Shown here: positions 1 to 64,000 of the stretch, piece by piece
Layout of the letters: every line of letters starts with the position of its first letter
How positions within the stretch are numbered: position 1 is the stretch's first letter
Origin: Patescibacteria group bacterium
GTDB lineage: Bacteria > Patescibacteriota > Microgenomatia > UBA1400 > PJMF01
Direction: 5' to 3'
Length of the DNA stretch: 64,000 bases
Assembly (NCBI GenBank): GCA_041747555.1
Contig: JBGTEY010000013.1
Coordinates: forward strand, 208,814 to 272,813
Translations under genes and position numbers: made by a program
The notes under the pieces: generated by a model
Databases searched by the model: none
What the model saw: only the letters and a program-made list of their open reading frames with translations
Told to the model about the DNA's origin: nothing

Positions 1-650
1 TCCTGTCAAATGGACATATTTGTCCAATTTGGTATACGGTTTTAGCATTATCTGGTTATTTTGATGTTGAAGAATTAAAAACACTCCGCAAACTTGGGTC
101 AAAGTTGCAGGGTCACCCTCACTTAAGCAGCGCACCAGGTATAGAAAATACTGCAGGACCACTGGGACAAGGTCTATCCCAAGCAGCGGGTATAGCACTG
201 GGAAACTTGATGGATGGCAAAAGAAATCATACCTACTGCATCATGAGTGATGGAGAACAACAAGAAGGTCAAAATTGGGAAGCATATATGTTTGCGGGGG
301 CACGACGCCTCCATAACTTAACCGTATTGATAGATCGAAATAATATTCAAATTGACGGATTTACCGAAGATATCATGCCACTACAACCATTTAAACATAA
401 ATTAGAGGCGTTTCGCTGGAATGTGCTCGACATTGATGGACACAATATTGAACAGATCATCGACGCCTGCAATCAAGCAAAATCCACCCAAGAACAACCA
501 ACCGCCATTATTTGTAACACCATCCCAGGTAAAGGTGTTGAATTTATGGAAGACATGGTGGAATGGCACGGTCAACCACCTGATAAAAAACAAGCACGCC
601 AAGCACTCAAGGATCTACGAACGCTCCAGGGCAGAATTTGGTGGGAGTAG
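1..650 (+). CDS. transketolase, N-terminal (thiamine-diphosphate-binding) subunit; 5' end cut by window edge
   Basis: ORF 105-650 (HPHLSSAPGIENTAGPLGQGLSQAAGIALG..MSDGEQQEGQNWEA) matches the TPP-binding half of split transketolase. The frame stays open and sensible back to nt 3 (..LALSGYFDVEELKTLRKLGSKLQGHPH). The C-terminal subunit gene follows 30 nt downstream. Confidence 0.8.
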   Translation, partial: LSNGHICPIWYTVLALSGYFDVEELKTLRKLGSKLQGHPHLSSAPGIENTAGPLGQGLSQAAGIALGNLMDGKRNHTYCIMSDGEQQEGQNWEAYMFAGARRLHNLTVLIDRNNIQIDGFTEDIMPLQPFKHKLEAFRWNVLDIDGHNIEQIIDACNQAKSTQEQPTAIICNTIPGKGVEFMEDMVEWHGQPPDKKQARQALKDLRTLQGRIWWE

Positions 651-680
651 CTAGAAATACGTGAGTAAATCAGGTCAATT

Positions 681-1649
681 ATGAGTTCAAAACAAAAAAA
701 ACAACCAACCGGCACCACCAGAGATGGATTTGGGGAAGGTTTGGTGGCTGCGGCTCAAGAAAATGACCAGATTGTGGGACTTTGTGCCGACCTGACTGAA
801 TCAACCAGAATGGAACAGTTTAGAGAAACGTTTCCTAAGCGATTTGTGCAGGTGGGAGTTGCAGAAGAAAATATGGTTGGCCTTGCTGCAGGTCTTGCAC
901 TGAGCGGAAAAGTTCCTTTCACCAGCAGCTATGCAGCGTTTAGTCCTGCAAATTCATGGGGACCAATTCGTTCCACGGTTTGTTATTCCAGGCTAAACGT
1001 GAAGTTCCACGGTGGACATTCAGGCCTTTCTGTAGGTCCAGATGGTGCCACGCACCAAGCATTAGAAGATATTGCACTCATGCGAGTTTTACCGCATATG
1101 ACAGTAGTCGTTCCTGCTGACAAAGGCCAGGCATTTGCTGCCACCAAAGCTATCGCCGCAGAACCAGGACCGTGCTACATCCGCACCAGCAAATTTGAAG
1201 TCGAAGAAGTGACGAAAGGTCACAGCTTTGAGCTTGGCAAAGCCCAGGTGCTATCAAAAGGCAAAGATGTCACCATCGTAGCCTGTGGAATTATGGTTGA
1301 ACGAGCAGTTGCGGCCGCCAAAAAACTGTCCGGTGAGATTTCAGCAACCGTCATCAACATGCACACCATTAAACCCCTCGATGTCAAAACACTCATGATT
1401 AATGTCAGTAAAACCCAAGCAGTGGTAGTCGCAGAAGATCACCAACGAGCAGGTGGACTCGGGTCGGCAATTGCAGAAGCAGTAGTGTTAGAAGATGTGC
1501 AAGTATTTATGGAACACGTGGCAGTAGAAGACACCTTTGGTGAATCAGGTCCTCCAGAAGAAGTATTGAAAAAATATGGCCTAACGCGTGATCATATTAT
1601 CGCGGCCGTAGAGAAGAGTATTTCGAGAAAAAAACACAACAGTAGATAA
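681..1649 (+). CDS. transketolase, C-terminal (pyrimidine-binding + C-terminal domain) subunit
   Basis: 322 aa. FVQVGVAEENMVGLAAGLALSGKVPF..GPDGATHQALEDIALMRVLPHMTVVVPAD is the conserved transketolase Pyr/C-terminal signature. Sits directly downstream of the N-terminal subunit. Confidence 0.85.
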   Translation: MSSKQKKQPTGTTRDGFGEGLVAAAQENDQIVGLCADLTESTRMEQFRETFPKRFVQVGVAEENMVGLAAGLALSGKVPFTSSYAAFSPANSWGPIRSTVCYSRLNVKFHGGHSGLSVGPDGATHQALEDIALMRVLPHMTVVVPADKGQAFAATKAIAAEPGPCYIRTSKFEVEEVTKGHSFELGKAQVLSKGKDVTIVACGIMVERAVAAAKKLSGEISATVINMHTIKPLDVKTLMINVSKTQAVVVAEDHQRAGGLGSAIAEAVVLEDVQVFMEHVAVEDTFGESGPPEEVLKKYGLTRDHIIAAVEKSISRKKHNSR

Positions 1650-1686
1650 ATAACACACATCTTCAAAATTGGCAGCTGCTCTTACC

Positions 1687-2532
1687 TTATTTCTGACAAT
1701 TCCCACAAACATACGTCCCACGTCCTGCAATTTTCATTTTTTGAATGTGCGCACTACAATTGGGACAAGGTTGACCCTCGCGTGCATACACCCGTCGCAC
1801 ATTTTGATAGGTGCCCGTCAAACCTTCTGCTGTCACGTAGGTATCAATGCTTGCGCCACCATGTTGAATTCCAAGCCGAATAACAGTTTTTGTTGCGGCA
1901 AGTAATCGCTCCGTTTCAGTTCTCGACAGAGTTTGAGCAATTCTTGTGGGGTGAATTTTTGCTAAGTTGAGCGCGTCACATGCATAGATATTTCCAACTC
2001 CCGCCGCCACACTATTGTCGAGTAAAAATTGCTTGATAGTAATGGATCGGCGCTGGGCTTTTTGAAAATAGTAGTCGATGGTGACCCCTGAATCAGTGAT
2101 ATCAGGACCATAATTCTTGAATTCATCGATGAGTGCGTCGCTCTCAAGATGCTTTACCCAACCAAAGATTCTCTGATCGTTGAAGTATAAGTTGCTCCCG
2201 TCTTCAAAAGAAAGTATCACTCGAGTATGACTGCTCGGCAAGTCTCTAGTCCAGTCGGCAGTGGGGTGTCCACCACCCAATTTTACTCTGTCATCAATGT
2301 AAATAAGCTGCCCAGTCATTTTGAGGTGCACCAGCAATGCCGTATTGTCAGACAGCGAGATGGTGATTATTTTCGCCCGCCTGCTGATATCCACAACTGA
2401 TTTTGCAGCAAGTTGTGATTTTTGCCCCTGAAAACTTTTTGGATGTAGAATTGCAATTTTTTGTATTGTTTTACCAGGTAAAACCGATTGCAGTCTTTGG
2501 GCAATGGTTTCAACTTCGGGAAGTTCTGGCAT
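1687..2532 (-). CDS. mutM: formamidopyrimidine-DNA glycosylase (Fpg/MutM)
   Basis: N-terminus MPELPEVETIAQRL carries the catalytic Pro2/Glu3 motif. C-terminal zinc finger CPNC..CGNC is present. Length 281 aa. Confidence 0.85.
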   Translation of the reverse strand: MPELPEVETIAQRLQSVLPGKTIQKIAILHPKSFQGQKSQLAAKSVVDISRRAKIITISLSDNTALLVHLKMTGQLIYIDDRVKLGGGHPTADWTRDLPSSHTRVILSFEDGSNLYFNDQRIFGWVKHLESDALIDEFKNYGPDITDSGVTIDYYFQKAQRRSITIKQFLLDNSVAAGVGNIYACDALNLAKIHPTRIAQTLSRTETERLLAATKTVIRLGIQHGGASIDTYVTAEGLTGTYQNVRRVYAREGQPCPNCSAHIQKMKIAGRGTYVCGNCQK

Positions 2533-2558
2533 GATTTATTTAAAGTAGAGGGGTAGTT

Positions 2559-2635
2559 TGGTGGGTCCGCCGGGACTCGAACCCGGGACGCACAGCTTAA
2601 AAGGCTGTCGCTCTAACCGACTGAGCTACGGACCC
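2559..2635 (-). tRNA. tRNA-Lys (anticodon TTT)
   Basis: Reverse complement GGGTCCGTAGCTCAGTCGGTTAGAGCGACAGCCTTTTAAGCTGTGCGTCCCGGGTTCGAGTCCCGGCGGACCCACCA folds as a cloverleaf. Acceptor GGGTCCG pairs with CGGACCC, anticodon loop is CTTTTAA, T-loop is GGTTCGAGTCC, and CCA is encoded. Confidence 0.8.
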
Positions 2636-2784
2636 CCATGAACAGGTAGTATTGTAACACTTTTATCGATGAATGCAGATAAGAAATTCCGATACGATTC
2701 CACACCTTGCAAAAGCCAAATATTTTTTTCATACTACTAGCTGAACCTTTTGCAAAGGACTGCTATACTAGTTACTAAGCCTGC

Positions 2785-4797
2785 ATGCTCAATACACAAA
2801 AACTACTCTACATTCTTCCTGATTTAGCTTACGTTGCAGAGCTTCTTCCTGCAAAAAAGGCGCATACATTTTCTGTCCAATCATTTCGTCAGATCAATGG
2901 CGATTTCATTGATGATAACGAATTCATTGACAAAAATATCGCCAAACTCTTTTCTAAAATTGACCCAGAGGAATACCACATTATTATTCCTGATTTTCTT
3001 TTTACGAATACTATTGTCACCGTAGCAGAAAAAAATGACGCCAAAATTAAAGCGTATCTCAAGGACACACTTCTACCAGATCTTGATCTAAAACCAAAAA
3101 CTCATCTTCTCGAGCCGTTTGTCCTAACAGAGTTTAAAGGTACAGCCAAAGTGCAGCTCTCAGCACTAGAAAAAACGCTTACCAAACCGCTTGCGGTCTG
3201 TGCAGACGCAGCCGGAGTTACCATAAAGGCAATTTCGCCACTCAGCTGGACCATTAAATCGCTTGTATCCCTCGAGCCATCGATTAGTATCGTTCAAGTT
3301 GGATCATATCTTTATACCGCTCAGCACTACATCGGCATTGATATGACGACGCATACTACTATAGAGGAGATGGAAACTATTGCCGAAACCATCAAAACGC
3401 TCAAAGGTGCAGAGCCAAGCATTCAAACGGTCTACTTACTCTCCAATAGCGTGGTAGAAGAAAAACTCAAGGAGTTGCTGAGCAACACCCTACCACTCCA
3501 ACAACTCGTTACCGGTACAGATGAGGACGCGCAGATGCCGTCGTATGTGCAACAAATGATCGAGTCAGGCATGCAAACCTTGTCTATTTCTGATTATCCA
3601 GTGCCTCAATTCAAACCCAACTTAGTACAAGACGATGATAGAAAAGAATTTAAGGAAATTGTCGCGATTGCTTCAAGTCCAGCCACTGCTAAGCCCGACG
3701 ACTCTTCACCAGATTCTACGGATGAAGACGAAGAAGAGGATGAGGAAGAGAAAGAAGATATCAAAGTGGACAAGAAGAAAAAGGATGAGGGTGGAATTGA
3801 CTTAGACGATGAAGACGAAGAGGATTCCAAAATGCAGGCAGAGCCAGAAAAAGACTCTTCAGAACTGCCTAAGCCAACAATGCCCGCCATCGTTGGTGGT
3901 GCAGTTGCCGTTCCCTCAAATGTTAAATCCTTGTCACTCGATGATGAGACGGAAGCAGATGAATCCGAAACCGACGACACCACAGTAGACTCAAAGCAAG
4001 ATGAGCTTGATGCAGCCAGAGAAAAAGTAGAGGATATTACAGATTCTATTGAAAAGCCCGACAAAACCACAAACGCATCTAGCAAATTACATACCAAACA
4101 TGATACTATTGAATCAACTTCTGAGGTAAAAACGGATGAAACTAGCACTACTGACACTGATGATTCTGACGACACTGAAGAAACTGTGGAGGAAGAAGAA
4201 GGCGAACCAGAAAAAATAAATCTGTCTCAATTCGCCAAAACCTCAGGCACAACGGCGCCGACCATAAATACGTCTGCCACAACTAAAAAGAAAATTATAA
4301 AAAACAAATCGGGGGTCAACACTATGCTTAAGATGGTCTTCATAACACTAGCAGTCTTTTTTGCCACCGTCGCGGTCGGCGTAGGTGTAGGTCTTGGCAT
4401 TTTATCGATCACTAATAACGACGCCGGAGTTGACACAAGTCCAGTGGTAGAAAGTACCCCATCTTCAATAGCATCTTCAGAACCATCCCCGTCTCCTTCA
4501 CCAGAACCAGCAATTGCACCAGAAGAACTTTCCATATTGGTTGTAAATGCAACCACCACTGCTGGATACGCAGGTACCTTTGCTGATCAACTTGAAGAAG
4601 CAGAAGTTGGCACAGTAGACGCTGGAAACGCCAGCGGAGACTATGAAGAAGGATTTTATCTACTCATGGAAGAAGAAAATCAAGCACTTCTTGACTTCGT
4701 CGCAGAAGCAACTGATTTGACGCTCACCTACAGCGAAGAGGTTTCAGTAGAGGATTCTGAGGGAGAGTATGACGCGGTCTTAGTCCTCGCGGAGTAA
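2785..4797 (+). CDS. multidomain envelope protein: PilM-like (actin-fold) N-terminal region, long D/E-rich disordered linker, one TM helix, S/P-rich spacer, C-terminal LytR_C (LytR cell-envelope-related attenuator C-terminal) domain
   Basis: 670 aa. Residues ~1-285 are weakly PilM-like. Residues ~290-470 are extremely acidic low complexity (EDEEEDEEEKEDIKVDKKKKDEGGIDLDDEDEED..). The TM helix is MLKMVFITLAVFFATVAVGVGVGLGILSI. The C-terminus LSILVVNATTTAGYAGTFADQLEEA..DAVLVLAE fits the LytR_C pattern (V.NGTg.aGlA....L....v..gna..). Confidence 0.5.
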   Translation: MLNTQKLLYILPDLAYVAELLPAKKAHTFSVQSFRQINGDFIDDNEFIDKNIAKLFSKIDPEEYHIIIPDFLFTNTIVTVAEKNDAKIKAYLKDTLLPDLDLKPKTHLLEPFVLTEFKGTAKVQLSALEKTLTKPLAVCADAAGVTIKAISPLSWTIKSLVSLEPSISIVQVGSYLYTAQHYIGIDMTTHTTIEEMETIAETIKTLKGAEPSIQTVYLLSNSVVEEKLKELLSNTLPLQQLVTGTDEDAQMPSYVQQMIESGMQTLSISDYPVPQFKPNLVQDDDRKEFKEIVAIASSPATAKPDDSSPDSTDEDEEEDEEEKEDIKVDKKKKDEGGIDLDDEDEEDSKMQAEPEKDSSELPKPTMPAIVGGAVAVPSNVKSLSLDDETEADESETDDTTVDSKQDELDAAREKVEDITDSIEKPDKTTNASSKLHTKHDTIESTSEVKTDETSTTDTDDSDDTEETVEEEEGEPEKINLSQFAKTSGTTAPTINTSATTKKKIIKNKSGVNTMLKMVFITLAVFFATVAVGVGVGLGILSITNNDAGVDTSPVVESTPSSIASSEPSPSPSPEPAIAPEELSILVVNATTTAGYAGTFADQLEEAEVGTVDAGNASGDYEEGFYLLMEEENQALLDFVAEATDLTLTYSEEVSVEDSEGEYDAVLVLAE

Positions 4798-4843
4798 CAA
4801 CTTACAAGCACTGAGCATACGCACTGCGTACATATTTTGTTAC

Positions 4844-4871
4844 TTGATGAATAGTAAAGACGCGTTATAAT
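4844..4871 (+). promoter_or_regulatory. sigma-70-type promoter candidate for the atp operon (TTGATG-16 nt-TATAAT)
   Basis: Perfect -10 TATAAT with a TTGATG -35 at 16-nt spacing, about 83 nt upstream of atpB. A second TTGACA lies just downstream (about 4895). Confidence 0.35.
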
Positions 4872-4953
4872 CCAGATTGTTCGCTTGCGTTTGACATGCA
4901 AAAACATGTTAATCGCTCAGTATCGGTTACCAAAAAAATAGAAATTTGAAGAG

Positions 4954-6089
<1,136 letters not shown>

Positions 6090-6138
6090 TCACGAGCTGA
6101 GAGTTTGAAAACGCAATCCTAAATACAAAAGGAGTAGT

Positions 6139-6624
6139 ATGGATATTCAACTTACACAAATACTTTTTCAACTGATTAACTTCAGTGTTGTTCTTGGTGC
6201 TTTAACGTACCTCTTGTACAAGCCTGTTCTCAAAATCTTTGATGAGCGAGCGAGAAGAATTCATGAGGGTCAAAAAGCAGCAGAAGAAGCAATGGAAACT
6301 CAAAACCATATTGAGGAAATAAAAAAAGAAGCTTCCACTTCACTAAAGAGAGAGCGCTCGCGAATGCTTAAAGAAGCACAAGCAGAAGCAGAAGCGCAAA
6401 AAGCTTCCATACTAGAAAAAGCTAACAAACAAGCCGAGCTTGACCTTGAAAAAAAGAAGGCTGCATGGGCACAAGAACATCAACAATTGCTTGCAAATAG
6501 CAAAAATGAAATGATTGAAGCCGTTATCAGCGTTGCTGAGAAAGTAATCGGCGATTCACTTGATACCAAGAGTCAAACTAAATTGATTGATAAAGAACTA
6601 TCTTCAATCATAAAAGCACTCTAG
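6139..6624 (+). CDS. atpF: F0F1 ATP synthase subunit b
   Basis: 161 aa with an N-terminal TM helix followed by a long charged coiled-coil (KKEASTSLKRERSRMLKEAQAEAEAQKA..). Position within the operon fits. Confidence 0.8.
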   Translation: MDIQLTQILFQLINFSVVLGALTYLLYKPVLKIFDERARRIHEGQKAAEEAMETQNHIEEIKKEASTSLKRERSRMLKEAQAEAEAQKASILEKANKQAELDLEKKKAAWAQEHQQLLANSKNEMIEAVISVAEKVIGDSLDTKSQTKLIDKELSSIIKAL

Positions 6625-6635
6625 AGCGCATAAAC

Positions 6636-6872
6636 ATGAAAGACACACTACACGTTACCATTATTACCGCTGTTCCACTTTCGAGTACACAACGGAAAAC
6701 TATCGAATCAGGCGTATCAAAAAAATACCCAAACCAGAGTGTCGCCATTACTGAAGAAATTGATCCACAACTAATTGGAGGAGTTCGACTCCGCATCGGA
6801 TCAGTAGAACATGATCATTCGGTTGCTGGCAAACTCGAACAACTTCGAACTGTGTTAACCAAGACTGACTAA
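6636..6872 (+). CDS. atpH: F0F1 ATP synthase subunit delta (OSCP), C-terminal domain only (78 aa)
   Basis: The C-terminus IDPQLIGGVRLRIGSVEHDHSVAGKLEQLRTVL matches the conserved delta C-terminus. It sits in the operon slot between atpF and atpA. No N-terminal about 100-aa helical domain is encoded; the gap to atpF is only 12 nt. Confidence 0.6.
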   Translation: MKDTLHVTIITAVPLSSTQRKTIESGVSKKYPNQSVAITEEIDPQLIGGVRLRIGSVEHDHSVAGKLEQLRTVLTKTD

Positions 6873-6882
6873 GAGGAACTTC

Positions 6883-8397
6883 ATGCCAAAAAAACAAACC
6901 TTGAACTTTTCCATTGCTGATCAAATTGAGCAAGCAGATATTTCAATTGACCCACAATCAGTCGGAACTGTTCAATCATATGGCGATGGCGTGGCAACAA
7001 TCAATGGACTCGATGACGTTCAAGCGGGTGAGCTCGTTGACCTTGGCAAAAATACTTTCGGTCTCGCACTCAACTTAAATAAAGAAACCACCGGCGTCGT
7101 CGCCCTTGGAGATGCAAATCACCTCAAGCCAGGTAATACTGTCCGTCGCACTGGCCGAATCCTTTCAATTGGGGTCTCAGATGACATTCTTGGCCGTGTT
7201 GTTGACACACTTGGACGTCCTTTAGACGGGGGCACAGAAATTGCCATCGATAAATACATGCTCCTCGAAAAGCGTGCGCCTGGCATTATGCCGCGAAAAT
7301 CAGTATCCGTCCCACTCCAAACTGGAATTAAAGCAATTGACGCCATGATCCCAATTGGCCGCGGTCAGCGTGAGCTTATCATTGGAGACCGATCAACGGG
7401 TAAAACAGCAGTCGCACTCGGCACCATCCTCAACCAAGCTGGCGAAGACGTAATTTGCGTCTACGTCAATATTGGTCAAAAACGTTCTTCCCTTGCTCAA
7501 ATTACCCAAATTTTAGAAGAGCATGGCGCATTTGAGTACACAACAATCGTTTCTGCATCTGCATCAGTTTCTGCAGCAGAAAAATTCTTAGCTCCCTATG
7601 CAGGTCAAGCAATTGCTGAATACTTTTTAGAAAAAGGTAAAGATGTCTTGATTATTTTTGACGACCTTACCAAGCATGCTGATGCGTATCGTGAAATTTC
7701 ACTCCTCCTCAGACGCCCATCTGGTCGTGAAGCTTATCCTGGTGATGTCTTCTATCTCCACTCAAGATTGCTCGAGCGATCGTGTCGGTTGAATGATGAC
7801 CATGGTGGCGGATCCATTACTGCGCTTCCAATTATCGAAACCCAACAAAATGACGTCTCTGCATTTATTCCAACCAACGTTATTTCTATTACTGACGGTC
7901 AAATTTATCTGCAATCAGACCTCTTTAACGCGGGTATGAAACCTGCTATTAATGTAGGATTGTCAGTGTCTCGTGTTGGATCTGCGGCACAAAGAAAAGC
8001 CATGAAACAAGTTGCAGGAACCATGAAACTCGACCTCGCACAATTTAGAGAACTCCAAGCATTCGCTCAATTTGCCTCAGATCTTGATGACAGAACCAAA
8101 TCAGTTCTCGAGAGAGGTCAACGAGTCAATGAAATCCTCAAGCAAGGCTGGGACCAACCGCTCAAAATGGAAGAACAAGTCGTGGTAATTTTCGCTGCAG
8201 TTAAGGGCCATCTCGATACTATCAAACTTGAGAAAATCACTGCTTGGGAGCGTGATTACCTCGAGTATATTAAAACTTCTCACGCAGGCATTCTCAAAGA
8301 AATCGCAACTGAGCTCAAAGTCTCTGAAAAACTAGAAGAAAAACTCACCCAAGCTGTAACCACCTTCCTCAGCCTGAGCGAGGAATACAGCAATTAG
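6883..8397 (+). CDS. atpA: F0F1 ATP synthase subunit alpha
   Basis: 504 aa. Walker A GDRSTGKT. ELIIGDRSTGKTAVAL..QTGIKAIDAMIPIGRGQRE is highly conserved. Confidence 0.95.
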   Translation: MPKKQTLNFSIADQIEQADISIDPQSVGTVQSYGDGVATINGLDDVQAGELVDLGKNTFGLALNLNKETTGVVALGDANHLKPGNTVRRTGRILSIGVSDDILGRVVDTLGRPLDGGTEIAIDKYMLLEKRAPGIMPRKSVSVPLQTGIKAIDAMIPIGRGQRELIIGDRSTGKTAVALGTILNQAGEDVICVYVNIGQKRSSLAQITQILEEHGAFEYTTIVSASASVSAAEKFLAPYAGQAIAEYFLEKGKDVLIIFDDLTKHADAYREISLLLRRPSGREAYPGDVFYLHSRLLERSCRLNDDHGGGSITALPIIETQQNDVSAFIPTNVISITDGQIYLQSDLFNAGMKPAINVGLSVSRVGSAAQRKAMKQVAGTMKLDLAQFRELQAFAQFASDLDDRTKSVLERGQRVNEILKQGWDQPLKMEEQVVVIFAAVKGHLDTIKLEKITAWERDYLEYIKTSHAGILKEIATELKVSEKLEEKLTQAVTTFLSLSEEYSN

Positions 8398-8417
8398 TAG
8401 ACTGATCACCGCACACC

Positions 8418-10702
<2,285 letters not shown>

Positions 10703-10722
10703 AGCTTACTACAGAAAATATC

Positions 10723-11139
10723 ATGAAACTACAACTATCAGTTGTTTCTCAAGAAAGTCAACTTCTTTCAACAGAAGCTGACACCATTACCGCACCAACC
10801 ACCACTGGCGAGGTGACTATTCTACCGAAGCATATTCCGCTCTATAGCAAGCTTCAGACCGGACAATTTTCATACTCAAATGATGGCAAACAGCACTGGC
10901 TCATTATTTCTGATGGTTTTATTACCGTTTCACCAGAAAATGAAGTTACAGTGATTGTAGACGCGGCAACGCTTGCCCGTGATGTTAGTGAACAAAAAGC
11001 ACGAGAAGCTATTCAAGCTGCCAAAAAAACCATGGAAACTACCACCGACCGCAGAGAATTACTTATGGCTGAAGCATCACTTAAAAAAGCCATGCTTGAA
11101 ATTAAGTTGGCACAGCAATCAAAACGATCCTCCCGATAA
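10723..11139 (+). CDS. atpC: F0F1 ATP synthase subunit epsilon
   Basis: 138 aa. Beta-sandwich N-terminus followed by a helical C-terminus (AREAIQAAKK..). Last gene of the operon. Confidence 0.85.
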   Translation: MKLQLSVVSQESQLLSTEADTITAPTTTGEVTILPKHIPLYSKLQTGQFSYSNDGKQHWLIISDGFITVSPENEVTVIVDAATLARDVSEQKAREAIQAAKKTMETTTDRRELLMAEASLKKAMLEIKLAQQSKRSSR

Positions 11140-11187
11140 AAACAAAAAGACTTGCTCTTTAGTAAAAAGTAGGTATACTTACACTCT

Positions 11188-11667
11188 ATGGCGAACCAAA
11201 AAACACCAACTATCGAATTAACTAAGGAAGGTTTCGACGAACTTCAGGCAGAACTTGCTGAACTTCGTGATGTCAAACTTCCTGCCGTTATTGCTCGAGT
11301 TGCCAAAGCGCGCGAACACGGCGATCTATCAGAAAACGCCGAGTATCACAGTGCTCAAGATGATCAACAACTCATCGAGACAAGAATTGCAGAAATTGAT
11401 TCTATTCTTTCTAAAGCAAAAGTAGTTCAACACACCAAAAGTAGCCTTAAAGTCGGCATCGGCTCCAAAGTTGAAGTCAAGAAAAAAGGCGCCAAAAAAG
11501 GCACCACGTTTAGTATCGTTGGAGAGTACGAATCAAACCCAGCTGAAGGCAAAATCTCAAGTGTTTCGCCACTCGGTAAGGCATTGATTGGTAAGAAGAA
11601 GGGCGACACAGTTCAGGTGGAGGCGCCAAGCGGAACAATTTCCTACGAGATTCTTCAAATCAAGTAA
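11188..11667 (+). CDS. greA: transcription elongation factor GreA
   Basis: 159 aa. LTKEGFDELQAELAELR coiled-coil with GDLSENAEYHSAQ acidic tip. C-terminal FKBP-like domain. A TTGCTC-16-TATACT promoter ends 8 nt before the ATG. Confidence 0.85.
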   Translation: MANQKTPTIELTKEGFDELQAELAELRDVKLPAVIARVAKAREHGDLSENAEYHSAQDDQQLIETRIAEIDSILSKAKVVQHTKSSLKVGIGSKVEVKKKGAKKGTTFSIVGEYESNPAEGKISSVSPLGKALIGKKKGDTVQVEAPSGTISYEILQIK

Positions 11668-11718
11668 CCACAATCTCAATTCAACAAGAAAAATTGCCTT
11701 CATCTCAGTATAATCACC

Positions 11719-13827
11719 GTGAGAGGTATTTCTATGTCAAGAATCGACGAAACAATTCAAGCAAAAAAAGAAAAAAGAGCGCAGCTCGAGCGCGCGGGCA
11801 TTGATGCCCATCCGCATTCGTTTGATAAACAAATTAAAATTGTGGATGTTAAAAACCACCACGACACCGTTGTTCAGACTGCTGGTAGAATTATCAGACT
11901 CAGAACACACGGTAAAGTTCAATTCTTCGACCTGGTAGACGATAGTGATCGTGTGCAAATTATGGTCCGTGAGGAAGAGGTTGGGTCAGAAACATGGGAA
12001 TGGCTATCATTTGTAGACCGAGGTGATTTCATTGGTGTATCAGGCACTGTCATGACCACCAAAACTGGCCAGCTAACAATTCTAGCATCCACAATTACAT
12101 TCTTGGGTAAAGCACTCCGCCCACTTCCCACAGAGTTCAACGCCGCAGAAGACAAAGAAGTTCGATTTCGCAAACGTTATGTAGATATGCTCATCAACGA
12201 AAACACCAAACGCGTTCTCGATGCCCGCTGGCTAATCACCAAAGAAATTCGAAGGTTTTTGCAGGATGAACATAATTTTACTGAAGTCGAAACGCCAATT
12301 CTGCAACCGCTCTATGGTGGTACCAACGCCACTCCCTTTACTACTCACATGGCAGCTCTTGATACAAACTATTACCTCAGAATCGCCCCAGAACTCTATC
12401 TCAAAAGATTAATTGTAGGTGGATACGACAAGGTTTTTGAAATTGCCAGAAATTTCAGAAATGAAGGCATTGACCAAACTCACCAACCAGAATTTACCAT
12501 GATCGAATGGTATGAAGCGTACGCAGACTATCATCGAATGATGGACGTCACTGAAGGTCTCTACAAACATTTGGCACAAAAATTGCACGGCCATACCAAA
12601 ATTAACATCGGTGACAAGACCGTCGATCTCGGTGGGTCATGGCCAAGAATTCCAATGGACGAAGCGCTTAACACATACGCCAAAATCAATGTTGCAAAAA
12701 TCTCAGACGATGAACTGCGAGCACTCCTCACCAAGCATGAAGTCAATCTCAAAAGTTCATTCACTCGAGGAAAAGCTATTTTTGAATTATTTGATGCACT
12801 CGTCACTCCACACCTCATCGAACCAACATGGATTATCAATTATCCGCGCGACATTAGCCCACTTGCCAAACACCACCGAGATGATGCAGCATTAGCAGAA
12901 CGATTCGAAGGCTACGTCGGTGGCAAAGAAATCGCCGACGGCTGGAGCGAGATTACCGATCCAATTGATCAACGACGGATTTTTGATGTTGAACAATCAA
13001 ATATGAGATCGGGTGATGACGAGGCACATCCTCTTGATGAAGATTTTCTCGAAGCTATGGAGTATGGCATGCCACCACTTGGTGGAATTGGGATTGGAAT
13101 TGATCGATTAGTGATGTTTTTAACAAATACCTGGAGTATTAAAGAAGTAATTGCGTTCCCAACACTCAAGCCATTACCAACTCAGCAAGGTGCTCCTGCA
13201 CCAGAAACTTCAAAAGCAGTTTCTGGTGGCAAATCAGCCAAAATAGAGGAGGGCGCAAAAGATGACAACCTCCACGCTGAGCTCGGCACAAAAGACGACA
13301 CACCACTACCTCCTAGAGAAGATGCAGAAAAGTTGCTCAATAAATATATTGAAAACGACAATCTTCGCCACCATTGTAAAATGGTTGCTCAAGCACTCGA
13401 AGCATACGCCAAGGAACTCGGCGCAGATGCAGAACTCTGGTACCAAACGGGATTACTACACGATCTTGACTGGGAACAGTACCCAGATGAGCACCCAAAT
13501 AAAGCCATTAAAGATATTTTAACTGAATATCCAGCCTCAATGCTCCAAGCAATCGCCGCACACGCCCCAGAGAGAACAGGGGTCAAACCAAGCGCCACCC
13601 TAGACCGATATCTCTACGCTTGTGACGAGTTGTCCGGCTTCTTGCACGCCTACTCGCTGATGAGACCCGAAGGATTTGCCGGCATGAAATTTAAATCAGT
13701 TAATAAAAAACTAAAGGATAAAGCTTTTGCTGCAAACGTAAATCGAGATGATATCAGAGAAGGTTTTGCGCTGATTGGCAAAGAGCCGAATGAGCATGTG
13801 GAGTTTTTGATTGGGGTGTTTGAGTAA
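11719..13827 (+). CDS. lysS: lysyl-tRNA synthetase (class II) fused to a C-terminal YqeK-like HD-domain phosphohydrolase
   Basis: Residues 1 to about 495 are canonical LysRS: OB anticodon-binding domain and class II motifs up to ..EVIAFPTLKPL. After a linker, residues about 540-702 (LRHHCKMVAQALEAYAKELGADAELWYQTGLLHDLD..AAHAPERTG..) carry the H..H / HD / HAP signature of HD hydrolases, closest by eye to YqeK (Ap4A hydrolase). Confidence 0.85.
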   Translation: MRGISMSRIDETIQAKKEKRAQLERAGIDAHPHSFDKQIKIVDVKNHHDTVVQTAGRIIRLRTHGKVQFFDLVDDSDRVQIMVREEEVGSETWEWLSFVDRGDFIGVSGTVMTTKTGQLTILASTITFLGKALRPLPTEFNAAEDKEVRFRKRYVDMLINENTKRVLDARWLITKEIRRFLQDEHNFTEVETPILQPLYGGTNATPFTTHMAALDTNYYLRIAPELYLKRLIVGGYDKVFEIARNFRNEGIDQTHQPEFTMIEWYEAYADYHRMMDVTEGLYKHLAQKLHGHTKINIGDKTVDLGGSWPRIPMDEALNTYAKINVAKISDDELRALLTKHEVNLKSSFTRGKAIFELFDALVTPHLIEPTWIINYPRDISPLAKHHRDDAALAERFEGYVGGKEIADGWSEITDPIDQRRIFDVEQSNMRSGDDEAHPLDEDFLEAMEYGMPPLGGIGIGIDRLVMFLTNTWSIKEVIAFPTLKPLPTQQGAPAPETSKAVSGGKSAKIEEGAKDDNLHAELGTKDDTPLPPREDAEKLLNKYIENDNLRHHCKMVAQALEAYAKELGADAELWYQTGLLHDLDWEQYPDEHPNKAIKDILTEYPASMLQAIAAHAPERTGVKPSATLDRYLYACDELSGFLHAYSLMRPEGFAGMKFKSVNKKLKDKAFAANVNRDDIREGFALIGKEPNEHVEFLIGVFE

Positions 13828-13877
13828 GTGAGTACATGTTAGAGTAAGACAGTAGTAAGTGTTCAGGAATTCACCAT

Positions 13878-14213
13878 ATGCAAGAAACGATCGTTGAGAC
13901 AAGCGAACAGGAGGCAAGTGCAGGTAAATTAGCAGTTGCACAAGAATCTGAAGAGTCTGTACGCAGTAAGGATGAAAAATTGACGTATGCAAATAATGCA
14001 ATTACTACAATTACGCAACGAATCACCCATATTTCGACAGTACATAATGTAGATAATTATCCCGATATTGATGATGAAATTTCAACCTGGGAACTGCAGC
14101 TCGCTGAATTCATAGCTGCGCATCCTACAGAAAGTTTGACTGCGAACAATTTCGCCACCAAACTATCAGAGCTTAAAGTTGCAGTTTCACAAAATCGCCC
14201 TCAGTCATCATAG
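13878..14213 (+). CDS. hypothetical protein
   Basis: 111 aa ORF with no recognisable motifs. Its sequence looks plausible for a coding region. Confidence 0.3.
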   Translation: MQETIVETSEQEASAGKLAVAQESEESVRSKDEKLTYANNAITTITQRITHISTVHNVDNYPDIDDEISTWELQLAEFIAAHPTESLTANNFATKLSELKVAVSQNRPQSS

Positions 14214-14224
14214 ATCTCTTCGGC

Positions 14225-14535
14225 ATGCTATACTATCTACAAGCTAACAACAGCACTCGAGATAGCTAGCACCTATCAAAGATCGCGCCTCTGCAACTCG
14301 CAGAAAAGTATCTGTGCTACTTGGAGTCAAAAACCAAGTCGGGTAAGCCCGTAATCGCTGGAACGAAGCCCTGATCTTTCAGGAAAAGAGGTGGTACCGC
14401 TCACATTTGTAGAGCCCTCTTGAGTACGTCAATCTTTTGGCGAATTCAAGAGGGTTTTTCACGTGGAACTTTTTTGAGTACATTTTGACGTCTAGTATTT
14501 TTATAAACATTTCACGTGGAAACAAAAAGGAACAT
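14225..14535 (+). promoter_or_regulatory. T-box-like riboswitch leader of serS (promoter, stem I region, T-box sequence, terminator/antiterminator)
   Basis: AAAAGAGGTGGTACCGCTCAC (about 14380-14403) matches the T-box consensus AAnnnGGGTGGnACCGCG with a perfect GGTGGTACCGC core. An intrinsic terminator follows immediately. The about 300-nt untranslated leader lies directly upstream of an aminoacyl-tRNA synthetase gene. TATACT at about 14229 is a possible -10. Confidence 0.5.
14415..14459 (+). terminator. intrinsic terminator hairpin of the T-box leader (CCCTCTTGA..TCAAGAGGG + TTTTT)
   Basis: A 9-bp perfect stem at 14415-14423 / 14446-14454 is followed by a TTTTT tract. It lies 3' of the T-box sequence, as in T-box attenuators. 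Confidence 0.5.
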
Positions 14536-15813
14536 ATGTTAGATATACAATTTATTCGTGAAAATGCAGAAGACGTACGAACCGCATGTAAAAACAAGCA
14601 ACTTGACCCAAAGGTTGTAGACGACCTTTTAGCGGTTGATAAGAAACGTCGAGAAGTTCAGGTCATGGTCGACGCCATCAGACAACGAAGCAATGAGCAC
14701 AACGTGACGGTAAAAAAGTCAGTCAGTGACGGTAAAAAGCCAACTGCTGAACAAATTGAATCCGGTAAAAATCTCAAAGAAGAACTCCGAGCTATTGAAC
14801 CAGAATTAAAAATTCTAGAAGAAGAGTATCAAAAACTGCTACTTGAGGTTCCAAACGTTCCCGCTGACAGCGTGCCAATTGGTGCCGATGAGTCTGGCAA
14901 CAAGATCATTAAAACAAATGGTACTCCTCAAACATTCGACTTCGAGCCACTCCCTCATGACACACTTATGGAAAAACTAGATCTGCTCGATGCTGCACGA
15001 GCTGTGAGAATTGGCGGGTTCCGTTCGTATTTCCTCAAACATGAGGCCGTCCTCCTGGAACAAGCAATTCTTCAGTATGCCATGCAAAAAATGGTCAAAA
15101 ATGGCTTCACCCCTATGACAGCGCCGATTTTAATTAATGATGAAGCAATGTGGGGAACTGGCTACTTCCCATGGGGAAAAGAGGATCATTACCGAACACA
15201 AGACAATCAAAGCTTGGCGGGCACTTCAGAAGTCGCCCTAACTGCTTACCACATGGGTGAAACGCTCACAGAAGCCGATCTACCAATCAAAATGGCAGGT
15301 ATTTCACCGTGTTTTAGAAGAGAAGTTGGGTCGTACGGCAAAGATACCAAAGGCGTCATTAGGGTGCATCAATTTATGAAAGTTGAGCAAGTCGTCTACA
15401 CCGTTGCCGATGAGGCAGAAACCCAAGCCTGGCATGAAAAAATGCTTGGTCTTGCAGAAGAACTGTTGCAAGATCTTGAGCTACCATACCAAGTCCTCCT
15501 GATGTGCACAGGAGACATGGGTGCGGGTCAACGAAAGAAATACGACGTGGAAACATGGTTTCCGTCTCAGAACGCGTATCGTGAAACACACTCGGCAAGT
15601 TATTTTAATGACTTCCAGTCGAGAAGACTCGGCATTAAGTACAAAGCTAAGGATGGCACGCTCAAACATGTTTTCACGCTTAATAACACCATGGCAGCTA
15701 CACCACGCCTGCTAGCCGCAGTTATAGAAAATTATCAAACCAAAGAGGGTGGTATTGCTGTACCCAAGGTTTTGCAGCCGCTCATGGGCATGCAGCATAT
15801 ATCGAGAGAATAG
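14536..15813 (+). CDS. serS: seryl-tRNA synthetase
   Basis: N-terminus MLDIQFIRENAEDV, then a coiled-coil arm, then class II core (FRREVGSYGKDTKGVIRVHQF, GAGQRKKYDVETWFPS). An AAGGA ribosome-binding site sits 6 nt before ATG 14536. The ORF-track TTG start at 14437 would run through the terminator and is rejected. Confidence 0.9.
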   Translation: MLDIQFIRENAEDVRTACKNKQLDPKVVDDLLAVDKKRREVQVMVDAIRQRSNEHNVTVKKSVSDGKKPTAEQIESGKNLKEELRAIEPELKILEEEYQKLLLEVPNVPADSVPIGADESGNKIIKTNGTPQTFDFEPLPHDTLMEKLDLLDAARAVRIGGFRSYFLKHEAVLLEQAILQYAMQKMVKNGFTPMTAPILINDEAMWGTGYFPWGKEDHYRTQDNQSLAGTSEVALTAYHMGETLTEADLPIKMAGISPCFRREVGSYGKDTKGVIRVHQFMKVEQVVYTVADEAETQAWHEKMLGLAEELLQDLELPYQVLLMCTGDMGAGQRKKYDVETWFPSQNAYRETHSASYFNDFQSRRLGIKYKAKDGTLKHVFTLNNTMAATPRLLAAVIENYQTKEGGIAVPKVLQPLMGMQHISRE

Positions 15814-15838
15814 ACGAAATCAGTAGTAATTTTTCGCT

Positions 15839-15867
15839 TTGCTAAAATAATCAAACTGGCTTACAAT
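15839..15867 (+). promoter_or_regulatory. promoter candidate for secA (TTGCTA-17 nt-TACAAT), ATG 8 nt downstream (possible leaderless mRNA)
   Basis: Hexamers and spacing read directly from the sequence. No Shine-Dalgarno is possible in the 8-nt gap. Confidence 0.35.
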
Positions 15868-15875
15868 GTGCACTC

Positions 15876-18854
15876 ATGCTAAAGTTCATCACCGACCTCT
15901 TTGACGAAAATAAGAAGATGCTCAATCGCTATCAAAAGATAGTTGATGAGATTAATGAGCTCGAGCCAACGCTCCGCGACTTGACTGACACACAGCTCGC
16001 AGCGCAGACCAAAAAATTCAAAGAGATAATCGAGAAACAACAAAATAAAGGCGTCTCTGACGCCGATATTCTCAATCAACTTTTACCAGAAGCATTCGCT
16101 ACTGTTCGCGAAACCTCTCGTCGCGTGATTGGCATGCGGCATTTTGACACGCAGATTTTGGCAGGTATTTCACTTCACCACGGCGTTATTACTGAGCAAA
16201 AAACTGGAGAAGGAAAAACCCTCACCGTTACGCTCCCACTCTATCTCAATGCACTTCTCGGAAAAGGTGTGCACTTGGTTACCGTCAACGACTACCTGGC
16301 AGAATTAGGTATTGGTTGGATGGGTCCGATTTATACGTTCTTGGGGTTAACAAGCTCTGTGATCGTCCACGATGTGTCCTACAAATATAATCCTGACATC
16401 GACAGCGAAGACCGCGGTGACGAACGCCTCGAGCATTTTGAAAAAATTTCTCGTCGTGAGGCGTATCACACTGATATCACGTATGGTACTAACAATGAAT
16501 TTGGGTTTGATTACTTGAGAGACAACATGGTTCGGTCGGCTACCCAGATGGTGCAGCGATTGAAACACGGGCATCACTTTGCAATTGTTGACGAAGCTGA
16601 CTCTATTTTAATTGATGAGGCACGCACGCCGCTTATTATCTCAATGCCCGATGCCGAGCCGACCAAGCAATATTACGACTACGCCAAGATGGTGACCAGT
16701 CTTTCTAAAGACGTTGACTACACTGTGGATGAGAAGGCTCGTGCAGTATCATTGACCGATCTAGGTGTAAAAAGAGTAGAGCAAAAGCTTGGAGTTAAAA
16801 ATCTTTACGAAGAAGACTACGACACCATCCACCATATAGAAGCAGCGCTCAAAGCAAAAACTATTTTCACTCGTGATAAAGATTATATTGTACGCGAGGG
16901 TGAAGTCGTGATCGTTGATGAGCACACGGGTCGCCTGATGTACGGCAGACGATACTCAAATGGCTTACATCAAGCGATCGAAGCCAAAGAAAATGTAGAT
17001 ATTCAACAAGAATCAAGAACACTTGCCACAATTTCTATACAAAATTACTTCAGACTCTACAAAAAACTCAGTGGTATGACCGGTACCGCCGCCACCGAAG
17101 CAGAAGAATTTTCAAAAATTTACAACATTCCGGTGCTTATCATTCCCACTAATAAACCTGTGGTTAGAAATGACAAGGCAGACGTTGTTTACAAAACTGC
17201 CGCCGCCAAATACAGTGCTATCGCCAGAATGGTCGAAGATATTCATGAATCTGGCAGGCCAATCCTCATTGGAACACGATCAATTGAAATCAACCAAGTA
17301 ATTTCAAATTTCCTCAAGAGAAAAGGTGTGCCACACCAAGTTCTCAACGCCAAAAACCACGAAAAAGAAGCCTTTATCATTGCCGATGCAGGTAAAAAAG
17401 GTGCAATCACCGTTGCAACCAATATTGCGGGACGTGGAGTCGACATCGTCCTCGGTGGTTCTAAACCAGAACTCAAAGACTATCTCAAAGCCAAAAGAAG
17501 CAAAGAAAAACCAACGCCAACCGAACGAAAAGCAATTCAAGAAAAATACGGCATCCAACTACCACCGCTCGTCAATCCAAATAACTACAAACTATCTGAA
17601 TACGCCAAGGCATTGGATGATTGGAAAGAAGCCCACGATGAAGTAATTTCAGCTGGTGGACTCCTCATCATCGGCACCGAGCGCCATGAATCTCGTCGTA
17701 TTGATAACCAGCTCCGTGGTCGTGCTGGACGTCAGGGAGACCCCGGTAGTTCACAATTCTTCGTTTCACTCGAAGATGAAATCATGCGAATTTTTGGTGG
17801 CGAGCAAATTTCGAAAATCATGGATGTACTCAAGATCGAAGAAGATCAACCGATTGAGCACGGAATGGTTAGCAAAGCACTTGAATCTGCTCAGGTCAAA
17901 GTTGAGGGCTTCTTCTTTGATCAAAGAAAACGACTTGTCGAATTTGATGACGTTATGAACAAGCAACGCGAAATTATTTACGCGCGTCGCTTACGACTGC
18001 TTCTCCAGGCAGAAGCCGGTCAAGATGGTGACCCAGAAATCGCAGCAGCTGCAGAAGATATCCTCGATGAATCGGACGAAACCCTCACCGAGCAAATTCT
18101 CGACTACATCAGAGATGAAATTGCCTCAATCGTCACGGTCAACACGCCCAAAAATTTCACAGAGGGCGAATACGCAGCACTCGTGAAGGAATTCAGTACG
18201 CTCATACCATTTGATCATGCATCACAAGATCAACTGATTAAAAACATTTCTGACAAAACCGACCCCACCGAACTCACAGACTTCCTCACCCAACTCGCAG
18301 AGGACACCTACGCCGCGAGAGAAGAAAAAATCGGTGAAAAATCGCTCCGTCAACTCGAGAGAATGGTCACACTTTCAACAATTGATGAGAAGTGGATGGA
18401 TCATCTTGACTCAATCGAGTCGCTCAGACAAGGTATTTGGCTGCGTGGTGATAAACGAACCGTGCTTTCTGAATACAAAAAAGAAGGTTTCGCCATGTTT
18501 GATAGCTTGATCGCGTCAATTGAATCAACGATTGCCAGCCGAATGTATCGAGCGCACGTCACCCAAACCAACACATCTGCACCAAACATGGACAAGGTAG
18601 TAGAGCAAGGACCTTCACTCCAAACAACCAGCATCGCAAGCGCAGTCAGACAAGAACAAGCACCAGCAGCACCTCAGTCGCAAAGCGGATCAGTGAGCGA
18701 CATGGCAGCTGCATTTGGTTCTGCCAAAGCACAATCAAAACCAAAACCCGGTGTTGCCAAGGCTAAAATTGGTCGCAACGACCCTTGTCCTTGTGGTAGC
18801 GGGCTCAAGTTCAAAAAATGCGGGCTCATAAACTCACCGAAGCACCGCAGCTAG
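15876..18854 (+). CDS. secA: preprotein translocase ATPase SecA
   Basis: 992 aa. DEAD-like motor motifs (GEGKTL, VDEADSILIDEARTPLIIS, TNIAGRGVDI). C-terminal zinc-binding tail CPCGSGLKFKKCG. Confidence 0.95.
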   Translation: MLKFITDLFDENKKMLNRYQKIVDEINELEPTLRDLTDTQLAAQTKKFKEIIEKQQNKGVSDADILNQLLPEAFATVRETSRRVIGMRHFDTQILAGISLHHGVITEQKTGEGKTLTVTLPLYLNALLGKGVHLVTVNDYLAELGIGWMGPIYTFLGLTSSVIVHDVSYKYNPDIDSEDRGDERLEHFEKISRREAYHTDITYGTNNEFGFDYLRDNMVRSATQMVQRLKHGHHFAIVDEADSILIDEARTPLIISMPDAEPTKQYYDYAKMVTSLSKDVDYTVDEKARAVSLTDLGVKRVEQKLGVKNLYEEDYDTIHHIEAALKAKTIFTRDKDYIVREGEVVIVDEHTGRLMYGRRYSNGLHQAIEAKENVDIQQESRTLATISIQNYFRLYKKLSGMTGTAATEAEEFSKIYNIPVLIIPTNKPVVRNDKADVVYKTAAAKYSAIARMVEDIHESGRPILIGTRSIEINQVISNFLKRKGVPHQVLNAKNHEKEAFIIADAGKKGAITVATNIAGRGVDIVLGGSKPELKDYLKAKRSKEKPTPTERKAIQEKYGIQLPPLVNPNNYKLSEYAKALDDWKEAHDEVISAGGLLIIGTERHESRRIDNQLRGRAGRQGDPGSSQFFVSLEDEIMRIFGGEQISKIMDVLKIEEDQPIEHGMVSKALESAQVKVEGFFFDQRKRLVEFDDVMNKQREIIYARRLRLLLQAEAGQDGDPEIAAAAEDILDESDETLTEQILDYIRDEIASIVTVNTPKNFTEGEYAALVKEFSTLIPFDHASQDQLIKNISDKTDPTELTDFLTQLAEDTYAAREEKIGEKSLRQLERMVTLSTIDEKWMDHLDSIESLRQGIWLRGDKRTVLSEYKKEGFAMFDSLIASIESTIASRMYRAHVTQTNTSAPNMDKVVEQGPSLQTTSIASAVRQEQAPAAPQSQSGSVSDMAAAFGSAKAQSKPKPGVAKAKIGRNDPCPCGSGLKFKKCGLINSPKHRS

Positions 18855-18899
18855 GTTGCGCCATTCTCATCTCAATGTGTAATGTGATAGGCTACTACT

Positions 18900-19802
18900 A
18901 TGAAACTCATTTCTGGCTCATCTAACACCCCTTTTTCAGAAAAATTAGCATCAGCGCTTGATGTATCGATCGCGAATGTTGAGATATCCGCCTTCGCAAA
19001 TGGGGAAAAACGTGTTTGGGTTCAAGAATCCGTCCAGGGTGAAAATTGCGTATTGGTCCAGTCCTTTTACAAACATCCAGACGAATACATTATGGAATTT
19101 CTCCTGCTCGCGGACGCACTCGAAAGAATGGGTGCCCGACACGTGAACGCAGTCATTCCCTGGCTCGGGTACTCGCTCCAGGATAAGGTATTTCGAGAGG
19201 GTGAACCAATTGCAGCAAAAGTTGTAGCCCAGCTTGCGTCAAATGCATATATTAAGCGCGTATATCTTCTCGATGTCCACAACAGCAGCCTGCCTGGATT
19301 TTTTTCAATCCCAACGGTACACATCTCTGCTCTCGAACTATTTGCTACGTACATTAAAAAGACCTACGACACAGCAAACTGTATGGTCGCCAGTCCTGAT
19401 TTTGGTGGCATGAAGCGGGCGCGCGTCTTGGCAAACACGCTTGAATACGAACTCGTCAATATAGATAAACACCGCGACCTCAATACTGGTGAAGTAACAG
19501 CTATGGATCTCTCGGGAGACGACGTCACCGGCAAAACAATTGTCATTTTTGATGACTGCATTCTCTCTGGAGGCACCGTTCTTGAAGCCTCAAAATTACT
19601 CAAGAGCAGGGGAGCTGCTGAGGTACATTTCTTGGCAACACATGGTGTGTTTACTCCTGGTGCTATTGAAAAATTGGCAGAAAGCGACGACGTGAATAGT
19701 ATTGTTATCACCAACAGCATTCATCATCCAGATTTACCAGAAAAATTTACGGTGCTTGATGTTTCACCACTGTTTGCAGATAAAATTTCAGCATGGAAAT
19801 AA
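18900..19802 (+). CDS. prs: ribose-phosphate pyrophosphokinase (PRPP synthetase)
   Basis: 300 aa. PRPP-binding loop FDDCILSGGTVLEA and the overall Prs architecture. Confidence 0.9.
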   Translation: MKLISGSSNTPFSEKLASALDVSIANVEISAFANGEKRVWVQESVQGENCVLVQSFYKHPDEYIMEFLLLADALERMGARHVNAVIPWLGYSLQDKVFREGEPIAAKVVAQLASNAYIKRVYLLDVHNSSLPGFFSIPTVHISALELFATYIKKTYDTANCMVASPDFGGMKRARVLANTLEYELVNIDKHRDLNTGEVTAMDLSGDDVTGKTIVIFDDCILSGGTVLEASKLLKSRGAAEVHFLATHGVFTPGAIEKLAESDDVNSIVITNSIHHPDLPEKFTVLDVSPLFADKISAWK

Positions 19803-19830
19803 ACTCACTCGAGTCTGATACAATAACGCA

Positions 19831-21057
19831 ATGAGATTTTCAACACTCCCCATCCGATTACTTCCAGAAGCCCCCAAAGACGCAGATACCGTTAATCATC
19901 AGCTCCTCGTCCAAGCCGGGTTTGTCCGTCAATTAATGGCAGGCGTGTACACCTATCTGCCTTTTGGCCTGAAAGTACTAAATTCAATTCAACAGATTGT
20001 TCGAGAAGAAATGGATGGCATCGGTGGCCACGAAATTCACATGCCCGCGCTCCATCCTGCAGAACCCTGGAAAAAAACTGGTGGTTGGGATGCAGTGGAT
20101 GTCCTTTTCAAGCTCGAAAGTCGTACTGGAAAAGAGCATGCACTTGGCCAAAGTCATGAAGAAGTTGTAAGCCCTCTCATGGGGGAATTTATTCAAAGTT
20201 ACAAAGATTTGCCCGTTGCCGTGTATCAAATGCAATGGAAATTCAGAGATGAACTGCGCTCTAAATCAGGAATTTTGCGTGGACGTGAATTCTTGATGAA
20301 AGACATGTATAGTTTTCACGAGAGTCAGGCGGATTTTGATCGATTTTATGAAGACGTTAAGAATGCGTACTTGCGCGTTTTTGACCGATTGGGACTCGTT
20401 GCTAAAGTGACCGAAGCTTCGGGTGGCAATTTTACTGATAAAATTTCATATGAATTTATGGTTTTAACTGACGCTGGGGAAGACGATATTTTATACTGCC
20501 CAAACTGTGAGTTTTGCGTAAATACAGAAATTGCCAAGGTTGCAGAAGGTGACAAATGTCCAAAATGCAGCGATGCATCGCTTAAAATGGCACGAGCTGC
20601 AGAAGTTGGCAACGTCTTTGATTTAGGTAAAAAATTTACTGAGGTTTTTAATATCAACTTCTCAAATGCAAGTGGCGAACAAGCAAAACCAATAATGGGC
20701 TGCTATGGAATTGGCATTTCAAGAACCATGGGAGTGATTGTCGAACGTCATAATGACGACCGGGGCATTATCTGGCCAACATCGGTTGCACCATTTCAGG
20801 TGCATTTGATCACTATTGGAGTTGAAGAAGCAGTAGGCAAAGCAGCATATGAAACGCTACAAAAAGCCGGCATCTCAGTCCTTTGGGATGACCGCGACAA
20901 GAGCCCTGGCACAAAATTTGCGGAGGCAGATCTAATCGGATGTCCACACCGCCTGGTACTTTCTAAAAAAACCGCAGGTCAGGTTGAATGGAAAAAACGC
21001 ACTGAATCAGAACCATCTCTTGTATCGCTCGAAGACTGCATTCAAGAACTCACCTAA
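19831..21057 (+). CDS. proS: prolyl-tRNA synthetase, short bacterial type lacking the INS editing domain (replaced by a 4-Cys zinc ribbon)
   Basis: AGFVRQLMAGVYTYLPFGLKVLNSIQQIVREEM and REFLMKDMYSFH are ProRS motifs 1-2. CPNCEFC..CPKC occupies the INS position. The C-terminal anticodon-binding domain is present. Only 408 aa. Confidence 0.85.
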   Translation: MRFSTLPIRLLPEAPKDADTVNHQLLVQAGFVRQLMAGVYTYLPFGLKVLNSIQQIVREEMDGIGGHEIHMPALHPAEPWKKTGGWDAVDVLFKLESRTGKEHALGQSHEEVVSPLMGEFIQSYKDLPVAVYQMQWKFRDELRSKSGILRGREFLMKDMYSFHESQADFDRFYEDVKNAYLRVFDRLGLVAKVTEASGGNFTDKISYEFMVLTDAGEDDILYCPNCEFCVNTEIAKVAEGDKCPKCSDASLKMARAAEVGNVFDLGKKFTEVFNINFSNASGEQAKPIMGCYGIGISRTMGVIVERHNDDRGIIWPTSVAPFQVHLITIGVEEAVGKAAYETLQKAGISVLWDDRDKSPGTKFAEADLIGCPHRLVLSKKTAGQVEWKKRTESEPSLVSLEDCIQELT

Positions 21058-21069
21058 TTCATACACCTC

Positions 21070-21405
21070 ATGGGAACTACCTACAAACAACTCATCTTCA
21101 GTAATCACGCGCTCGAGCGGATGGGGGATCGGAGCATTTCGAAAGACTCAGTGTGGCAGACCGTTTCCCAACCTGACCGATCACATCCAGAAGAAAAACC
21201 AGAGACAGCCCGATTTATTAGAACAATTAACGATCGAACCTATCACGTTGTCGGTCGCTACCTTGCCACTGAACGAAAAACACTCATCATTTCTGTGTGG
21301 GTGAGGGGTGAAGACGATGCCATGCCAGTAGCGTGGTGGTTAATTACCGCGCCATTTAGAGCGATTTTTGCGGTGATCAGATGGCTTTTTTCTAAACAAA
21401 AATAA
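21070..21405 (+). CDS. hypothetical protein, DUF4258-like N-terminal region with C-terminal TM helix
   Basis: FSNHALERMGDRSISKDSVWQTV resembles the DUF4258 (RelE-like fold) N-terminal motif. C-terminal hydrophobic segment WWLITAPFRAIFAVIRWLF. Assignment is weak. Confidence 0.35.
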   Translation: MGTTYKQLIFSNHALERMGDRSISKDSVWQTVSQPDRSHPEEKPETARFIRTINDRTYHVVGRYLATERKTLIISVWVRGEDDAMPVAWWLITAPFRAIFAVIRWLFSKQK

Positions 21406-21574
21406 AGCAGTTTGCAAAATTGGTCCACTTTTTACGCATCAAGTATGCAGATATGTGACTTATAGTATATTTTTTATTCTGCCTTAAAATCTATTATAGA
21501 CCTGCCAATCAACACATTTTATTTATGGTATTTTGGGCGTTCCACAGTATAGTACCAGTAACCCGGTGAGGACG

Positions 21575-21616
21575 CCCACCGCCCACATTGACTTGTGGCG
21601 GTGGGTATTTCTTTTT
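21575..21616 (+). terminator. GC-rich hairpin (CCCACCGCC-13 nt loop-GGCGGTGGG) followed by T-rich tract; terminator/attenuator-like
   Basis: A 9-bp perfect GC-rich stem in an AT-rich intergenic region, followed by TATTTCTTTTT. It lies between the DUF4258-like gene and nrnA. Confidence 0.35.
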
Positions 21617-21638
21617 ATACACATGTTATACTGCCTCC

Positions 21639-22514
21639 ATGGCAAAACGCTCACTTATCGTCGCCCATCATGCTCCGGATTTAGACGCAATTGGTGCAGC
21701 GTGGCAATTGGTACGATTTAACTCCCAAGAATATAGCGGTGCACAATTTGCGTTTGTAAATCCCGGAGAACGAATTAGTCTTGACATGGCCGCATCACTC
21801 GGATTTGATCTCCATGAAGTGGTCCACGTTGACACCGGACTCGGTAAATTTGACCATCACCAACCAGAGCGAGGCCACCAGCAAATATCTGCAAGCTCGC
21901 TCGTATTTGACCACAACTGTGGAATCCACCCAGAATTAGAACAAGATAGTGCACTACAAAGCATCGTCCAATTTATTACTGAAATCGATCACTTTGGTGA
22001 AATCCATTGGCCCGAATCAGATCACGATCGATATTCGTTTATGGTGCATGAATTGCTGCGTGGAATTGAAAATGTTGAGCCACACGATGATGAATCCATG
22101 CTGCATTTTGGTATAAAATGCCTCGATGCGGTGTACGCAAATCTCACTCAAAAATTAAAAGCCAAGGAAATTATTGCAGAAAAAGGTCAAGAGTTTTCGC
22201 TTTCTTATGGAAAATGCCTCGCCCTAGAAACACGAAACGACGACACGATTAAGCTCGCGCAAATGCAGGGATATGTCGTCGTGATCAAAAAAGACCCCAA
22301 AATTGGATCAATTAGAATAAAGGCTCGGCCCGATAGCAACGTCGAGCTCAAGCCCTTGCACGAGGCAGTTATAAAAGCGGACACTACTGGCACTTGGTAC
22401 TACCACCCCAGCGGAAAAATGCTCCTCAACGGCTCAGATAAATCCCATAACCAAACACCAAGCCCACTGACACTTGAAGAAATTGTAACGTTAGCAAAAA
22501 AATCATTAGGCTAA
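21639..22514 (+). CDS. DHH/DHHA1 phosphoesterase, NrnA-like (oligoribonuclease / pAp phosphatase)
   Basis: MAKRSLIVAHHAPDLDAIGAA (DHH motif I) and FDHHQPE (the DHH motif itself), with a C-terminal DHHA1-like region. The upstream ORF extension from 21588 runs through the hairpin and is rejected. Confidence 0.7.
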   Translation: MAKRSLIVAHHAPDLDAIGAAWQLVRFNSQEYSGAQFAFVNPGERISLDMAASLGFDLHEVVHVDTGLGKFDHHQPERGHQQISASSLVFDHNCGIHPELEQDSALQSIVQFITEIDHFGEIHWPESDHDRYSFMVHELLRGIENVEPHDDESMLHFGIKCLDAVYANLTQKLKAKEIIAEKGQEFSLSYGKCLALETRNDDTIKLAQMQGYVVVIKKDPKIGSIRIKARPDSNVELKPLHEAVIKADTTGTWYYHPSGKMLLNGSDKSHNQTPSPLTLEEIVTLAKKSLG

Positions 22515-22527
22515 AGAGGAGTGTGCC

Positions 22528-22995
22528 ATGCAAAAATCAGACTGTATATTTTGTCAAATTGTGGTCGGTGATGCACCATCACACACCATTTGGGAGAGCG
22601 AAACTCATCAGGCATTTCTATCTATTTTCCCAAATACCGAAGGTTTCACCGTAGTTATTCCCAAAGCACATCATGGGAGTTATGCATTCGAGCAGGATGA
22701 CCAAGTCTTGTCAGAATTGGTAATCGCCACCAAAAAAGTTGCCCTTCTCCTCGATAAATACTATGATGATGTCGAGCGGTGCGGGATGTTTTTCGAGGGT
22801 TATGGTGTGGACCACCTCCATTCTAAGCTTTTCCCGATGCACGGCACCGCAGATCAAGGCAATGCTCCAAAAGAAAGTGCCACATTCGATACTTATTTTG
22901 AAAACTATCCGGGGTATTTGAGCTCAAACAACTCATTGAGAGCAGATGATAAACAACTAGCAGCGCTCGCCGCTGAAATTAGAAACGCTGCCTAA
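22528..22995 (+). CDS. HIT (histidine triad) family nucleotide hydrolase/transferase
   Basis: DCIFCQIV N-terminal motif and the histidine triad HLHSKLFPMH. 155 aa. Confidence 0.8.
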   Translation: MQKSDCIFCQIVVGDAPSHTIWESETHQAFLSIFPNTEGFTVVIPKAHHGSYAFEQDDQVLSELVIATKKVALLLDKYYDDVERCGMFFEGYGVDHLHSKLFPMHGTADQGNAPKESATFDTYFENYPGYLSSNNSLRADDKQLAALAAEIRNAA

Positions 22996-23015
22996 CAGCA
23001 ACCCAAGTCTTTCTC

Positions 23016-23044
23016 TTGTTAAAACGGTGGTTGTTTTGTATAAT
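23016..23044 (+). promoter_or_regulatory. promoter candidate for rpsU (TTGTTA-17 nt-TATAAT)
   Basis: Consensus-like hexamers at ideal spacing, about 65 nt upstream of the GTG start. GGAGGTG ribosome-binding site. Confidence 0.4.
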
Positions 23045-23109
23045 AGGCAATTCGGACAACGTAATTAAATACAAAAAAACATTCCACTCCGGTGGAAGGA
23101 GGTGACAAC

Positions 23110-23364
23110 GTGCCAGTTATCGTAAAAGCGCAGGGAAGTGACAGTACCTACGACGTAATCAAGAAATTCAAAAAAGCGAGTGCAAGTGCAGATACTGTAC
23201 AAAAAGCACGTGATCGTCGTTTCTTTCAAAAACCTTCAAAAAAGAGAGCCATTAAGAAAATCGAAGTCAAACGACTCCGCAGACGCGCCCGATCACTCAA
23301 GAAAATGAAGAACGTTTCCGCAGCTTCAATTCAGAGAATCATGGATCGCATCAACACGCTCTAA
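23110..23364 (+). CDS. rpsU: 30S ribosomal protein S21
   Basis: VPVIVKAQGSDSTYDVIKKFKK..RRFFQKPSKKR..KRLRRRARS is the S21 signature. GTG start 6 nt after GGAGGTGA. Confidence 0.8.
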   Translation: MPVIVKAQGSDSTYDVIKKFKKASASADTVQKARDRRFFQKPSKKRAIKKIEVKRLRRRARSLKKMKNVSAASIQRIMDRINTL

Positions 23365-23479
23365 ACAGTTCGTTTAGAATTTCCAAAATATTTTCAAAAA
23401 AACGGTAGTTACGCGCTCGCACTATTTATAGAGCACCCAGAATGCATCTTGCAGAGTAATAGCTAAATATCTTCTGTGG

Positions 23480-24016
23480 TTAATTTCTTCTGGATTTAAC
23501 CCGAGCTTTAATCTTAAATTCCCACTGATCACCGTCACTGGTGTCAAAACTGGTGGAATTCGTCATTTGATAGTAATTAATCAAATGATTACTGAGTGTT
23601 TCTTCGATTTCTTTCTTTTGTTCATTAAGCTCGCCGATTTGGGTTTTGAGAACTTGTGCTTCAGCACTTTCACGAAGTGATGATTTTCGAGCCTTAACTT
23701 GTTGCGTGATTTGATCTGCTTGCTCTTGAGCTTCACTTAATTCAGAATCATTTTCGAATAAATTACTCAACATCTCACGACGCTCTTTGAGTTCTTGTGC
23801 TAAATTCTCAAGCTGTTGAGCATTTCTTTCAATAATATTTTGTAAGAACTGCAAACTCTCTGCGACTTCATCAGAAGCTGCAACTTCATCTCCACCGGCA
23901 TCAACCGATGACAATGCATCGAGTGCCAAATCTTGACTACTCTGAAGCTGCGGAGTGTCACTCGCAGCCAGCGCTGGCGTGGAGGTATTTGTATTTGAAG
24001 TTGAAGTATCTGACAT
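23480..24016 (-). CDS. hypothetical coiled-coil protein with S/T-rich N-terminus
   Basis: 178 aa, no TM helix, Q/E/L-rich heptad-like central region. No enzyme motif recognised. Confidence 0.3.
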   Translation of the reverse strand: MSDTSTSNTNTSTPALAASDTPQLQSSQDLALDALSSVDAGGDEVAASDEVAESLQFLQNIIERNAQQLENLAQELKERREMLSNLFENDSELSEAQEQADQITQQVKARKSSLRESAEAQVLKTQIGELNEQKKEIEETLSNHLINYYQMTNSTSFDTSDGDQWEFKIKARVKSRRN

Positions 24017-24117
24017 GTATGCCTTTCTATATATACTGAAGCCGATGACAAACTAACGGTACTACTGTACCCCAAAGCTTCTCCGAAGACAAGTTGCGAC
24101 ATAGCAACAAACTGGAC

Positions 24118-24146
24118 TTGATACTTCTTGGCTTACACTTGATAAT
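24118..24146 (+). promoter_or_regulatory. promoter candidate for pyk (TTGATA-17 nt-GATAAT), ATG 6-7 nt downstream (possible leaderless mRNA)
   Basis: Hexamers and spacing read directly from the sequence. No room for a Shine-Dalgarno. Confidence 0.35.
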
Positions 24147-24152
24147 AGAGTA

Positions 24153-25577
24153 ATGAAAAAATCAACAAAAATAGTAGCTACAATTGGACCTGCCACGGAA
24201 TCTGAGGAAATGATGGAGAAGCTCATTCGCTCTGGAATGAACGTCGCGCGCTTCAACACCAAGCACTCCACACCCGCGTGGCATCTTGAAAGAATGAAGC
24301 GAATTCGTACTGTTGCGAAGAAATTAGGCGAACCAATCGGCATTCTTCTTGATCTACAGGGACCAGAAATTAGAATTGATATCCCGGGAGAAGCCGCTTT
24401 TGAAGCCAAAGAGGGTACCGAAGTAATTTTTACCTCTCAAAAAGATTCCAAGGATCAAACCCGACCTATTATTCCACAAAAGGTAATTGATGTCTTAGAA
24501 ATAGGTGGGCGAATTCTCGTTGATGATGGAGTCGGTGAATTTGTGATTACCAAAAATCTTGGTAACGAAGTCCATGCTCGCGCACTTTCAACATTCATGA
24601 TTGCACACCGCAAGACACTTAATACTCCTGGTGTTACGGTCGACATGCCTTCACTTATCCCACAAGACTACAAATTTCTCGATGCGATTGATAGCAATGC
24701 AGTTGACTTTGTGGCACTTTCTTTTGTGAGGACTGCAGAGGATGTGTTAATTCTTCGCAGAGAACTTGAGGAAAGAAATATTGATGCGCTCATTTGTTCA
24801 AAAATCGAAAACCAGTCAGCGCTGAACAATTTGGAAAAAATAATTGAAGTATCAGATGCCGTAATGGTAGCGCGTGGCGATCTCGCAGTCGAGGTACCCT
24901 ATCCAGAACTCACGTATTGGCAAAAACGTATTATTCATATGTCTCGAGAATACGGTCGACCAGTGATTACAGCTACCCAAATGCTTAAATCAATGGTCAA
25001 TCTCCCCCGTCCGACTCGTGCTGAAGTTTCTGATGTGGCTAACGCAGTCTATGACGGTACAGACGCAGTGATGTTGTCAGAAGAAACGACTATTGGAAAG
25101 TACCCAGCAGAAGCTGTTGCGACACAACGAGCGATTGTAAGCTTTAATGAGCCACACGCACTACCTATGCCGCTCAAAACAACTGACAGTGCACCACCTT
25201 CATACGTCGCCCATGCCGCGGTTTCATTGCTTGAAATTTCTCAACTAGAAACCAACAACATTAAAATTGATAGAATTGTTTGCCTGACCGAATCTGGGCT
25301 CACCGCACGATTAGTATCTCGCTTTAGACCACACGTGCCAATCTATGCAGTCACCAGCACCGAGCGAACCCGTCGTCGATTGAGTCTAGTTTTTGACGTC
25401 ACTCCATTCGCACTGAAGCTACCAGACAAGGGTAGGGTAGAAGCAGGTGACGATCTGCTGGAAAAACTTGAAGAGTTCGGCATTGCAAAATCTGGAGAAA
25501 CAATTCTACTGCTTCACGGCACCTATTGGAAGAAACCTGGCCTTACAAATACCTTATCGATATTATTGATACCGTAA
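24153..25577 (+). CDS. pyk: pyruvate kinase
   Basis: N-terminus MKKSTKIVATIGPATESEEMMEKLIRSGMNVARFN matches the pyruvate kinase N-terminus (TKIVCTIGPAS..). 474 aa. Confidence 0.9.
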   Translation: MKKSTKIVATIGPATESEEMMEKLIRSGMNVARFNTKHSTPAWHLERMKRIRTVAKKLGEPIGILLDLQGPEIRIDIPGEAAFEAKEGTEVIFTSQKDSKDQTRPIIPQKVIDVLEIGGRILVDDGVGEFVITKNLGNEVHARALSTFMIAHRKTLNTPGVTVDMPSLIPQDYKFLDAIDSNAVDFVALSFVRTAEDVLILRRELEERNIDALICSKIENQSALNNLEKIIEVSDAVMVARGDLAVEVPYPELTYWQKRIIHMSREYGRPVITATQMLKSMVNLPRPTRAEVSDVANAVYDGTDAVMLSEETTIGKYPAEAVATQRAIVSFNEPHALPMPLKTTDSAPPSYVAHAAVSLLEISQLETNNIKIDRIVCLTESGLTARLVSRFRPHVPIYAVTSTERTRRRLSLVFDVTPFALKLPDKGRVEAGDDLLEKLEEFGIAKSGETILLLHGTYWKKPGLTNTLSILLIP

Positions 25578-25596
25578 GGATCAGGAGAAAGGCACA

Positions 25597-25848
25597 ATGA
25601 GTAAAAAAAGCGGAGGTCTCTTTGCATTCTTGACTGGTATGGCTGTTGGTGCAGCTGCACTATTCCTGTCAGATGAAGGCAATAGAAAAAAAACCCAAAA
25701 AGCAGTCAAAGACACAACTGAAGCTGCCAAAAAAGAAGCTAAAAAACTTCAAGCTAAGGCGATGAAAGTCAAAAAAACTGCGGTGGCAAAGGCCAAAAAA
25801 GTCCAAACTGCAGCTAAAAAAGCACAAGAAGTCGCCCGAAAAGGCTAG
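25597..25848 (+). CDS. hypothetical small K/A-rich protein with N-terminal TM helix
   Basis: 83 aa. GLFAFLTGMAVGAAALFL followed by a lysine/alanine-rich, histone-H1-like low-complexity tail. Confidence 0.3.
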   Translation: MSKKSGGLFAFLTGMAVGAAALFLSDEGNRKKTQKAVKDTTEAAKKEAKKLQAKAMKVKKTAVAKAKKVQTAAKKAQEVARKG

Positions 25849-25911
25849 TTTCAAACAAAGTCGCACCAAATTGCACGGTCTGCGGTATAATAACCCTCTT
25901 GTGTACGTAGT

Positions 25912-25985
25912 GCGCCAATAGCTCAGCCGGATAGAGCAACTGCCTTCTAAGCAGTAGGTCGCAGGTTCGAGTCCTGCTTGGCGCA
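25912..25985 (+). tRNA. tRNA-Arg (anticodon TCT)
   Basis: GCGCCAATAGCTCAGCCGGATAGAGCAACTGCCTTCTAAGCAGTAGGTCGCAGGTTCGAGTCCTGCTTGGCGCA. Acceptor GCGCCAA/TTGGCGC, anticodon loop CTTCTAA. Confidence 0.8.
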
Positions 25986-26226
25986 CAGGGATTGTCTCAT
26001 CTTGGTAACGCTCGACGAGAATAATTTATTACACTTTGCTGTATAATAACTTCAGTTCATATTGAGCTCAATCTCAATATGACAAAATAGTACTTTAACA
26101 TACTTAAGATATCGATTATTATTGAAGAGTGCCCAAAATTAATTGCAAAATTTGCAGTCAATTGTTTTATATAAAACCAAGTCACCAAAAGCTCGGTTGG
26201 GGCATTTATTGTTCTGTTCCATGTAG

Positions 26227-26463
26227 AGTAATTGGTCAAGTGGCATTGGCTCATATCGGAACATCTTAGATCGAACTGATATTGAAAAAAAATGCCTCGC
26301 ATGCAAAACGAAAGACGAGAGAATTTTAGTTGTTCATCATATCGATCAAAATAGGAGAAATAACGATGAGACTAATTTAATTTGGCTTTGTCACAATTGT
26401 CATCATTTGGCCCATCACGACAAGGACTTTAAAAAAGACTTCACCAAATCGATACTCAAGTAA
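26227..26463 (+). pseudogene. HNH endonuclease remnant (C-terminal HNH motif only, no start codon)
   Basis: Frame 1 reads ..KCLACKTKDERILVVHHIDQNRRNNDETNLIWLCHNCHHLAHH..*, the full C..C / HH / N / H HNH signature, but the frame is closed by TAG at 26224 with no in-frame ATG/GTG/TTG before the motif. It is embedded in a very AT-rich about 470-nt stretch between tRNA-Arg and tRNA-His. Confidence 0.5.
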
Positions 26464-26467
26464 AAAT

Positions 26468-26543
26468 GGTGCCTGTAGCTCAGTTGGTTAGAGCGCCGCT
26501 CTGTGGCAGCGGAGGTCGCGAGTTCAAATCTCGTCAGGCACCC
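26468..26543 (+). tRNA. tRNA-His (anticodon GTG) with extra 5' G(-1)
   Basis: GGTGCCTGTAGCTCAGTTGGTTAGAGCGCCGCTCTGTGGCAGCGGAGGTCGCGAGTTCAAATCTCGTCAGGCACC. An 8-bp acceptor stem including G-1:C73 is typical of tRNA-His. Anticodon loop CTGTGGC. Confidence 0.8.
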
Positions 26544-26649
26544 ATCTTTTTAGCATACTTTGGTTACCCTCACTTACAGTTGTAAGTAACTTCATTCTTT
26601 TATGATTGCTTGCATGACTGGTACAATAATCCTAATCATCAAATAGTGC

Positions 26650-27135
26650 ATGCTTATGAACTACGTCCCTTTTCTTGACTCTTTTTTTGAACAGATAAAC
26701 GGTGTTGGCTTAGACATCACGGGCTTACCACTAGATCACATAGCCTATCAAGCCTCAACCAAGGAAGACTATGAGCAACACCGCCCCGATTTTTCCAAAC
26801 TTGGTGAGTTAGTCAGTGAAGAAATAATTGGTGGTCGCCGCGTAGCAGTTGTAAAACTCGATAAACCACTTATCTACCAAAACTATTCTATTTCAGCCTT
26901 AGAACTAATCGAGCCAAAAGAGGGACAACAATGTGAGTCTGCTTTCCAACATGCTGAGTTTGTGGTCAATCAACCATTCGAGGACTACATCGAGCAATAT
27001 CCAGATATTAAATGGGATACAAGCTCTATGCACCGAGATGAGTTTTCTCACTTAAAGCTTAACTTTGACAACGGCTTAACTCTCAAGTTTTTAGAAAAAC
27101 CAATACTGGAATTATTCGAAGCAAAAAAGAAGTAA
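26650..27135 (+). CDS. YecM-like protein (VOC/glyoxalase-fold family of unknown function)
   Basis: VGLDITGLPLDHIAYQASTKEDYEQ and VKLDKPLIYQNYSISALELIEPKEG parallel E. coli YecM (LGLDITPLTADHISLRC.. / FKLHEPVQVAHWQFSIVELPWPGEK) in a recalled by-eye alignment. Confidence 0.5.
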   Translation: MLMNYVPFLDSFFEQINGVGLDITGLPLDHIAYQASTKEDYEQHRPDFSKLGELVSEEIIGGRRVAVVKLDKPLIYQNYSISALELIEPKEGQQCESAFQHAEFVVNQPFEDYIEQYPDIKWDTSSMHRDEFSHLKLNFDNGLTLKFLEKPILELFEAKKK

Positions 27136-27138
27136 TCT

Positions 27139-27720
27139 ATGAAAATCCTTTTTGTAAGACACGGTGAGAGTGTAGACGATATTGAAGATCGTTATGGTGG
27201 TTGGGCTGATTTTGATTTAACAGAAAAAGGTATGGTGCAGATCACAAAAGCTGTGAAGAAGATTTCCTTACTTAGTACTGACTTTGAGATTGTTTTGACT
27301 TCCCCTTTGAAAAGAGCTTTTCAAACAGCAAAAATTATTAGTAATCAGCTGAGTCTTAATTTGGAGGTTCTTGAGTATTTGAAGGAGAGAAACTTGAATG
27401 GAATTTTGACTGGATTAACTTGAAGCGAAGCAAAAACAAAATATCCAAAACTGGTCGCAGCGCATAGTAATTGGGAGTACGTAGATGGAAGCGAAAGGAC
27501 AGAAGACTTCGATAAAAGGATAAAAAATGCCTGTGAGTACTTACTGGGGATGAAGTATAAAGCAATAGTTGTCGTGACTCATGGACTATTCTTGAAGACC
27601 TTTTTCAAAGAAATAATGAGTATTGATGTTGAAAAGGTTGGTGATGGAGGTTTTGCGTTGCTTGAAGAAGATAATAAAAACTTCAAGGTGTTAAAGATGG
27701 ATGGAATAGAACTTGGGTAG
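27139..27720 (+). pseudogene. histidine phosphatase (phosphoglycerate-mutase-like) family gene interrupted by an in-frame TGA at 27421-27423
   Basis: The N-terminal ORF (MKILFVRHGESVDDIEDRYGGWADFDLTEKG..ERNLNGILTGLT*) has the RHGE catalytic motif. The same frame continues straight after the TGA (SEAKTKYPKLVAAH..AIVVVTHGLFLKTFF..) to give the C-terminal half including the catalytic THG histidine. TGA is a genuine stop elsewhere in this window. Confidence 0.6.
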
Positions 27721-27976
27721 TACTGAGATTTCGTATTTCACCAAGTCTTAACCTCACCAACCCAAACTGCACACTGTCATCAAACGCTGATACAATACGC
27801 TTAATCGAGGTTGTTACTTGCTCACTTACAGTTGTTGGTAACGCACCCATCCTGTATGGGTTGTGTATGCACCACAACCAAAAATAAAACCGTCGTAATT
27901 TGATAATTCCAACCAATATTTATTTCCCAAAGAACACTTGCTACAATAAGAATCATGACAAAAAAGGTGTGTAAAA

Positions 27977-28348
27977 ATGGACAGTCATTTAATGAAAAAT
28001 AAATTTACTGATGTCGACAGTTATATAAAAAATGCTCCCGAATGGGCACAAGAGACGCTTATTGCATTGCGAAAGGCCATAATAGAATCAGCGCCAGAAG
28101 CAATAGAGTCGATCAGTTATCACATGCCCTATTATTCCCAAAACGGGCGATTAGCATATTTTGGAGCATACAAAAATCACTGTAGTTTTCACTGGATTAG
28201 CTCTGAGGATAAGAAGATATTTGCGCAAGAACTTGCCAAGCAAAAAGTAGTTGGTAGCACATTGCAAATCCCACGAGGAGAAAAAGTCCCTTCTGGACTC
28301 ATTAAAAAAATTGTAACACTTCGCCTCAAAAATAATGAAAGAAAATAA
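27977..28348 (+). CDS. DUF1801 (YdhG-like) domain protein
   Basis: VDSYIKNAPEWAQETLIALRKAIIESAPEAIESISYHMPYY resembles the YdhG/DUF1801 N-terminal pattern. 123 aa. Confidence 0.55.
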   Translation: MDSHLMKNKFTDVDSYIKNAPEWAQETLIALRKAIIESAPEAIESISYHMPYYSQNGRLAYFGAYKNHCSFHWISSEDKKIFAQELAKQKVVGSTLQIPRGEKVPSGLIKKIVTLRLKNNERK

Positions 28349-28433
28349 AACAGTTCCTCCAAAGATGAAGAAATACGCCTTCTTCGATGACTAGAAAAAA
28401 GTTAAACTATTTGCAAACTGATACAATATCTGC

Positions 28434-29201
28434 ATGAAGCTCAAGTTCATCACTCTCAACCTATACGAAGGTGGCCTACTTTTTGACAACATTGAGGAAT
28501 TCTTAAAAAAAGAAAATCCCGATTTCATTGCTTTTCAGGAAGTTAATAACGGAACTGACCCCAAACTGCCTAAAAATCTGAGATCAATGCAAGTACTCTC
28601 TGAGCTACTACCCGAATACCATAATTTCTTCGCACCTGAAATTCTCTTGAGGTATCCCGAAGGCAAGATTGATATTGGAAACGCAATATTTTCACGTTTT
28701 CCTATAACTAATGAAGAAACCATTTTTTTAAATGTTCCATACGGGGAATACGATCCTGCTCCTATTGGTGGGGACTTCTCAAAGCATCCCAAAAATATGC
28801 AGTGCTGTGAAGTTGTAGTAGGTAACACATATTTGACTCTTTGCAATTTGCATGGGATTTGGGGATTAGATGGCGCTGATACTGATGACCGATTAAAAAT
28901 GAGCCAACTAATAGTTGATCAAATAAAAGACAAAAAAAACGTTATCCTAGCAGGGGATTTTAACTTGAAACCAAACACTCAAACCATCAAAAATATTGAA
29001 AAATACTTAATCAATGTTTTCAAAGACGAGCTAGAAAACACATTTAATGTGGTTAGAAAAGATTTAGTAAAGTTTCCTGGCTATGCCACAGCTGTCGTAG
29101 ATATGATTTTCACTTCTCATACTTTGAAGATAACGAAACATGCTTGTCCGAACGTGGATGTTTCTGATCACTTACCGCTCGTTATTGAGATTGAAGTTTA
29201 A
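28434..29201 (+). CDS. endonuclease/exonuclease/phosphatase (EEP) family protein
   Basis: N-terminal LKFITLNLYEG..FIAFQEV, then AGDFNLKPNT, then C-terminal SDHLPLVIEIEV. These are EEP catalytic motifs. Confidence 0.7.
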   Translation: MKLKFITLNLYEGGLLFDNIEEFLKKENPDFIAFQEVNNGTDPKLPKNLRSMQVLSELLPEYHNFFAPEILLRYPEGKIDIGNAIFSRFPITNEETIFLNVPYGEYDPAPIGGDFSKHPKNMQCCEVVVGNTYLTLCNLHGIWGLDGADTDDRLKMSQLIVDQIKDKKNVILAGDFNLKPNTQTIKNIEKYLINVFKDELENTFNVVRKDLVKFPGYATAVVDMIFTSHTLKITKHACPNVDVSDHLPLVIEIEV

Positions 29202-29319
29202 AACAAAAATAGCTTTTTTTACTAAGAAAAATGTTTGAGCTGAGCTTCTTCAAATTAAGTACACAATGCTATCGCACTCAAACTATTGACTCACACTCCC
29301 AAACTGCTACCATTTTCAT

Positions 29320-30021
29320 ATGATAGAGGTTGAAACAGAAGAAACACTACGACCACCTGAACATGAAATTGTACACGCCCATGTCTCGGGGGTTTTTCTG
29401 AGCGATACTTTTGAAAAAGTACCATCGCAAGATGCATCTGACGAGGGCCTCACAATTACCGAGGGAGGTGTTCAGGGTGACAGATATCGTGGGCCTGATT
29501 ATTATGTTAAATATGGCGCAAGAATTCCTGGCGCCGCATTGGGATTGCTCGGACTAAATCGAGAATCGGTCAAGGATAAAACAATAACGCCCAATCCACG
29601 CGCTGTGTATTTAATTTCTGGAACTGAAGTTGCTCGATTGCAACATGCCTTAGACAATGTTCGCCAGGGGCAAGATATTAATCCGACGTGGTTTAAAGTA
29701 AATGTAGTGATAGATACCAATGATGGAAGTCCCATTGAGTTGTCTCAGTTACCTCCCGGAACAATTATCAGATTTCCCAAAAATGAAGTTGAACTATTTA
29801 TATGGGGACCGAACGATCCCTGCACTAGGCCAGGAAAAATAATTGAAGCTGCGGGGTGGAATATCAACCCATCACAATTTCCTAAAATGGCGATAGATCA
29901 TTATGGTGCGGTCGCTAGCGTGGTCAAAGGAAATCCAGATATACGAATTTTTAAAGATGACCAAGTTGAAATCATCTATCCAAATGAAGACACCGTTTTC
30001 CCTGAGCTGAGCGCAGGTTGA
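29320..30021 (+). CDS. MOSC-domain-like protein (tentative)
   Basis: GGVQGDRY and NDPCTRPGKI resemble the MOSC beta-barrel and conserved-Cys motifs (YiiM/YcbX-like). Weak by-eye match. Confidence 0.4.
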   Translation: MIEVETEETLRPPEHEIVHAHVSGVFLSDTFEKVPSQDASDEGLTITEGGVQGDRYRGPDYYVKYGARIPGAALGLLGLNRESVKDKTITPNPRAVYLISGTEVARLQHALDNVRQGQDINPTWFKVNVVIDTNDGSPIELSQLPPGTIIRFPKNEVELFIWGPNDPCTRPGKIIEAAGWNINPSQFPKMAIDHYGAVASVVKGNPDIRIFKDDQVEIIYPNEDTVFPELSAG

Positions 30022-30047
30022 TCAGAGAATGGTGAAAACAAGTAAGT

Positions 30048-31064
30048 CTAGTTGAAAACACTATTTTCTAGTACCTTTTTAGTTAACGCATTTCCCTCAA
30101 AAAAAGTTGTGTATGTTTTGAATGAATAATACTGAGCATTTCCCGTATCGACCAATACATACATTTCGCTATATCTTTGATCATTTTTATCAAATGCACC
30201 CCGCTCAAGGTAATATATTTTTTTACCATCGTCCATGATGGCTGTATCGACTGTTTTTTTATAAACCACAGGATGTTCAATTGGAACAAAATACCTCTGT
30301 GCAATATCAAGTAGGTATTGCATAGCCTCTTGATCAGTGCTGACTGAATAATCAGTGTTAAAGTCAATGATAGTAACTCCAATAAACCTATTGTTGTTCA
30401 TGGTTGTTGTGCGGTCAGCCAAATATTCAGAATTGTACGTTCTCAAATAGTAGTTACTTGGTGCTTGATGATCCGCAAGTTCAAAATCAGCAGGATACCT
30501 AAATACAATACCTCTATCAGTGAGGTATTCATCGCTCAAAGATGGATCCCGAATCGAATTTCGCTGAGTGATGCTCAAATCATTTACGGTGAGACCACTT
30601 TCAAGCGCATGAACATTTGCACGTTCTGTTGACCGCGAAGTTCTTTTATTGAAATCGTACGCATACGCTCCACCAAAAACTAAGACGAAATATATTGCAA
30701 GCAGAAGAGACGTTTTGATTAATTGAACGTTTGTTGGTTTGCTTACTATTTTATAAATGAAAAGAGCAAGTAAGTATGCAAGAAGTATATTTATAAATAG
30801 TATTACAGCTATAGTGGGTCCCAGCATGCATAAATCACCCTTACCCTCGCATGAATCAGTAAAAAATAGTGCAGCAATCAGCACGCTTGGAAGCATCATG
30901 ATTTGAGAAGTGACGTAAAAAAGCAGCGGCGAAAAAAGCAAGAAAATGAAGGGATATTTTTTAAGAAAATTCATATGTAATTCCAGTATAGCACTTAGCA
31001 TACATCGCGACTTTATTTGCTTACTGCTCAGAAAAACCACACATATATCTGCAATTTCAACCAC
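30048..31064 (-). CDS. hypothetical membrane protein (about 4 TM helices, C-terminal soluble domain)
   Basis: Hydrophobic helices in the first about 150 residues. The remainder is hydrophilic with no recognised motif. Several in-frame Met codons make the true start uncertain. Confidence 0.3.
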   Translation of the reverse strand: MVEIADICVVFLSSKQIKSRCMLSAILELHMNFLKKYPFIFLLFSPLLFYVTSQIMMLPSVLIAALFFTDSCEGKGDLCMLGPTIAVILFINILLAYLLALFIYKIVSKPTNVQLIKTSLLLAIYFVLVFGGAYAYDFNKRTSRSTERANVHALESGLTVNDLSITQRNSIRDPSLSDEYLTDRGIVFRYPADFELADHQAPSNYYLRTYNSEYLADRTTTMNNNRFIGVTIIDFNTDYSVSTDQEAMQYLLDIAQRYFVPIEHPVVYKKTVDTAIMDDGKKIYYLERGAFDKNDQRYSEMYVLVDTGNAQYYSFKTYTTFFEGNALTKKVLENSVFN

Positions 31065-31170
31065 AATTAATCAAAACTATACCCCACCATCAAAGACTGA
31101 TATAATAAGCATAATTGAAACTACTGATCCAATCATACTGCTCATGAGCCTGAATTCCTAAATACCAACT

Positions 31171-32454
31171 ATGCCCACCCCTGATCTCTATCCAGTTATT
31201 TTTAATGTGATTATTTTACTGACACTGTCTGCTATTTTTTCTGGAGCAGAAACGGCGTTCACTAATCTATCTAGAGCGCGGATGGAGGTCATAAAAGACG
31301 ATGGAAAATTCGCATCAGAAATAATGTATCAGCTGTACAAAAGACTTGATTTATTGATAACACTAACACTGGCATTGAGTAACGGCGTAAATATTTTACT
31401 TGCAACATATTTGACAATTTTTTTCAGCAGCCTTTTTGGCGTTGATTTGGGTGGTACGTTGTCAGCTACGATAGGTACGTTGCTTGTCATAATTTTCGGA
31501 GAAATAATTCCCAAGAAAGTTGCAATTTTATTTCCTGTTGAATTTTCTAGAGCCACTTCTCATCTACTTTCGTTCCTCAATGTCATCCTATATCCCTTGC
31601 TGTATCCGCTGAAGTTGCTCAACCAACTCATGGACGCCATAGCAAAAAAATACGTTGTAATTGACGATGTAGAATTCCGTGAGGTAATGCAGCAAGAAAT
31701 TAAGGCTACATTGGGAATCGGTCACACCCATGGCGCACTGGAGAGTAAAGAGTACCAAATGATGAAAAAGCTACTCCTACTCAATGACAAGGAAGTAAAA
31801 GAAATCATGACTCATCGAAACGACATCTATGCCGTTCCTGCGCACAAGACACTCAGGGAAGTAATTGAAATTTCTTCGCAACTCAATATTTCAAGGCTCC
31901 CGATTTATACGAAAAGCTTGGACAATATCGAGTATATTATTCATGTACCACAACTCAGTCAGTTTTTCTTGGACCCGAGCAATTTAGACAAAAAGATCCT
32001 AGAATTTTGCACTACAAAGGCATTTAAAGTTCCTGAAACCAAAATTCTTGATGATCTGTTCTTTGAGTTTCAAAAAAAACGAGTACATATGGCAATTGTC
32101 TTAAATGAGTTTGGCAGAACGAGCGGTGTCATTACACTAGAAGACATTGTCGAACAAATCTTTGGTGAGATTGAAGATGAAACGGATGAAGTAGAAGTTT
32201 CCGTCGAGGCAATTGATGAATTCAAAGTGAGGGCAGACGGAGATGCCACGATAGAAGAAGTTCAAGATATCTTGAACATCCGGTTTCCTGATGAATTCCC
32301 TCGACACAAAACCATGAGCTGGGTGATTCTGGATATTTTACATAGATTTCCTGATGAAGGGGAGGTCATTACGGTTCCTGGCACAAATATTGATATTGAA
32401 GTCGTCGATAAGGATGGCGAGTATGTGGATAAGGTTTTTGTTGAGGTGAAGTAA
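31171..32454 (+). CDS. CNNM/HlyC-CorC family transporter (DUF21 TM domain + CBS pair + CorC_HlyC)
   Basis: 427 aa. N-terminal 4-TM DUF21 region, a central CBS pair, and C-terminal TLEDIVEQIFGEIEDETDE (CorC/HlyC transporter-associated domain). Confidence 0.8.
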   Translation: MPTPDLYPVIFNVIILLTLSAIFSGAETAFTNLSRARMEVIKDDGKFASEIMYQLYKRLDLLITLTLALSNGVNILLATYLTIFFSSLFGVDLGGTLSATIGTLLVIIFGEIIPKKVAILFPVEFSRATSHLLSFLNVILYPLLYPLKLLNQLMDAIAKKYVVIDDVEFREVMQQEIKATLGIGHTHGALESKEYQMMKKLLLLNDKEVKEIMTHRNDIYAVPAHKTLREVIEISSQLNISRLPIYTKSLDNIEYIIHVPQLSQFFLDPSNLDKKILEFCTTKAFKVPETKILDDLFFEFQKKRVHMAIVLNEFGRTSGVITLEDIVEQIFGEIEDETDEVEVSVEAIDEFKVRADGDATIEEVQDILNIRFPDEFPRHKTMSWVILDILHRFPDEGEVITVPGTNIDIEVVDKDGEYVDKVFVEVK

Positions 32455-32514
32455 GATTCTTTTTTTCTGGAGGTCGATGCAGGAATGCTTTATGTGAAAA
32501 GAAAGTAGTGAGCC

Positions 32515-33351
32515 ATGACTCAAAAACAAAAAAATCTCTCTGGAAAATACCTCATCTATAAGTTACTCACCAATCTCTGGTTTGTAGGCGCTGTTTGGCT
32601 GTATTTTTATCGACTTTTCATTACGGATCAACAGGTAGGTATTTTAGATGGTATGGCGTTCGCCATTGGTTTACTCGCTGAAGTGCCGTCAGGTGTTATG
32701 GCTGATAGATTTGGGCGAGACAAAATGGTTAAGATAGGGCAAGTTCTCGTCGGCGGAGGTTTTCTCATTCAAGCGTTTGGGAGTAGCTTCGCGCCATTCG
32801 TTGTCGGTCAGTCTATATTGATGATTGGCGTATCTTTTATATCTGGTGCAGATGAAGCTCTCTTTTTTGACACACTTCAATTTAAGCAAACCGTTGATTG
32901 GCGAAAGCTCATTACCAGAGGTTCTCAAATTGCATTGATAGGAACAACCGCCGCACTACTGATTGGTGGATGGTTTCATGAAATTAATCCCAGGATCCCC
33001 TGGATCCTGACGGGTTTGTCATTCTTGTGTTCAGTATTCCTAATTTGGTCCATCAAAGACGATCGACCCGAGAGAGCGAAACAAAATGCAGTGTCTGAGC
33101 TCAAAGAGCAACTTGTAGAAATTAAATCTGGCTTTACCCAATTTAGCTCGAAGAAGCTGGTTTTGTATGTGCCAATCATTGGATATCTCAATACTCATAA
33201 CAAGCTTGAGTACTTTTTAGTTTTTTGGTCAATCTTAATTGGTGCCGCAATTGCTTATTATCTTTCACGAAAGAAGCATGATACTACGATCAGTTTAGAT
33301 AACAAGGAAATTGATCTTGAGCGAGTGCCAGAAATGCCTGCCGTACAATGA
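32515..33351 (+). CDS. MFS-like membrane protein, half-size (about 6 TM)
   Basis: MFS motif A GVMADRFGRDKMVKIG between TM2 and TM3. Only 278 aa, roughly one MFS repeat. Confidence 0.45.
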   Translation: MTQKQKNLSGKYLIYKLLTNLWFVGAVWLYFYRLFITDQQVGILDGMAFAIGLLAEVPSGVMADRFGRDKMVKIGQVLVGGGFLIQAFGSSFAPFVVGQSILMIGVSFISGADEALFFDTLQFKQTVDWRKLITRGSQIALIGTTAALLIGGWFHEINPRIPWILTGLSFLCSVFLIWSIKDDRPERAKQNAVSELKEQLVEIKSGFTQFSSKKLVLYVPIIGYLNTHNKLEYFLVFWSILIGAAIAYYLSRKKHDTTISLDNKEIDLERVPEMPAVQ

Positions 33352-33460
33352 CATATTCTAAAACGTGCTTTTAATTCGTAACGCTACTGCTACCATATCT
33401 TAAAACCCCTTTGACTAGTCGTTTTTGATCTATTTTGCTATAATTACTATCAGCAATTGA

Positions 33461-34795
33461 ATGCCTTTTAAACCTGAACACACGAGCTACACATTCAAAC
33501 AGTCTGAAATTATTGATGGCTCGTTATTCCATGCACAAAAGGGTACTGGCTATGAAATGGACATTAGTGGCTACTTACAACTTTTACAACAGGTAACCGC
33601 AAATGATGAACTACAGGAACGCCATCTGCCCGAAATTTCGCCTCATAGCGACGGTATAGATGCATTACTAAAAACATTAGCCATCTGCCTTCCGGTTGAG
33701 CTTCGTAATTACAACAGAACACTGGAGCAACAAGACTTATACGCAGAACTCAATGAGATAGTGAATGATCAATTTCAAACAGCACGCCAACTACTTGATG
33801 AACGATTGGCTGAGCTGAATATCTCTGAGCGTGAGCTTCCATCAATTGAGCTTGATGATCAAACCCAGACTGCTATTTCACAGGTGCAGGAGCATGCATG
33901 GTACTTGGTTTTACTCAATCATCGAGTGATTTATAGTGCGACACGAGCGCACGCCCAGTGGTCAAATTTAGATCCTATAGAACAACAAGATTTGCTCCAG
34001 CTCACGCTCATGAGCTGTTGGCGCTCAGCTTGTCGACATAAGCCTGAGCACGGAGCATTTTTAACGTACCTTGGTAGTTATCTACCAGATCACATCGGCG
34101 AACTCGCTGCTGCAGTCCAAGGAATTAGCAAAAATCACAAAGTAAATTATCTAGACAGCTACAAGCATGCGCGAGTTCAACTAAGGGGAACTGTACTCGA
34201 TTACCCATATTGGCACGAACTCTATGCCTGTATGGTTTTTGATAAAAAGGCAGGAAGGCTTTCATATCAAGAGCCACTCAGAGCTATTTTGGCATATGAG
34301 CGAATATACCGTGGGAATCGTCCAATTCATGATGACAATGATGTGTTACGCTGGCACAACTCTTTACAAAACATGAGAGAGACGCTCGATTTCAGTCGCT
34401 TACCTAGGTTAAGGCAAATACTGGATCTGGCATACCCACTTTCACTTGATCGAGAACGACTTATTTATTTTTTCAATGAACGAGGCGATCTTGACTCGCT
34501 CCATGGCGACATCTATTATCGGCTTTCAACTGAAGAAGAGGACATTCCAGATCTCGTTGATCAGCGTCTCCTGGAGGATCAGGTGCTCAAGGTATTTGAA
34601 TACCTCGATGCTCGAGAAGTATTAGTACTACAACTTCGGTATGGGCTACATGGTATGGGTGAACACACTTTAGATGAGGTGGGTGAAATTATCGGTAGAA
34701 CATATGAGCGAGCACGCCAGATTGAGAGTAGCGCTTTAAGAAAACTACGTCACCCCAGTCGAAGTTATCTTATTGAAGATTTTAGGTCGGAATAA
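33461..34795 (+). CDS. sigma-70-family-like protein with canonical region 4.2 but highly degenerate region 2 and a long unique N-terminus
   Basis: C-terminus LDAREVLVLQLRYGL..HTLDEVGEIIGRTYERARQIESSALRKLRHPSRS is near-identical in pattern to RpoD region 4.2, including the RKLRHPSRS ending. NLDPIEQQDLLQLTLMSCWRSACRHKPEHGAFLTYLGSYLPDHI aligns positionally with region 2.1-2.4 (DLIQEGNIGLMKAV.KF.YRRGYKFSTYATWWIRQAI), but the conserved -10-recognition aromatics are replaced. Confidence 0.55.
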   Translation: MPFKPEHTSYTFKQSEIIDGSLFHAQKGTGYEMDISGYLQLLQQVTANDELQERHLPEISPHSDGIDALLKTLAICLPVELRNYNRTLEQQDLYAELNEIVNDQFQTARQLLDERLAELNISERELPSIELDDQTQTAISQVQEHAWYLVLLNHRVIYSATRAHAQWSNLDPIEQQDLLQLTLMSCWRSACRHKPEHGAFLTYLGSYLPDHIGELAAAVQGISKNHKVNYLDSYKHARVQLRGTVLDYPYWHELYACMVFDKKAGRLSYQEPLRAILAYERIYRGNRPIHDDNDVLRWHNSLQNMRETLDFSRLPRLRQILDLAYPLSLDRERLIYFFNERGDLDSLHGDIYYRLSTEEEDIPDLVDQRLLEDQVLKVFEYLDAREVLVLQLRYGLHGMGEHTLDEVGEIIGRTYERARQIESSALRKLRHPSRSYLIEDFRSE

Positions 34796-34842
34796 TTATA
34801 GTGTCTTTCGCTTATTAAGTTTCGGATTATATGGAGACATTG

Positions 34843-35490
34843 TTAGCCAACAAGTAGAAAATAATACACTAAACTGTTCCAAATTCCATGCGTGAGACTT
34901 GAGGCATAAATAGATTTTGTTACCCTAAATACAGTCGTGTGAATTGCACCCATAATAAGAATAAACACGACGCGAGTCACGGTTTCCATAACCGTCCCCG
35001 AGCTCATAGCCAAGATTGGCACATGCGCTAAGAGAAACAATACTTGCACAACCAGAAACGAAACAATTTCATTAGTTTTCTGCAACAGCCACACATATAA
35101 AAATCCCCGATACACAATTTCTTCCACAACTGCAGTAGCGAAATTAATAATCAGCCCAGTTGCTACTAGTGTGTACGAAAAATCCGGCACAACTACCTGT
35201 CGAAAATTGATTAGATAAAAGTAGACAGCAATGAAAAGTGAGGGGAGTAAAAATATTTTCCAGAAGGGACGAGTTGTTGAATATGAGTTTTTTAAATCGT
35301 CTAAGACTTTTTTTGGAATCAATCCCATACCTAAAAATAAACATGTAGCGCCAATCCAAATCACAGGTTTTGCAACAACCTCAGAGAAAAATTCGGGGAG
35401 TTCAAATAAGCGATATATTCCCCATGACACAGAGATTGCAAGCCACCATATCAAGAGATTTTTATATGTTAGTACCTTCGTTGAACTCAT
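34843..35490 (-). CDS. CPBP family intramembrane glutamic endopeptidase (CAAX protease/Abi-like)
   Basis: EEIVYRGFL (motif 1, EExxxR) and FLLAH..H (motif 2) embedded in a polytopic membrane protein of 215 aa. Confidence 0.7.
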   Translation of the reverse strand: MSSTKVLTYKNLLIWWLAISVSWGIYRLFELPEFFSEVVAKPVIWIGATCLFLGMGLIPKKVLDDLKNSYSTTRPFWKIFLLPSLFIAVYFYLINFRQVVVPDFSYTLVATGLIINFATAVVEEIVYRGFLYVWLLQKTNEIVSFLVVQVLFLLAHVPILAMSSGTVMETVTRVVFILIMGAIHTTVFRVTKSIYASSLTHGIWNSLVYYFLLVG

Positions 35491-35659
35491 AAAAATAGTG
35501 TATCAGCAAAATGGAATATAAAAGATAATCAAATGTTTGGCTTCAACCAGGGGCTGAGAGTGATGAGTTAGTTCAGTTTTCAGAAGAAAATGACATGAAT
35601 ATAACTTACAACCGTTGCTTCATGACTGAGCGGGGGATTTGATAGAAATCTTTTTGCAG

Positions 35660-36211
35660 TTACTGAATCTTCAATACATAGAGCAACTCAACAAAACTGT
35701 CGTCAGGTCGTCGCACTTCTGTGTAAAAATGCATTTTCTTTGGATCTAATTTGTAGGGTGCTTCGCCACGAAATGATTTGTATCTCTTGCTATTGTAGTG
35801 CATACCACCTGAAACTTTTCCTCTGTACAAATTGTACACCTCTCGAAGACCAACCACGTGTTGCATGCTGTGTGTTTGCGTGACTTCTGCGCCTTCACTA
35901 TAGCTTGATCTGCGACAAGTAATTTCACAGTCTATTCCTCCGCCATCGCGTTGCACGGTCACTTTCAGCTCAAGATTGTCTGATGAAGCTTGAACATTGA
36001 ATAATCGATACTTCAAGCTCTTATATATGCCAGCTTGCGTACGGTAATCAACTTCCATACGAAACTCAGACTCAGGCTGCCGCTGATAATTATTCCAGAT
36101 GTAATTTGCGAGCGCCAGAGCGCACATTGAGTGTGGTTGCATGGGGTGATTATACCAGATGTAGTCAGGACGAAGGATCAAAAATCTAGATTTTCTTTTC
36201 TGGAACTCCAT
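35660..36211 (-). CDS. hypothetical protein
   Basis: 183 aa, soluble, no recognisable motif. Overlaps the 3' end of the upstream membrane-protein ORF by 34 nt. Confidence 0.3.
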   Translation of the reverse strand: MEFQKRKSRFLILRPDYIWYNHPMQPHSMCALALANYIWNNYQRQPESEFRMEVDYRTQAGIYKSLKYRLFNVQASSDNLELKVTVQRDGGGIDCEITCRRSSYSEGAEVTQTHSMQHVVGLREVYNLYRGKVSGGMHYNSKRYKSFRGEAPYKLDPKKMHFYTEVRRPDDSFVELLYVLKIQ

Positions 36212-36789
36212 TTTAGTGTACTATTCCTCAGACAGTACAGTGTGAACAGAAAAACAAACGTAAATAAAACTCCGTACGTAATCCAAAATGACTGCGGAAA
36301 GAGCTGAATTAATATGCTGTTTATAGGAAACTGCCATGTTCCTTCAGCAAAAAAAACTCGGTGGAATTGAGTAAAAAACCAACTCCAATTTAAAACCGAT
36401 ACCATGACCAATACTCCGATGACAGCAATACCGATGTTCACGCCATCTCGTGTCACATCTAGTATTATTTTTCGATGCACTCTCCATACCCCAAACAGAA
36501 AAAACATCCCCGCTAACCCCAAAATAAACAACCAACCTAACGCACGCTGCACGTCTATGAGATGCGAGTGTTCTTGAGGCAGAAGTTGAGAGTCAGTAAT
36601 AGAAACGAACATCTGCCAAAACGGTACCGTAATTGCATAGACGTCAAATGCAACTTGAGAGACAACTTCGCCATGCACTACAAGAAAAATTGCCCCAAAT
36701 ACCCAAGGACTGGAAATTACAAATACACTCGCAGCAGTTACAACTACGAAGAGTACCAAAAGCAGCAGTGAGCGAAAAAACACGTCCAT
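36178..36789 (-). CDS. hypothetical polytopic membrane protein
   Basis: 203 aa with about 5 hydrophobic helices. No motif recognised. Confidence 0.3.
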   Translation of the reverse strand: MDVFFRSLLLLVLFVVVTAASVFVISSPWVFGAIFLVVHGEVVSQVAFDVYAITVPFWQMFVSITDSQLLPQEHSHLIDVQRALGWLFILGLAGMFFLFGVWRVHRKIILDVTRDGVNIGIAVIGVLVMVSVLNWSWFFTQFHRVFFAEGTWQFPINSILIQLFPQSFWITYGVLFTFVFLFTLYCLRNSTLKWSSRKENLDF

Positions 36790-36898
36790 AAACGTAGTAT
36801 CTCACAACTAAGATTTACAAAACGATTGCAATAATCTTCACATCACCTTTCATCTCATGTATGCTATTTGTAGCTTAATACATGGAAAACCTGCCCCT

Positions 36899-38155
36899 AT
36901 GATCATAAAATCCATAACTGCTTACGAAATATTGGCTTCTGGTGGGTATCCAACGCTAGAAGCGCGAGTGATGCTAGAAAATGGTGCTGTTGGCACGGCA
37001 TCAGTGCCATATGGCGCTTCTGCTGGGTCACATGAGGCAACGGTTCTCATCGATGGTGATGCACATCGCTACAACGGTCAAGGAATGCTCAAAGCTGTAC
37101 GCAATGTGACAGAAATCATAGCTCCTGCTCTCATCGGAAAGAATTCCCATGATCAGCGTGCTTGCGATAATATCATGCGCGAATTAGATGGAACGCCAAA
37201 TAAATCTCATCTAGGCGGGAATGCCATATTAGCGGTATCGGTTGCGATCGCACGAGCAGCAGCTGCAGATCAACACATTGAGCTCTACCAGCACCTCAGC
37301 AACCATTTTGTGACAACAATTAATGCCCACGCGCTTCCAAAACCCATGGTAGTTGCAATCGAGGGCGGAAAACACGCGGATAATTCCACAGATTTGCAAG
37401 AATACTGCTTGAGCGCGCTCGGCACGGCCCCAACTGCAGAAAAAATTAGAACGGTCCTCGAAACCTATCACACGCTTAAAAAAATTCTCCAAAAGGCAGG
37501 CTTTTCAACAAATGTAGGTAACGAAGGAGCGTTTGCTCCCGATGGTATCCCTAATAACGAGGTACCGCTTAAGTACCTCACCCAAGCAATAGAGCAGGCT
37601 GGATATGAACCTGGTGTTGACATCGGAATCTCAATTGATGCGGCTGCATCTGAGTTTTTTGAAGATGGAATGTACAATCTCAAACTTGAAAAAAAGAAAG
37701 TTACTGCCCACGAATTAACTGAATACTACCTCCCGTGGCTCAAGAAATACCCAATCGTGACAGTTGAAGACATGCATCACGAAGACGAATGGGAGGAGTG
37801 GTCCGTGTTTAAGAAACTATGCGATGAATATTCTATTCCATTGATTGGAGATGATTTAACCGTTACAAATATTGATCGGCTAAATCGAGCAATTTCCACC
37901 AACGCCATCAGTGGCATTCTAATCAAACTCAACCAAATAGGAACAGTCACAGAGACCATTGACTGCTGCCTTCTCGCTAAACACGAAGGCATGATAACCG
38001 TCACCTCTCATCGAGGTGGGGGAGAAACAAATGATGCCGCCATGGTTGATGTGGCAGTTGCAGTTGGATCCGCGTACATAAAAGTTGGACCAACTCGAGG
38101 AGAGCGGGTTAGCAAGTATAATCGACTCCTAGAGATTGAGCGCCAGTTGCGATGA
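36899..38155 (+). CDS. eno: enolase (phosphopyruvate hydratase)
   Basis: MIIKSITAYEILASGGYPTLEARVMLENGAVGTASVPYGASAGSHEA is the enolase N-terminal signature. The ATG at 36899 is chosen over the ORF-track start (36857) on homology grounds. Confidence 0.9.
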   Translation: MIIKSITAYEILASGGYPTLEARVMLENGAVGTASVPYGASAGSHEATVLIDGDAHRYNGQGMLKAVRNVTEIIAPALIGKNSHDQRACDNIMRELDGTPNKSHLGGNAILAVSVAIARAAAADQHIELYQHLSNHFVTTINAHALPKPMVVAIEGGKHADNSTDLQEYCLSALGTAPTAEKIRTVLETYHTLKKILQKAGFSTNVGNEGAFAPDGIPNNEVPLKYLTQAIEQAGYEPGVDIGISIDAAASEFFEDGMYNLKLEKKKVTAHELTEYYLPWLKKYPIVTVEDMHHEDEWEEWSVFKKLCDEYSIPLIGDDLTVTNIDRLNRAISTNAISGILIKLNQIGTVTETIDCCLLAKHEGMITVTSHRGGGETNDAAMVDVAVAVGSAYIKVGPTRGERVSKYNRLLEIERQLR

Positions 38156-38162
38156 AATATTT

Positions 38163-39131
38163 ATGATTGCTTCACTGTTTAGCTTTGGTGTTGGCTTGGC
38201 AGTAATGCTGGCTTCGTCGCATGTATTTTTGAATTTGAGCAAACAGGCTGCAGCGCGCTGGAAGTTTTCACCTTTGTTTGTATCATTGGTGATCGTGGCA
38301 CTTGGCACAAATTTGCCAGAACTTACCGTGACTGTGGCTGCAATTGCCCGAAACGATACTGGTTTAGCGATTGGAAATTTATTAGGAAGTAGCATAGCTA
38401 ACCTAACACTTGTCTTGGGAACGGTCACTTTGTTCGGTGCAGTTAGGATCGGAACCACCAAAACCCCCAAAAATGCTGCTTTGTTGCTCGCAACTACGCT
38501 GGTTTTTTGCGGTCTATTATTATCTGCGGTATCTGCACAGATAGCAGCCCTTATTCTCGTTACTATACTTGGACTTGGATTGACCTATCAATATATTTTG
38601 GCTCGAAATGGCCGGTTACATGAGGATAAAAAACTACTTAAGCTCCTTGATACTTTTAGTAAAAAAAACAAAAAACTTCCGACGTCTTTGTTCGTGCTTG
38701 CACTCATCGCAAGTATATCGGGACTAGGGGTGGGTGGGTATGTCAGTGTCCAAGCTGTCAGCAGATTGGCAGACATTCTCGGTCTCACTACAAGCTTTCT
38801 TGGGTTCACGCTGACCGCTGTTTCCACTTCATTGCCTGAATTACTGACAGTTCTCATTGCTTCAAACACTAAGGATGCCAAGGTCGTTGTTGGCACGCTA
38901 ATTGGTTCTAACTTATTTAACCTCACGCTGTTCCCCGCCATCATCATGATGTATCAAGGGATGCCGTATGTAGACTTACTGTCCTTGGGATCAATTGTGA
39001 TGGTGACCGTGATTTTTGCGGCGCTCGTGAATTACCATAAGGGAGATAGTGTGCCAAAAAGTATTAGCGTTGGATTGCTGCTGTTGTACGCGTCAATTAC
39101 GCTCCTCACGTACTACATGACCACCATTTGA
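38163..39131 (+). CDS. Ca2+:cation antiporter (CaCA / YrbG-like sodium-calcium exchanger family)
   Basis: Two alpha-repeat motifs, GTNLPELTVTVAAIARNDTGLAIGNLLGSSIANLTLVLG and TSLPELLTVLIASNTKDAKVVVGTLIGSNLFNLTL. About 10 TM helices. Confidence 0.7.
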   Translation: MIASLFSFGVGLAVMLASSHVFLNLSKQAAARWKFSPLFVSLVIVALGTNLPELTVTVAAIARNDTGLAIGNLLGSSIANLTLVLGTVTLFGAVRIGTTKTPKNAALLLATTLVFCGLLLSAVSAQIAALILVTILGLGLTYQYILARNGRLHEDKKLLKLLDTFSKKNKKLPTSLFVLALIASISGLGVGGYVSVQAVSRLADILGLTTSFLGFTLTAVSTSLPELLTVLIASNTKDAKVVVGTLIGSNLFNLTLFPAIIMMYQGMPYVDLLSLGSIVMVTVIFAALVNYHKGDSVPKSISVGLLLLYASITLLTYYMTTI

Positions 39132-39163
39132 ACTTTTCGTGGAATGTTAATTTCCAGATTAAA

Positions 39164-39724
39164 TTAGGCTCGTGAAATGTATGTTTTTGTTTCTGTGTCG
39201 ATGATGAGTGAGTCGCCTTTTTTGACAAAAAGTGGTGCTTGAACTACCAGCCCTGTTTCAAGCGTTACTTCTTTTCGTGCTTGACCAACGGTATTTCCAG
39301 CAACAGCCTCGATTGCGTCGGTGACCTTGAGCGTTACTTTGGGCGGGAGACTTATGCCGATTGGTGTCTCATCATTAAAGATCACATAGACCTGCACGTC
39401 TGGTGTAAGGAGTTGCAGTGAGTCCTCTGCGAAGCTGACGGGTATTGAAACTTGCTCATATGTCCGCGCGTTCATAAAAACTACTTCTGAACTATCATGA
39501 TAGAGGTACTGGAGTTGTTGATTGGTAACGTCAATTTGTGGGACCGATTCGTTAGATTTATAGGTGAAATCAACAGTGTTGCCAGTTTCAAAATTGCGCA
39601 ATTTTACTCGCATGAATGCAGAGCCTTTGCCCGGACTTATAAAATCCGTTTTGACAACTTGATGTGGCTGCCCCTTGAAAGAGATATACATGTGTTTTCT
39701 GAGTGAACCTGCTTTAATTTCTGG
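39164..39724 (-). CDS. efp: elongation factor P
   Basis: SLRKHMYISFKGQPHQVVKTDFISPGKGSAFMRVKLRNFETG contains the conserved KPGKG loop (the modified-lysine position). Three OB-like domains. Start taken at MPEIKAG. Confidence 0.85.
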   Translation of the reverse strand, partial: PEIKAGSLRKHMYISFKGQPHQVVKTDFISPGKGSAFMRVKLRNFETGNTVDFTYKSNESVPQIDVTNQQLQYLYHDSSEVVFMNARTYEQVSIPVSFAEDSLQLLTPDVQVYVIFNDETPIGISLPPKVTLKVTDAIEAVAGNTVGQARKEVTLETGLVVQAPLFVKKGDSLIIDTETKTYISRA

Positions 39725-39798
39725 CATGATTGGTATTGTAGCACGAAGATAGTTGACCAATTGCTCGGTTCGACGATGTAATTCTAACTAGCAGAACG

Positions 39799-40848
39799 CT
39801 ACTCAAAAAGTTCTGACACAGGAAAGGTCAGTGTCTCATTCACACCAGCAACATCTGCAAAAAGCATTACTAATCGATCAACACCCACGGCAATTCCACC
39901 CGTTGGGTGAAGTCCTGATTTGAGGGCTGCTATAAAGTTTTTATCAAGTGAATACGGTGTTTTTCCAAGCTCTTGTCGCAGCTGCAAGTCAGCAACCATG
40001 CGTGACTTTTGCTCTTCCCAATCAAGTAGTTCACTAAATGCATTTCCTAACTCAAGCCCACCAATATAAAACTCGAACCGCTCTGCATATCTTGGGTCTG
40101 ATGATTTTTTCTTGGCAAGTGCTGCCTGGGAGATTGGATAGTCAAATAGTATAGTTGGCCCATGGACGCCAAGGTGCGGCTCAATCTCATTGAGAAATAT
40201 TTGGTTATACATAGTCTCCCACGTGTCGGAGTCTGAAATTGAATAACCTTTTTTTCGTGCCGCTGCAAGTATTTTTTCTTCTTCGTGCAAAGCATCCTCG
40301 TTTATTCCAGCATATCGAGAAAATGCCTCGGCTACAGAAATTCTATCCCATGGTGGAGCGAGATCGTAGGCTAAACCTTGATACAGTAATTTTTGTCCAC
40401 TTGATGGATGCACCTGATCCAGAATGGAGAGCAACAATTGTTCACAGTCGTGCATGACGTGTGTGTAATCTGCGTTCGTCCGATACCACTCTAAGATGGT
40501 AAATTCAGGGTTATGCATATCGCTTAAGCCTTCGTCATTTCGAAAGCTTTTTGTAATTTGAAAAATATTTCCAAACCCAGCCGCCAGGAGTTGCTTCATC
40601 TGTAGTTCTGGACTGGTGGTGAGAAAGGCAGATGATTGTATTGAATCGCCACACCTCAATCGTGTCTCAAAAACCTCCAAGTATGGTTCTGTTCCAGGAC
40701 TTTTCACCAAAAGAGGAGTCTCAACTTCTCGAAATGACTGCGATTTAAAAAACGTCCGAATACTATCAATAACTTTCTCTCTAGTATCAAAAATATGCAG
40801 TAACTCTGGATGTTCGCGAATTTTTTGCCAGGTAGGAGTTTTTTGCAT
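39799..40848 (-). CDS. epmA: EF-P--(R)-beta-lysine ligase EpmA (PoxA/GenX; LysRS paralog lacking anticodon-binding domain)
   Basis: FREVETPLLVKSPGTEPYLEVFETRLR..SPELQMKQLLAAGFGNIFQITKSFRNDEG..HNPEFTILEWY matches class II LysRS-like motifs as found in EpmA. Adjacent to and co-directional with efp. Start moved to MQKTPTWQ to avoid overlap with the upstream gene. Confidence 0.75.
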   Translation of the reverse strand: MQKTPTWQKIREHPELLHIFDTREKVIDSIRTFFKSQSFREVETPLLVKSPGTEPYLEVFETRLRCGDSIQSSAFLTTSPELQMKQLLAAGFGNIFQITKSFRNDEGLSDMHNPEFTILEWYRTNADYTHVMHDCEQLLLSILDQVHPSSGQKLLYQGLAYDLAPPWDRISVAEAFSRYAGINEDALHEEEKILAAARKKGYSISDSDTWETMYNQIFLNEIEPHLGVHGPTILFDYPISQAALAKKKSSDPRYAERFEFYIGGLELGNAFSELLDWEEQKSRMVADLQLRQELGKTPYSLDKNFIAALKSGLHPTGGIAVGVDRLVMLFADVAGVNETLTFPVSELFE

Positions 40849-40867
40849 GTTTTGACAATCACTCACC

Positions 40868-41548
40868 TCACCGTGACAGATTTTTATTATATTGTTCTTC
40901 AATCGCTTGCCAATCATTGTCACTAATTAAAATATAGCGAGCCCACCCGTTACGAAAATCTCCAGGATTGATGTATTTATGAGAATCATCAGTACTTCGA
41001 AAGTGAGAATGGCCACATATTAAAAAGTCATGAGTGGTGAGCTCGTTGGCGAGTGCAACAAGCTTTGTATGTAGTCTTTTTCGATATTTTGAATCGAATT
41101 TACGTGCAAGAATGCCCAATTTATTCTCCTTTTCTTTAATTTTATGGAGTTTTTGATAATGTTTTCCGAATTTGCCTGTGAATCGTGGAAATAAATCATC
41201 AATTTCTGGCACTTCTAGATGCCCGTGCATCACCAGCGCTTGGTTTTCGCCGATAGAAAGTGTATGTTTGAAGCCCTGTACGTCAGAAAAAAGTGATGCT
41301 CGCTCATCCACAAACACTGGCTTGTCATGATTTCCATATAAATAGACCGCATTTTTTTCTTTAAGTAAAGGAAATAATTGCTTCCATGGGGATGAAATAA
41401 ACTCGTCAAACGATGTGAGATATGCATCCCAAAAATCTCCGTTAATTATCACCCGATCAACGTCAGAAATAACTGATGCAAGGGCATTAAAATGTGCCTC
41501 ATCAAATTCATGAGAAAGGTGAGTATCAGAAAAAATAAGTGTCTTCAC
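40868..41548 (-). CDS. metallophosphoesterase (calcineurin-like) family protein
   Basis: LIFSDTHL, INGDFWD and YLYGNHD are metallophosphoesterase motifs I-III. 226 aa. Confidence 0.7.
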   Translation of the reverse strand: MKTLIFSDTHLSHEFDEAHFNALASVISDVDRVIINGDFWDAYLTSFDEFISSPWKQLFPLLKEKNAVYLYGNHDKPVFVDERASLFSDVQGFKHTLSIGENQALVMHGHLEVPEIDDLFPRFTGKFGKHYQKLHKIKEKENKLGILARKFDSKYRKRLHTKLVALANELTTHDFLICGHSHFRSTDDSHKYINPGDFRNGWARYILISDNDWQAIEEQYNKNLSR

Positions 41549-41592
41549 AACGACGGATTATACCAGAAGGGCTCAATTAACCTGATGCGTAG

Positions 41593-42273
41593 TTGAAGAT
41601 TAAGCCTAACTTATATACCATACTGTTTGGTATGAACGTTCTAAAAACAATAACCGCCAGATACATGAACAAGAATAAGGACTATGACAAGTCTTATTAT
41701 GTGAACAATCATATCAATAGAATTAATTCAGTGTACGGTTTTATTATCAAAATGTACTATGACTATACTGCCTGGTACGCAATGGCTAGTCCGGCCCAAC
41801 TGAAAAAAGGCGATACTGTTTTGGATATTGGTTGTGGAGTAGGGATTTTGGTCGAACAATTCAAAAATAGAGGGTATCAAGTGACTGGAGTAGACGTCAA
41901 CGAGGAAGCGATAGAAAATTCGATTGCGCCGAGTGACTGCCTTCTGGTTGAATCAACTGCTAATCTTTCATACCCCGATGATTATTTTGACCTTGTAGTA
42001 AGTAGGGAGGTACTTGAGCATATACCTGAAGAAAAAATTGATGCGTGTATTAAGGAATGGCGTCGAGTTTCAAAAGGCAAGATGATTCACATCATCGCGG
42101 TAAAGGAGCGAGGCAAAAGCGCAACTGATGATCCTGCACATATAAACGTTCAAACAGAACAATGGTGGATGAACAAGTTTAGAAGACATGGATTTGATGT
42201 CATAAAACAACCAAAAAAATATTTTTTCTCTCCATTTGGGAGTGAGGGTTATTTCATGTGTATCGAAAAATGA
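41593..42273 (+). CDS. class I SAM-dependent methyltransferase
   Basis: Motif I VLDIGCGVGILVEQF, acidic loop VTGVDVNEEA, motif post-I. 226 aa. Confidence 0.7.
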   Translation: MKIKPNLYTILFGMNVLKTITARYMNKNKDYDKSYYVNNHINRINSVYGFIIKMYYDYTAWYAMASPAQLKKGDTVLDIGCGVGILVEQFKNRGYQVTGVDVNEEAIENSIAPSDCLLVESTANLSYPDDYFDLVVSREVLEHIPEEKIDACIKEWRRVSKGKMIHIIAVKERGKSATDDPAHINVQTEQWWMNKFRRHGFDVIKQPKKYFFSPFGSEGYFMCIEK

Positions 42274-42346
42274 GCGGGAAACGGGATTCGAACCCGCGAC
42301 CTTCTCCTTGGAAGGGAGACGCTCTAGCCAGCTGAGCTATTCCCGC
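42273..42346 (-). tRNA. tRNA-Gly (anticodon TCC)
   Basis: Reverse complement GCGGGAATAGCTCAGCTGGCTAGAGCGTCTCCCTTCCAAGGAGAAGGTCGCGGGTTCGAATCCCGTTTCCCGC. Anticodon loop CTTCCAA. Confidence 0.8.
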
Positions 42347-42490
42347 GATGTCAGGTATTGTACTGCGTTGTCAGGGTGATGTAAACAATGGCACGAAGCA
42401 ACTATGTGATGCTATGAAATCACTATCAAATAACACAGTACAGGATGAAGCGGAGGTGGTATAATCTTGCTATTGTCTCGGCGATTTCAA

Positions 42491-42574
42491 GCCTCGGTGG
42501 CGGAATTGGTATACGCGACAGACTTAAAATCTGTTGGCTTCACAGCCTTGTGGGTTCGAGTCCCACCCGAGGCA
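42491..42574 (+). tRNA. tRNA-Leu (anticodon TAA), long variable arm
   Basis: GCCTCGGTGGCGGAATTGGTATACGCGACAGACTTAAAATCTGTTGGCTTCACAGCCTTGTGGGTTCGAGTCCCACCCGAGGCA. Anticodon loop CTTAAAA. Variable arm about 14 nt. Confidence 0.8.
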
Positions 42575-42645
42575 CACGCATTTGCGGGCATCGTGGAAAT
42601 AGCGTGGAAACAAATTGAACACATTTATACGTCTGGATTTTAATG

Positions 42646-42663
42646 TATAATTTCCACGTGGAA
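42646..42663 (+). promoter_or_regulatory. tRNA-Pro promoter -10 (TGTATAAT) immediately followed by perfect 12-bp palindrome TTCCACGTGGAA (candidate operator at the transcription start)
   Basis: TATAAT preceded by TG (extended -10 like). The palindrome at about 42652-42663 overlaps the predicted +1. Half-sites CGTGGAAA also occur twice at 42592-42618, and TTCACGTGGAA occurs twice in the serS leader. Confidence 0.3.
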
Positions 42664-42671
42664 TGTAATTA

Positions 42672-42745
42672 CGGGGAGTAGCTCAGATGGCTAGAGTGCA
42701 CGCTTTGGGAGCGTGAGGTCGCAGGTTCGAGTCCTGTCTCCCCGA
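42672..42745 (+). tRNA. tRNA-Pro (anticodon TGG)
   Basis: CGGGGAGTAGCTCAGATGGCTAGAGTGCACGCTTTGGGAGCGTGAGGTCGCAGGTTCGAGTCCTGTCTCCCCGA. Anticodon loop TTTGGGA. Confidence 0.8.
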
Positions 42746-42874
42746 CAGTCAAAAACATCTGAATAATGTCTTGCAAACCACACTAAAACTGCCTGCTTGG
42801 ATAAGATCTCAATTAATTTCGAGATGAAAAACAGAAGTCAATTAAGCTACATAGTTCCATTAAGTAACAATAGA

Positions 42875-43051
42875 CTACCCATTGTCTTGAGTTTCTTTAC
42901 GCTTTCTAGCAGCTTCCCTACTCTTTTCTATGTCCGCTTCCATCTGCTCTTGAGTAACATCAAATGGCCATCTGCCAGCCCCAACAACTAATTTAACTTC
43001 TTGTGCTATTCTTGCGTTAGTCTCTTTTTCTGAAGTTTCTTTTTCTGACAT
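42875..43051 (-). CDS. hypothetical small protein (58 aa; below ORF-track cutoff)
   Basis: Reverse-strand ORF MSEKETSEKETNARIAQEVKLVVGAGRWPFDVTQEQMEADIEKSREAARKRKETQDNG in an AT-rich intergenic region. No support beyond being an open frame. Confidence 0.2.
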   Translation of the reverse strand: MSEKETSEKETNARIAQEVKLVVGAGRWPFDVTQEQMEADIEKSREAARKRKETQDNG

Positions 43052-43313
43052 ATATACAATTTCCTTCTTGCAAATACATTACTACTACAGCAATTCTAAT
43101 TCTATCATTACTATCATATAAAACACAAATCTGCTAAAGAATATTTACATAATTATTAAAAACTATTGGTCGCTTGATCTGAAACTGAGATATCATTCAA
43201 TTCCACAGATCCGATAAAATGAGCCATTTACCGCCAGCGTTTGCTACTAAAATGAACAGGCAAGAATCTCAAAGAGTGAAACTAGGAATGTCCGCAACTA
43301 AAACAATATATCT

Positions 43314-43781
43314 TTACCGAGTCAAAAAATCTAATAATATCAGATTGAGCCCTCGAAAAAGATTTGGGTCTTTTTTTGCAAGAATCTTCTCTCGGGTAAA
43401 TTCCAAAGGTATACTTGAGTTAGACGCTCCGGTCTGCTCAGTAACAGAAATCAACTGACCTTGCGAATCAAATAGGATTGTGTATTGCTGCAGAGGCTGT
43501 GCTTGCAACGAACGATCACCATCTGAGCTGATGGGAAGTAGTCGTATTTGCAATTGTAGATCTTGCACTAAGAACTGAGCTTCAGTATGACCTTCTGCGA
43601 GAGGATAGCGAAACTCCTTACTCGTTGCGGCACCAACAGTCTTGAGAAGTTGCTCGAGTTGTTGAACGAGGGCTTCTGCTTTAAAACGCGTTGGTTCGTA
43701 CTCCAAATCCACCGATGGAAACTCTGGTTCCAATGTAGTTAGGGACTTTTCTTTTTCTACGAGTGCGGCACCTGTTGACAT
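43314..43781 (-). CDS. hypothetical protein
   Basis: 155 aa, soluble, no recognisable motif. Confidence 0.3.
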   Translation of the reverse strand: MSTGAALVEKEKSLTTLEPEFPSVDLEYEPTRFKAEALVQQLEQLLKTVGAATSKEFRYPLAEGHTEAQFLVQDLQLQIRLLPISSDGDRSLQAQPLQQYTILFDSQGQLISVTEQTGASNSSIPLEFTREKILAKKDPNLFRGLNLILLDFLTR

Positions 43782-43876
43782 ACATGTATTATATCAAAAA
43801 CCATCAAAATAGGGTTATACGTTTGAGATGACCCAGACTGGAAGCCCATATCTTTGCGTCGTATACTACCTTCTAT

Positions 43877-44689
43877 ATGAAGCTCGCACTAGATACGTTC
43901 AAAATCTACATCCACCGTTGGTATCAGCAACACGGCCGCCACGAGCTTCCCTGGCGCGTCACAAGCGACCCCTACCACATTATGATCTCTGAGTTAATGC
44001 TTCAACAGACTCAAGTTGAGCGTGTTATTCCCAAGTATACTAAGTTTTTATTACATTTTCCTGACACAAAGACACTCGCCAACGCTAGTTTGGCTGAGGT
44101 ACTAGTGCTGTGGCAAGGACTTGGATACAACAGACGAGCAAAGTATCTTCATCAAACTGCCCAAAAGATTGTTTCTACAGACAACAAATTTCCTAATGAT
44201 TTTTCCACGTTAATTTCTCTCCCTGGAATAGGTAATTACACAGCAGCTGCCATCATGAATTTTGCATTCGGTGTGGCAACTCCGCTCATTGAAACCAATG
44301 TTCGAACTGTTTTTTTGTATCATTTTTTTCCGGATCAGAAAGATGTTGACGATGTGCAGCTACTGCCCTTTATTGAGGAATCACTTGATCATGCTCACCC
44401 CAGGGAATGGTTTTGGGCACTAATGGATTATGGTGCTTACCTTAAGAAGGCGGTATCTAATCCCAATCGGCGAAGTAAGCAGTACGCGAAACAATCAACA
44501 TTTTCAGGATCGAAGCGTCAAGTGCGTGGAGCGGTTATACGTTTTTTAAGTACGAATGTAAATGCTAACAGACTTGAGCTAGAGTCTGCAATCGCAGGAG
44601 ACATGAAATTTTTACCCGATGTGTTGCATGATTTGAAAAACGAAAAACTGATTAGAGAGCGCAGTGGCAGGTTTTCCCTGGCAGTGTAG
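43877..44689 (+). CDS. HhH-GPD superfamily DNA glycosylase, MutY/EndoIII-like core without Fe-S cluster cysteines and without NUDIX-like C-terminal domain
   Basis: ELPWRVTSDPYHIMISELMLQQTQVERVIPKY and LPGIGNYTAAAIMNFAFG form the HhH-GPD motif with the catalytic Asp region. There is no C-x6-C-x2-C-x5-C cluster and no cysteines in the C-terminal 90 residues. Confidence 0.65.
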   Translation: MKLALDTFKIYIHRWYQQHGRHELPWRVTSDPYHIMISELMLQQTQVERVIPKYTKFLLHFPDTKTLANASLAEVLVLWQGLGYNRRAKYLHQTAQKIVSTDNKFPNDFSTLISLPGIGNYTAAAIMNFAFGVATPLIETNVRTVFLYHFFPDQKDVDDVQLLPFIEESLDHAHPREWFWALMDYGAYLKKAVSNPNRRSKQYAKQSTFSGSKRQVRGAVIRFLSTNVNANRLELESAIAGDMKFLPDVLHDLKNEKLIRERSGRFSLAV

Positions 44690-44698
44690 AATACACTC

Positions 44699-45655
44699 AT
44701 GACAAGAACGCATTTTTCAGTAGTAGGCCTCGGCGGCACTTTTGACCATTTTCACAAAGGACATGAGGATTTTATTCGATTTGCTGCCAATCTTGGTGAT
44801 TCATTAATCATCGGAGTCACTGATGATCTCTTGCCGCTAGGCAAACCACTCGCCGACCTGCTCCAACCACATTGGGTACGTATTGCTGCAGTGAGAAAGT
44901 TCTGCGATCGAGAAAATATCACTGCAACGTGTGTTATCTTGCATGATGCATTTGGCCCCACCATTGAACCTTCAAGAATTGCAGCGCTTGCGGTTACTAC
45001 AGATACTGCTTCTGGTGCAGATGCCATTAATGTAATTCGAGAAAAGATGAGAATGCCAACGTTGCCCGTATATATTCAGAATCTCACTCTTGATGAAAGC
45101 GGCAAACCAATTACATCTCAACGCATCCGAGCAGGGGAGATTAACAGGTTGGGAACGGTGTACGCTGAAATTTTCACCAGTGATATTACACTATCGAGTC
45201 CACAAAGAGATTTTTTCTCAAAGCCACAAGGAGAAATTGTGGAACAACCATCAATATCGCCAATTACTTGTGTAGTAGGGGATGTTTGTCTATCAACATT
45301 TAGAGAAAACGAGTGGAATTATGACCTTGGAGTTTTTGATCACAAAACACAGCGCGTTGAAAATATAGTTGGCGATCTTGACACAATACAAGCTGACGTA
45401 AAAATTACAAACCATGCTGGAAGCATTTCGGCAGATCTCATTAAGGCACTTCAATCGTGGCACAAAAAACAGTATCAGCACCTTCAAATTGAGGGTGAAG
45501 AGGACTTAGTTACAGTAGCCCTTGCGCTCACACTACCCCTTGAATCGCATATTTATTACGGCCAACCAGATAAGGGAATGATTGAACTCGTAGTCACAGA
45601 AGAGATTAAAGACGCTTTTTATGAAATCCTAATCGATCAAGGAGACACAGAGTAA
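44699..45655 (+). CDS. bifunctional archaeal-type phosphopantetheine adenylyltransferase (cytidylyltransferase-like) fused to DUF359 (archaeal GTP-dependent dephospho-CoA kinase-like) domain
   Basis: N-terminus VVGLGGTFDHFHKGHEDFIRFAANLGDSLIIGVTDD is the (T/H)xGH nucleotidyltransferase motif in the archaeal/eukaryotic PPAT arrangement. C-terminal half ITCVVGDVCLSTF..GVFDHKTQRVEN resembles the DUF359 pattern (GDVV .. D.KT.R). Family assignment is by recalled motifs. Confidence 0.5.
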   Translation: MTRTHFSVVGLGGTFDHFHKGHEDFIRFAANLGDSLIIGVTDDLLPLGKPLADLLQPHWVRIAAVRKFCDRENITATCVILHDAFGPTIEPSRIAALAVTTDTASGADAINVIREKMRMPTLPVYIQNLTLDESGKPITSQRIRAGEINRLGTVYAEIFTSDITLSSPQRDFFSKPQGEIVEQPSISPITCVVGDVCLSTFRENEWNYDLGVFDHKTQRVENIVGDLDTIQADVKITNHAGSISADLIKALQSWHKKQYQHLQIEGEEDLVTVALALTLPLESHIYYGQPDKGMIELVVTEEIKDAFYEILIDQGDTE

Positions 45656-45657
45656 GT

Positions 45658-46845
45658 ATGCCACTCGCATCGCTATTGAGACCAAATACATTTGATGATT
45701 TCATTGGGCAATCGCATTTAGTTGGTAAAAATAAACCTATTTCATTAAGTATAGAAAAAAATCATGTATTCTCGATGATTCTTTGGGGTCCACCAGGGGT
45801 AGGAAAAACAACTCTAGCGCGATTAATTAGCAAAGCGCATGGCAGAGCATACCACGAGCTGTCCGCGGTCTCAGCTTCAAAGCAAGATTTGCGCGATATT
45901 ATCGAAAAAACATCTCAACAAAAACAATTATTAGAAAGCTATGAACCACCAATTGTGTTTCTTGATGAGATACATCGGTTTAATAAAGCGCAACAAGATT
46001 ACCTACTTCCTCATGTTGAGACAGGTGCGATCATTTTGATCGGCGCCACAACAGAGAATCCAAGTTTTGAGGTCATTTCAGCCTTACTTTCAAGAACAAA
46101 AGTCTATGTACTCAAACCACATGGTGATGCTGACATAGCTAAAATAATTACACGCGCACTTTCCACACTAGATCAAAAAAAGATTCCACAAAAAACTATT
46201 GACTGGCTCATCGCCTATGCCAGCGGAGATGCACGCAAGCTTCTCAATCTTTTAGAACACACCCATAATCTCTACAAAACCATTACGATCAAACATCTAA
46301 AACAATCTGCACAAAGCAATCAACTATCATACGATAAACAAGGCGATGCTCATTACGATACGATCAGTGCATTTATCAAATCTATGCGAGCAAGTAATGT
46401 TGATGCATCGCTCTATTATTTAGCTAGAATGGTTGACGCAGGTGAAGACCCAAAATTTATTGCCAGGCGGATGGTAATTTTTGCCAGTGAAGATATCGGT
46501 TTGGCAAATCCAACAGCACTCGTTGTCGCAAATGAAGTGTTTGCTGCGGTTGAGCGAATCGGATACCCAGAGGCACAAATAAATCTAGCTCATGGTGTAG
46601 CACACCTTGCACGTTGTAAAAAAGATCGCCGTGCGTACGATGCTTTTTTTGCGGCACTCAAAGACGTGCAGACGTTTGGCGCATTACCCGTGCCAATGAA
46701 CCTTAGAAATGCACCAACAACGCTCATGAAAAAAGAAGGGTATGGTGCTGGGTATGAAATGTATCCTGACACCAAAGTTTCATTGCTGCCAGATAAATTA
46801 AAAAATAAAAAATATTTACAACGCCAAGATACTGATTCAGATTAG
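45658..46845 (+). CDS. rarA: replication-associated recombination protein A (RarA/MgsA), AAA+ ATPase
   Basis: MILWGPPGVGKTTLARLI Walker A and VFLDEIHRFNKAQQD Walker B / sensor. C-terminal MgsA_C-like region. Confidence 0.85.
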   Translation: MPLASLLRPNTFDDFIGQSHLVGKNKPISLSIEKNHVFSMILWGPPGVGKTTLARLISKAHGRAYHELSAVSASKQDLRDIIEKTSQQKQLLESYEPPIVFLDEIHRFNKAQQDYLLPHVETGAIILIGATTENPSFEVISALLSRTKVYVLKPHGDADIAKIITRALSTLDQKKIPQKTIDWLIAYASGDARKLLNLLEHTHNLYKTITIKHLKQSAQSNQLSYDKQGDAHYDTISAFIKSMRASNVDASLYYLARMVDAGEDPKFIARRMVIFASEDIGLANPTALVVANEVFAAVERIGYPEAQINLAHGVAHLARCKKDRRAYDAFFAALKDVQTFGALPVPMNLRNAPTTLMKKEGYGAGYEMYPDTKVSLLPDKLKNKKYLQRQDTDSD

Positions 46846-46864
46846 CACTGCTCCAACACGCTAG

Positions 46865-48397
46865 GTGTGTGTAAGAGTGTTATTCCATACTAAGGCAGTG
46901 ACACTAGAAGAAGCACTTCTAAACTACTTTGGGTACCGTGAATTTCGAGATGGGCAGCGGGAAATAGTGACTGCACTCATCAAGGGAAGAGATGTGCTCG
47001 CGCTCTTACCAACTGGTGGAGGAAAATCAATATGCTTTCAATTACCCGCACTGTTGCGACCAGGCGTTACCATCGTCATTTCACCCCTCATTTCTCTCAT
47101 GTACGATCAGGTTCAGGCGCTTGTGGGCAAAGGCATTCCTGCCTGCAACATTACGAGCGCCGCTCCCAAGATTGAGCGTGAAAAGCTCATCAAAGAAATT
47201 CTAGAAGGTAAATATAAAATCGTTTATGTCTCACCGGAGCGGTTTGCGTCCACCATATTTCAAACGAGTTTAAAACAGATCGACATCTCTCTGATTGCGG
47301 TTGACGAAGCGCATTGCCTAGTCGAGTGGGGGCACGATTTTCGACCGCCGTATAGGGAGATTGGGAGCATCATTGCTGACTGGGACAGACGACCGCCCAT
47401 TGCTGCATTTACCGCCACGGCCACACCAACTACCGCACTTGAAATTATCAGTTCATTGAGACTGAGAGATCCCTATAAAAACGCTGCCGATTTTGCCAGA
47501 GATAATCTACATATAACGGTGATACGTCCATCCAACACTTTCTTTCATGCTTTGTTATTTTTGCGTCTCTTGGTTCGTCACAATCATCAATCTGGAATCG
47601 TGTATGTGAGCACAAGAAAGGCCGCGCGACAATTTGCAACGCTTATACAAGAATTTGCCTCAATAATTGATCAGTACCCTCGGCCTGTTTTAATCTATCA
47701 TGGCGGGCTGACAGCGCAAGAAAGACAGACTGCTCAAGACGAATTTATTTCCCAACCAAGGGCGGTAATAGTAGCTACAAATGCATTTGGCATGGGCGTT
47801 GACAAACCGAATACAAGATTTGTAATTCATGTTCAGGTTCCAGGCACTATTGAGGCTTATTATCAAGAAATTGGCAGGGCAGGGCGAGACGGTGCGCCAG
47901 CATGGTGCTATTTTTTATATGATTATCGATCGCTGACTATTCAGCGCTCCATGATTTCTCAAAGTAAACAAACTGATATTCGAACAGAAAAGTTTCACAC
48001 ACTCCTTTCATACATTTTTGGTGCAAAATGCAGGATGTCTACGCTAGTTTCATACTTTTCACCTGAAGTAGACTCCAATCAAATTGACTGTGGAAAGTGT
48101 GATAACTGCACTCAAAATACCGCAATGCAATCCCCAATACCTCATCCCCTCTTTCAAATCACATCACCACTAGAGACCAAAACAATTAAGCGTCTCGTGC
48201 GCAAACTCAGAAATTTCAACAATTCATCTGAGCTCTCCTGCACTGACGCCCAGCTTGCTTACCTCGCCCACGCTCGACCAATCGGTATTCAAAACGCGCG
48301 ACAACTACCAGCGATCGGGGATGGCTGGCTCAAAAATTGGTGGCCAATCGTAAAACCCATGCTCCCAGGCACACATATGATACAATTACCCGAATAA
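46865..48397 (+). CDS. recQ: RecQ-family ATP-dependent DNA helicase (short form)
   Basis: FREGQRE, LLPTGGGKSICFQLPAL (motif I), VDEAHCLVEWGHDFRPPY (motif II DEAH), RQC zinc-binding cysteines (CRMS..C..C..C). 510 aa. Confidence 0.85.
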   Translation: MCVRVLFHTKAVTLEEALLNYFGYREFRDGQREIVTALIKGRDVLALLPTGGGKSICFQLPALLRPGVTIVISPLISLMYDQVQALVGKGIPACNITSAAPKIEREKLIKEILEGKYKIVYVSPERFASTIFQTSLKQIDISLIAVDEAHCLVEWGHDFRPPYREIGSIIADWDRRPPIAAFTATATPTTALEIISSLRLRDPYKNAADFARDNLHITVIRPSNTFFHALLFLRLLVRHNHQSGIVYVSTRKAARQFATLIQEFASIIDQYPRPVLIYHGGLTAQERQTAQDEFISQPRAVIVATNAFGMGVDKPNTRFVIHVQVPGTIEAYYQEIGRAGRDGAPAWCYFLYDYRSLTIQRSMISQSKQTDIRTEKFHTLLSYIFGAKCRMSTLVSYFSPEVDSNQIDCGKCDNCTQNTAMQSPIPHPLFQITSPLETKTIKRLVRKLRNFNNSSELSCTDAQLAYLAHARPIGIQNARQLPAIGDGWLKNWWPIVKPMLPGTHMIQLPE

Positions 48398-48439
48398 GTG
48401 TTGATCGATACGACTATTTTAAAACAGCAAGGAAACAAC

Positions 48440-48784
48440 ATGACAATACAACATTTAGTAGAGGAATACGCAAAAATTGGCGCATTCTTAAACGAAAAAT
48501 GGCCACTAAAAAACCACGATCAACGCGTCTTTGCCCGAACCATGAAAGTTGTGGAAGAACTTGGTGAGCTCGCGGATGAACTCCTCACCAGCATGAATCT
48601 TCAAAGAAGTCATAAAATTGCTCAATTCAGTAGAGAAAATGTTGAAGATGAGTTTGCAGATGTACTCGCATCACTGATACTACTCGCAAATGAACTCGGA
48701 ATTGATGTTGAAGCAGTGATGCAGAAAAAAATTGAATTTACTCGTGACAGATTTGAGATGGAAGAGGAGACTTCGAATAAGTAA
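48440..48784 (+). CDS. MazG-like nucleotide pyrophosphohydrolase (all-alpha NTP-PPase)
   Basis: EELGELADEL and EDEFADVLASLILLANELGID match the MazG-type EEXXE/D metal-binding helices. Start taken at MTIQHL. Confidence 0.6.
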   Translation: MTIQHLVEEYAKIGAFLNEKWPLKNHDQRVFARTMKVVEELGELADELLTSMNLQRSHKIAQFSRENVEDEFADVLASLILLANELGIDVEAVMQKKIEFTRDRFEMEEETSNK

Positions 48785-48799
48785 CGCAGCAAAAATGCA

Positions 48800-50653
48800 T
48801 TACTGTGAAATTCTCATCACCTGATACATTCCACGGTCAGAAAAACCTTTTTTTCTATAGTAAGGTCGTGTACCAACCGCAGAAATAACTGCCAACTCAG
48901 AAAATCCTTCACTTGAGGATAGTTCCGTTGCTCGGGCAATCAACTGCGTTCCATATCCTTGATGCTGAGACGCCGAACTTTTTTCTTTCCCAATTTCCAC
49001 AACGGTTCCATAAACATGGATCTCTCTAATTACGGCTGCTTTCTTTAAATCTTCCATAAACGATTCTTTAGTTGGCAAGCTCAAGCGCAAAAACGCCAAT
49101 AGTTTCTCTTCTCCTGTTGAGGAAGGTGCAACGAACTGCAAAAAAACCTCAGTGCTCGTTGATGTCTGGTATCGAATCTCATCCAATCTGACTTGAGTCT
49201 CGTCCACCACCTCATTTCGCACTTCACGCGCTCTGATATCCCTAATTACTCCACCTGATTTTTTGATCTGCTCTGTAACTATCTGGCGAAAGTTAGTCAA
49301 GGTATTTCCAACCACAATATCAGGTGAAGGTATGTCTCTAATCACCCGCGTAAGTCTGCAGTACTCTGGTGTGAAAAGCATGGAATGTACAAGAACTTCA
49401 GCAAGTTCAGTTTTTGTGTACGGTTTCCACTTACCTTGTTTGTAGTACTGCATTAATTCTGCACTTTGAATTAATGAACAGGGGTATATTTTTAGCTCAT
49501 CAGGTCTAAAATCAGGATCGGTGAATAAAAGCTCAAAATCCTTCTTGTCCGCTTCCACACTCGATCCGTGCAAATTTGCCATCCAGTGCGCATGAATTTT
49601 AAACCCTGCCTGACGAAGTAACCCAATCGCATGCCTTGATGCCGCAACGTCATGCCCGCGATTATTTTTTATTAATACAGAATCCTGCAGGCTCTGCAAA
49701 CCTATCTGAGTCTTTGTGCAACCAAGGCGTCGAATTCGTTTAACCTCAGCCATAGAAATATTATCTGGGCGTGTCTCGATCACCAGTCCAACGCTTCGAC
49801 ACGCTGCTGTTTCATTTCTGAGCTGTTCATACTCCAGCTCCTCCCAAGTCGCGCTCTGATACGCATCAAACCCACCCTTTTTCTCTGGAGCCACATACAT
49901 TTTTGAAACAACTTGATTATAGGTCTCACTCAGGTGTTCACCATCAATTTCTTTTCCTGCAGTTACTGATTTATTATGCAAAGGATCTGAAGTTGGAGCA
50001 TGCTCTTTTTTTTCTAAAAGTGATCGCTGCATCGACTCATAGTGGTCAAGCACTGCTTGCCGGCCATCCACCGTTCCAAAGTCATTGAGTGCGCGAAAGC
50101 ATTCTTTTATAAACCAAATTTGATATTTTTCAGGATAATATGACCATGTTCCGCCCAAAATAATTAGTTCAGTTTTTTCCACAATGTGACCAATATTCTC
50201 GAGCGCTTGGAGTCGATTGTAGGTCTGCAAGTACGGATCAAACCAATTTCTTTCTGCCCGTTGGGCACCCGGCTCATCAGATAAATAGCTTTTGGGCATC
50301 CGCACATCATTGGGACAAAAAATGCATTTTCCAGGACAAGGGAATGGCTTAGTAAGCACGGTCACTGGCGAAACTCCAGACATTGTACGAACAGGCTTCA
50401 TCTTGAGCTTGGCAATCATGGCACGGTCAAATTTTTTCAGTCCATGATCTCCCGCCAAATGCTTATAAGCAAAAATAAGCTGGTCTTTGGCAAACACACC
50501 ACCTTCAGGCTTGGCAAATTTTTTAGCCATTTTCTGATAGACTTTGGTGCTCAAATTGTCTGCTTTTTCTATAGCTTTCAAAAAGGGAACCAATTGCTCA
50601 AGATAGCGAGTATAATCAAAGGACTGCATAGAATCAGATATTATACGGGACAA
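48800..50653 (-). CDS. Elp3-like protein: radical SAM domain + C-terminal GNAT acetyltransferase domain (tRNA wobble-uridine modification enzyme family)
   Basis: Radical-SAM cluster motif CPGKCIFCPN (C-x3-C-x2-C, as CPG+C+FCP in Elp3). A large about 380-aa radical-SAM/Elp3 core. C-terminal HQGYGTQLIARATELS..GTRPYYRKKGF GNAT motif A. 617 aa. Confidence 0.75.
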   Translation of the reverse strand: MSRIISDSMQSFDYTRYLEQLVPFLKAIEKADNLSTKVYQKMAKKFAKPEGGVFAKDQLIFAYKHLAGDHGLKKFDRAMIAKLKMKPVRTMSGVSPVTVLTKPFPCPGKCIFCPNDVRMPKSYLSDEPGAQRAERNWFDPYLQTYNRLQALENIGHIVEKTELIILGGTWSYYPEKYQIWFIKECFRALNDFGTVDGRQAVLDHYESMQRSLLEKKEHAPTSDPLHNKSVTAGKEIDGEHLSETYNQVVSKMYVAPEKKGGFDAYQSATWEELEYEQLRNETAACRSVGLVIETRPDNISMAEVKRIRRLGCTKTQIGLQSLQDSVLIKNNRGHDVAASRHAIGLLRQAGFKIHAHWMANLHGSSVEADKKDFELLFTDPDFRPDELKIYPCSLIQSAELMQYYKQGKWKPYTKTELAEVLVHSMLFTPEYCRLTRVIRDIPSPDIVVGNTLTNFRQIVTEQIKKSGGVIRDIRAREVRNEVVDETQVRLDEIRYQTSTSTEVFLQFVAPSSTGEEKLLAFLRLSLPTKESFMEDLKKAAVIREIHVYGTVVEIGKEKSSASQHQGYGTQLIARATELSSSEGFSELAVISAVGTRPYYRKKGFSDRGMYQVMRISQ

Positions 50654-51402
50654 TGCAAAAAAGCACGATCGCCAGGCTAAATCAGCTCAATCATGATTTT
50701 TACAATCAAACTGCTTCGTACTTTGCCCGGAGTCGCGAGTTTTATTGGCAGGGGTGGTTACGGCTAGAACCATATTTCAGGAGACATGAAAACCTCTCTG
50801 TTTTAGACGTTGGCTGTGGAAGCGGCCGATTCGCCGAGTTTCTCTATGATGCATTTCCAAAAGCTCAGATCGAGTATCACGGCATCGACCAAAATGCCGA
50901 ACTCCTCAAAATAGCCACCGAAAAACTCAAGCCACTCCAAGGATTGCACGGTACGGTTACTCAAATTGATCTGGTTTCTCAACTCATTGATGAAAAACCA
51001 CTGTTACCTCAAGGCCAATACGACATAATCGTACTGATGGGCGTTTTGCACCACATGCCCTCAGAAAAATTACGTAGATCTCTCATAGAAAGTGTCATTC
51101 CACGCCTTGCACCGCAAGGATTTTTATTCATGAGTTTTTGGCAACCTCACCGATTTAGCCGATATACATCAAAACTGATTTCACCAGAATCGTTGCAGAT
51201 AAATCCCAACGAACTTGAACCTGGCGATTGTTTTTTGCCCTGGGACAGGGGAGAGCATGCAGTTCGCTACGTACATAGCTCAAGTGACGCTGAGATCACA
51301 ACTCTTACCAAGGACCTCAACCTAACACTCAAAGCAGAGTTCAGGGCAGACGGTAGAAGCCAGCGAGAAAATCAATATATTTTGCTCCAAAACAAGGTCT
51401 GA
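50653..51402 (+). CDS. class I SAM-dependent methyltransferase, Trm9/ALKBH8-MTase-like
   Basis: Motif I VLDVGCGSGRFAEFL. VLMGVLHHMPSEKLRRSLIESVIPRLAPQGFLFMSFW parallels the Trm9 signature (IHHFAT..R.....I.R.L.PGG..LIYVW). Divergently adjacent to the Elp3-like gene. Confidence 0.5.
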   Translation: MQKSTIARLNQLNHDFYNQTASYFARSREFYWQGWLRLEPYFRRHENLSVLDVGCGSGRFAEFLYDAFPKAQIEYHGIDQNAELLKIATEKLKPLQGLHGTVTQIDLVSQLIDEKPLLPQGQYDIIVLMGVLHHMPSEKLRRSLIESVIPRLAPQGFLFMSFWQPHRFSRYTSKLISPESLQINPNELEPGDCFLPWDRGEHAVRYVHSSSDAEITTLTKDLNLTLKAEFRADGRSQRENQYILLQNKV

Positions 51403-51434
51403 AAGAGTAGCAAAAAGGAAGTATAATCTCTATT

Positions 51435-51962
51435 ATGCGTCAATATGTATCCATGCTCCTTGTAATAGTTGCAGTACTTGGCCTCGCTGATGCGAGCTAT
51501 CTGACCTACGAGAAGTTCGCTGGAGTTATTCCAGCATGTGGCGATGGTTTTGATTGCGGCACCGTTGTGAATAGTCAGTATGGTTCCGTCGGACCAATCC
51601 CACTTTCAGTCCTTGGCATGTTCTACTACGCCAGCGTCTTGGCAGTTGCGGTGATGTTCATGACAGAGGTAAGTCCCTGGTCAGTTCTTTCAAAAGTATC
51701 GTTTATCAAATCACTTTCAAAATCACATCAAAAAATACTCAAGGAGCTTCAAATTGAAGATCTTTTGGTGGCTCTCACCTCTATTGGGATGGTCGTTTCA
51801 GCAATTCTCATTGGTTTAATGGCGTTTGTCATTGAATCTTGGTGCTCATTTTGCTTACTCTCAGCAGCAAGTAGCACCACATTATTTTTGATCAGTCTTT
51901 ACGCACTGCACAAAAATCGTGAAAACTCACTTTTCTTCAATTTTTTAGATCGTGGAAACTAA
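51435..51962 (+). CDS. vitamin K epoxide reductase (VKOR) family protein
   Basis: Loop cysteines ACGDGFDCG and active-site CSFC at the start of the last TM helix. 4-5 TM helices. 175 aa. Confidence 0.7.
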   Translation: MRQYVSMLLVIVAVLGLADASYLTYEKFAGVIPACGDGFDCGTVVNSQYGSVGPIPLSVLGMFYYASVLAVAVMFMTEVSPWSVLSKVSFIKSLSKSHQKILKELQIEDLLVALTSIGMVVSAILIGLMAFVIESWCSFCLLSAASSTTLFLISLYALHKNRENSLFFNFLDRGN

Positions 51963-52492
51963 ATTATCCATCGCTCAATTGCGGCACCGATTGAGTATGC
52001 AGCAACGGCTGCAATCGCTCCAATCCCAAGCATTTCAATCCCATTTTTCCACCAAGTTCCAGCGGTCAGGATTGTTCTCAAGCTACCAATAACAAACATT
52101 GCAAAACCTGTCGCAATGATTGAAGCCAAAAATTGTGATGATTGTGCTATTGGTGCACCAAATGCAGACGCCAGGTAAGGGAGTAGCGGCAGCGTGCCTG
52201 AAATCACAAACGCAATAAATGTAATCAATCCCGTCCTCCACAATCCGTCTAATTGAGAAGATTTTTCCTGCTGTCTTCGAAATCGCTGCTCAGATCGCTC
52301 ACCAAGAAAATCACCAACACCCATGCTGATGCCGTCCGCAATCATATTTGCTATACCCAGGATCAGAACGATTGAAGGGGATAATCCTGCTCCTGCTACC
52401 CCAGCCACGACCGCAAAGGTTGTGATGATACCATCATTTGCACCGTACACCGCGGCTTTCAGAAATTTAGGATTAATCGTTTTGAGATTCAT
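51959..52492 (-). CDS. VIT1/CCC1 family (iron/manganese) transporter
   Basis: AAVYGANDGIITTFAVVAGVAGAGLS is the VIT-family N-terminal signature. 177 aa with 5 TM helices. Confidence 0.7.
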   Translation of the reverse strand: MNLKTINPKFLKAAVYGANDGIITTFAVVAGVAGAGLSPSIVLILGIANMIADGISMGVGDFLGERSEQRFRRQQEKSSQLDGLWRTGLITFIAFVISGTLPLLPYLASAFGAPIAQSSQFLASIIATGFAMFVIGSLRTILTAGTWWKNGIEMLGIGAIAAVAAYSIGAAIERWII

Positions 52493-52518
52493 TCCTCCAT
52501 GCTACCATAGTTTCAGAC

Positions 52519-53106
52519 ATGAAAAAGTTTGTAATTATTGTAGTAATCTTGGCGGTTGGGGTGTTTGCGTATGATTCATTCTCCACAACATCGAGGCCGA
52601 AAAACAATTCTCCAGCGCCATTCGCTACCACTCCGCCCGCGGACTCACCCACGGAAGAGAATTTCTTGCCAGTAAGCACCGAATCTATCGACCTATCTCC
52701 TCAATCAGAATCAGGTACAGCCTCATTCGCAATTTACACCAATAACACCTTTCGAATTTTTACTGCTGAGATGTACCATTTTCAGTCATCAGATGTCTTT
52801 ATTTCACCAGATAATCCAAATCTGGTACACTTTACACGCACAGTTTCTTGGGAAGAATTTTTCGAGACACTTCCATTTTCTGTCTCGCAAACTTGCCTCA
52901 TTACCGGCACCAAACAAGAATTTTGCAACACAGATACATCAAAATTATTTTTCTACATAAACGGCAAAGAAACTCCCAATGCCTTGAGTCAAACCATCAA
53001 TCCACAGGACTCACTCCTCATCACCTACGGCAACTCAGAGCGAATAGATTTAGACCTCCAGCTCACCCGTTCATCGTTTTTAAACACATCGCAACCAGAC
53101 AATTGA
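52519..53106 (+). CDS. hypothetical secreted/membrane-anchored protein
   Basis: N-terminal signal/TM helix (MKKFVIIVVILAVGVFAY). No other motif. Confidence 0.3.
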   Translation: MKKFVIIVVILAVGVFAYDSFSTTSRPKNNSPAPFATTPPADSPTEENFLPVSTESIDLSPQSESGTASFAIYTNNTFRIFTAEMYHFQSSDVFISPDNPNLVHFTRTVSWEEFFETLPFSVSQTCLITGTKQEFCNTDTSKLFFYINGKETPNALSQTINPQDSLLITYGNSERIDLDLQLTRSSFLNTSQPDN

Positions 53107-53184
53107 GGCATTGCTCTTGGTTTGATACAATAGGCTACTCAATCTGTGTAAAAATGATCTGAAAAAATACAGACTGAAACCAGT

Positions 53185-53256
53185 TGCCCGATCGTCTAAT
53201 GGCAGGACAGCGGCCTTTGAAGCCGTCAATCTTGGTTCGAATCCAAGTCGGGCATC
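53185..53256 (+). tRNA. tRNA-Gln (anticodon TTG)
   Basis: TGCCCGATCGTCTAATGGCAGGACAGCGGCCTTTGAAGCCGTCAATCTTGGTTCGAATCCAAGTCGGGCA. Anticodon stem GCGGC/GCCGT, loop CTTTGAA, U1:A72 pair as in bacterial tRNA-Gln. Ends are approximate (plus or minus 2). Confidence 0.7.
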
Positions 53257-53351
53257 AGTAAAAATAGTATATTGCATCAATCTTTTTTTCATACTTTTTT
53301 CACAATTAATACCCCCCCCTGGATGCAGCTCAGACTTGCTATAATACAATT

Positions 53352-53768
53352 ATGAATGTAAAAAACGAAAAGATTCTTTTTATTTGCAGGGGCAATGTTG
53401 GTCGAAGTCAAATGGCTGAAGGCTTCTGGAAGCAGTGGTTTGGGGAAGACACAGCAACTAGTGCTGGCACTGAAGATGTTGGCGCAGATTATAATTTTCA
53501 TCCCAGAGAAGATATTGTTCTAGCAATGAAAGAAAAGGGGATTGATATTTCTACCCAAAAAATAAAACTGTTAGCTAAAGACATGCTTCAAGATATAGCT
53601 ACAGTTGTTGTTTTCTGTGAAAAGCAGTTACTCCCTGATTTTCTACTTTCTAGCGAAATAAATATTGTTTACAGGCCAGTTCCAGATCCATATGAAAGTA
53701 ATATGGATGGCGTTAGACAAATAAGAGATGAAATTGAGTCACAATTGCTTGAGCTTGAAAAGTTGTAA
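53352..53768 (+). CDS. low-molecular-weight phosphatase family protein (LMW-PTP/ArsC-like)
   Basis: KILFICRGNVGRSQMAEGFWK has the P-loop C-X5-R (CRGNVGRS), similar to the ArsC/LMW-PTP ICTGNSCRSQMAEGW. An extended -10 TGCTATAAT ends 6 nt before the ATG. Confidence 0.6.
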   Translation: MNVKNEKILFICRGNVGRSQMAEGFWKQWFGEDTATSAGTEDVGADYNFHPREDIVLAMKEKGIDISTQKIKLLAKDMLQDIATVVVFCEKQLLPDFLLSSEINIVYRPVPDPYESNMDGVRQIRDEIESQLLELEKL

Positions 53769-53880
53769 GGTCTCACAAGGTGAAACCGCCCCATCACTCA
53801 TTTAACTACAGAGATTTTGTTTCTAACTCTATTCTTATTACTCAATTCAGTAAATCTGTCGACCTGCTATAATTTGATCA

Positions 53881-54756
53881 ATGACAATTCCCAAAAAAAC
53901 CCTAAAAAACGGATTCTCAATACCAATTTTCGGCCTTGGCACCTGGGGAATGGGTGGATTGAGACACAGAGACGAACAAAATGATGATTCAGCCGATGTT
54001 GAGGCTATCAAAACTGCAATCAAAGCTGGCATCACACACATCGACACAGCAGAGTCATATGCCGATGGTCATTCTGAGATACTAATCAATCAAGCTATCT
54101 CAGATTTTGATCGGTCCACACTTTTTATGGTTTCCAAAGTATCACCTTATAATCAAGGCTTTTCTCAACTTAAAAAATCCTTGAAAGGCTCACTTTCTAG
54201 AATGGGCTTAGACTATTTGCATCTGTATTTACTACATCAACCGAGTGAAGATTTTTCTATTGAAGAAACAATGAGAGCAATGGATGAACTTAAGGATGAA
54301 GGATTGATTAGAAATATTGGTGTAAGCAATTTCACGGTTAATCAAATGAAAAAAGCTCAAAAAGCAACCAAGCATACGATTGTAGTTAATCAGGTTCATT
54401 ACAATCTGATGGTTCGAGAGGTTGAGGATAAAGGAATTTTAAAGTACTGCCAGCAAAACGATGTTATTCTAATGAGCTGGAGACCTCTGCAAATGGGGGA
54501 GATACTCACTTTGGGTGATTCTATTCTTAAAAAAATGGCACAAAAGTACAAAAAAACACCCGCCCAAATTGCACTTAATTGGCTTACTTCTCAAAAAAAT
54601 GTGGTGGTGATTTCAAAAATGAGAAATCCAGACCATTTAGAAGAAAATTTGAATTCAGTGGGGTGGGAAATGGAAGAAGAGGATATAGACTATTTGAGAA
54701 AAGAATTCCCCAAACAAGTGAAAGTGTCGGAAGTTATACCGTTGAAAGAATGGTAG
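53881..54756 (+). CDS. aldo/keto reductase
   Basis: IPIFGLGTWGMGG N-terminal motif, catalytic tetrad region, 291 aa, typical AKR spacing (LDYLHLYLLHQP). Confidence 0.85.
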   Translation: MTIPKKTLKNGFSIPIFGLGTWGMGGLRHRDEQNDDSADVEAIKTAIKAGITHIDTAESYADGHSEILINQAISDFDRSTLFMVSKVSPYNQGFSQLKKSLKGSLSRMGLDYLHLYLLHQPSEDFSIEETMRAMDELKDEGLIRNIGVSNFTVNQMKKAQKATKHTIVVNQVHYNLMVREVEDKGILKYCQQNDVILMSWRPLQMGEILTLGDSILKKMAQKYKKTPAQIALNWLTSQKNVVVISKMRNPDHLEENLNSVGWEMEEEDIDYLRKEFPKQVKVSEVIPLKEW

Positions 54757-55295
54757 TGATGACAAACAAACTAAACTCTTCCCTCGACGTTGCTGTAGTT
54801 TTCTTTCTCATTTGCGGAGGTGCATATTTTCTATACTATATATTAAAAACAAACAACGGCACTTATTTACTCCTAACTTTTTTAGTCTACATACTCAGTT
54901 TTTTAGTAAGAAAATTTATTACTAAAAATAAAAACAAACAAAAATTTAGCGAACTAGGAATCTGCTTTATTTCACTGCTCTTTACAGCTTATACAGTATA
55001 TTTCACTGGCTTTGACAATAATATAGCTACTTATCTCCCAGAAAATATTCTGGCTGGATCGGGGGTAGCATTCATATTTTTATTTTTAGTACAATTGCTG
55101 CGTCCAAAAAAGAATTCAATACATGTAGCACCCATACTTATTCTTTTTGCAGTACTTATTTTTTTTAAGGGAGTAATAGATTCACTATTCATTACTTACC
55201 CATACCTAAGCACACTTATTATTGGAGCACCGTATCTTTACATTATTTCGATCTTGGTTGGGTATCCAGAGCATGAAAAATCCTTAGCGGCATAG
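54750..55295 (+). CDS. hypothetical polytopic membrane protein
   Basis: Starts at MVVMTNKL overlapping the AKR stop. About 6 hydrophobic helices. The upstream part of ORF-track 54579 is in the AKR gene and is rejected. Confidence 0.35.
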   Translation: MVVMTNKLNSSLDVAVVFFLICGGAYFLYYILKTNNGTYLLLTFLVYILSFLVRKFITKNKNKQKFSELGICFISLLFTAYTVYFTGFDNNIATYLPENILAGSGVAFIFLFLVQLLRPKKNSIHVAPILILFAVLIFFKGVIDSLFITYPYLSTLIIGAPYLYIISILVGYPEHEKSLAA

Positions 55296-55362
55296 TGCAA
55301 CACATTGTCGCATCTGCAACTGCATTACTATTGGTGAAAATTCCTTATTCATATGTGAAGAA

Positions 55363-56067
55363 TTATATAGCATTCTTCGACGACCGACTCCGCTTCAAAT
55401 AGGGCTTCAACTCCCGCCACCCTTGTTGTTTGCTACTGTCGATGAGCAAATGTGCCGCACCACCAAGTACTTGCAACGTTGCACTAATTTGATTGGTGAT
55501 TTCTGGACCAGGATTTTCCTCTACAAGAAGCCGCTCCATGATCTTTTTTGGCGTAAATTTAGATATTAGCCGAACCTCTTGTGGATCAATCGAAATACTT
55601 GTCAACGTATCCAATTCACCAGCGCTCATTTCGTTTGATGAAAGTAAATCTGGTAATTGGTGCTTTTCTGGGTGGGTAATATGTTGAATTAATCCAAGTT
55701 GAAGTACGGCCTTTTGGAATGGGACTGTTTCTGGGGGAGTGTAGTAGCGAATGCTTGATAAGCGAGTTGCACTATAGTCATCAGGATCAACTAGAACTCC
55801 AATTAAATTTGTAACTGACGGCCTCAGCGATCTGTCTGCTAGCATAAACTCAGGATCAACAAAATAGAGCTCAAACGCATAACCCCCACCATCTTTAGGC
55901 ACTTTCTCAATGAAAAAAGAGTGGGGATGACTCAACTTTTTTCGCTTTTCTAGATCTGGTTCACCATTTGGTTTTACGTACGTTTGACCAGCTTGATGGA
56001 TATAATAGTAGCTAGTTTCTTCCCGCTTAGAAAAAAAGACTCTAGCGCGGTACCGATCGTTTTCCAC
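55363..56067 (-). CDS. hypothetical protein
   Basis: 234 aa, soluble. Overlaps the next ORF (different frame) by about 94 nt. Confidence 0.3.
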   Translation of the reverse strand: MENDRYRARVFFSKREETSYYYIHQAGQTYVKPNGEPDLEKRKKLSHPHSFFIEKVPKDGGGYAFELYFVDPEFMLADRSLRPSVTNLIGVLVDPDDYSATRLSSIRYYTPPETVPFQKAVLQLGLIQHITHPEKHQLPDLLSSNEMSAGELDTLTSISIDPQEVRLISKFTPKKIMERLLVEENPGPEITNQISATLQVLGGAAHLLIDSSKQQGWRELKPYLKRSRSSKNAI

Positions 56068-56579
56068 GCATATTCAGGGAAAAGCAATGAAAGAATTTCG
56101 TGTTTGTTTTTTAATTGGCTGATTTCTGCAGAAACGGTCTGCCGTTTAATAGGGAGAAGGGGAGCAATATTGTCAATTAAATTCAACAACTGTCCTATCG
56201 TCCGATTGGCTTTTAACTTCCATTGTGCGAGAAAATTAATTTCTCCGTATTCCTCAATAAGCCACTCTAAATCTTCTATTTTAGTTGGGTCAATTTCTCT
56301 CAAAACTTCATCAGGTGTAGTTGATTGAATGCGCTCACTTGCTACCTCTAACTTCACATTATGCGCAAGATTATAAAATTGACTGAGAAATGATTGAAAT
56401 CCAAGAGCTTCTATACCTGCATCAGGCCCCAACTCCTGACCTTGCTTAAAAGCATCTTCTGCCCACTCCATTGAGTCTGACTGAGCGTCTACGCTATAAT
56501 CTGATGATTCATGTTGTGCAGCTTGTGCAACCATGCCAATAGTATAGACTATTTTCTTGGTATTTTTCTGGTGTTTCAA
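55974..56579 (-). CDS. hypothetical protein
   Basis: 201 aa, soluble, acidic. Overlaps the downstream ORF. May be one frameshifted gene together with 55363-56067. Confidence 0.3.
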   Translation of the reverse strand: MKHQKNTKKIVYTIGMVAQAAQHESSDYSVDAQSDSMEWAEDAFKQGQELGPDAGIEALGFQSFLSQFYNLAHNVKLEVASERIQSTTPDEVLREIDPTKIEDLEWLIEEYGEINFLAQWKLKANRTIGQLLNLIDNIAPLLPIKRQTVSAEISQLKNKHEILSLLFPEYAWKTIGTALESFFLSGKKLATIISIKLVKRT

Positions 56580-56737
56580 CCTTTATTAAAAATATCCTTA
56601 AGGTAATTTTTGGGGAAATACGCGTGCAGTTAAGTATTACAAAAATAATGATTTTTATGAGATGGGAATAGAATTAGAGAAAGATTTATAAGTTAATCTT
56701 TGCTATAATCCTATCAATACAACTTTCCAAAGGTACT

Positions 56738-57460
56738 ATGTTCACTACACACTCTTCACAAGGATTCGGCACAATCGCCATCGTACTTGTTGTAACTGCA
56801 CTCCTCGTGCTTGGTGGGGGAGCATATTATTTTATGGAACAAGAACAGTCTGGGACGACTGAAGTACTACCTCAAATCGATACTACTCCGGGGGCAAACT
56901 CAGAAATGGATTCAAATTCTGCAACCGGCACATCACCTGAAAATTTAGCAGCACTCTTTGCAACAACTGATTCCGTAACATGTACATACGCCGATACAAT
57001 TGATGGTCAACAAAGCACCGGTGAAGTGTACATTTCTGGGGAAAACATGAGAGGTACATTCACTATAGACATTGATTCAGAAACCACCACCAACCACATC
57101 ATAAGAAATGGAAATACCGGATACGTATGGACGTCAGACTCTAGTGACGGATTCATGATGGAAATCCAAGATCCAGAAGAGTTACTGGAGGCCTACACCA
57201 AAAACACAGAATCCTCAACTGGTTCAGACACTCCAGGAGAATCCACTGCCGATATCACCTGTGAAGCCTGGGATGAAGATCCACGCATGTTTGTCCCTCC
57301 TACTAACGTCAACTTTGTTTCAGTCACCCAACAGATGGAGCAGTTGCAAACGATTACTGGCGAAGCAGAAGATGGGTCAAATCAAGACCTCTGCCAGAGC
57401 TGCGCACAAATCCCCGATGCAGCCGCCCAAGCTCAATGTCGTCAAGCACTTGGATGTTAA
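56738..57460 (+). CDS. hypothetical secreted protein (N-terminal anchor, S/T-rich, 6 Cys)
   Basis: TM/signal helix GFGTIAIVLVVTALLVLGGGAYYF. T/S/D-rich. C-terminal cysteine pairs. Confidence 0.3.
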   Translation: MFTTHSSQGFGTIAIVLVVTALLVLGGGAYYFMEQEQSGTTEVLPQIDTTPGANSEMDSNSATGTSPENLAALFATTDSVTCTYADTIDGQQSTGEVYISGENMRGTFTIDIDSETTTNHIIRNGNTGYVWTSDSSDGFMMEIQDPEELLEAYTKNTESSTGSDTPGESTADITCEAWDEDPRMFVPPTNVNFVSVTQQMEQLQTITGEAEDGSNQDLCQSCAQIPDAAAQAQCRQALGC

Positions 57461-57525
57461 CTATCAATAGCACTGAATAAATTGTGTGTGAGGTCATTTA
57501 GGATAAAATTTGTTACACTTCTAGT

Positions 57526-57765
57526 ATGGCTGAACAACTTATCGTGAACGCAACACTAACTTGTCCAACGTGCAATACCGAACAACCCGTGGTGATGCCT
57601 GTAGATGGCTTCCAGCATTTTTATAAGTGTGTAAATTGTGAAGATGAGTTGACACCACTAGAAGAAAAAGATTGTGTTTTTTGCTCGTATGCGGACTCGC
57701 CGTGCCCCATGAAACAGCAGGGGATTACACCTGCAACAGAGTCAACAACACCTACTGCACTGTGA
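57526..57765 (+). CDS. hypothetical small Cys-rich (zinc-ribbon-like) protein
   Basis: 79 aa containing CPTC..CVNC..CVFC..C. Confidence 0.3.
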   Translation: MAEQLIVNATLTCPTCNTEQPVVMPVDGFQHFYKCVNCEDELTPLEEKDCVFCSYADSPCPMKQQGITPATESTTPTAL

Positions 57766-59005
57766 TTTTATAGAGAGCATCATCTCCAGGGCGGGGCGTG
57801 GCTCGGCCGTCTCTGTTACTAGTCGTTATGTATATTGCTCCATCTGGTCCCTGCATGACTTCACGAACCCTTCCCACATCAACTTGGGGTATTTTTTCTG
57901 ACAAAAGTACTTGCGATGGATCTGATTCGTCAAAAATCGCCCGATACACACCTTCGCCCTTAAGTCCCGCAAAAAAGAAGTTGTTGGTAAGCTGCGGTGC
58001 TCCAGTTCCATCGTGGAACATTGCAGAACCAGGGGCAACAGCGGGTGTGAAAACTAATAAGGGATCAACAAATTCTGGGTCAGTTTCTTGATGCGACACC
58101 CTCGGCCATCCATAATTTTCACCTGCCGCAATTAGATTAACTTCATCCCCACCCGGTGGACCGTCAAAATTACTTGGGCCATGCTCGGTGCTGTATAATC
58201 GGCCAGTTACTGGGTGCCAAGCAATGCCTTGAGGATTTCGGTGACCTAGTGAAAAGATAGGAGAATTTGGAAAGGGATTGTCATCAGGCACACTTCCATC
58301 AGCATTGATTCTTAGTATCTTTCCGCCCAGTGAATCCCTATCCTGTGCAATAGTTCTATCAGTGGCGTCACCCGTTGTGATATAGAGCATGCCGTCAGGC
58401 CCAAAACCAAGTTCACAACCCGCGTGAAACCTCGCAGCAGGAATATCGTCGATAATTGTTTGATCTCTTTCTAGTCGATCCCCTTGATCGGTGAGGCGAA
58501 TAACAGCATCAACAAGTCCATCATCTTTTGGATATGCAAAACACACATACACATACTTATTTTCTTCGTAATTTGGATCAAGTGTCATACCCATCAAACC
58601 TTCTTCTGCGACTGATGACACCTCATCAAATCTGATGAGTGGTTGTTCTTGAAGTGCGCCATCTTGAACAACGCGCACTGCACCTTCGCGCTCAGTGATG
58701 AGTATTCGATTTGGATCAGTAAATACGACACTCCAGGGCACCGATAGTCCTTGAACGATTGACTCGACTTGTATAGATAGATCTTCTGCTGGAACGATCT
58801 TGATAGCATCACCAGTTGCAGGTTCATTGCCTTGCGACCCATTTTGAACCATATCAGACCGCACAAAACCCATTTGACCAGTGGTGTCTGACTGCAAATA
58901 TTTCAGCCATGAATGAAGAACATCCTGATTGAGATACGCAAATACTACAGTGCCAAGCGAACCAATTCCAAGAACAATCAAAACTATTTTGGCAATTTTA
59001 TTCAT
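57752..59005 (-). CDS. PQQ-dependent sugar dehydrogenase-like (soluble glucose/sorbosone dehydrogenase beta-propeller) protein, membrane-anchored
   Basis: GLSVPWSVVFTDPNRILITEREGAVRVV..EEGLMGMTLDP..LYITTGDATDRTIAQDRDSLGGKILRINADGSVPDDNPF..SLGHRNPQGIAWHP are the conserved blades/motifs of the SGDH family. N-terminal TM helix. Confidence 0.7.
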   Translation of the reverse strand: MNKIAKIVLIVLGIGSLGTVVFAYLNQDVLHSWLKYLQSDTTGQMGFVRSDMVQNGSQGNEPATGDAIKIVPAEDLSIQVESIVQGLSVPWSVVFTDPNRILITEREGAVRVVQDGALQEQPLIRFDEVSSVAEEGLMGMTLDPNYEENKYVYVCFAYPKDDGLVDAVIRLTDQGDRLERDQTIIDDIPAARFHAGCELGFGPDGMLYITTGDATDRTIAQDRDSLGGKILRINADGSVPDDNPFPNSPIFSLGHRNPQGIAWHPVTGRLYSTEHGPSNFDGPPGGDEVNLIAAGENYGWPRVSHQETDPEFVDPLLVFTPAVAPGSAMFHDGTGAPQLTNNFFFAGLKGEGVYRAIFDESDPSQVLLSEKIPQVDVGRVREVMQGPDGAIYITTSNRDGRATPRPGDDALYKITVQ

Positions 59006-59096
59006 AATTTATTATCACTATATCAAGTATCAGTATACATACTATCTACTGTATGCGCAAAACCTTACAAACAACTAACAATCGCCCTCCAAAAAC

Positions 59097-59846
59097 TTGT
59101 ATACTGAGTATATGCAGAACGATCAATGTTTATTTAGTCCCTGGGAGTGTCAATCGACGCTTACTGTTTTTATCGAGAGATATTGGGTTTCATTAGCGCT
59201 CCTCATCTTTTTTTCACTTTTAGCATCACTTCTACTGCTTACGATAATCAACGCCAGCACGCTGATTGGACAAAAAAAGACTGTGAAGAAAAAACCGCTA
59301 TTTCGCGCCAAACCGGTCGCAAGTCAAATCGCCATCGGCCTGACCAGCTTTCTTTTTTTCATGCTCAGCCCCTTAGTGGTTGTTCAAACTCATTATGGCG
59401 GATTTGGCATCCAACTTACCGATCCGTTTTTGCACTGCGTTATACTTGATGCGCCAAATGAATGCTATGTCGAGGCCGCCAAAAGCGCGGTCGCAGGGAA
59501 TACCGCAGCCGACATATCATTTCGAAACGCCCACAGTATTTGTACAATTACTCTCTCTCCAGAAAAATGCAAAGTCTCTGTTTGCCAATCCATATCATCA
59601 GGGGGCGCTACAACCACCGACGCTGCCAAAGCGCTTCAAGAAAGCTGCCTCAATACCATCAGTCCAACCTGTCCAGACGGAAATATCCTGGACTCCATAC
59701 CGTGCAGTTGCTATTTACCAGAAGAAGAGCGGGTCGCAGTCTACACCACCTCATGGCACGATGAATACTGGAATAAGTACAGAAAAATGGATCAACCGCC
59801 GTATTGCTGTGATGGCATCAGAAGCAGTTTCGTGTGTGGAAACTAA
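59097..59846 (+). CDS. hypothetical Cys-rich membrane-anchored protein
   Basis: TM helix LALLIFFSLLASLLLLTIIN. 17 cysteines in the extracytoplasmic part. True start uncertain. Confidence 0.3.
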   Translation: MYTEYMQNDQCLFSPWECQSTLTVFIERYWVSLALLIFFSLLASLLLLTIINASTLIGQKKTVKKKPLFRAKPVASQIAIGLTSFLFFMLSPLVVVQTHYGGFGIQLTDPFLHCVILDAPNECYVEAAKSAVAGNTAADISFRNAHSICTITLSPEKCKVSVCQSISSGGATTTDAAKALQESCLNTISPTCPDGNILDSIPCSCYLPEEERVAVYTTSWHDEYWNKYRKMDQPPYCCDGIRSSFVCGN

Positions 59847-60367
59847 AAATTACCAGGCAAAACAGTCAGTACTTTGACTGATATGTCCCTACTGCCAACC
59901 CGATAGCTCACCGTCTCACCAGCCTTTTTCCCCAAAACTGATTTTCCAAGTGGACTGACTACAGATATCATGTCCTGTCGCGTTGCTGAATCTTCTGGCC
60001 CCAAAATAGTATACGTCTCTGGATCATCTTCTCCATCAAAGAGTACCTCAATGGTATTTCCAATTCCAACTTGTGCTGTTTCTTGCCTTGGTTCAATTAT
60101 TTCTGCGGCACTCAACACCTCTCGAATTCGCTCAACTTGGGTTTGAAGCACTCCAGAAGCTCTAACCGCTTCGTCATAAGCAGCATTGTCATGCCAGTCA
60201 GATGCCGATCCTGCTTCACCTTGTGATATCATGGTTTCGCTTAATTTGCTCAGTAGCTGATCAAGCTCTTCTTGCAATCGCTCATAAGTACTATTGGACA
60301 TTGGAATAGTTTTTTTCTCTGTAGCTATGCGTTCGCCTACAACAGTGTTTTCAAGTGATAAAATCAT
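59843..60367 (-). CDS. GreA/GreB-family transcription elongation factor (second paralog)
   Basis: N-terminal coiled-coil (YERLQEELDQLLSKL..DWHDNAAYDEA) and C-terminal FKBP-like domain (ISVVSPLGKSVLGKKAGETVSY). 174 aa. Confidence 0.7.
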   Translation of the reverse strand: MILSLENTVVGERIATEKKTIPMSNSTYERLQEELDQLLSKLSETMISQGEAGSASDWHDNAAYDEAVRASGVLQTQVERIREVLSAAEIIEPRQETAQVGIGNTIEVLFDGEDDPETYTILGPEDSATRQDMISVVSPLGKSVLGKKAGETVSYRVGSRDISVKVLTVLPGNF

Positions 60368-60509
60368 ACGTTGTTAAAAAATATTTAATACTGGCTAGTA
60401 GTATAACTGAAAAATTCAATTACTGAAAATCAAGATACCTGACTCTAAAAAGTGATAGGCATTTCACTGCATTGAGATTTATATGCTATTTCTCCAAAAA
60501 GTATAATTC

Positions 60510-60710
60510 TTATTTATTCGGCATAATTAAGGCGATAGCAATATACGCTATAACACCTGGAAAAAATCCTGAGAACACTGTCAAAACCACATATCCAACT
60601 CGCAATAACGTTGGATCAATTTCAAAATACTCACCAAGTCCACCGATTGCACCCGTGAGACTGCGATTTGTTATGGATTTATAGAGGGTTTTAGATTTTT
60701 TTTCTTTCAT
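60510..60710 (-). CDS. PspC-domain membrane protein
   Basis: LYKSITNRSLTGAIGGLGEYFEIDPTLLRVGYVVLTVFSGFFPGVIAYIAIALIM is the PspC domain pattern. Start taken at MKEKKSK. Confidence 0.6.
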   Translation of the reverse strand: MKEKKSKTLYKSITNRSLTGAIGGLGEYFEIDPTLLRVGYVVLTVFSGFFPGVIAYIAIALIMPNK

Positions 60711-60817
60711 AAGGTAAGTATAGCAAATTACCTCAATTTTTACAGATGAGTCAACTAAAAATAAAATAGTTAATCTGTGTCCGCTCAAAAAAAATGATTT
60801 GATATACTGGAGCTAGT

Positions 60818-61588
60818 ATGACCGACCGAAAATCAATCATCATCCAGGCCGCTCGCAAAGCAGGTGAAGCAGTAAAAAACTCCATTCCCACGGCTGGCGT
60901 GATCCAAAAAGAAGGCAGAGCAAACATCGTCACCGCCGCAGACTTGGCAAGTGAAAAAATAATCATGGATCTTTTGCAATCAAATTTTCCCGATGAACCA
61001 ATTCTTTCTGAAGAGACTGAATACGATCTAGGTGATGTACTTGCCTTGGAAAAATTATGGGTAATTGATCCAATCGATGGAACAAATAATTTTCGTTATC
61101 AACGTAATTATTCCTGTGTTTCAATTGGCTATCTAGAACTAGGCATCCCAAAAATGGGGGCAGTATACGATCCTCTTCATGACGAACTTTTTTTTGCAGA
61201 AAAAGGAAATGGCGCATTCGTTAATGAGCAAAAGATATCAGTAAGCACAGAACAAACTTTAAGCGCTGCAACGGTTGCCACAGATAATTCATACAACCCT
61301 GCCGGCACACGTCGCAATCTGGAAACACTCCTCAACATTAACCCATCGCCCTGGACACTTATGAAGGGCAGTGCTGTGCTCACCATGTGCGAAATCGCTG
61401 CTGGTAGGATTGACCTGTATTTTCATACTGCACTCAAACCTTGGGATAAAGCCGCTGCATTTTTAATTATTGAAGAAGCTGGGGGTATTATCGCGACATA
61501 CGATGGTAGTGCTGTCACAATTTTATCAACAGATCTAGTAATGGGGAATGAAATACTCGTCAAGGAATTCTTGCAACAACTTTCATGA
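60818..61588 (+). CDS. inositol monophosphatase family protein (SuhB/IMPase-like)
   Basis: LWVIDPIDGTNNF and the WDKAAAFLIIEEAGG motifs. 256 aa. Confidence 0.8.
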   Translation: MTDRKSIIIQAARKAGEAVKNSIPTAGVIQKEGRANIVTAADLASEKIIMDLLQSNFPDEPILSEETEYDLGDVLALEKLWVIDPIDGTNNFRYQRNYSCVSIGYLELGIPKMGAVYDPLHDELFFAEKGNGAFVNEQKISVSTEQTLSAATVATDNSYNPAGTRRNLETLLNINPSPWTLMKGSAVLTMCEIAAGRIDLYFHTALKPWDKAAAFLIIEEAGGIIATYDGSAVTILSTDLVMGNEILVKEFLQQLS

Positions 61589-62526
61589 CCAAAGGTATCC
61601 ACCACATCACCGCCATCGCCTCAAACGCACAAAAAACGGTTGATTTTTACACAAAAATTCTCGGACTCAGACTCGTCAAAAAATCGGTAAATCAAGATGA
61701 CACACAAACGTATCATTTATTTTTTGGTGATAGGTTAGGAGATCCGGGCATGGATTTGACTTTTTTTATCTTTTTGCCAGCAATGCAAGGTGTGCAAGGA
61801 AGTGGAATGGTATCTAAAATTTCGCTTGCTGCACCAGAGGATTCTCTAGAATTTTGGCAAAAAAGATTTGAAGAACATGGCATTGAGCATCATGCACCAG
61901 TCACACAATTTGGGCATGACCGGATTATTTTTTTTGACGCTGACAGCCAACAACTGGAGCTGGTAGGCGCCAACAAAGATTCCTTGGAGGACACTGGGGA
62001 AGTCTGGACCACTAAAGATATTTCAGATCGTGAGGCAATTCGGCAATTTCATTCTGCGACACTCACCGTGGCAAATTTGGCAAGTGTCGCTCCAGTGTTG
62101 ACAGAGGTGTTTGGGTATGAACACTTAGATCAAGACAAAAACCGACATTTGTTTCGAACATTTTCAAAACGCGCATCCATACTCGAGGTGAATGAAGACC
62201 CGTCATTACAACCAGGAATTGGTGCAGCGGGCACAGTGCATCATATTGCGTTTCGAGCTCGAGATGAGAAACATCAACTAGAGCTCCGAGAAAAAGTGAT
62301 TGAGATTGGACTCTATCCTACAGAGGTTATAAACCGTTATTACTTCAAATCAGTCTATTTTCGAACGCCGGCAGGTATTTTATTTGAAATTGCCACCGAT
62401 GGGCCAGGATTCACGACTGATCAAAAAGAGTCACAGCTTGGAACGGTGTTATCACTTCCACCATTTTTGGAGTCAGAACGCGACAGCATTGAAGCAAACT
62501 TAGAGCCCATTTCATATGAAGTTTGA
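61585..62526 (+). CDS. two-domain VOC family protein (glyoxalase / ring-cleaving dioxygenase-like)
   Basis: IHHITAIASNAQKTVDFYTKILGLRLVKK N-terminal VOC module, repeated in the second half (VHHIAFRARDEKHQLELREKV). Confidence 0.65.
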   Translation: MTKGIHHITAIASNAQKTVDFYTKILGLRLVKKSVNQDDTQTYHLFFGDRLGDPGMDLTFFIFLPAMQGVQGSGMVSKISLAAPEDSLEFWQKRFEEHGIEHHAPVTQFGHDRIIFFDADSQQLELVGANKDSLEDTGEVWTTKDISDREAIRQFHSATLTVANLASVAPVLTEVFGYEHLDQDKNRHLFRTFSKRASILEVNEDPSLQPGIGAAGTVHHIAFRARDEKHQLELREKVIEIGLYPTEVINRYYFKSVYFRTPAGILFEIATDGPGFTTDQKESQLGTVLSLPPFLESERDSIEANLEPISYEV

Positions 62527-63112
62527 TCATACATTTATTGACAATCAGGCCGCTAAAACGCTGGTGCTATTGCATGGCACAGGTGGAGGACTGTCTGATT
62601 TTTTATTTCTTAATGATCACGTTCAGGACTCGTACAACCTTTTGGCGCTCAAAGGGAATATTTCTGAAGATGGCATGGCGCGGTTTTTTAGAAGACTGTC
62701 CCCAGGGGTTTTTGATCAAGAAAATATTAAAGCAGAGGCTAAGAAACTGCAGGAATTCATTTCAGAATGGTGCAAAATTCATAAAACTGAGGTGACCGAT
62801 CTGGTTTTTCTTGGATACTCAAACGGCGCTAACATGATCTTGGCAACGCTGTTTTATTTTCCAGAAAAAATTCGCACAGCCGTGTTATTACACCCGATGG
62901 TGCCGTTTGTTCCAGAAAATATATCACTTGCGGAACAAGAACTTTTTCTCACCTTTGGTGACAGGGATCCAATGGTATCTGATCAAGAGAAGAAAAAGCT
63001 ACTTGAAATCTTAGAAAAAGTTGGCGCATCCCCAATCGTGCAAAATTATCCCGGCGGTCACCAAATTTCAAGCCAAGAACTGCAAGATGTTCTTAATTTT
63101 CTGATGAAATAA
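62516..63112 (+). CDS. alpha/beta-hydrolase, phospholipase/carboxylesterase family
   Basis: LVLLHGTGGG (oxyanion region), nucleophile elbow GYSNG, C-terminal GGHQI. 198 aa. Confidence 0.7.
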   Translation: MKFDHTFIDNQAAKTLVLLHGTGGGLSDFLFLNDHVQDSYNLLALKGNISEDGMARFFRRLSPGVFDQENIKAEAKKLQEFISEWCKIHKTEVTDLVFLGYSNGANMILATLFYFPEKIRTAVLLHPMVPFVPENISLAEQELFLTFGDRDPMVSDQEKKKLLEILEKVGASPIVQNYPGGHQISSQELQDVLNFLMK

Positions 63113-63524
63113 TCGTCAATGGATCAGTATTGTAATCCGTGTACCTCCACCAAGTCGGAGAAAATGCTAGAAATAGTGTCTCTGGATCATCCTTGTATTT
63201 TTCGGAATTGGGGTGTTTTGAATAATGGATGGCGTGAGCTTTTTTAAGCACGGCATCGTCTGAAACTGCGGTCACTTCACCGTCCATTTGCAGTGTTACC
63301 CATTCTTCCTCACTAAAGCCAATGACAACCGAACCCATAACTGATTCGCCGTTGAGTATACCTTGGCATTTTCTGCTGGATTTTTCTGTTGAGAAATAGA
63401 GCGTGAGCGGATCTTCTGTGTGGGAGTAGTGGAGTGCTGCGGCGTGTGGCGTACCATCGGGGAGGAGGGTGGTGAGTGAGCAGACGCGGTGGGTGGTGAG
63501 GAATTGGGCTAGTTTTTCTTTCAT
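63093..63524 (-). CDS. pyridoxamine 5'-phosphate oxidase-like FMN-binding split-barrel protein
   Basis: FLTTHRVCSLTTLLPDGTPHAAALHY matches the PNPOx-like N-terminal pattern. 143 aa. Confidence 0.6.
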   Translation of the reverse strand: MKEKLAQFLTTHRVCSLTTLLPDGTPHAAALHYSHTEDPLTLYFSTEKSSRKCQGILNGESVMGSVVIGFSEEEWVTLQMDGEVTAVSDDAVLKKAHAIHYSKHPNSEKYKDDPETLFLAFSPTWWRYTDYNTDPLTIISSEN

Positions 63525-63585
63525 AGGTCCTGATGCAGACTGTTAGTTACCATATTAAGCGGAGCGTTTGTTAGTGTAATTTATC

Positions 63586-64000
63586 GCAGCTCAGCAAACA
63601 AATCAACCATATACCCATCAGGATCACACACCACCGCATACCGCTGTCCCCAAAATGCATCCCAAGGTTTTTTGGTCACGGTAAATCCTGCGTCTGCGAT
63701 TTTTTGTGCTACGGCGTCAATTTTCATACTATTGTATCCTTGAGTTTCTTAAATATTGCTCCCTGTAGACAAGTATATCAATATTATCAAAGGTGGCTTG
63801 ATTAAGATTCCACTCAAACATTTTTACAAGGTCATTGTTTCGCTCCTCAGTATTCAAGACATGGGAATGCACTTCGAAACCAGCTTCGTGAAGTGCATAA
63901 ACAAGATTACCCTGACCAAAGAGCTTTAATATGTTGAGTGAAACATGAAGCCTGTCAGCATTAGATAATTTTCCCCAGCCGATTAGTTTTTGCGCTACCA
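63586..64000 (-). pseudogene. VOC/glyoxalase-family gene apparently split by a frameshift; runs off the window end
   Basis: The minus-strand frame from the window edge reads ..AQKLIGWGKLSNADRLHVSLNILKLFGQGNLVYALHEAGFEVHSHV..NIDILVYREQYLRNSRIQ* (N-terminal VOC-like). A different frame then starts immediately with MKIDAVAQKIADAGFTVTKKPWDAFWGQRYAVVCDPDGYMVDLFAEL (63729-63586), a typical VOC C-terminus. The stop of the first piece overlaps the ATG of the second. Confidence 0.4.

Follow-up and report, generated by a model that had tools for sequence, protein, structure and literature searches.

Introduction

Whether diadenosine tetraphosphate (Ap4A), of which lysyl-tRNA synthetase (LysRS) is the classical source, acts as a true alarmone or is a by-product is still debated. 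The Patescibacteria (CPR) have minimal genomes, and almost no biochemistry is available for them. To our knowledge, the HD domain of the GlyRS beta-subunit is the only well-studied HD domain within an aminoacyl-tRNA synthetase; it contacts the acceptor stem and the discriminator base of the tRNA (PMC9908026). LysRS has been described as the main source of Ap4A, which is made without tRNA being present, and the HD-type Ap4A hydrolase YqeK carries a binuclear metal site with six ligands, namely H21, H50 and D127 together with D51, H83 and H109 (PMC13627108). Another related system is LysX (NF002821), a LysRS-MprF fusion in which a full class II LysRS is combined with a second enzyme handling the LysRS product.

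In this study, we analyzed a patescibacterial lysS gene with a C-terminal extension, located in a 64-kb window (the whole stretch of 64,000 nucleotides). Family profiles, an AF2 model with Foldseek matches, gene neighborhoods and fusion clusters from NCBI, JGI, ENA and Logan assemblies were used to describe the extension and its relatives.

The lysS-HD reading frame

The lysS-HD ORF (11719..13827, + strand) comprises 702 codons from GTG 11719 to the stop codon at 13825-13827, and the ORF list shows no interruption of this frame. The true start is probably ATG 11734 rather than GTG 11719, resulting in a protein of 697 aa; GAGAGG sits 8 nt upstream of this ATG, and the database protein P0121 (697 aa) is 100% identical to the product. 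The protein consists of a full class II LysRS, a low-complexity linker of 43 aa and an HD domain of 173 aa. The LysRS body comprises an OB-fold anticodon-binding domain (11872..12099, + strand; residues 52-127; PF01336, 48.6 bits) and the class II (D/K/N) catalytic core (12151..13167, + strand; residues 145-483; PF00152, 303 bits). Two NCBIfam lysS models matched within residues 11-485, NF001756 (PRK00484) with 604.1 bits (cut-off 468; model positions 2-487/488) and TIGR00499 with 525.9 bits (cut-off 427.6). The blocks of motif 2 and motif 3 (FRNEG, GIGIGIDRL) showed conservation values of 0.9-0.99 across 119 fusion homologues. With its OB domain, a class IIb core bearing motifs 2 and 3, and scores above the curated cut-offs, the body belongs to class II LysRS. 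The original prediction of a complete core was thus borne out, while its boundary at about residue 495 has to be shifted to near residue 485, because the Pfam and NCBIfam lysS matches stop there. The fusion is the sole LysRS of either class detected within the window, and its body is presumably the housekeeping lysyl-tRNA synthetase. Compared with LysX, to whose LysRS half it scored 524 bits (below the LysX cut-off of 742), the fusion lacks MprF and instead bears an HD-type phosphohydrolase module at its C-terminus.

Between the two enzymes lies the linker (13177..13305, + strand; residues 487-529), which is rich in P/A/S/E/K/T and, at 13243-13284, includes the short, partly conserved motif IEEGAKDDNL..EL. 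Among the 119 homologues, the stretch equivalent to residues 485-540, which includes the linker, varies from 29 to 92 aa (median 44), and its column conservation is 0.12-0.47 versus 0.7-0.99 in the domains on either side. The 43-residue linker is a flexible, disordered tether between LysRS and HD.

The HD domain and its invariant residues

The C-terminal tail (13306..13824, + strand; residues 530-702) is an HD/HDIG-type metal-dependent phosphohydrolase module. PF01966 matched residues 551-639 with 26.8 bits in the whole protein and 29.2 bits with the tail alone (cut-off 22), and the HDIG model TIGR00277 of NCBIfam scored 34.2-36.8 bits (cut-off 27.6), with the tail alone reaching 36.8. The AF2 model of the tail (pLDDT 96.7) is all-helical with ten helices, and almost every one of the 50 top Foldseek matches was a recognisable HD protein (probability up to 1.00, TM about 0.5). 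Cut-offs, H...HD...D motif and all-alpha fold place the tail in the HD superfamily and HDIG group, in agreement with the HD domain that had been proposed by eye. Searches of the PDB by sequence with the tail alone and with the family profile gave no significant match. A search of 1.84 billion representatives at E ≤ 1e-3 gave 2620 relatives, and conservation of the HD part among the 119 homologues (0.70-0.83) is like that of the LysRS core.

Nine residues, four His and three Asp among them, are invariant in 118 of 118 HD family members from all contexts. These include H552, the second His of RHH and first metal-ligand His (13372..13374, + strand), the HD doublet H581-D582 together with D584 in the motif LLHDLDWE (13459..13470, + strand), H592 in the motif EHPN (13492..13494, + strand), the metal-ligand His H615 in the motif AAHAP (13561..13563, + strand), and D636-E637 in ACDELSG, the distal Asp of the HD motif followed by Glu (13624..13629, + strand). 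The motifs quoted in the original prediction (RHHCKMVA, LLHDLD and AAHAPERTG) are all present, and their residues H552, H581-D582 and H615 belong to this invariant set. H592 is a candidate for an extra, sixth metal ligand. A basic stretch, SVNKKLKDKAFAANVNR (13696..13746, + strand), contains K663, K664 and K666, which are 97-99% conserved among the 118 members, and R676, which is 100% conserved; it may form a polyphosphate- or nucleic-acid-binding surface. Signature motifs of the family are HDLDWE, EHPN, CDELSG, LMRPxGF and KKKLKDKxFAAxVxR, and a Trp is found at the position of the phosphate-binding Lys of HDIG proteins and YqeK. The module belongs to a distinct uncharacterised HDIG-type family. 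Judged from its residues, the tail is apparently catalytically competent and probably an active phosphohydrolase, with two metals likely.

Comparison with YqeK and other HD proteins

YqeK structures (SP1746 8jkp, 8wmy, 2ogi, 2o08, 3ccg) were the top-ranked Foldseek matches, although weak (E about 0.01, TM 0.44-0.51, 15-20% identity), with the GlyRS-beta HD and PgpH being equally good. In Gram-positive bacteria, YqeK (COG1713) cleaves Ap4A/Ap4N symmetrically, Ap4A giving 2 ADP. Like YqeK, the tail is a small all-helical HD domain of about 175-195 aa, and its ligand spacing H-29-HD-33-H resembles H21-H50/D51-H83, with 29 residues from the first His to the HD doublet in both, and with 33 residues from D582 to H615 and 32 from D51 to H83. 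The tail has equivalents of YqeK H21, H50, D51 and H83. An equivalent of H109 is missing in sequence order, since none of the residues from H615 to D636 other than H615 itself is a His; the invariant H592, 10 residues past the HD doublet, might substitute for it in three dimensions. Residues contacting phosphate and adenine in YqeK (R18, K54, E80, R133) correspond to L549, W585, A/I612 and L/F642 in the tail family, as compared by sequence offset from the metal ligands and not by structural superposition. As these substrate contacts are not kept, the pocket of the tail is expected to differ. The YqeK equivalog model TIGR00488 scored only 12.8 bits (cut-off 70.15; E 0.08), covering tail residues 50-99 only, and the HD family profile retrieved no YqeK chain from the PDB at E ≤ 10. 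Hence, the proposed YqeK resemblance is partly borne out, by structural rank and the spacing of four metal ligands, and fails with respect to family membership: by its profile scores, the tail is not a member of the YqeK family. The best specific NCBIfam matches were HD domains fused to nucleotidyl or adenylyl transferases, i.e. DVU_1551 and PRK07152 (NadD-YqeK). YqeK and the tail both have a genomic link to an enzyme that forms adenylates or transfers adenylyl groups; the partner of YqeK is NadD, with which the match to the NadD-HD model PRK07152 agrees.

The highest Foldseek TM to the model was obtained for the GlyRS-beta HD (0.50-0.52; E. coli, E 0.014, 16% identity). This domain serves tRNA recognition as an integral part of the beta-subunit, where B3 and the anticodon-binding domain flank it, whereas the LysRS HD is a tethered terminal module which also occurs as a free protein and keeps all catalytic residues. 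That a tRNA-binding HD domain scores as well as YqeK in Foldseek is an observation that speaks against an Ap4A-directed role.

With PgpH and RNase Y-type HDIG proteins (TIGR00277) the tail shares the passed generic HDIG model, and PgpH 4s1b (E 0.63; Foldseek TM 0.49-0.50) was the sole HD chain recovered in the PDB by the family profile. Unlike these proteins, the tail has no 7TM or KH partners and the HDIG Lys is replaced (HDLDW); the PgpH matches span just its N-terminal H...HD region. Mesh1 and small alarmone hydrolases also appeared among the Foldseek matches (TM 0.38-0.50, 13-15% identity), as would be expected of a (p)ppGpp hydrolase of the Mesh1/SpoT/SAH type, an alternative named in the original prediction. 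However, these structures rank below YqeK, GlyRS-beta and PgpH, and no SpoT/RelA-type HD model in Pfam or NCBIfam matched the protein at E ≤ 1, so that (p)ppGpp hydrolysis is very improbable.

Conservation of the fusion and exchange of the LysRS body

The LysRS-HD architecture was found in at least 120 patescibacterial protein clusters of 673-734 aa, down to 62% identity. At the level of CPR species-representative loci, lysS and HD are fused in 10 of 33, including all 10 loci with a class II LysRS. An artificial fusion, in which an error of sequencing or assembly, or the recent loss of a stop codon, had merged lysS with a separate HD gene, could be suspected from the stand-alone HD versions of 175-185 aa in relatives. 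Yet these follow class I LysRS only, never class II, the class II species-representative loci are fused in 10 of 10 cases, and the uninterrupted frame, with a linker of variable length, recurs in at least 120 independent clusters; GC content shows no break across the LysRS/HD junction. An artefact or stop-codon loss was therefore rejected, its probability being negligible in view of such wide conservation in sister genomes. One continuous ORF in which both parts exceed the Pfam and NCBIfam thresholds likewise marks the fusion as genuine. In Patescibacteria, this arrangement is old and has been selected for.

The gene is flanked by greA upstream (11188..11667, + strand) and serS downstream (14437..15813, + strand; probable true start ATG 14530), both of which are conserved flanks of the LysRS/HD slot. 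All CPR loci show the gene order atpD-atpC-greA-[lysS class I or II]-HD-serS, in which HD forms the tail of a class II LysRS or, with class I LysRS, a separate gene -4 to +13 nt downstream of it. In two genomes with 92%-identical HDs, the LysRS body is the sole difference. No covalent fusion of class I LysRS with HD was found in a search with an artificial concatenate. The list of stand-alone HD matches omitted the 100%-identical fused P0121; it was taken as biased against long proteins and was not used for relatedness. Class I and class II LysRS have repeatedly been swapped in situ between conserved flanks, which is a non-orthologous gene displacement.

Domain variants and stand-alone members

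Further architectures of the family are HD-LysRS, LysRS-NUDIX-HD, LysRS-B3_4-HD, LysRS-DUF2000-HD and MazG-HD. Independent fusions to class II LysRS are P0295 with an N-terminal HD (HD-LysRS), L005, in which the LysRS core is just 38% identical and the HD 71% identical, and distant fusions such as L085, whose genomic surroundings are unrelated. P0341 carries a NUDIX insertion, P0309 is a MazG fusion, and in L049 a MazG-like gene lies upstream. Among the best 150 representatives at 50% identity, all 16 scanned long proteins (some truncated) combine HD and class II LysRS, both orders being represented; the sole other HD partner among these representatives is MazG in P0309, the long P0370 having been left out of the scan. 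LysRS is the only recurrent large fusion partner of the HD family.

Stand-alone members also occur in Balneolaceae and other phyla, including the cultured Gracilimonas tropica DSM 19535 (L060, 3986-4531). Their neighbors are unrelated, with no LysRS or tRNA-related genes, and no recurring partner was found among the neighbors of distant stand-alone members. As a lone gene outside CPR, HD probably works autonomously. The lone genes in diverse contexts, the MazG-HD and NUDIX-HD combinations typical of nucleotide sanitising, the tail passing generic HD/HDIG models only, and the weak structure or sequence matches to PgpH (a c-di-AMP PDE), YpgQ and dNTPases would all suit a generic phosphohydrolase for nucleotide house-cleaning or salvage (NMP/dNMP 5'-nucleotidase, NTP/dNTP hydrolase or cyclic-dinucleotide phosphodiesterase) unrelated to LysRS chemistry, the fusion then providing constitutive co-expression with an essential gene in a small-genome organism. 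We regard this as unlikely, since repeated independent fusion to one enzyme, LysRS, is hard to explain by co-expression alone.

The order LysRS-B3_4-HD was found with both LysRS classes; B3_4, which matches the editing region of PheRS-beta, is an editing-like domain of PheRS type that LysRS of both classes has gained recurrently. The position of B3_4 and DUF2000 between LysRS and HD hints at tRNA-directed chemistry, against an Ap4A-related role. A PTH2-like fold of DUF2000 found no support in a PDB sequence search or in the literature. The N-terminal regions of P0300 and P0364 were considered as new domains and rejected as Arg-rich over-called starts in high-GC DNA.

Possible function of the HD tail

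The reading that we tentatively favour, as a possibility with somewhat less than even chances, is that the tail hydrolyses Ap4A-type dinucleoside polyphosphates made by LysRS. LysRS would form Ap4A or Ap4N when lysyl-adenylate reacts with a nucleotide in place of tRNA, and HD would degrade Ap4A/Ap4N, perhaps Ap3A, or related adenylylated by-products. Thereby, the tether would provide one hydrolase per synthetase subunit and keep alarmone production and clearance co-expressed; where class I LysRS replaces the class II body, the HD enzyme would persist as a separate, translationally coupled gene. The top structural rank of YqeK, the ligand spacing, the NUDIX and MazG partners and the matches of NadD-YqeK type are counted for a nucleotide substrate. 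Class I LysRS requires tRNA for adenylate formation (PMC11961388) and should thus be a poor Ap4A source; the equally tight linkage of HD to this class weakens the idea of a self-regulating unit of producer and destroyer. A stand-alone HIT-family ORF (22528-22995), also pointed out originally, is real though weak (PF01230, 27.4 bits versus 21.5), and its triad reads H-L-H-S-K.

The persistence of HD beside LysRS of either non-homologous class could instead reflect an activity on, or binding of, tRNA(Lys), such as repair of the 3'-end or a 2',3'-cyclic phosphate, removal of a cap or adenylyl group, or an acceptor-stem clamp like that of GlyRS-beta. Consistent with this are the LysRS-B3_4-HD order with both classes, the top TM of the E. 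coli GlyRS-beta HD with its documented tRNA contacts (PMC9908026), the conserved basic stretch K663/K664/K666/R676, and the reported hydrolysis of Ap4A-capped RNA by YqeK (PMC13627108). A pure binding domain, however, would not need the invariant full catalytic set, the stand-alone members of Balneolaceae and other phyla lack LysRS or tRNA-related neighbors, MazG and NUDIX partners point to small nucleotides, and CCA-enzyme-type HD structures match poorly (3wfr, TM 0.26). Also, the class I linkage is explicable by cassette replacement between the flanks without functional coupling, and no covalent class I fusion was found. Taken together, a tRNA-directed role is unlikely, although it is the main rival of the favoured reading. 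A broader interpretation, to which we assign a low but appreciable probability, is that HD is an obligate partner of lysyl-tRNA synthesis whatever the LysRS fold. It would then be a synthetase-associated phosphoesterase acting on tRNA(Lys) or a lysyl-adenylate-derived product and, with the optional B3_4, part of a so far unrecognised LysRS quality-control or repair cassette in CPR, in front of which LysRS bodies of the two classes would replace one another as alleles do.

Conclusions

Literature searches found no paper describing a LysRS-HD fusion, an HDIG domain with a tRNA synthetase, or class I LysRS in connection with Ap4A. A natural fusion of LysRS with a phosphohydrolase provides a direct, testable handle on the question of alarmone or by-product in CPR, and experiments are feasible because cultured Gracilimonas tropica DSM 19535 has a stand-alone member. 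If the tail destroys Ap4N, as in the favoured reading, it would join YqeK as another HD family that hydrolyses Ap4A and would indicate that cells clear LysRS-made Ap4A where it arises. Action on tRNA(Lys) would represent a new kind of synthetase accessory activity. Under either reading, the locus offers a clear case, from nature, of non-orthologous gene displacement between the two LysRS classes.

The lysS-HD gene and its domain layout

The lysS-HD gene was found as an uninterrupted ORF at 11719-13827 (+) of the window, comprising 702 codons counted from a GTG, from which residues are numbered here. The likelier start is the ATG at 11734, which has GAGAGG 8 nt 5′ of it and yields a product of 697 aa that is 100% identical to P0121, a protein in a public collection. 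Pfam assigned an OB anticodon-binding domain (residues 52-127), a class II D/K/N catalytic core (residues 145-483; 303 bits) and an HD domain (residues 551-639; 26.8 bits with the whole protein and 29.2 bits with the tail alone, cut-off 22). Residues 11-485 passed the NCBIfam lysS models (604 vs. a cut-off of 468 and 526 vs. 428), while the generic HDIG domain model was passed with 34-37 bits (cut-off 27.6). The GC content is flat across the LysRS-HD junction, without a break. Since ORF, domain scores and GC content agree, the original prediction of a LysRS with a C-terminal HD fusion was correct; the synthetase core is complete as claimed, but ends near residue 485 instead of about 495. The synthetase half is an ordinary bacterial class II LysRS, and the tail, judged from its sequence, belongs to the HD superfamily at the level of the HDIG domain. 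We show that the window protein is a complete LysRS with a tethered HD module bearing an intact set of catalytic residues.

Two further features of the window touch on LysRS. A tRNA-Lys(UUU) gene is located at 2559-2635 (-), 9 kb upstream of lysS, and six further tRNA genes are present. A second class IIb synthetase-like region at 39820-40794 (-) shares 32% identity with the LysRS core over 326 aa and is probably an AsnRS, AspRS or EpmA-like paralogue.

Conservation of the fusion

The whole protein matched at least 120 clusters (90% identity level), which are 673-734 aa long and align with 62-84% identity and approximately full coverage; 111 of these 120 carry a precomputed HD annotation. They originate from NCBI, JGI, ENA and Logan assemblies and bear the names Microgenomates, Woesebacteria or Patescibacteria. 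The fusion is therefore conserved in sister genomes, and two genes joined by an assembly or frameshift artefact are disfavoured by the number of clusters sharing it and by the flat GC content. In an alignment of 119 fusions, the junction region (residues 485-540) varies between 29 and 92 residues (median 44), is rich in P, A, S, E, K and T, and shows a conservation of 0.12-0.47, while that of the HD module is 0.70-0.83 and about equal to that of the synthetase core. A variable, weakly conserved linker between a conserved core and a conserved HD module typifies a two-domain protein that is under selection and flexibly tethered. Within the otherwise unconserved linker, the motif IEEGAKDDNL..EL (13243-13284; residues 509-522) is common to the window protein and several homologues of 70-77% identity (P0124-P0127, P0129) and may serve as a short linear motif for interactions. 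With the 202-aa tail as query, a word-indexed homology search listed short proteins only; the 100%-identical protein of 697 aa was missing, as were all other fusions, so that long multidomain proteins are under-represented in its match lists.

The HD family and its relation to YqeK

Of 1.84 billion representatives searched, 2620 are relatives of the HD family at E ≤ 1e-3, and 849 remain at E ≤ 1e-10. In alignments of 25 and 118 sequences, the latter spanning all genomic contexts, H552, H581, D582, D584, H592, H615, D636, E637 and R676 are invariant, as are V556, L580, A644, F670 and A671; a basic stretch (K663, K664, K666) is conserved to 97-99% in the 118 sequences. The four His and three Asp among the invariant residues lead us to infer that the HD module is active as a metal-dependent phosphohydrolase and probably binds two metals.

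A confident AlphaFold2 model of the HD module (residues 530-702) comprises ten helices (pLDDT 96.7, pTM 0.92). The best 50 Foldseek matches in the PDB are almost exclusively HD-fold proteins, but weak ones (TM ~0.45-0.52), none of them at E ≤ 1e-3. The top-ranked ones are YqeK structures (SP1746 of S. pneumoniae, 8wmy, 2ogi, 2o08, 3ccg), interleaved with the HD domain of E. coli GlyRS-beta, which has the highest TM (0.50-0.52), PgpH, small alarmone hydrolases, YpgQ and a dNTPase.

The proposed membership in YqeK did not hold, as the YqeK equivalog model scored 12.8 bits against a cut-off of 70.15; also, searching the PDB with the HD family profile brought up no YqeK chain at E ≤ 10. The metal ligands of YqeK are H21/H50/D127 and D51/H83/H109 (PMC13627108). 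In the window family, H21, H50-D51 and H83 have counterparts at matching spacing, but there is no His at the position of H109; the invariant H592 lies ten residues past the HD doublet instead. By sequence offset, the substrate contacts R18, K54, E80 and R133 of YqeK are replaced by L, W, A/I and L. Shared ligand spacing and replaced contacts indicate an HD metal core in common with YqeK and a different pocket; the HD family is distinct from YqeK. Public records name the fusions 'lysine--tRNA ligase' and the stand-alone form 'HDIG domain-containing protein'. We found no published characterisation of this HD family and no paper on the LysRS-HD fusion in the full-text literature, where many subscription papers were outside reach, so that this is absence of evidence only.

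Domain architectures and stand-alone HD genes

Among the best 150 representatives at 50% identity, every long protein scanned pairs HD with class II LysRS. Besides LysRS-HD, with many examples, some in unrelated genomic contexts (e.g. locus L085), we found an N-terminal HD in HD-LysRS (P0295, 715 aa), LysRS-NUDIX-HD (P0341, 935 aa), LysRS-DUF2000-HD (P0247; full-length P0396, 833 aa, on 8 contigs) and LysRS-B3_4-HD (P0201, P0215), in which B3_4 matches the PheRS-beta editing region. The sole non-LysRS partner seen is MazG (P0309, 310 aa). At locus L005, a true class II LysRS has 38% identity to the window core, and the attached HD is 71% identical. LysRS and HD were thus fused repeatedly and independently. 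The window protein resembles LysX as a synthetase with an appended enzyme, and GlyRS-beta in having an HD domain as part of a synthetase.

A C-terminal B3_4 is also carried by about a third of the class I LysRS clusters in these lineages (39 of the 120 listed); HMM scans and ORF inspection located such proteins at L011 (1599-3992), L020 (1625-3988), L006 (715-3099), L017 and L067. The PheRS-beta-type B3_4 is possibly an acquired, putative editing domain for LysRS of both classes.

Outside CPR, HD is encoded by a stand-alone gene whose neighbours are unrelated, as in Balneolaceae including the cultured Gracilimonas tropica, high-GC bacteria and others. The putative HD enzyme clearly works autonomously there.

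Exchange of class I and class II LysRS in a conserved slot

More than 592 loci in the GTDB species representatives scanned encode HD relatives; the best 80 were kept and classified by tblastn, ORF inspection and HMM scans. Three forms occur in CPR, always in the identical slot atpD-atpC-greA-[lysS]-HD-serS. Class II LysRS is fused to HD in 10 of 10 loci among these 80. In the second form, the HD gene lies directly downstream of a class I LysRS (TIGR00467, 308 bits). In the third (2 loci), a Nif3 gene separates class I LysRS from HD, accompanied in one locus by a MazG-like gene: L022 has a Nif3/DUF34 gene (3192-3971) between lysS and HD, and L049 has a Nif3/DUF34 gene (2817-3599) and a small MazG-like ORF just under the Pfam cut-off (3619-3939). 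In 17 of 23 loci, HD starts -4 to +13 nt from the class I stop.

Flanking proteins are similarly divergent under either LysRS class. In a neighbour-joining tree without bootstrap, fused and class-I-adjacent HDs are thoroughly interleaved, and the window's HD clusters with two class-I-adjacent ones. Between L006 (715-3686) and L087 (5001-7100), the greA regions share 72% nt and the HD regions 81.5% nt and 92% aa identity; between these flanks, L006 has a class I LysRS-B3_4 with a separate HD ORF and L087 a class II LysRS-HD fusion. L016 and L033 form a second class-switch pair (HD identity 86%). Conserved greA and HD flanks around different LysRS bodies indicate in-situ exchange of unrelated classes with HD kept, and the interleaving in the HD tree suggests repeated cassette-like replacement of LysRS in CPR.

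These observations bear on the main rival for HD function, namely that HD acts on tRNA(Lys) or binds it. This role is favoured by the linkage of HD to LysRS of either class, by the occurrence of B3_4 between LysRS and HD with both classes, by the tRNA-binding HD domain of GlyRS-beta as a precedent (PMC9908026) and by the conserved basic stretch of the HD family. The class I linkage, however, could have arisen as a side effect of swapping cassettes between conserved flanks, and none of 120 listed class I LysRS clusters carried HD in a search with an artificial class I + HD concatenate. We consider this role rather unlikely.

The slot between lysS-HD and serS is variable, as the window has a 111-aa ORF without family match (13878-14213, +) and L087 two unannotated ORFs of 358 and 134 aa (7121-8699). 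Several contigs with typical CPR gene order and CPR-like proteins, including L004, L005, L009, L015 and L017, bear the record title 'uncultured Pseudomonadales bacterium' or 'Vitreimonas sp.', so that the taxonomy of these MAGs is probably mislabelled.

Predicted function of the HD module

We tentatively favour dinucleoside polyphosphates (Ap4A/Ap4N) as the likeliest substrate class of HD. Four points speak for them: they are made mainly by LysRS (PMC13627108), Ap4A hydrolases rank nearest among solved structures, NUDIX and MazG, which occur as accessory partners, are both nucleotide pyrophosphohydrolases, and the HD enzyme is autonomous elsewhere. The tail would then hydrolyse, in a metal-dependent manner, the Ap4A/Ap4N made by LysRS. 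A generic nucleotide-sanitising role has a low probability and leaves unexplained why LysRS is almost the sole fusion partner; a (p)ppGpp hydrolase, the alternative originally offered, is disfavoured. The HIT-family ORF at 22528-22995 (+), earlier pointed out as a second Ap4A-related gene, is real but marginal (Pfam HIT 27.4 vs. 21.5 bits), and at a distance of 9 kb no link to lysS was found. It scores far under the HinT cut-off (29.8 vs. 130 bits), and its histidine triad reads H-L-H-S-K, with Lys in place of the third His.

The predicted hydrolysis of Ap4A/Ap4N bears on the question of Ap4A as an alarmone, and the locus cleanly illustrates how class I and class II LysRS have repeatedly displaced each other.

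Follow-up and report, generated by a model that had tools for sequence, protein, structure and literature searches.

A fused archaeal-type PPAT and DUF359 protein, a probable CoA synthase, in a CPR/Patescibacteria bacterium

Can a bacterium be equipped for the last two steps of CoA synthesis with archaeal versions of both enzymes, joined in a single polypeptide? This question is raised by a gene at positions 44699–45655 (plus strand, stop codon included) of a 64-kb stretch of DNA, referred to here as the window. In the ORF list of the window, the gene is an intact ATG-to-stop reading frame of 318 amino acids. Based on this list, two Pfam domains and an AF2 model, it is annotated here as a putative archaeal-type CoA synthase, that is, a bifunctional enzyme consisting of a pantetheine-phosphate adenylyltransferase (PPAT) and a dephospho-CoA kinase (DPCK).

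Domain architecture of the fused protein

A Pfam scan of the protein matched both CTP_transf_like (E 2.9e-9, 37.7 bits versus a cutoff of 21) and DUF359 (PF04019; residues 202–311, E 1.9e-20, 73.2 bits versus a cutoff of 25), each above its gathering threshold and well outside the range of chance matches. Within the single ORF, the PPAT domain is N-terminal and DUF359 is C-terminal; both domains are complete and are connected by a linker of only about 8 residues. The peptides from which the initial annotation had read this architecture were located at residues 10–22 (GLGGTFDHFHKGH), 193–196 (VGDV) and 213–219 (FDHKTQR). Domain calls agree, since Pfam, NCBIfam, a PDB sequence search and a Foldseek comparison of the AlphaFold model (8jvc, 3do8) all lead to the same assignment, and it is confirmed that the gene unites the archaeal versions of PPAT and DPCK, the last two enzymes of CoA synthesis, in one protein. 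In the AF2 model of the 318-residue protein (pLDDT 93, pTM 0.88), the two domains are predicted to pack against each other as one rigid unit.

The PPAT domain comprises residues ~9–155 (44723–45163, plus strand) and, judged by NF001985, 3do8 and Foldseek, displays the nucleotidyltransferase alpha/beta fold in its archaeal/eukaryotic form. Model NF001985 for archaeal PPAT matches residues 7–155 with an E-value of 4.5e-29 over 149 of 157 profile positions and scores 101.5 bits, marginally below the NCBI cutoff of 104. In contrast, the bacterial CoaD model TIGR01510 yields only 14.8 bits versus a cutoff of 103.3. In the PDB sequence search, residues 9–154 align to residues 3–147 of 3do8 (E 6.8e-13), and Foldseek comparison of the AF2 model with the same structure gives TMt values of 0.79–0.88. 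The earlier claim of an archaeal/eukaryotic-type PPAT rather than CoaD at the N-terminus is thus borne out. Both motifs expected of a PPAT, (H/T)xGH and ISxTxxR, have their counterparts in the protein. The HxGH nucleotide-binding motif H19-K-G-H22 (44753–44764, plus strand) was recognized in the homolog alignment and lies inside GGTFDHFHKGH. The second nucleotidyltransferase motif, I138-T-S-Q-R-I-R144 (45110–45130, plus strand), occurs in the family as ISxxRIR and is aligned to ISSTRIKRGEI of 3do8. Among 30 homologs, G12, G13, F15, D16, H19, G21 and H22 are invariant, as are R144 and G146, with I143 being nearly so.

The complete DUF359/GTP-dependent DPCK domain covers residues ~163–312 (45185–45634, plus strand), as assigned by PF04019, BLASTP and Foldseek. 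The PDB sequence search matched 8jvc with an E-value of 7e-10, and Foldseek aligned the AF2 model to 8jvc/8jvg with E-values of 5.7e-12 to 1e-10 and TMt values of 0.68–0.72, the alignment to 8jvc spanning 167–170 of 172 columns. Using BLASTP against full-length TK1697 (P0121) of Thermococcus kodakarensis, residues 165–311 align to residues 5–165 with 29% identity (E 5e-18); hence, homology extends over the whole DPCK including its N-terminal segment. The Thermococcales DPCK model NF041125 gives an E-value of 1.5e-13 and 50.6 bits versus a cutoff of 300, but this model is lineage-specific and bears on strict equivalog naming rather than on family membership. As NF001985 stays just under its cutoff and the Thermococcales equivalog models are far from theirs, the orthology of both halves is something we infer rather than adopt from curated models.

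Aligned to 8jvc, three aspartates of the C-terminal half coincide with functionally relevant residues of TK1697: Asp195 in VGD (45281–45283, plus strand) with catalytic Asp48, Asp214 in FDHKTQR (45338–45340, plus strand) with catalytic Asp67, and Asp269 in GEEDL (45503–45505, plus strand) with Asp125. All three, together with the entire stretch G266-E-E-D-L270, are invariant in the 30 homologs. The importance of Asp48, Asp67 and Asp125 of TK1697 in vivo has been established by mutagenesis, with the D48A mutant of T. kodakarensis suffering from a strong growth defect (PMC6650551). PF01121, the P-loop kinase of the CoaE type, was not detected by Pfam in the 318-residue protein. With PF04019, 8jvc, some 170 of 172 residues covered in Foldseek and three conserved catalytic aspartates, the assignment of this half in the initial annotation to DUF359, in archaea the GTP-dependent DPCK, proved correct.

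Predicted function and alternative explanations

Judged from its sequence and predicted fold, the fused protein is very probably a CoA synthase of archaeal-type parts, most likely standing in for CoaD and CoaE. The PPAT domain would transfer the AMP moiety of ATP to 4'-phosphopantetheine, giving dephospho-CoA, the 3'-hydroxyl group of which would be phosphorylated by the DUF359 domain with formation of CoA. For this second step, GTP is the probable phosphate donor by analogy with TK1697, for which GTP-dependent DPCK activity has been demonstrated (PMC6650551). The CoA of the cell would most likely derive from a salvaged late precursor, either 4'-phosphopantetheine or, provided that a kinase is encoded elsewhere, pantetheine, and the bacterial pair CoaD and CoaE would most likely be replaced by the fused PPAT-DPCK.

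Alternatively, the protein might be a genuine but redundant PPAT-DPCK, serving as an accessory or alternative route next to canonical CoaD and CoaE encoded elsewhere in the genome, given that the window represents 64 kb of a 274,772-bp source contig. This explanation is considered unlikely. Genes for CoaD, CoaE, CoaBC or pantothenate kinase were not found within the window. When E. coli CoaE, CoaD and Dfp were used as phmmer queries against the six-frame ORFs of the window and the best 80 homologous loci, neither CoaE nor CoaBC was detected in these 1.28 Mb, about 1.2 Mb of which surround the 80 homologs. The CoaD query returned only weak CoaD-like matches (E ≥ 2e-4), most of them located in or adjoining the fused gene, the best one (at locus L073) being a separate ORF on the opposite strand. 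Moreover, the fusion has been kept in hundreds of streamlined CPR genomes, and redundant pathways are not expected in reduced CPR genomes.

Considerably less probable than such redundancy is a drift of one or both domains towards other substrates, which would leave a protein without a role in CoA synthesis. In this case, the substrate of the N-terminal domain could be FMN, NMN or a sugar phosphate, and DUF359 could function as pyrophosphokinase on another cofactor. CTP_transf_like is indeed a broad superfamily, the PPAT subfamily score lies marginally under its NCBIfam cutoff, and thiamine pyrophosphokinases are distant relatives of DUF359 (PMC6650551). Nevertheless, the top specific models for the two halves are those of consecutive CoA enzymes, and none of the RibL, NMNAT and TagD models in the NCBIfam search of the 318-residue protein gave a score comparable to that of PPAT. 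The catalytic residues are invariant among the 30 homologs, and the PPAT and DUF359 fusion recurs in archaea having DUF359 as their only DPCK (PMC6650551).

Host, gene neighbourhood and distribution

The host of the fused gene is a CPR/Patescibacteria bacterium. Its contig carries SecA, an F1Fo ATP synthase operon, GreA, EF-P, a sigma-70 region 4 protein, MutM and RecQ, and the closest named relatives of the window's SecA belong to Patescibacteria, in agreement with the bacterial origin presumed in the initial annotation. That the gene is archaeal and its bacterial host an illusion created by a mis-assembled or mis-binned contig is effectively excluded, because, although CPR and DPANN bins are sometimes confused (an identical protein is present in L046, labelled Kaiserbacteria, and in L048, labelled DPANN archaeon), the gene belongs to a co-directional array in which only 10 nt upstream and 3 nt downstream separate it from the flanking genes, lies on a contig with bacterial genes, has a composition typical of the window and shares its synteny with other loci (9–18, window included). 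Recent horizontal transfer was likewise rejected, as GC and GC3 of the gene fall within ~1.3 standard deviations of the window's genes.

Directly upstream and co-directional, a HhH-GPD (MutY/Nth-like) DNA glycosylase (43877–44689, plus strand; ORF list, Pfam) ends 10 nt before the start of the fused gene. The next neighbour follows after 3 nt and opens a block of conserved syntenic genes (45658–50653) annotated by Pfam: RarA/MgsA (45658–46845, plus strand), RecQ (46865–48397, plus strand), a MazG-like protein (48398–48784, plus strand) and an Elp3 homolog (48800–50653, minus strand), the latter also confirmed against the PDB. Both the glycosylase and this block are given as context, and a functional link is not implied. 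In the clade of the window type, RarA, RecQ, MazG and Elp3 recur no more than 5 kb away from the fused gene (9–18 loci, window included), but as housekeeping genes they were rejected as functional partners. None of the recurrent neighbours beside the fused gene is a conserved CoA-related gene (transporter, PanK or AcpS); they are housekeeping genes. Elp3 is a user of acetyl-CoA, which is mentioned here as a curiosity only. Inspected by eye, other clades have GreA, LeuRS, TsaD and ABC transporter components as neighbours. A scan for promoters and terminators around the fused gene gave counts at chance level.

The fusion is far from being confined to this locus. A homology search returned 1,035 homologs at E ≤ 1e-3, with both domains present in all of the top 120. 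Clustering at 50% identity left 348 representatives at E ≤ 1e-30, nearly all of those listed being ~310–350 residues long. Relatives are encoded by at least 459 GTDB species representatives and make up more than 1,000 database clusters. Among the best 80 loci, the closest relative displays 50% identity, and the fusion architecture is unchanged in 79, the single exception being an ORF cut by a contig end. Full-length fusions are distributed over various CPR classes (Paceibacteria, Microgenomates, Saccharibacteria, Peribacteria and others) as well as DPANN and Poseidoniales (MGII) archaea. Hosts labelled "Vitreimonas", "Pseudomonadales" or "Gammaproteobacteria" at some loci were recognized as mislabels by SecA similarity and shared synteny. 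In a neighbour-joining tree of full-length fusions only, the clades CPR-A, MGII and DPANN obtained bootstrap values of 96%, 100% and 89%, respectively, and the window protein falls inside the CPR-only subclade CPR-A, while the relationships between clades are unsupported. A corresponding tree of the DPCK domain with standalone archaeal outgroups has too low a resolution for the CPR sequences to be rooted or for one fusion event to be told from several. The fusions form a large family on which purifying selection acts, and the window gene is a typical member of this under-annotated family rather than a one-off: CPR members bear NCBI names such as "PPAT" or "pantetheine-phosphate adenylyltransferase", or "DUF359 domain-containing protein", only.

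Known CoA enzymes and wider implications

Fusions of PPAT with arCOG04076 (DUF359) have been known since 2019, when they were described by Shimosaka, Makarova, Koonin and Atomi in mBio for uncultured archaea of marine group II/III (e.g., AIF21550.1) and served as published rationale for the identification of the archaeal DPCK; all members covered there are archaeal (PMC6650551). The window protein resembles these fusions in its domains, their order, a similar length and the catalytic residues, and aligns over its full length with those of Poseidoniales (MGII; 28–34% identity) and DPANN (29–34% identity). It differs from the archaeal fusions, to which it is ~30% identical, in its CPR bacterial host and its placement in a CPR-only subclade. 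In the literature searched, no paper discussing DUF359, DPCK or PPAT fusions in CPR was found. The initial annotation was right about an archaeal-style fusion in a bacterium. The fusion is, however, no peculiarity acquired by this genome alone; it characterizes the family across CPR bacteria, is common to DPANN and MGII archaea, and has been known since 2019.

A broader hypothesis, which we regard as possible but somewhat short of an even chance, is that CPR as a group makes CoA by an archaeal-type, probably GTP-dependent fused PPAT-DPCK replacing CoaD and CoaE, and that the gene goes back far in the radiation. The hypothesis draws on the occurrence of the gene across CPR classes and on a division of its CPR sequences into two deep clades, one being as close to DPANN sequences as to itself. 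If correct, it would suggest that CPR and DPANN or other archaea exchanged the gene across domains long ago and would make a "pan-archaeal core" gene near-core in CPR, too, a point unmentioned in the literature searched. DUF359 was the last pan-archaeal core gene to lack a characterized function, and CheckM counts it among its archaeal markers. Its breadth in CPR lengthens the list of genes common to CPR and archaea and affects marker-based quality and contamination estimates wherever CPR and DPANN are binned together. For episymbionts without the upstream pathway, the fusion would be the sole gateway to CoA, relying on 4'-phosphopantetheine of the host. If CoA is made by no other route and the upstream steps are lacking, import of 4'-phosphopantetheine or pantetheine would be obligatory, which would constitute a concrete host dependency and suggest a possible medium supplement for episymbionts. 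Hundreds of CPR proteins named "PPAT" or "DUF359" almost certainly carry the final CoA step as well. Because this step would reside in the fused protein, pathway reconstructions based on CoaE would wrongly score CPR CoA synthesis as incomplete.

Among the known single-function enzymes, TK1697 (PDB 8jvc/8jvf/8jvg) is homologous to the C-terminal half over the whole enzyme, with the same fold and Asp48, Asp67 and Asp125 conserved, but is a standalone protein of 177 residues, whereas the window's DPCK domain is fused to PPAT. Archaeal/eukaryotic PPATs (COG1019; A. fulgidus 3do8; T. kodakarensis TK2128) share fold and motifs with the window's PPAT in an end-to-end alignment; the latter differs by its additional C-terminal DPCK domain and its NF001985 score just under the cutoff. 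Bacterial CoaD and CoaE catalyze the same two reactions as predicted here, but as separate proteins. CoaD has the nucleotidyltransferase superfamily fold in common with the window's PPAT (Foldseek E ~1e-5, TMt ~0.6), and the CoaE-type P-loop kinase domain is absent from the window protein, to which E. coli CoaE gave no phmmer match. Eukaryotic COASY, in which a P-loop CoaE-type DPCK domain comes after a PPAT domain (mentioned in PMC6650551), follows the same logic: in both proteins, a single chain unites the domains for the final two CoA steps, the domain order is identical and the PPATs are homologous. Their kinase domains, however, are unrelated, since that of COASY is P-loop CoaE-like and DUF359 adopts a derived Rossmann-like fold with kinship to thiamine pyrophosphokinase, and the two fusions are therefore convergent. 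PPAT-DUF359 would thus represent a second fused CoA synthase and a model for substrate channelling and for the use of GTP versus ATP.

Domain identity and catalytic residues

At 44699..45655 on the + strand, exactly where the initial annotation had placed an archaeal-type phosphopantetheine adenylyltransferase (PPAT) fused to DUF359, the ORF list holds an uninterrupted frame of 318 codons with an ATG start, and the peptides quoted from it were located as well (GLGGTFDHFHKGH at residues 10-22, VGDV at 193-196 and FDHKTQR at 213-219). The Pfam scan suggested in that annotation detected both CTP_transf_like (residues 12-145, E 2.9e-9) and DUF359 (PF04019, residues 202-311, E 1.9e-20) above their gathering thresholds. 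Among NCBIfam models, the N-terminal half fits NF001985, a subfamily of archaeal PPATs, best (E 4.5e-29 over 149 of 157 positions), its 101.5 bits falling slightly short of the cutoff of 104; the bacterial coaD equivalog, which requires 103.3 bits, reaches 14.8. The C-terminal half matches the Thermococcales model of GTP-dependent dephospho-CoA kinase (DPCK) and the four DUF359 models of PRK01160 (E 1e-11 to 1e-14). A PDB sequence search put 3do8, the PPAT of Archaeoglobus fulgidus (residues 9-154, E 6.8e-13), and 8jvc, the GTP-dependent DPCK of Thermococcus kodakarensis (residues 172-311, E 7e-10), at the top. Since residues 165-311 align with residues 5-165 of full-length TK1697, the T. kodakarensis enzyme (BLASTP, 29% identity, E 5e-18), the kinase domain is complete and only about 8 residues link the two enzymes.

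An AlphaFold2 model based on a 30-sequence alignment reached a mean pLDDT of 93 and a pTM of 0.88, and the relative placement of the two domains is therefore defined in the model. Foldseek against the PDB ranked 8jvc/8jvg at the top (E 5.7e-12 to 1.3e-10, target TM 0.68-0.72, 167-170 aligned columns of about 170), with 3do8 also among the top matches (TM 0.79-0.88) and bacterial CoaD structures following behind (E ~1e-5, TM ~0.6). Both assignments of the initial annotation, an archaeal-type PPAT rather than bacterial CoaD and a DUF359-type DPCK, were thus borne out by sequence and predicted fold.

In 30 aligned homologs, which share 40-69% identity with the query, no variation occurs in GGTFD-H-GH with the HxGH motif (H19, H22), in the ISxxRIRxG residues R144 and G146, or in G194-D195, D214, G266-E-E-D269-L270 and Y287-G-Q-P290. 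In the alignment to 8jvc, D195, D214 and D269 correspond to Asp48, Asp67 and Asp125 of TK1697; in a CoA-auxotrophic background, D48A and D67A strongly impaired growth, with a milder effect of D125A (Shimosaka et al., PMC6650551). Because these motifs are invariant and the Asp residues match mutation-sensitive sites of TK1697, both active sites look intact and under selection.

Bacterial host and distribution of the fusion

The window encodes SecA, a complete F1Fo ATP synthase operon, two GreA paralogs, EF-P, MutM, RecQ, a sigma-70 region 4 protein, glycolytic enzymes and bacterial-type aminoacyl-tRNA synthetases. SecA and SerRS were first spotted by eye, and SecA was later confirmed by similarity search, its top named relatives belonging to Microgenomates (90%, partial) and to Pacebacteria, Woesebacteria and "Patescibacteria group" (66-70% identity). 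The nearest homolog of the fused protein, among 1,035 found, is 70% identical and derives from a Microgenomates-group MAG. The host is a Patescibacteria (CPR) bacterium. Recent arrival of the gene was rejected, as its composition is ordinary for the window (GC z = -0.1, GC3 z = -1.3), and so was a binning artefact, given that window content, SecA relatives and nearest homolog are all bacterial or Patescibacterial.

A word-indexed search returned 1,035 homologs, of which the top 120 all have 303-346 aa and both Pfam domains; where given, their names are "pantetheine-phosphate adenylyltransferase", "cytidyltransferase-like protein" or "DUF359 domain-containing protein", and their named sources are Patescibacteria, Pacebacteria, Wildermuthbacteria and Microgenomates. 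Among 50%-identity representatives, an exhaustive search found 3,080 at E <= 1e-3, a number falling to 1,158 at a limit of 1e-10 and to 348 at 1e-30; the top 150 are nearly all full length. At least 459 GTDB species genomes (459 of 600 among the pattern matches listed, one genome per species) carry a relative. The best 80 of these loci are all full-length fusions except one ended by a contig edge, and originate from CPR (Paceibacteria, Levy-, Roizman- and Chisholmbacteria, Saccharibacteria, Yanofskybacteria, Peribacteria) and archaea (Micrarchaeota/Micrarchaeia and Norongarragalinales of the DPANN, Poseidoniales/MGII). Apparent sources outside these groups proved to be mislabelled Patescibacteria: "Vitreimonas sp." (DASPLQ010000012.1, 1.41 Mb contig) has a SecA 67% identical to that of the window, among Pacebacteria/Woesebacteria matches, and about 30 "uncultured Pseudomonadales/Gammaproteobacteria" loci share the gene order of named CPR loci at 30-45% GC. 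Bin-level taxon labels need caution, because the kinase domains of loci L046 ("Candidatus Kaiserbacteria", CPR; 8471-9544) and L048 ("Norongarragalinales archaeon", DPANN; 6270-7385) are identical over the aligned part; at least one bin is mislabelled or contaminated, and the Kaiserbacteria label is doubtful.

A rough neighbour-joining tree was built from 49 full-length fusions over 305 columns with 300 bootstraps. In it, a window-type CPR clade of 16 sequences (the window protein, its Microgenomates neighbour, Pacebacteria and Yanofsky-, Peri- and Wildermuthbacteria) splits from all others at 96% bootstrap; Poseidoniales and DPANN received 100% and 89%. The second CPR set (Levy, Roizman, Chisholm, Saccharibacteria, others) is 36% similar to DPANN sequences versus 35% among themselves. 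When kinase domains were compared with standalone archaeal DPCKs, branch support did not suffice to root the tree. Judged from the rough tree of fused proteins, the window protein is typical of a subclade specific to CPR, within a fused family that CPR shares with DPANN and MGII archaea. The reading as an archaeal-type fusion in a bacterium was correct. The protein is not unique to this genome, and its architecture is not new: it adds a bacterial (CPR) representative to a fusion already described in archaea, one that is widespread but only half-annotated in public databases.

Neighbouring genes and CoA biosynthesis

A co-directional HhH-GPD glycosylase gene (43877-44689, +) precedes the fused gene by 10 nt. 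Downstream, RarA/MgsA (45658-46845) follows after 3 nt, then RecQ, a MazG-like gene and an Elp3 homolog encoded on the other strand. Counting the window, the 5 kb around the fused gene include RarA at 18 loci (at 15 of them as the next gene downstream), RecQ at 13, Elp3 at 10 and a MazG-like gene at 9, almost all of these loci belonging to the window-type clade. None of the four genes is a partner in CoA synthesis. In other clades, the neighbours are different housekeeping genes. The full-length Elp3 homolog (48800-50653, -), 3 kb from the putative CoA synthase gene and syntenic at 10 loci including the window, contains radical SAM and Radical_SAM_C domains and a GNAT-like QHQGYG motif, and matches archaeal and Dehalococcoides Elp3 structures (E 5e-95 and 2e-86); Elp3 is an archaeal/eukaryotic-type, acetyl-CoA-dependent tRNA-modification enzyme rare in bacteria.

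What led to archaeal DPCK in 2019 was the fusion of arCOG04076/DUF359 genes to PPAT seen in many archaea not yet cultured; GTP-dependent DPCK activity and CoA auxotrophy were demonstrated for TK1697, and PSI-BLAST reportedly gave archaeal members only (Shimosaka, Makarova, Koonin, Atomi 2019, PMC6650551). Of the pan-archaeal core genes, DUF359 was the last to be left uncharacterised, and it is among CheckM's archaeal markers. In the published full texts covered, a partial set giving absence of evidence only, no link of CPR to the DUF359 family or the PPAT-DPCK fusion was found, and a major genetic study of Saccharibacteria leaves CoA unmentioned.

Most likely, the fused protein is a bifunctional CoA synthase, in which the PPAT domain would adenylylate 4'-phosphopantetheine and the DUF359 domain would phosphorylate the resulting dephospho-CoA, probably with GTP as donor. 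Hand-over of the intermediate between the domains is a speculation with which the short linker and the confident inter-domain packing of the model are compatible. No CoaE (PF01121), bacterial CoaD, CoaBC or pantothenate kinase turned up when 70 of the window's 72 non-overlapping ORFs were scanned with Pfam as concatenated polyproteins (the other two, SecA and SerRS, were recognised by eye). Searches by phmmer with the E. coli proteins CoaE, CoaD and Dfp, run on six-frame ORFs from the window plus 80 homologous loci (1.28 Mb in all), detected neither CoaE nor CoaBC. Both are weak tests for absence from whole genomes. With upstream enzymes not detected nearby, the substrate is probably salvaged. 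Keeping the terminal CoA steps alone has a precedent in mycoplasmas, likewise host-dependent and genome-reduced, in which DPCK is the enzyme most commonly retained. The fused protein would replace CoaD and CoaE, as initially proposed. The main question raised is a CPR-wide swap of both for the archaeal-type enzyme, which would bear on CPR-archaea gene sharing and host dependence.

Other features of the window

In the class II lysyl-tRNA synthetase (11719-13827, +), about 200 aa that include an HD phosphohydrolase domain are appended at the C-terminus. EF-P adjoins a 374-aa, EpmA/PoxA-like paralog of class II aminoacyl-tRNA synthetases (39164-40923, -), which suggests EF-P beta-lysylation in this bacterium. 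GC falls to 0.37-0.39 at 26000-32000 and 54000-56000 versus a window mean of 0.42; the former stretch, which may be an island, starts right past tRNA-Arg and tRNA-His and holds YecM, histidine phosphatase, DUF1801 and endonuclease/exonuclease/phosphatase genes. Just upstream of the ATP synthase operon, a 670-aa protein (2785-4797, +) combines a long, strongly acidic, low-complexity D/E/T/S-rich middle with a transmembrane segment and a weak LytR_C domain. A 444-aa protein (33461-34795, +), in which sigma-70 region 4 is the sole Pfam-detectable part, may be a divergent sigma factor. The two GreA/GreB-family paralogs in 64 kb lie at 11188-11667 (+) and 59843-60367 (-), and transketolase (105-1649, +) is encoded by separate N-terminal (partial, window edge) and C-terminal ORFs.

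What the first reader, a model, noticed from the sequence alone, without database searches (positions are those of the whole stretch)
48800..51402. Divergent Elp3-like radical-SAM/GNAT enzyme plus Trm9-like methyltransferase: a eukaryote/archaea-style wobble-uridine modification module
The 617-aa minus-strand protein has the Elp3 radical-SAM cluster motif CPGKCIFCP followed by a C-terminal GNAT domain. In archaea and eukaryotes Elp3 installs the cm5 side chain on U34 of tRNAs. Elp3 homologs are rare in bacteria. A class-I methyltransferase is transcribed head-to-head from it (shared about 0-nt divergent junction at 50653). Its motif block VLHHMPSEKLRRSLIESVIPRLAPQGFLFMSFW resembles the Trm9/ALKBH8 methyltransferase, which converts cm5U to mcm5U. 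A physically paired Elp3 + Trm9-like couple would be a minimal two-enzyme pathway for mcm5U-type wobble modification in a bacterium that otherwise lacks any MnmE/MnmG-type gene in this window. It could also reflect host-derived or archaeal horizontal transfer.
Basis: partly seen in the sequence, partly recalled or inferred. Interest (0 to 1): 0.7.

Follow-up and report, generated by a model that had tools for sequence, protein, structure and literature searches.

The report
Bacterial Elp3 paired with Trm9-like methyltransferase
A candidate-phyla-radiation bacterium carries, back to back, a genuine Elp3 tRNA-modifying enzyme and a methyltransferase that keeps the substrate pocket of Trm9. The same pair recurs across several bacterial phyla, so some bacteria probably make the "eukaryote/archaea-type" mcm5U wobble modification, although nobody has measured it.

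Summary

**Elp3.** The minus-strand ORF is a bona fide Elp3. It scores 470 bits on TIGR01211 (cutoff 350), and its 11 best PDB fold matches are all Elp3. It is not rare or aberrant: thousands of about 600-aa homologues exist, mostly in Patescibacteria.

**Methyltransferase.** Pfam and NCBIfam see only a generic class-I fold. A family profile, however, puts Trm9 at the top of the PDB, and comparison with fungal Trm9 gives 99.5% probability (E 1e-22) over nearly the full length. Seven of the eight residues shown by mutagenesis to be essential in yeast Trm9 are invariant in 52 family members. The eighth, Tyr243, is Cys or Val.

**Pairing.** The divergent arrangement is conserved:
- 15 of 20 species-representative genomes with the methyltransferase have Elp3 next door, across five phylum-level groups.
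- 46 of 68 informative Elp3 contigs have the methyltransferase next door.
- None of about 50 generic methyltransferase loci does.

A conserved TATAAT lies 5–12 nt before the Elp3 start codon.

**Limits.** Fold searches do not single out Trm9. I found no Trm112 partner. MnmE/MnmG status and recent horizontal transfer could not be supported. No chemistry was measured. IMG already auto-labels one family member TRM9. This is a new member of a known pathway in an unexpected domain and can be tested directly.

The parts
48800..50629 (-). Elp3 coding sequence. It is 609 aa from the ATG at 50629; the mechanical ORF extends to a TTG at 50653, giving 617 aa.
   Evidence: ORF. TIGR01211 ELP3 470.6 bits against a cutoff of 350, covering model positions 49-521 of 522. 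PDB phmmer hits: MinElp3 4.7e-95, DmcElp3 2.3e-86, human and yeast Elp3 about 1e-80. AF2 model pLDDT 78; the top 11 fold hits are all Elp3, TM 0.80-0.88. The start codon is chosen by analogy with L001/L003 gene calls and the conserved spacer.
50402..50629 (-). Elp3 N-terminal extension, about 76 aa, lysine-rich and predicted as four helices
   Evidence: Absent from the aligned part of archaeal and Dehalococcoides Elp3. K+R 15 against D+E 8. Helices H6-22, H28-37, H48-58 and H69-76, pLDDT about 75-92. A basic N-terminus drives tRNA binding in archaeal Elp3 (PMC6367351); that role here is inferred.
50312..50338 (-). Radical-SAM iron-sulfur cluster motif CPGKCIFCP (Cys98, Cys102, Cys105 in Met9 numbering)
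   Evidence: Read from the translation. Aligned to the cluster loop of MinElp3. All three Cys are invariant in 12 homologues.
49841..50080 (-). Insertion of about 80 aa in the radical-SAM domain (residues 184-263), lacking in archaeal and Dehalococcoides Elp3
   Evidence: Seen as a gap between the two aligned stretches for every solved Elp3. Predicted helical, pLDDT 62-86. Many invariant residues among close CPR homologues, but no detectable similarity outside close relatives. Function unknown.
48803..49222 (-). Elp3 C-terminal GNAT/KAT domain, including the acetyl-CoA motif QHQGYG at 48950..48967
   Evidence: Pfam GNAT models match only below threshold (18 bits). The domain is covered by TIGR01211 and aligns to the MinElp3 KAT domain. 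Q555, H556, G558 and G560 are invariant. GCN5-type folds appear as partial fold hits.
50630..50652 (.). 23-nt divergent spacer AGAATCAGATATTATACGGGACA. ATTATA at 50640-50645 reads TATAAT on the Elp3 strand, 10 nt before the Elp3 ATG. TATTAT on the plus strand lies 8 nt before the methyltransferase ATG.
   Evidence: Sequence. In 30 of 37 non-redundant spacers from paired loci, a TATAAT (at most 1 mismatch) lies 5-12 nt before the Elp3 ATG; 1000 shuffles gave mean 2.5 and maximum 8. A box on the methyltransferase side occurs in 10 of 37, which is weaker. Leaderless transcription is inferred, not shown. The generic promoter scan found nothing here because there is no room for a -35 element.
50653..51402 (+). 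Trm9-family class-I SAM methyltransferase, 249 aa
   Evidence: ORF. Only generic methyltransferase models match in Pfam and NCBIfam. The family profile ranks Trm9 (5cm2) first in the PDB, E 1.4e-12. hhalign against 14 named fungal Trm9: 99.5%, E 9.5e-23, 199 columns. AF2 model pLDDT 93.4. The family holds 1951 50%-identity clusters at E<=1e-30. IMG names member P0143 'TRM9'.
50689..50757 (+). N-terminal substrate helix motif N-x-x-F-Y-x-x-x-A-x-x-F-x-x-S-R-x-x-x-W-x-G-W (Tyr17, Arg28, Trp32)
   Evidence: Aligns with Trm9 VH-x-VY-x-x-IA-x-HFS-x-TR-x-x-x-W. Arg28 corresponds to ScTrm9 Arg29, which is essential and proposed to position the cm5U carboxylate. Tyr17 corresponds to ScTrm9 Tyr18 (PMC4678810). 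Tyr17 and Arg28 are invariant in 52 of 52 members. Generic methyltransferases do not align to this part of the Trm9 HMM.
50800..50826 (+). SAM-binding motif I, VLDVGCGSG. Asp79 (50887-50889) is the acidic residue after strand 2.
   Evidence: Asp79 corresponds to ScTrm9 Asp72, the SAM-binding residue whose D72A mutant is inactive. Invariant in 52 of 52.
51049..51054 (+). His133-His134 pair
   Evidence: Aligns with ScTrm9 His115/His116. The H116A mutant is inactive. His134 is present in 52 of 52 members and His133 in 51 of 52.
51139..51141 (+). Trp163
   Evidence: Aligns with ScTrm9 Trp145, which is essential and proposed to stack on U34. Invariant in 52 of 52.
51217..51276 (+). C-terminal beta-hairpin lid, E-x-G-D-x-x-L-P-W ... 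R-Y-V-H (Trp197, Arg205, Tyr206, Val207, His208)
   Evidence: Aligns with Trm9 QDV-x-VPW ... RYYH. Trp197 corresponds to ScTrp168 and Arg205 to ScArg241; both are essential and invariant in 52 of 52. Position 207 corresponds to ScTyr243, which is essential in yeast but here is Cys in 45, Val in 5, and Thr or Ser in 1 each. Strands E192-199 and E201-208 in the model.
51370..51372 (+). Asn240, in the motif N-x-Y
   Evidence: Aligns with ScTrm9 Asn271, which is essential and proposed to read O2/N3 of U34. Invariant in 52 of 52.
2559..2635 (-). tRNA-Lys(UUU), a candidate substrate
   Evidence: The window also holds these U34 tRNAs: Arg-UCU 25912-25986, Gly-UCC 42272-42346(-), Leu-UAA 42491-42575, Pro-UGG 42672-42746 and Gln-UUG 53185-53256. 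Substrate status is inferred from the tRNA sets modified by Elongator and MnmEG in other organisms; it was not tested.

Best explanation
The two genes form a bacterial version of the Elp3-Trm9 wobble-uridine pathway.

Elp3 is a stand-alone radical-SAM/acetyltransferase with a basic N-terminal tRNA-binding extension. It uses SAM and acetyl-CoA to attach a carboxymethyl group to C5 of U34, giving cm5U, in tRNAs that read split codon boxes.

The divergently transcribed 249-aa methyltransferase belongs to a bacterial branch of the Trm9 family. It uses SAM to methyl-esterify that carboxylate, giving mcm5U, possibly thiolated further elsewhere. Arg28 and His134 would position the carboxylate. Asn240 and His133 would read the uracil. 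Trp163 and Trp197 would stack on bases.

The genes share a very short bidirectional control region, with a conserved -10 box placed for leaderless or near-leaderless Elp3 mRNA.

Shown here: family membership of Elp3, homology of the methyltransferase to Trm9 including its mapped active site, and the conserved gene pairing.

Inferred: the chemistry, the tRNA substrates, independence from Trm112, and leaderless expression.
For: Elp3 identity: TIGR01211 470 bits against a cutoff of 350. PDB Elp3 hits E 1e-95 to 1e-75. The top 11 fold hits are all Elp3. Cluster cysteines and the acetyl-CoA motif are invariant.

Methyltransferase and Trm9: the family profile ranks Trm9 first of 177,635 PDB sequences, and Trm9 is the only one of the five alignments printed that runs into the C-terminal hairpin. 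hhalign against named fungal Trm9 gives 99.5%, E 9.5e-23, over A1 columns 15-247 and A2 columns 19-231, and this is reproduced with 52 members. The equivalents of ScTrm9 Y18, R29, D72, H116, W145, W168, R241 and N271 are invariant in 52 of 52 members; the experimental roles of these residues are in PMC4678810. Foldseek ranks Trm9 second. IMG labels a family member TRM9.

Coupling: Elp3 is divergently adjacent in L006 and L007, whose other neighbours are unrelated. It is adjacent in 15 of 20 species-representative loci from Myxococcota, Chloroflexota, Proteobacteria, Saccharibacteria and other Patescibacteria, and in 0 of about 50 generic methyltransferase loci. Conversely, 46 of 68 long-form Elp3 contigs carry the methyltransferase divergently upstream, and 34 of 36 when Elp3 is at least 56% identical to the window's. 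A second bacterial methyltransferase group, closer to fungal Trm9, is also Elp3-adjacent (L024, L026, L030, L032).

Precedent: Elp3 and Trm9 genes cluster in Sulfolobus, and HvoTrm9-Trm112 makes mcm5U in Haloferax (PMC2584109, PMC6144793).

Control region: a conserved TATAAT lies 5-12 nt before the Elp3 ATG in 30 of 37 spacers.
Against: - No modified nucleoside or enzyme activity was measured.
- One residue essential in yeast, Tyr243, is Cys or Val throughout the family, so the pocket is not identical.
- A fungal Trm9 HMM scores the window protein at only 42.5 bits. That is within the range of a few generic methyltransferases (L042 45 bits, L057 38 bits).
- Pfam and NCBIfam give no specific assignment.
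- Eukaryotic and archaeal Trm9 needs Trm112. No Trm112-like gene was found beside the pair or in the window.
- About a quarter to a third of family members or Elp3 genes are not adjacent (L010, L011, L025).
- In the archaeon Haloferax, cm5U itself was not detected, so the pathway's intermediates are not fully understood even there.
Confidence: 0.7

Rival explanations
1. The methyltransferase is Trm9-derived and works with Elp3, but it makes a different product. It could act on another Elp3-pathway intermediate or nucleotide context, or methylate something other than the cm5U carboxylate. The bacterial end product would then not be mcm5U.
For: The Tyr243 equivalent is Cys or Val in all 52 members. 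The family has its own invariant residues without a Trm9 counterpart, such as E189, D192 and D233-G234. Similarity to fungal Trm9 is modest, 23-25% identity in hhalign. In Haloferax the trm9 deletion did not accumulate cm5U, which shows the pathway has unknown branches.
Against: All residues proposed to hold the carboxylate and read the uracil (R29, H115/H116, R241 and N271 equivalents) are invariant. A second bacterial subgroup, much closer to canonical Trm9, occupies the same position beside Elp3, which suggests the two are isofunctional.
Confidence: 0.15
2. The methyltransferase is an ordinary small-molecule or protein methyltransferase. Its position next to Elp3 reflects shared regulation or inherited gene order, not a shared pathway.
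Against: Adjacency recurs across five phylum-level groups with otherwise unrelated neighbours, and it is absent from about 50 generic methyltransferase loci. Alignment to Trm9 extends into the N-terminal helix and C-terminal hairpin, which carry Trm9's experimentally mapped substrate residues.
Confidence: 0.07
3. The pair is a recent horizontal acquisition from an archaeon or eukaryotic host, and not a resident bacterial system. This concerns origin, not mechanism.
For: The best solved-structure match of Elp3 is archaeal. The pathway was thought typical of eukaryotes and archaea.
Against: GC content at 48-52 kb (0.43) matches the flanks. The neighbours are housekeeping genes: RecQ, RarA, a MutY-like gene, the ATP synthase operon, aminoacyl-tRNA synthetases. 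The whole block is syntenic in a relative whose proteins are only 54-69% identical. Thousands of CPR homologues share the same 600-aa architecture. Scores against archaeal, Dehalococcoides and eukaryotic Elp3 are all similar, 259-323 bits. Ancient inter-domain transfer is not excluded, because no phylogeny was built.
Confidence: 0.05

Closest known systems
Trm9 (yeast) / ALKBH8 methyltransferase domain (human), the tRNA (carboxymethyluridine34-5-O)-methyltransferase
   Same: Class-I SAM methyltransferase of about the same core size. It shares the N-terminal Y..A..F..[ST]R...W helix, the HH pair, the Trp after strand 4, the ..PW...RY.H beta-hairpin and the C-terminal N-x-aromatic motif. Seven of the eight residues essential in yeast are invariant here. 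It is functionally linked to Elp3.
   Different: Bacterial. About 23-25% identity to fungal Trm9. The Tyr243 equivalent is Cys or Val. There is no evidence of a Trm112 partner, and no fused AlkB or RRM domains. It has its own invariant residues (E189, D192, D233-G234). Activity is untested.
Archaeal Trm9 (Haloferax HVO_1032 with Trm112) and the Sulfolobus Elp3-Trm9 gene cluster
   Same: A prokaryotic, Elongator-free setting in which stand-alone Elp3 and a Trm9 homologue are predicted, and in Haloferax shown, to give mcm5U. Physical clustering of the two genes was noted in Sulfolobus.
   Different: The archaeal enzyme is active as a complex with Trm112. I did not obtain archaeal sequences, so the relationship of the bacterial family to archaeal Trm9 was not measured. 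The conserved divergent orientation with a 20-50-nt spacer is described here for bacteria only.
Stand-alone Elp3 of Dehalococcoides mccartyi (5L7J) and Methanocaldococcus infernus (6IAZ)
   Same: The same radical-SAM + Radical_SAM_C + KAT architecture and fold, with no other Elongator subunits.
   Different: The window protein is about 150 aa longer than DmcElp3. It has a structured, lysine-rich N-terminal extension, which DmcElp3 lacks and MinElp3 has in a flexible form, plus an insertion of about 80 aa in the radical-SAM domain. Its cluster motif is CX3CX2C, against CX4CX2C in MinElp3.
MnmE/MnmG(/MnmC), the canonical bacterial xm5U34 pathway
   Same: It targets the same position (C5 of U34) in the same class of tRNAs and ends with a SAM-dependent methylation.
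   Different: The enzymes are unrelated (GTPase + flavoprotein), the chemistry differs (glycine or ammonium plus methylene-THF) and so does the product (cmnm5U or mnm5U). Whether genomes carrying the Elp3-Trm9-like pair lack MnmEG could not be tested here.
CmoM (SmtA), the bacterial cmo5U to mcmo5U methyltransferase
   Same: A bacterial class-I methyltransferase that methyl-esterifies a carboxylate on a U34 side chain, so it is analogous chemistry. This rests on my own knowledge of the family.

Membership tests
Elp3 (TIGR01211) | Whole-protein score above the curated family cutoff, covering the radical-SAM, Radical_SAM_C and KAT regions in one match | tested here: met
   470.6 bits against a cutoff of 350, model positions 49-521 of 522. 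Radical_SAM and Radical_SAM_C are both above the Pfam cutoffs.
Elp3 (TIGR01211) | Three-cysteine [4Fe-4S] radical-SAM motif | tested here: met
   CPGKCIFCP aligns with the cluster loop of MinElp3. The cysteines are invariant in 12 homologues. The spacing is CX3CX2C.
Elp3 (TIGR01211) | C-terminal GNAT/KAT domain with an acetyl-CoA-binding Q/R-x-x-G-x-G/A motif | tested here: met
   QHQGYG aligns with the MinElp3 KAT domain and is invariant. GCN5-type partial fold hits are present. Stand-alone Pfam GNAT models are below threshold at 18 bits.
Elp3 (TIGR01211) | Elp3 three-dimensional domain arrangement | tested here: met
   AF2 model (pLDDT 78). The top 11 PDB hits are Elp3 from human, yeast, mouse, archaea and Dehalococcoides, TM 0.80-0.88, E<=6e-28. 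The next hit is HemN at 2e-4.
Elp3 (TIGR01211) | tRNA-dependent acetyl-CoA hydrolysis and cm5U34 formation | not testable with these tools
   This needs biochemistry or LC-MS.
Trm9 family (cm5U34 O-methyltransferase) | Class-I SAM methyltransferase core with motif I and the acidic SAM-binding residue (ScTrm9 D72) | tested here: met
   Methyltransf_11/12/25 are above their cutoffs. VLDVGCG and Asp79 are invariant.
Trm9 family (cm5U34 O-methyltransferase) | Closest characterised relative is Trm9, with alignment spanning the N-terminal helix and C-terminal hairpin | tested here: met
   The profile search ranks 5cm2 (Trm9) first, 50.6 bits against 43.1 for the next hit, aligned over profile positions 32-222. 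hhalign 99.5%, E 9.5e-23, 199 columns.
Trm9 family (cm5U34 O-methyltransferase) | Substrate-pocket residues shown essential in ScTrm9: R29, H116, W145, W168, R241 and N271, plus H115 and Y18 | tested here: met
   The equivalents R28, H134, W163, W197, R205, N240 and Y17 are invariant in 52 of 52 members, and H133 in 51 of 52. Experimental roles are from PMC4678810.
Trm9 family (cm5U34 O-methyltransferase) | Tyr243 of ScTrm9, the third residue of RYYH, whose Y243A mutant retains about 10% activity | tested here: not met
   Window Val207. Across the family it is Cys in 45, Val in 5, and Thr or Ser in 1 each, of 52.
Trm9 family (cm5U34 O-methyltransferase) | Clean separation from other methyltransferases by a Trm9-specific model or by fold | tested here: inconclusive
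Trm9 family (cm5U34 O-methyltransferase) | Obligate Trm112 partner, as in eukaryotes and Haloferax | tested here: inconclusive
   No Trm112-like ORF lies between or next to the pair in 11 loci, and none was found in the 64-kb window. The rest of the genome could not be searched.
Trm9 family (cm5U34 O-methyltransferase) | Functional association with Elp3, the producer of the cm5U substrate | tested here: met
   15 of 20 species-representative loci and 46 of 68 Elp3 contigs show divergent adjacency, against 0 of about 50 generic methyltransferase loci.
Trm9 family (cm5U34 O-methyltransferase) | SAM-dependent methylation of cm5U34 to mcm5U34 | not testable with these tools
   This needs an enzyme assay or nucleoside mass spectrometry.

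The most novel reading that the evidence does not exclude
Many bacteria carry mcm5U-type wobble uridines. These include much of the Patescibacteria/CPR and lineages of Chloroflexota, Myxococcota and Proteobacteria. The modification is made by a self-sufficient two-gene cassette: stand-alone long-form Elp3 plus a Trm112-independent Trm9 branch with Cys in place of Tyr243. In reduced CPR genomes this cassette replaces the MnmE/MnmG pathway. If so, the textbook split (mcm5U for eukaryotes and archaea, (c)mnm5U for bacteria) would not hold.
Probability: 0.35. Interest if true: 0.7.

Novelty: new member of a known kind. Interest (0 to 1): 0.55.

Why it matters
The papers I could read treat mcm5U as a eukaryotic and archaeal signature and bacterial Elp3 as a curiosity of Dehalococcoides. 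One review states that no homologues of the Trm112-dependent methyltransferases, Trm9 among them, are detectable in bacteria.

The evidence here points the other way. A Trm9-family enzyme with the cm5U pocket intact is widespread in bacteria, with about 2000 50%-identity clusters, and is genomically tied to Elp3.

This gives a simple, testable prediction of a bacterial mcm5U pathway. It offers a compact two-gene system for studying Elp3 and Trm9 chemistry without the Elongator or Trm112 scaffolds. It allows better annotation of a large family now labelled 'class I SAM-dependent methyltransferase'. It also bears on how ultra-small CPR genomes keep wobble decoding accurate.

Tried and rejected
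- **Curated libraries.** Pfam and NCBIfam returned only generic methyltransferase models for the small protein.
- **Single-sequence PDB search.** It placed Trm9 sixth, among UbiG-like hits. Only the family profile resolved it.
- **Word-index homologue search.** It found just 12 relatives, a large underestimate. The exhaustive profile search found 1951 clusters at E<=1e-30.
- **AFDB search.** The library was unavailable.
- **Trm112.** I found no candidate between or beside the pair in 11 loci. This does not exclude a copy elsewhere in the genome.
- **MnmE/MnmG absence.** This could not be tested.
- **Recent horizontal transfer.** Considered and rejected on composition, context and synteny. No phylogeny was built.
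- **Two key Elp3 papers** (PMC5018218, PMC4479141) are not held in the library.
- **Generic promoter scan.** It found nothing at the junction. The conserved -10 box emerged only from comparing spacers.
- **Elp3 insertion as a conserved docking element.** The insertion is conserved only among close relatives, so no such claim is made.

Full report
**Observation.** The window has a 617-aa minus-strand ORF at 48800..50653 that contains CPGKCIFCP. It also has a 249-aa plus-strand ORF at 50653..51402 that contains the quoted VLHHMPSEKL... block. The genes are head to head. The apparent zero-length junction comes from using the first possible start, a TTG. In close relatives the Elp3 gene is called from the equivalent of Met9, 23 nt from the methyltransferase ATG (L001, L003). 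The window has an ATG at 50629 that gives the same 23-nt spacer.

**The large protein is a real Elp3, and a common one.**
- It scores 470.6 bits on NCBIfam TIGR01211 (cutoff 350) over model positions 49-521 of 522. It passes Pfam Radical_SAM and Radical_SAM_C.
- Its best matches among solved structures are Methanocaldococcus infernus Elp3 (4.7e-95), Dehalococcoides Elp3 (2.3e-86) and human, mouse and yeast Elp3 (about 1e-80).
- An AlphaFold model (pLDDT 78) has Elp3 as its 11 best PDB fold matches (TM 0.80-0.88). The next hit is HemN at E 2e-4.
- The three cluster cysteines and the QHQGYG acetyl-CoA motif are invariant among homologues.
- Relative to solved Elp3 proteins it has a lysine-rich N-terminal extension of about 76 aa, predicted as four helices. 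It also has a helical insertion of about 80 aa in the radical-SAM domain. The insertion is conserved only among close relatives.
- A homologue search returned 7999 proteins at E<=1e-10. The top 120 are all about 600 aa and 60-82% identical. Where named, they come from Patescibacteria, Microgenomates or Pacebacteria, and PGAP and IMG already annotate them as Elp3.

So 'rare in bacteria' and 'divergent' are not accurate for this lineage. Published statements do still describe bacterial Elp3 as rare or confined to Dehalococcoides (PMC6367351, PMC7663514). A 2026 paper says 'numerous bacteria'.

**The small protein: curated libraries are silent, family-level analysis is not.** Pfam and NCBIfam give only generic class-I methyltransferase models. 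The single sequence hits Trm9 (5cm2) no better than UbiG.
- An alignment of 12 relatives (A1) shows invariant residues well outside the SAM-binding core. As a profile, it ranks Yarrowia Trm9 first among 177,635 PDB sequences (E 1.4e-12). Of the five alignments printed, only Trm9's continues into the C-terminal hairpin.
- I retrieved authentic, named fungal Trm9 proteins and aligned 14 of them (A2). Profile-profile comparison gives 99.5% probability, E 9.5e-23, over 199 columns spanning almost the whole of both families. A 52-member alignment reproduces this.
- The Trm9-Trm112 structure paper reports that R29A, D72A, H116A, W145A, W168A, R241A, Y243A and N271A abolish or strongly reduce ScTrm9 function. 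It proposes roles for them in positioning the cm5U carboxylate and reading the uracil (PMC4678810).
- In the hhalign alignment these map to window R28, D79, H134, W163, W197, R205, V207 and N240. Seven of the eight, plus the Y18 equivalent, are invariant in 52 of 52 diverse family members; the H115 equivalent is conserved in 51 of 52. The Y243 position is instead Cys (45), Val (5), and Thr or Ser (1 each).
- The family is large: 1951 clusters at E<=1e-30 in the exhaustive search.
- IMG's pipeline already names one member 'tRNA (uracil-5-)-methyltransferase TRM9', while NCBI calls a close relative 'class I SAM-dependent methyltransferase'.

**What does not discriminate.**
- A fungal Trm9 HMM searched against all 4691 ORFs of the fetched loci scores the window protein at 42.5 bits. 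That is within the range of a few generic methyltransferases.
- The useful distinction is coverage. Family members align from HMM position about 14-23, the N-terminal substrate helix, and carry the N- and C-terminal motifs. Generic methyltransferases align only over positions about 45-155 and lack those motifs.
- The same search revealed a second bacterial group much closer to fungal Trm9, at 65-120 bits (L024, L026, L030-L034). Several of these also sit beside Elp3.

**Gene pairing.**
- Contigs encoding relatives at 77% and 54% identity keep the whole neighbourhood.
- Relatives at 39% and 34% identity sit in quite different neighbourhoods yet still have Elp3 divergently upstream (L006, L007). 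Some relatives do not (L010, L011).
- A scan of one genome per species returned 20 loci with full-length or near-full-length family matches. Fifteen of them have Elp3 on the opposite strand within 3.6 kb upstream. They come from Myxococcota, Chloroflexota (Aggregatilineales, Caldilineaceae, Anaerolineaceae and others), Proteobacteria, Saccharibacteria and other Patescibacteria.
- None of the roughly 50 loci that matched only through the generic methyltransferase core has Elp3 nearby.
- Conversely, among 80 metagenomic contigs carrying long-form Elp3, 68 have at least 800 nt upstream. Of these, 46 carry the methyltransferase divergently adjacent: 34 of 36 when Elp3 is at least 56% identical to the window's, and 12 of 32 below that.
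- Several apparent gaps are simply the divergent N-terminal half of Elp3. True intervening genes are membrane proteins, a kinase and the like, with no Trm112.

**The junction.**
- In 30 of 37 non-redundant spacers, a TATAAT (at most 1 mismatch) lies 5-12 nt upstream of the Elp3 ATG, whatever the spacer length. In 1000 shuffles the mean was 2.5 and the maximum 8.
- In the window it lies at 50640-50645, 10 nt from the ATG. On the other strand, TATTAT lies 8 nt before the methyltransferase ATG. The box on the methyltransferase side is less general, at 10 of 37.
- I infer a compact bidirectional promoter with leaderless or near-leaderless transcripts. This was not shown.

**Context and origin.**
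- The window is ordinary core chromosome. It holds transketolase, Fpg, the F-type ATP synthase operon, GreA, several aminoacyl-tRNA synthetases, SecA, PRPP synthetase, pyruvate kinase, enolase, EF-P, a MutY-like gene, RarA, RecQ, a MazG-like gene, VKOR and VIT1.
- GC content around the pair (0.43) matches the flanks.
- Nothing supports recent transfer from a host or an archaeon. Ancient inter-domain transfer remains open because I built no phylogeny.
- The window contains six tRNA genes with U34 (Lys-UUU, Arg-UCU, Gly-UCC, Leu-UAA, Pro-UGG, Gln-UUG). These are plausible substrates by analogy only.
- The absence of MnmE/MnmG from 64 kb is uninformative, and I could not examine the rest of the genome.

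**Mechanism proposed.** Elp3 makes cm5U34 from acetyl-CoA by radical-SAM chemistry. This is established for archaeal Elp3 and Elongator (reviewed in PMC7663514; PMC13315578). The adjacent Trm9-family enzyme then methyl-esterifies it to mcm5U34, as shown for yeast Trm9-Trm112 and Haloferax Trm9-Trm112. Elp3 family membership, homology to Trm9 with its active site, and the conserved coupling are shown here. The products, substrates, Trm112 independence and transcript structure are inferred. I put 0.7 on this explanation. The main rival (0.15) is a Trm9-derived enzyme with altered specificity, suggested by the Cys or Val at the Tyr243 position.

**Comparison with what is known, and novelty.**
- Both enzymes belong to known families and the pathway is known in eukaryotes and archaea. 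An Elp3-Trm9 gene cluster was noted in Sulfolobus in 2008. Automated pipelines already label Elp3, and in IMG at least one family member as TRM9.
- In the searchable literature I found no description of a bacterial Elp3-Trm9 module. No paper combines Elp3 with 'Candidate Phyla Radiation'.
- A 2017 review states that no homologues of Trm112-dependent methyltransferases are detectable in bacteria. A 2020 review says there is no direct evidence of xcm5U in bacteria.
- I rate this a new member of a known kind: the known pathway in an unexpected domain. It has a distinct methyltransferase subfamily and a conserved divergent architecture.
- It is of moderate interest and easy to test by co-expression and nucleoside mass spectrometry.

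Noticed in passing
L031:9851-10555, L033:4838-5557, L030:9977-10699, L032:9986-10720, L026:9875-10726, L024:9803-10714: A second group of bacterial methyltransferases is much closer to fungal Trm9 than the window's family, at 65-120 bits on a fungal Trm9 HMM. They come from Gammaproteobacteria, Patescibacteria, Saccharibacteria and Chloroflexota MAGs. Four of them are Elp3-adjacent. The two best-scoring ones (L031, L033) have no Elp3 in the fetched flank.
   Followed up: partly
window 44699-45655 (+): A single 318-aa protein fuses a cytidylyltransferase-like (PPAT-type) domain to DUF359. From memory, DUF359 is the archaeal-type dephospho-CoA kinase family. The fusion is conserved in the relative L003.
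   Followed up: no
window 11719-13827 (+): The class-II lysyl/aspartyl-type tRNA synthetase is 702 aa and carries a C-terminal HD-domain match, which is an unusual fusion.
   Followed up: no
window 39164-40923 (-): EF-P (39164-39760) lies next to a 374-aa truncated class-II LysRS-like protein with no anticodon-binding domain (39799-40923). This looks like an EpmA/PoxA-type EF-P lysylation pair.
   Followed up: no
window 41593-42273 (+): A second, unrelated class-I methyltransferase (Methyltransf_11, 226 aa) sits directly beside the tRNA-Gly/Leu/Pro cluster at 42272-42746. It lacks the Trm9-type motifs.
   Followed up: partly
window 26000-32000, and ORFs 2785-4797, 21588-22514, 30048-31064: GC content dips to 0.37-0.39 at 26-32 kb, against 0.42-0.45 elsewhere. 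Several sizeable ORFs have no Pfam match, including one of 670 aa at 2785-4797.
   Followed up: no
L016:9511-9927, L020:9544-9945, L021:8527-8859; L011:3118-3525: In Chloroflexota loci, a small membrane protein of 110-138 aa with a shared 'R-I-x-V-G-S-A-F-K/R-V-G ... F-Y-N' pattern lies between Elp3 and the methyltransferase. A DUF3566 protein occupies the same position next to the methyltransferase in a contig that lacks Elp3.
   Followed up: no
window 49841-50080 (-) and 50402-50629 (-): The CPR long-form Elp3 carries a structured lysine-rich N-terminal four-helix extension and a helical insertion of about 80 aa. No solved Elp3 has the insertion, which is well conserved only among close relatives.
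   Followed up: partly
window 57502-57762 (+): A small cysteine-rich ORF (CPTC ... CVNC ... CVFC ... CP) turned up in the zinc-knuckle pattern search. It does not resemble Trm112.
   Followed up: no
PDB 3sm3 (Methanosarcina mazei Q8PUK2): An uncharacterised archaeal structural-genomics methyltransferase is the best Foldseek match to the window methyltransferase, ahead of Trm9. It also appears in the sequence searches. It might be an archaeal relative of this family.
   Followed up: no
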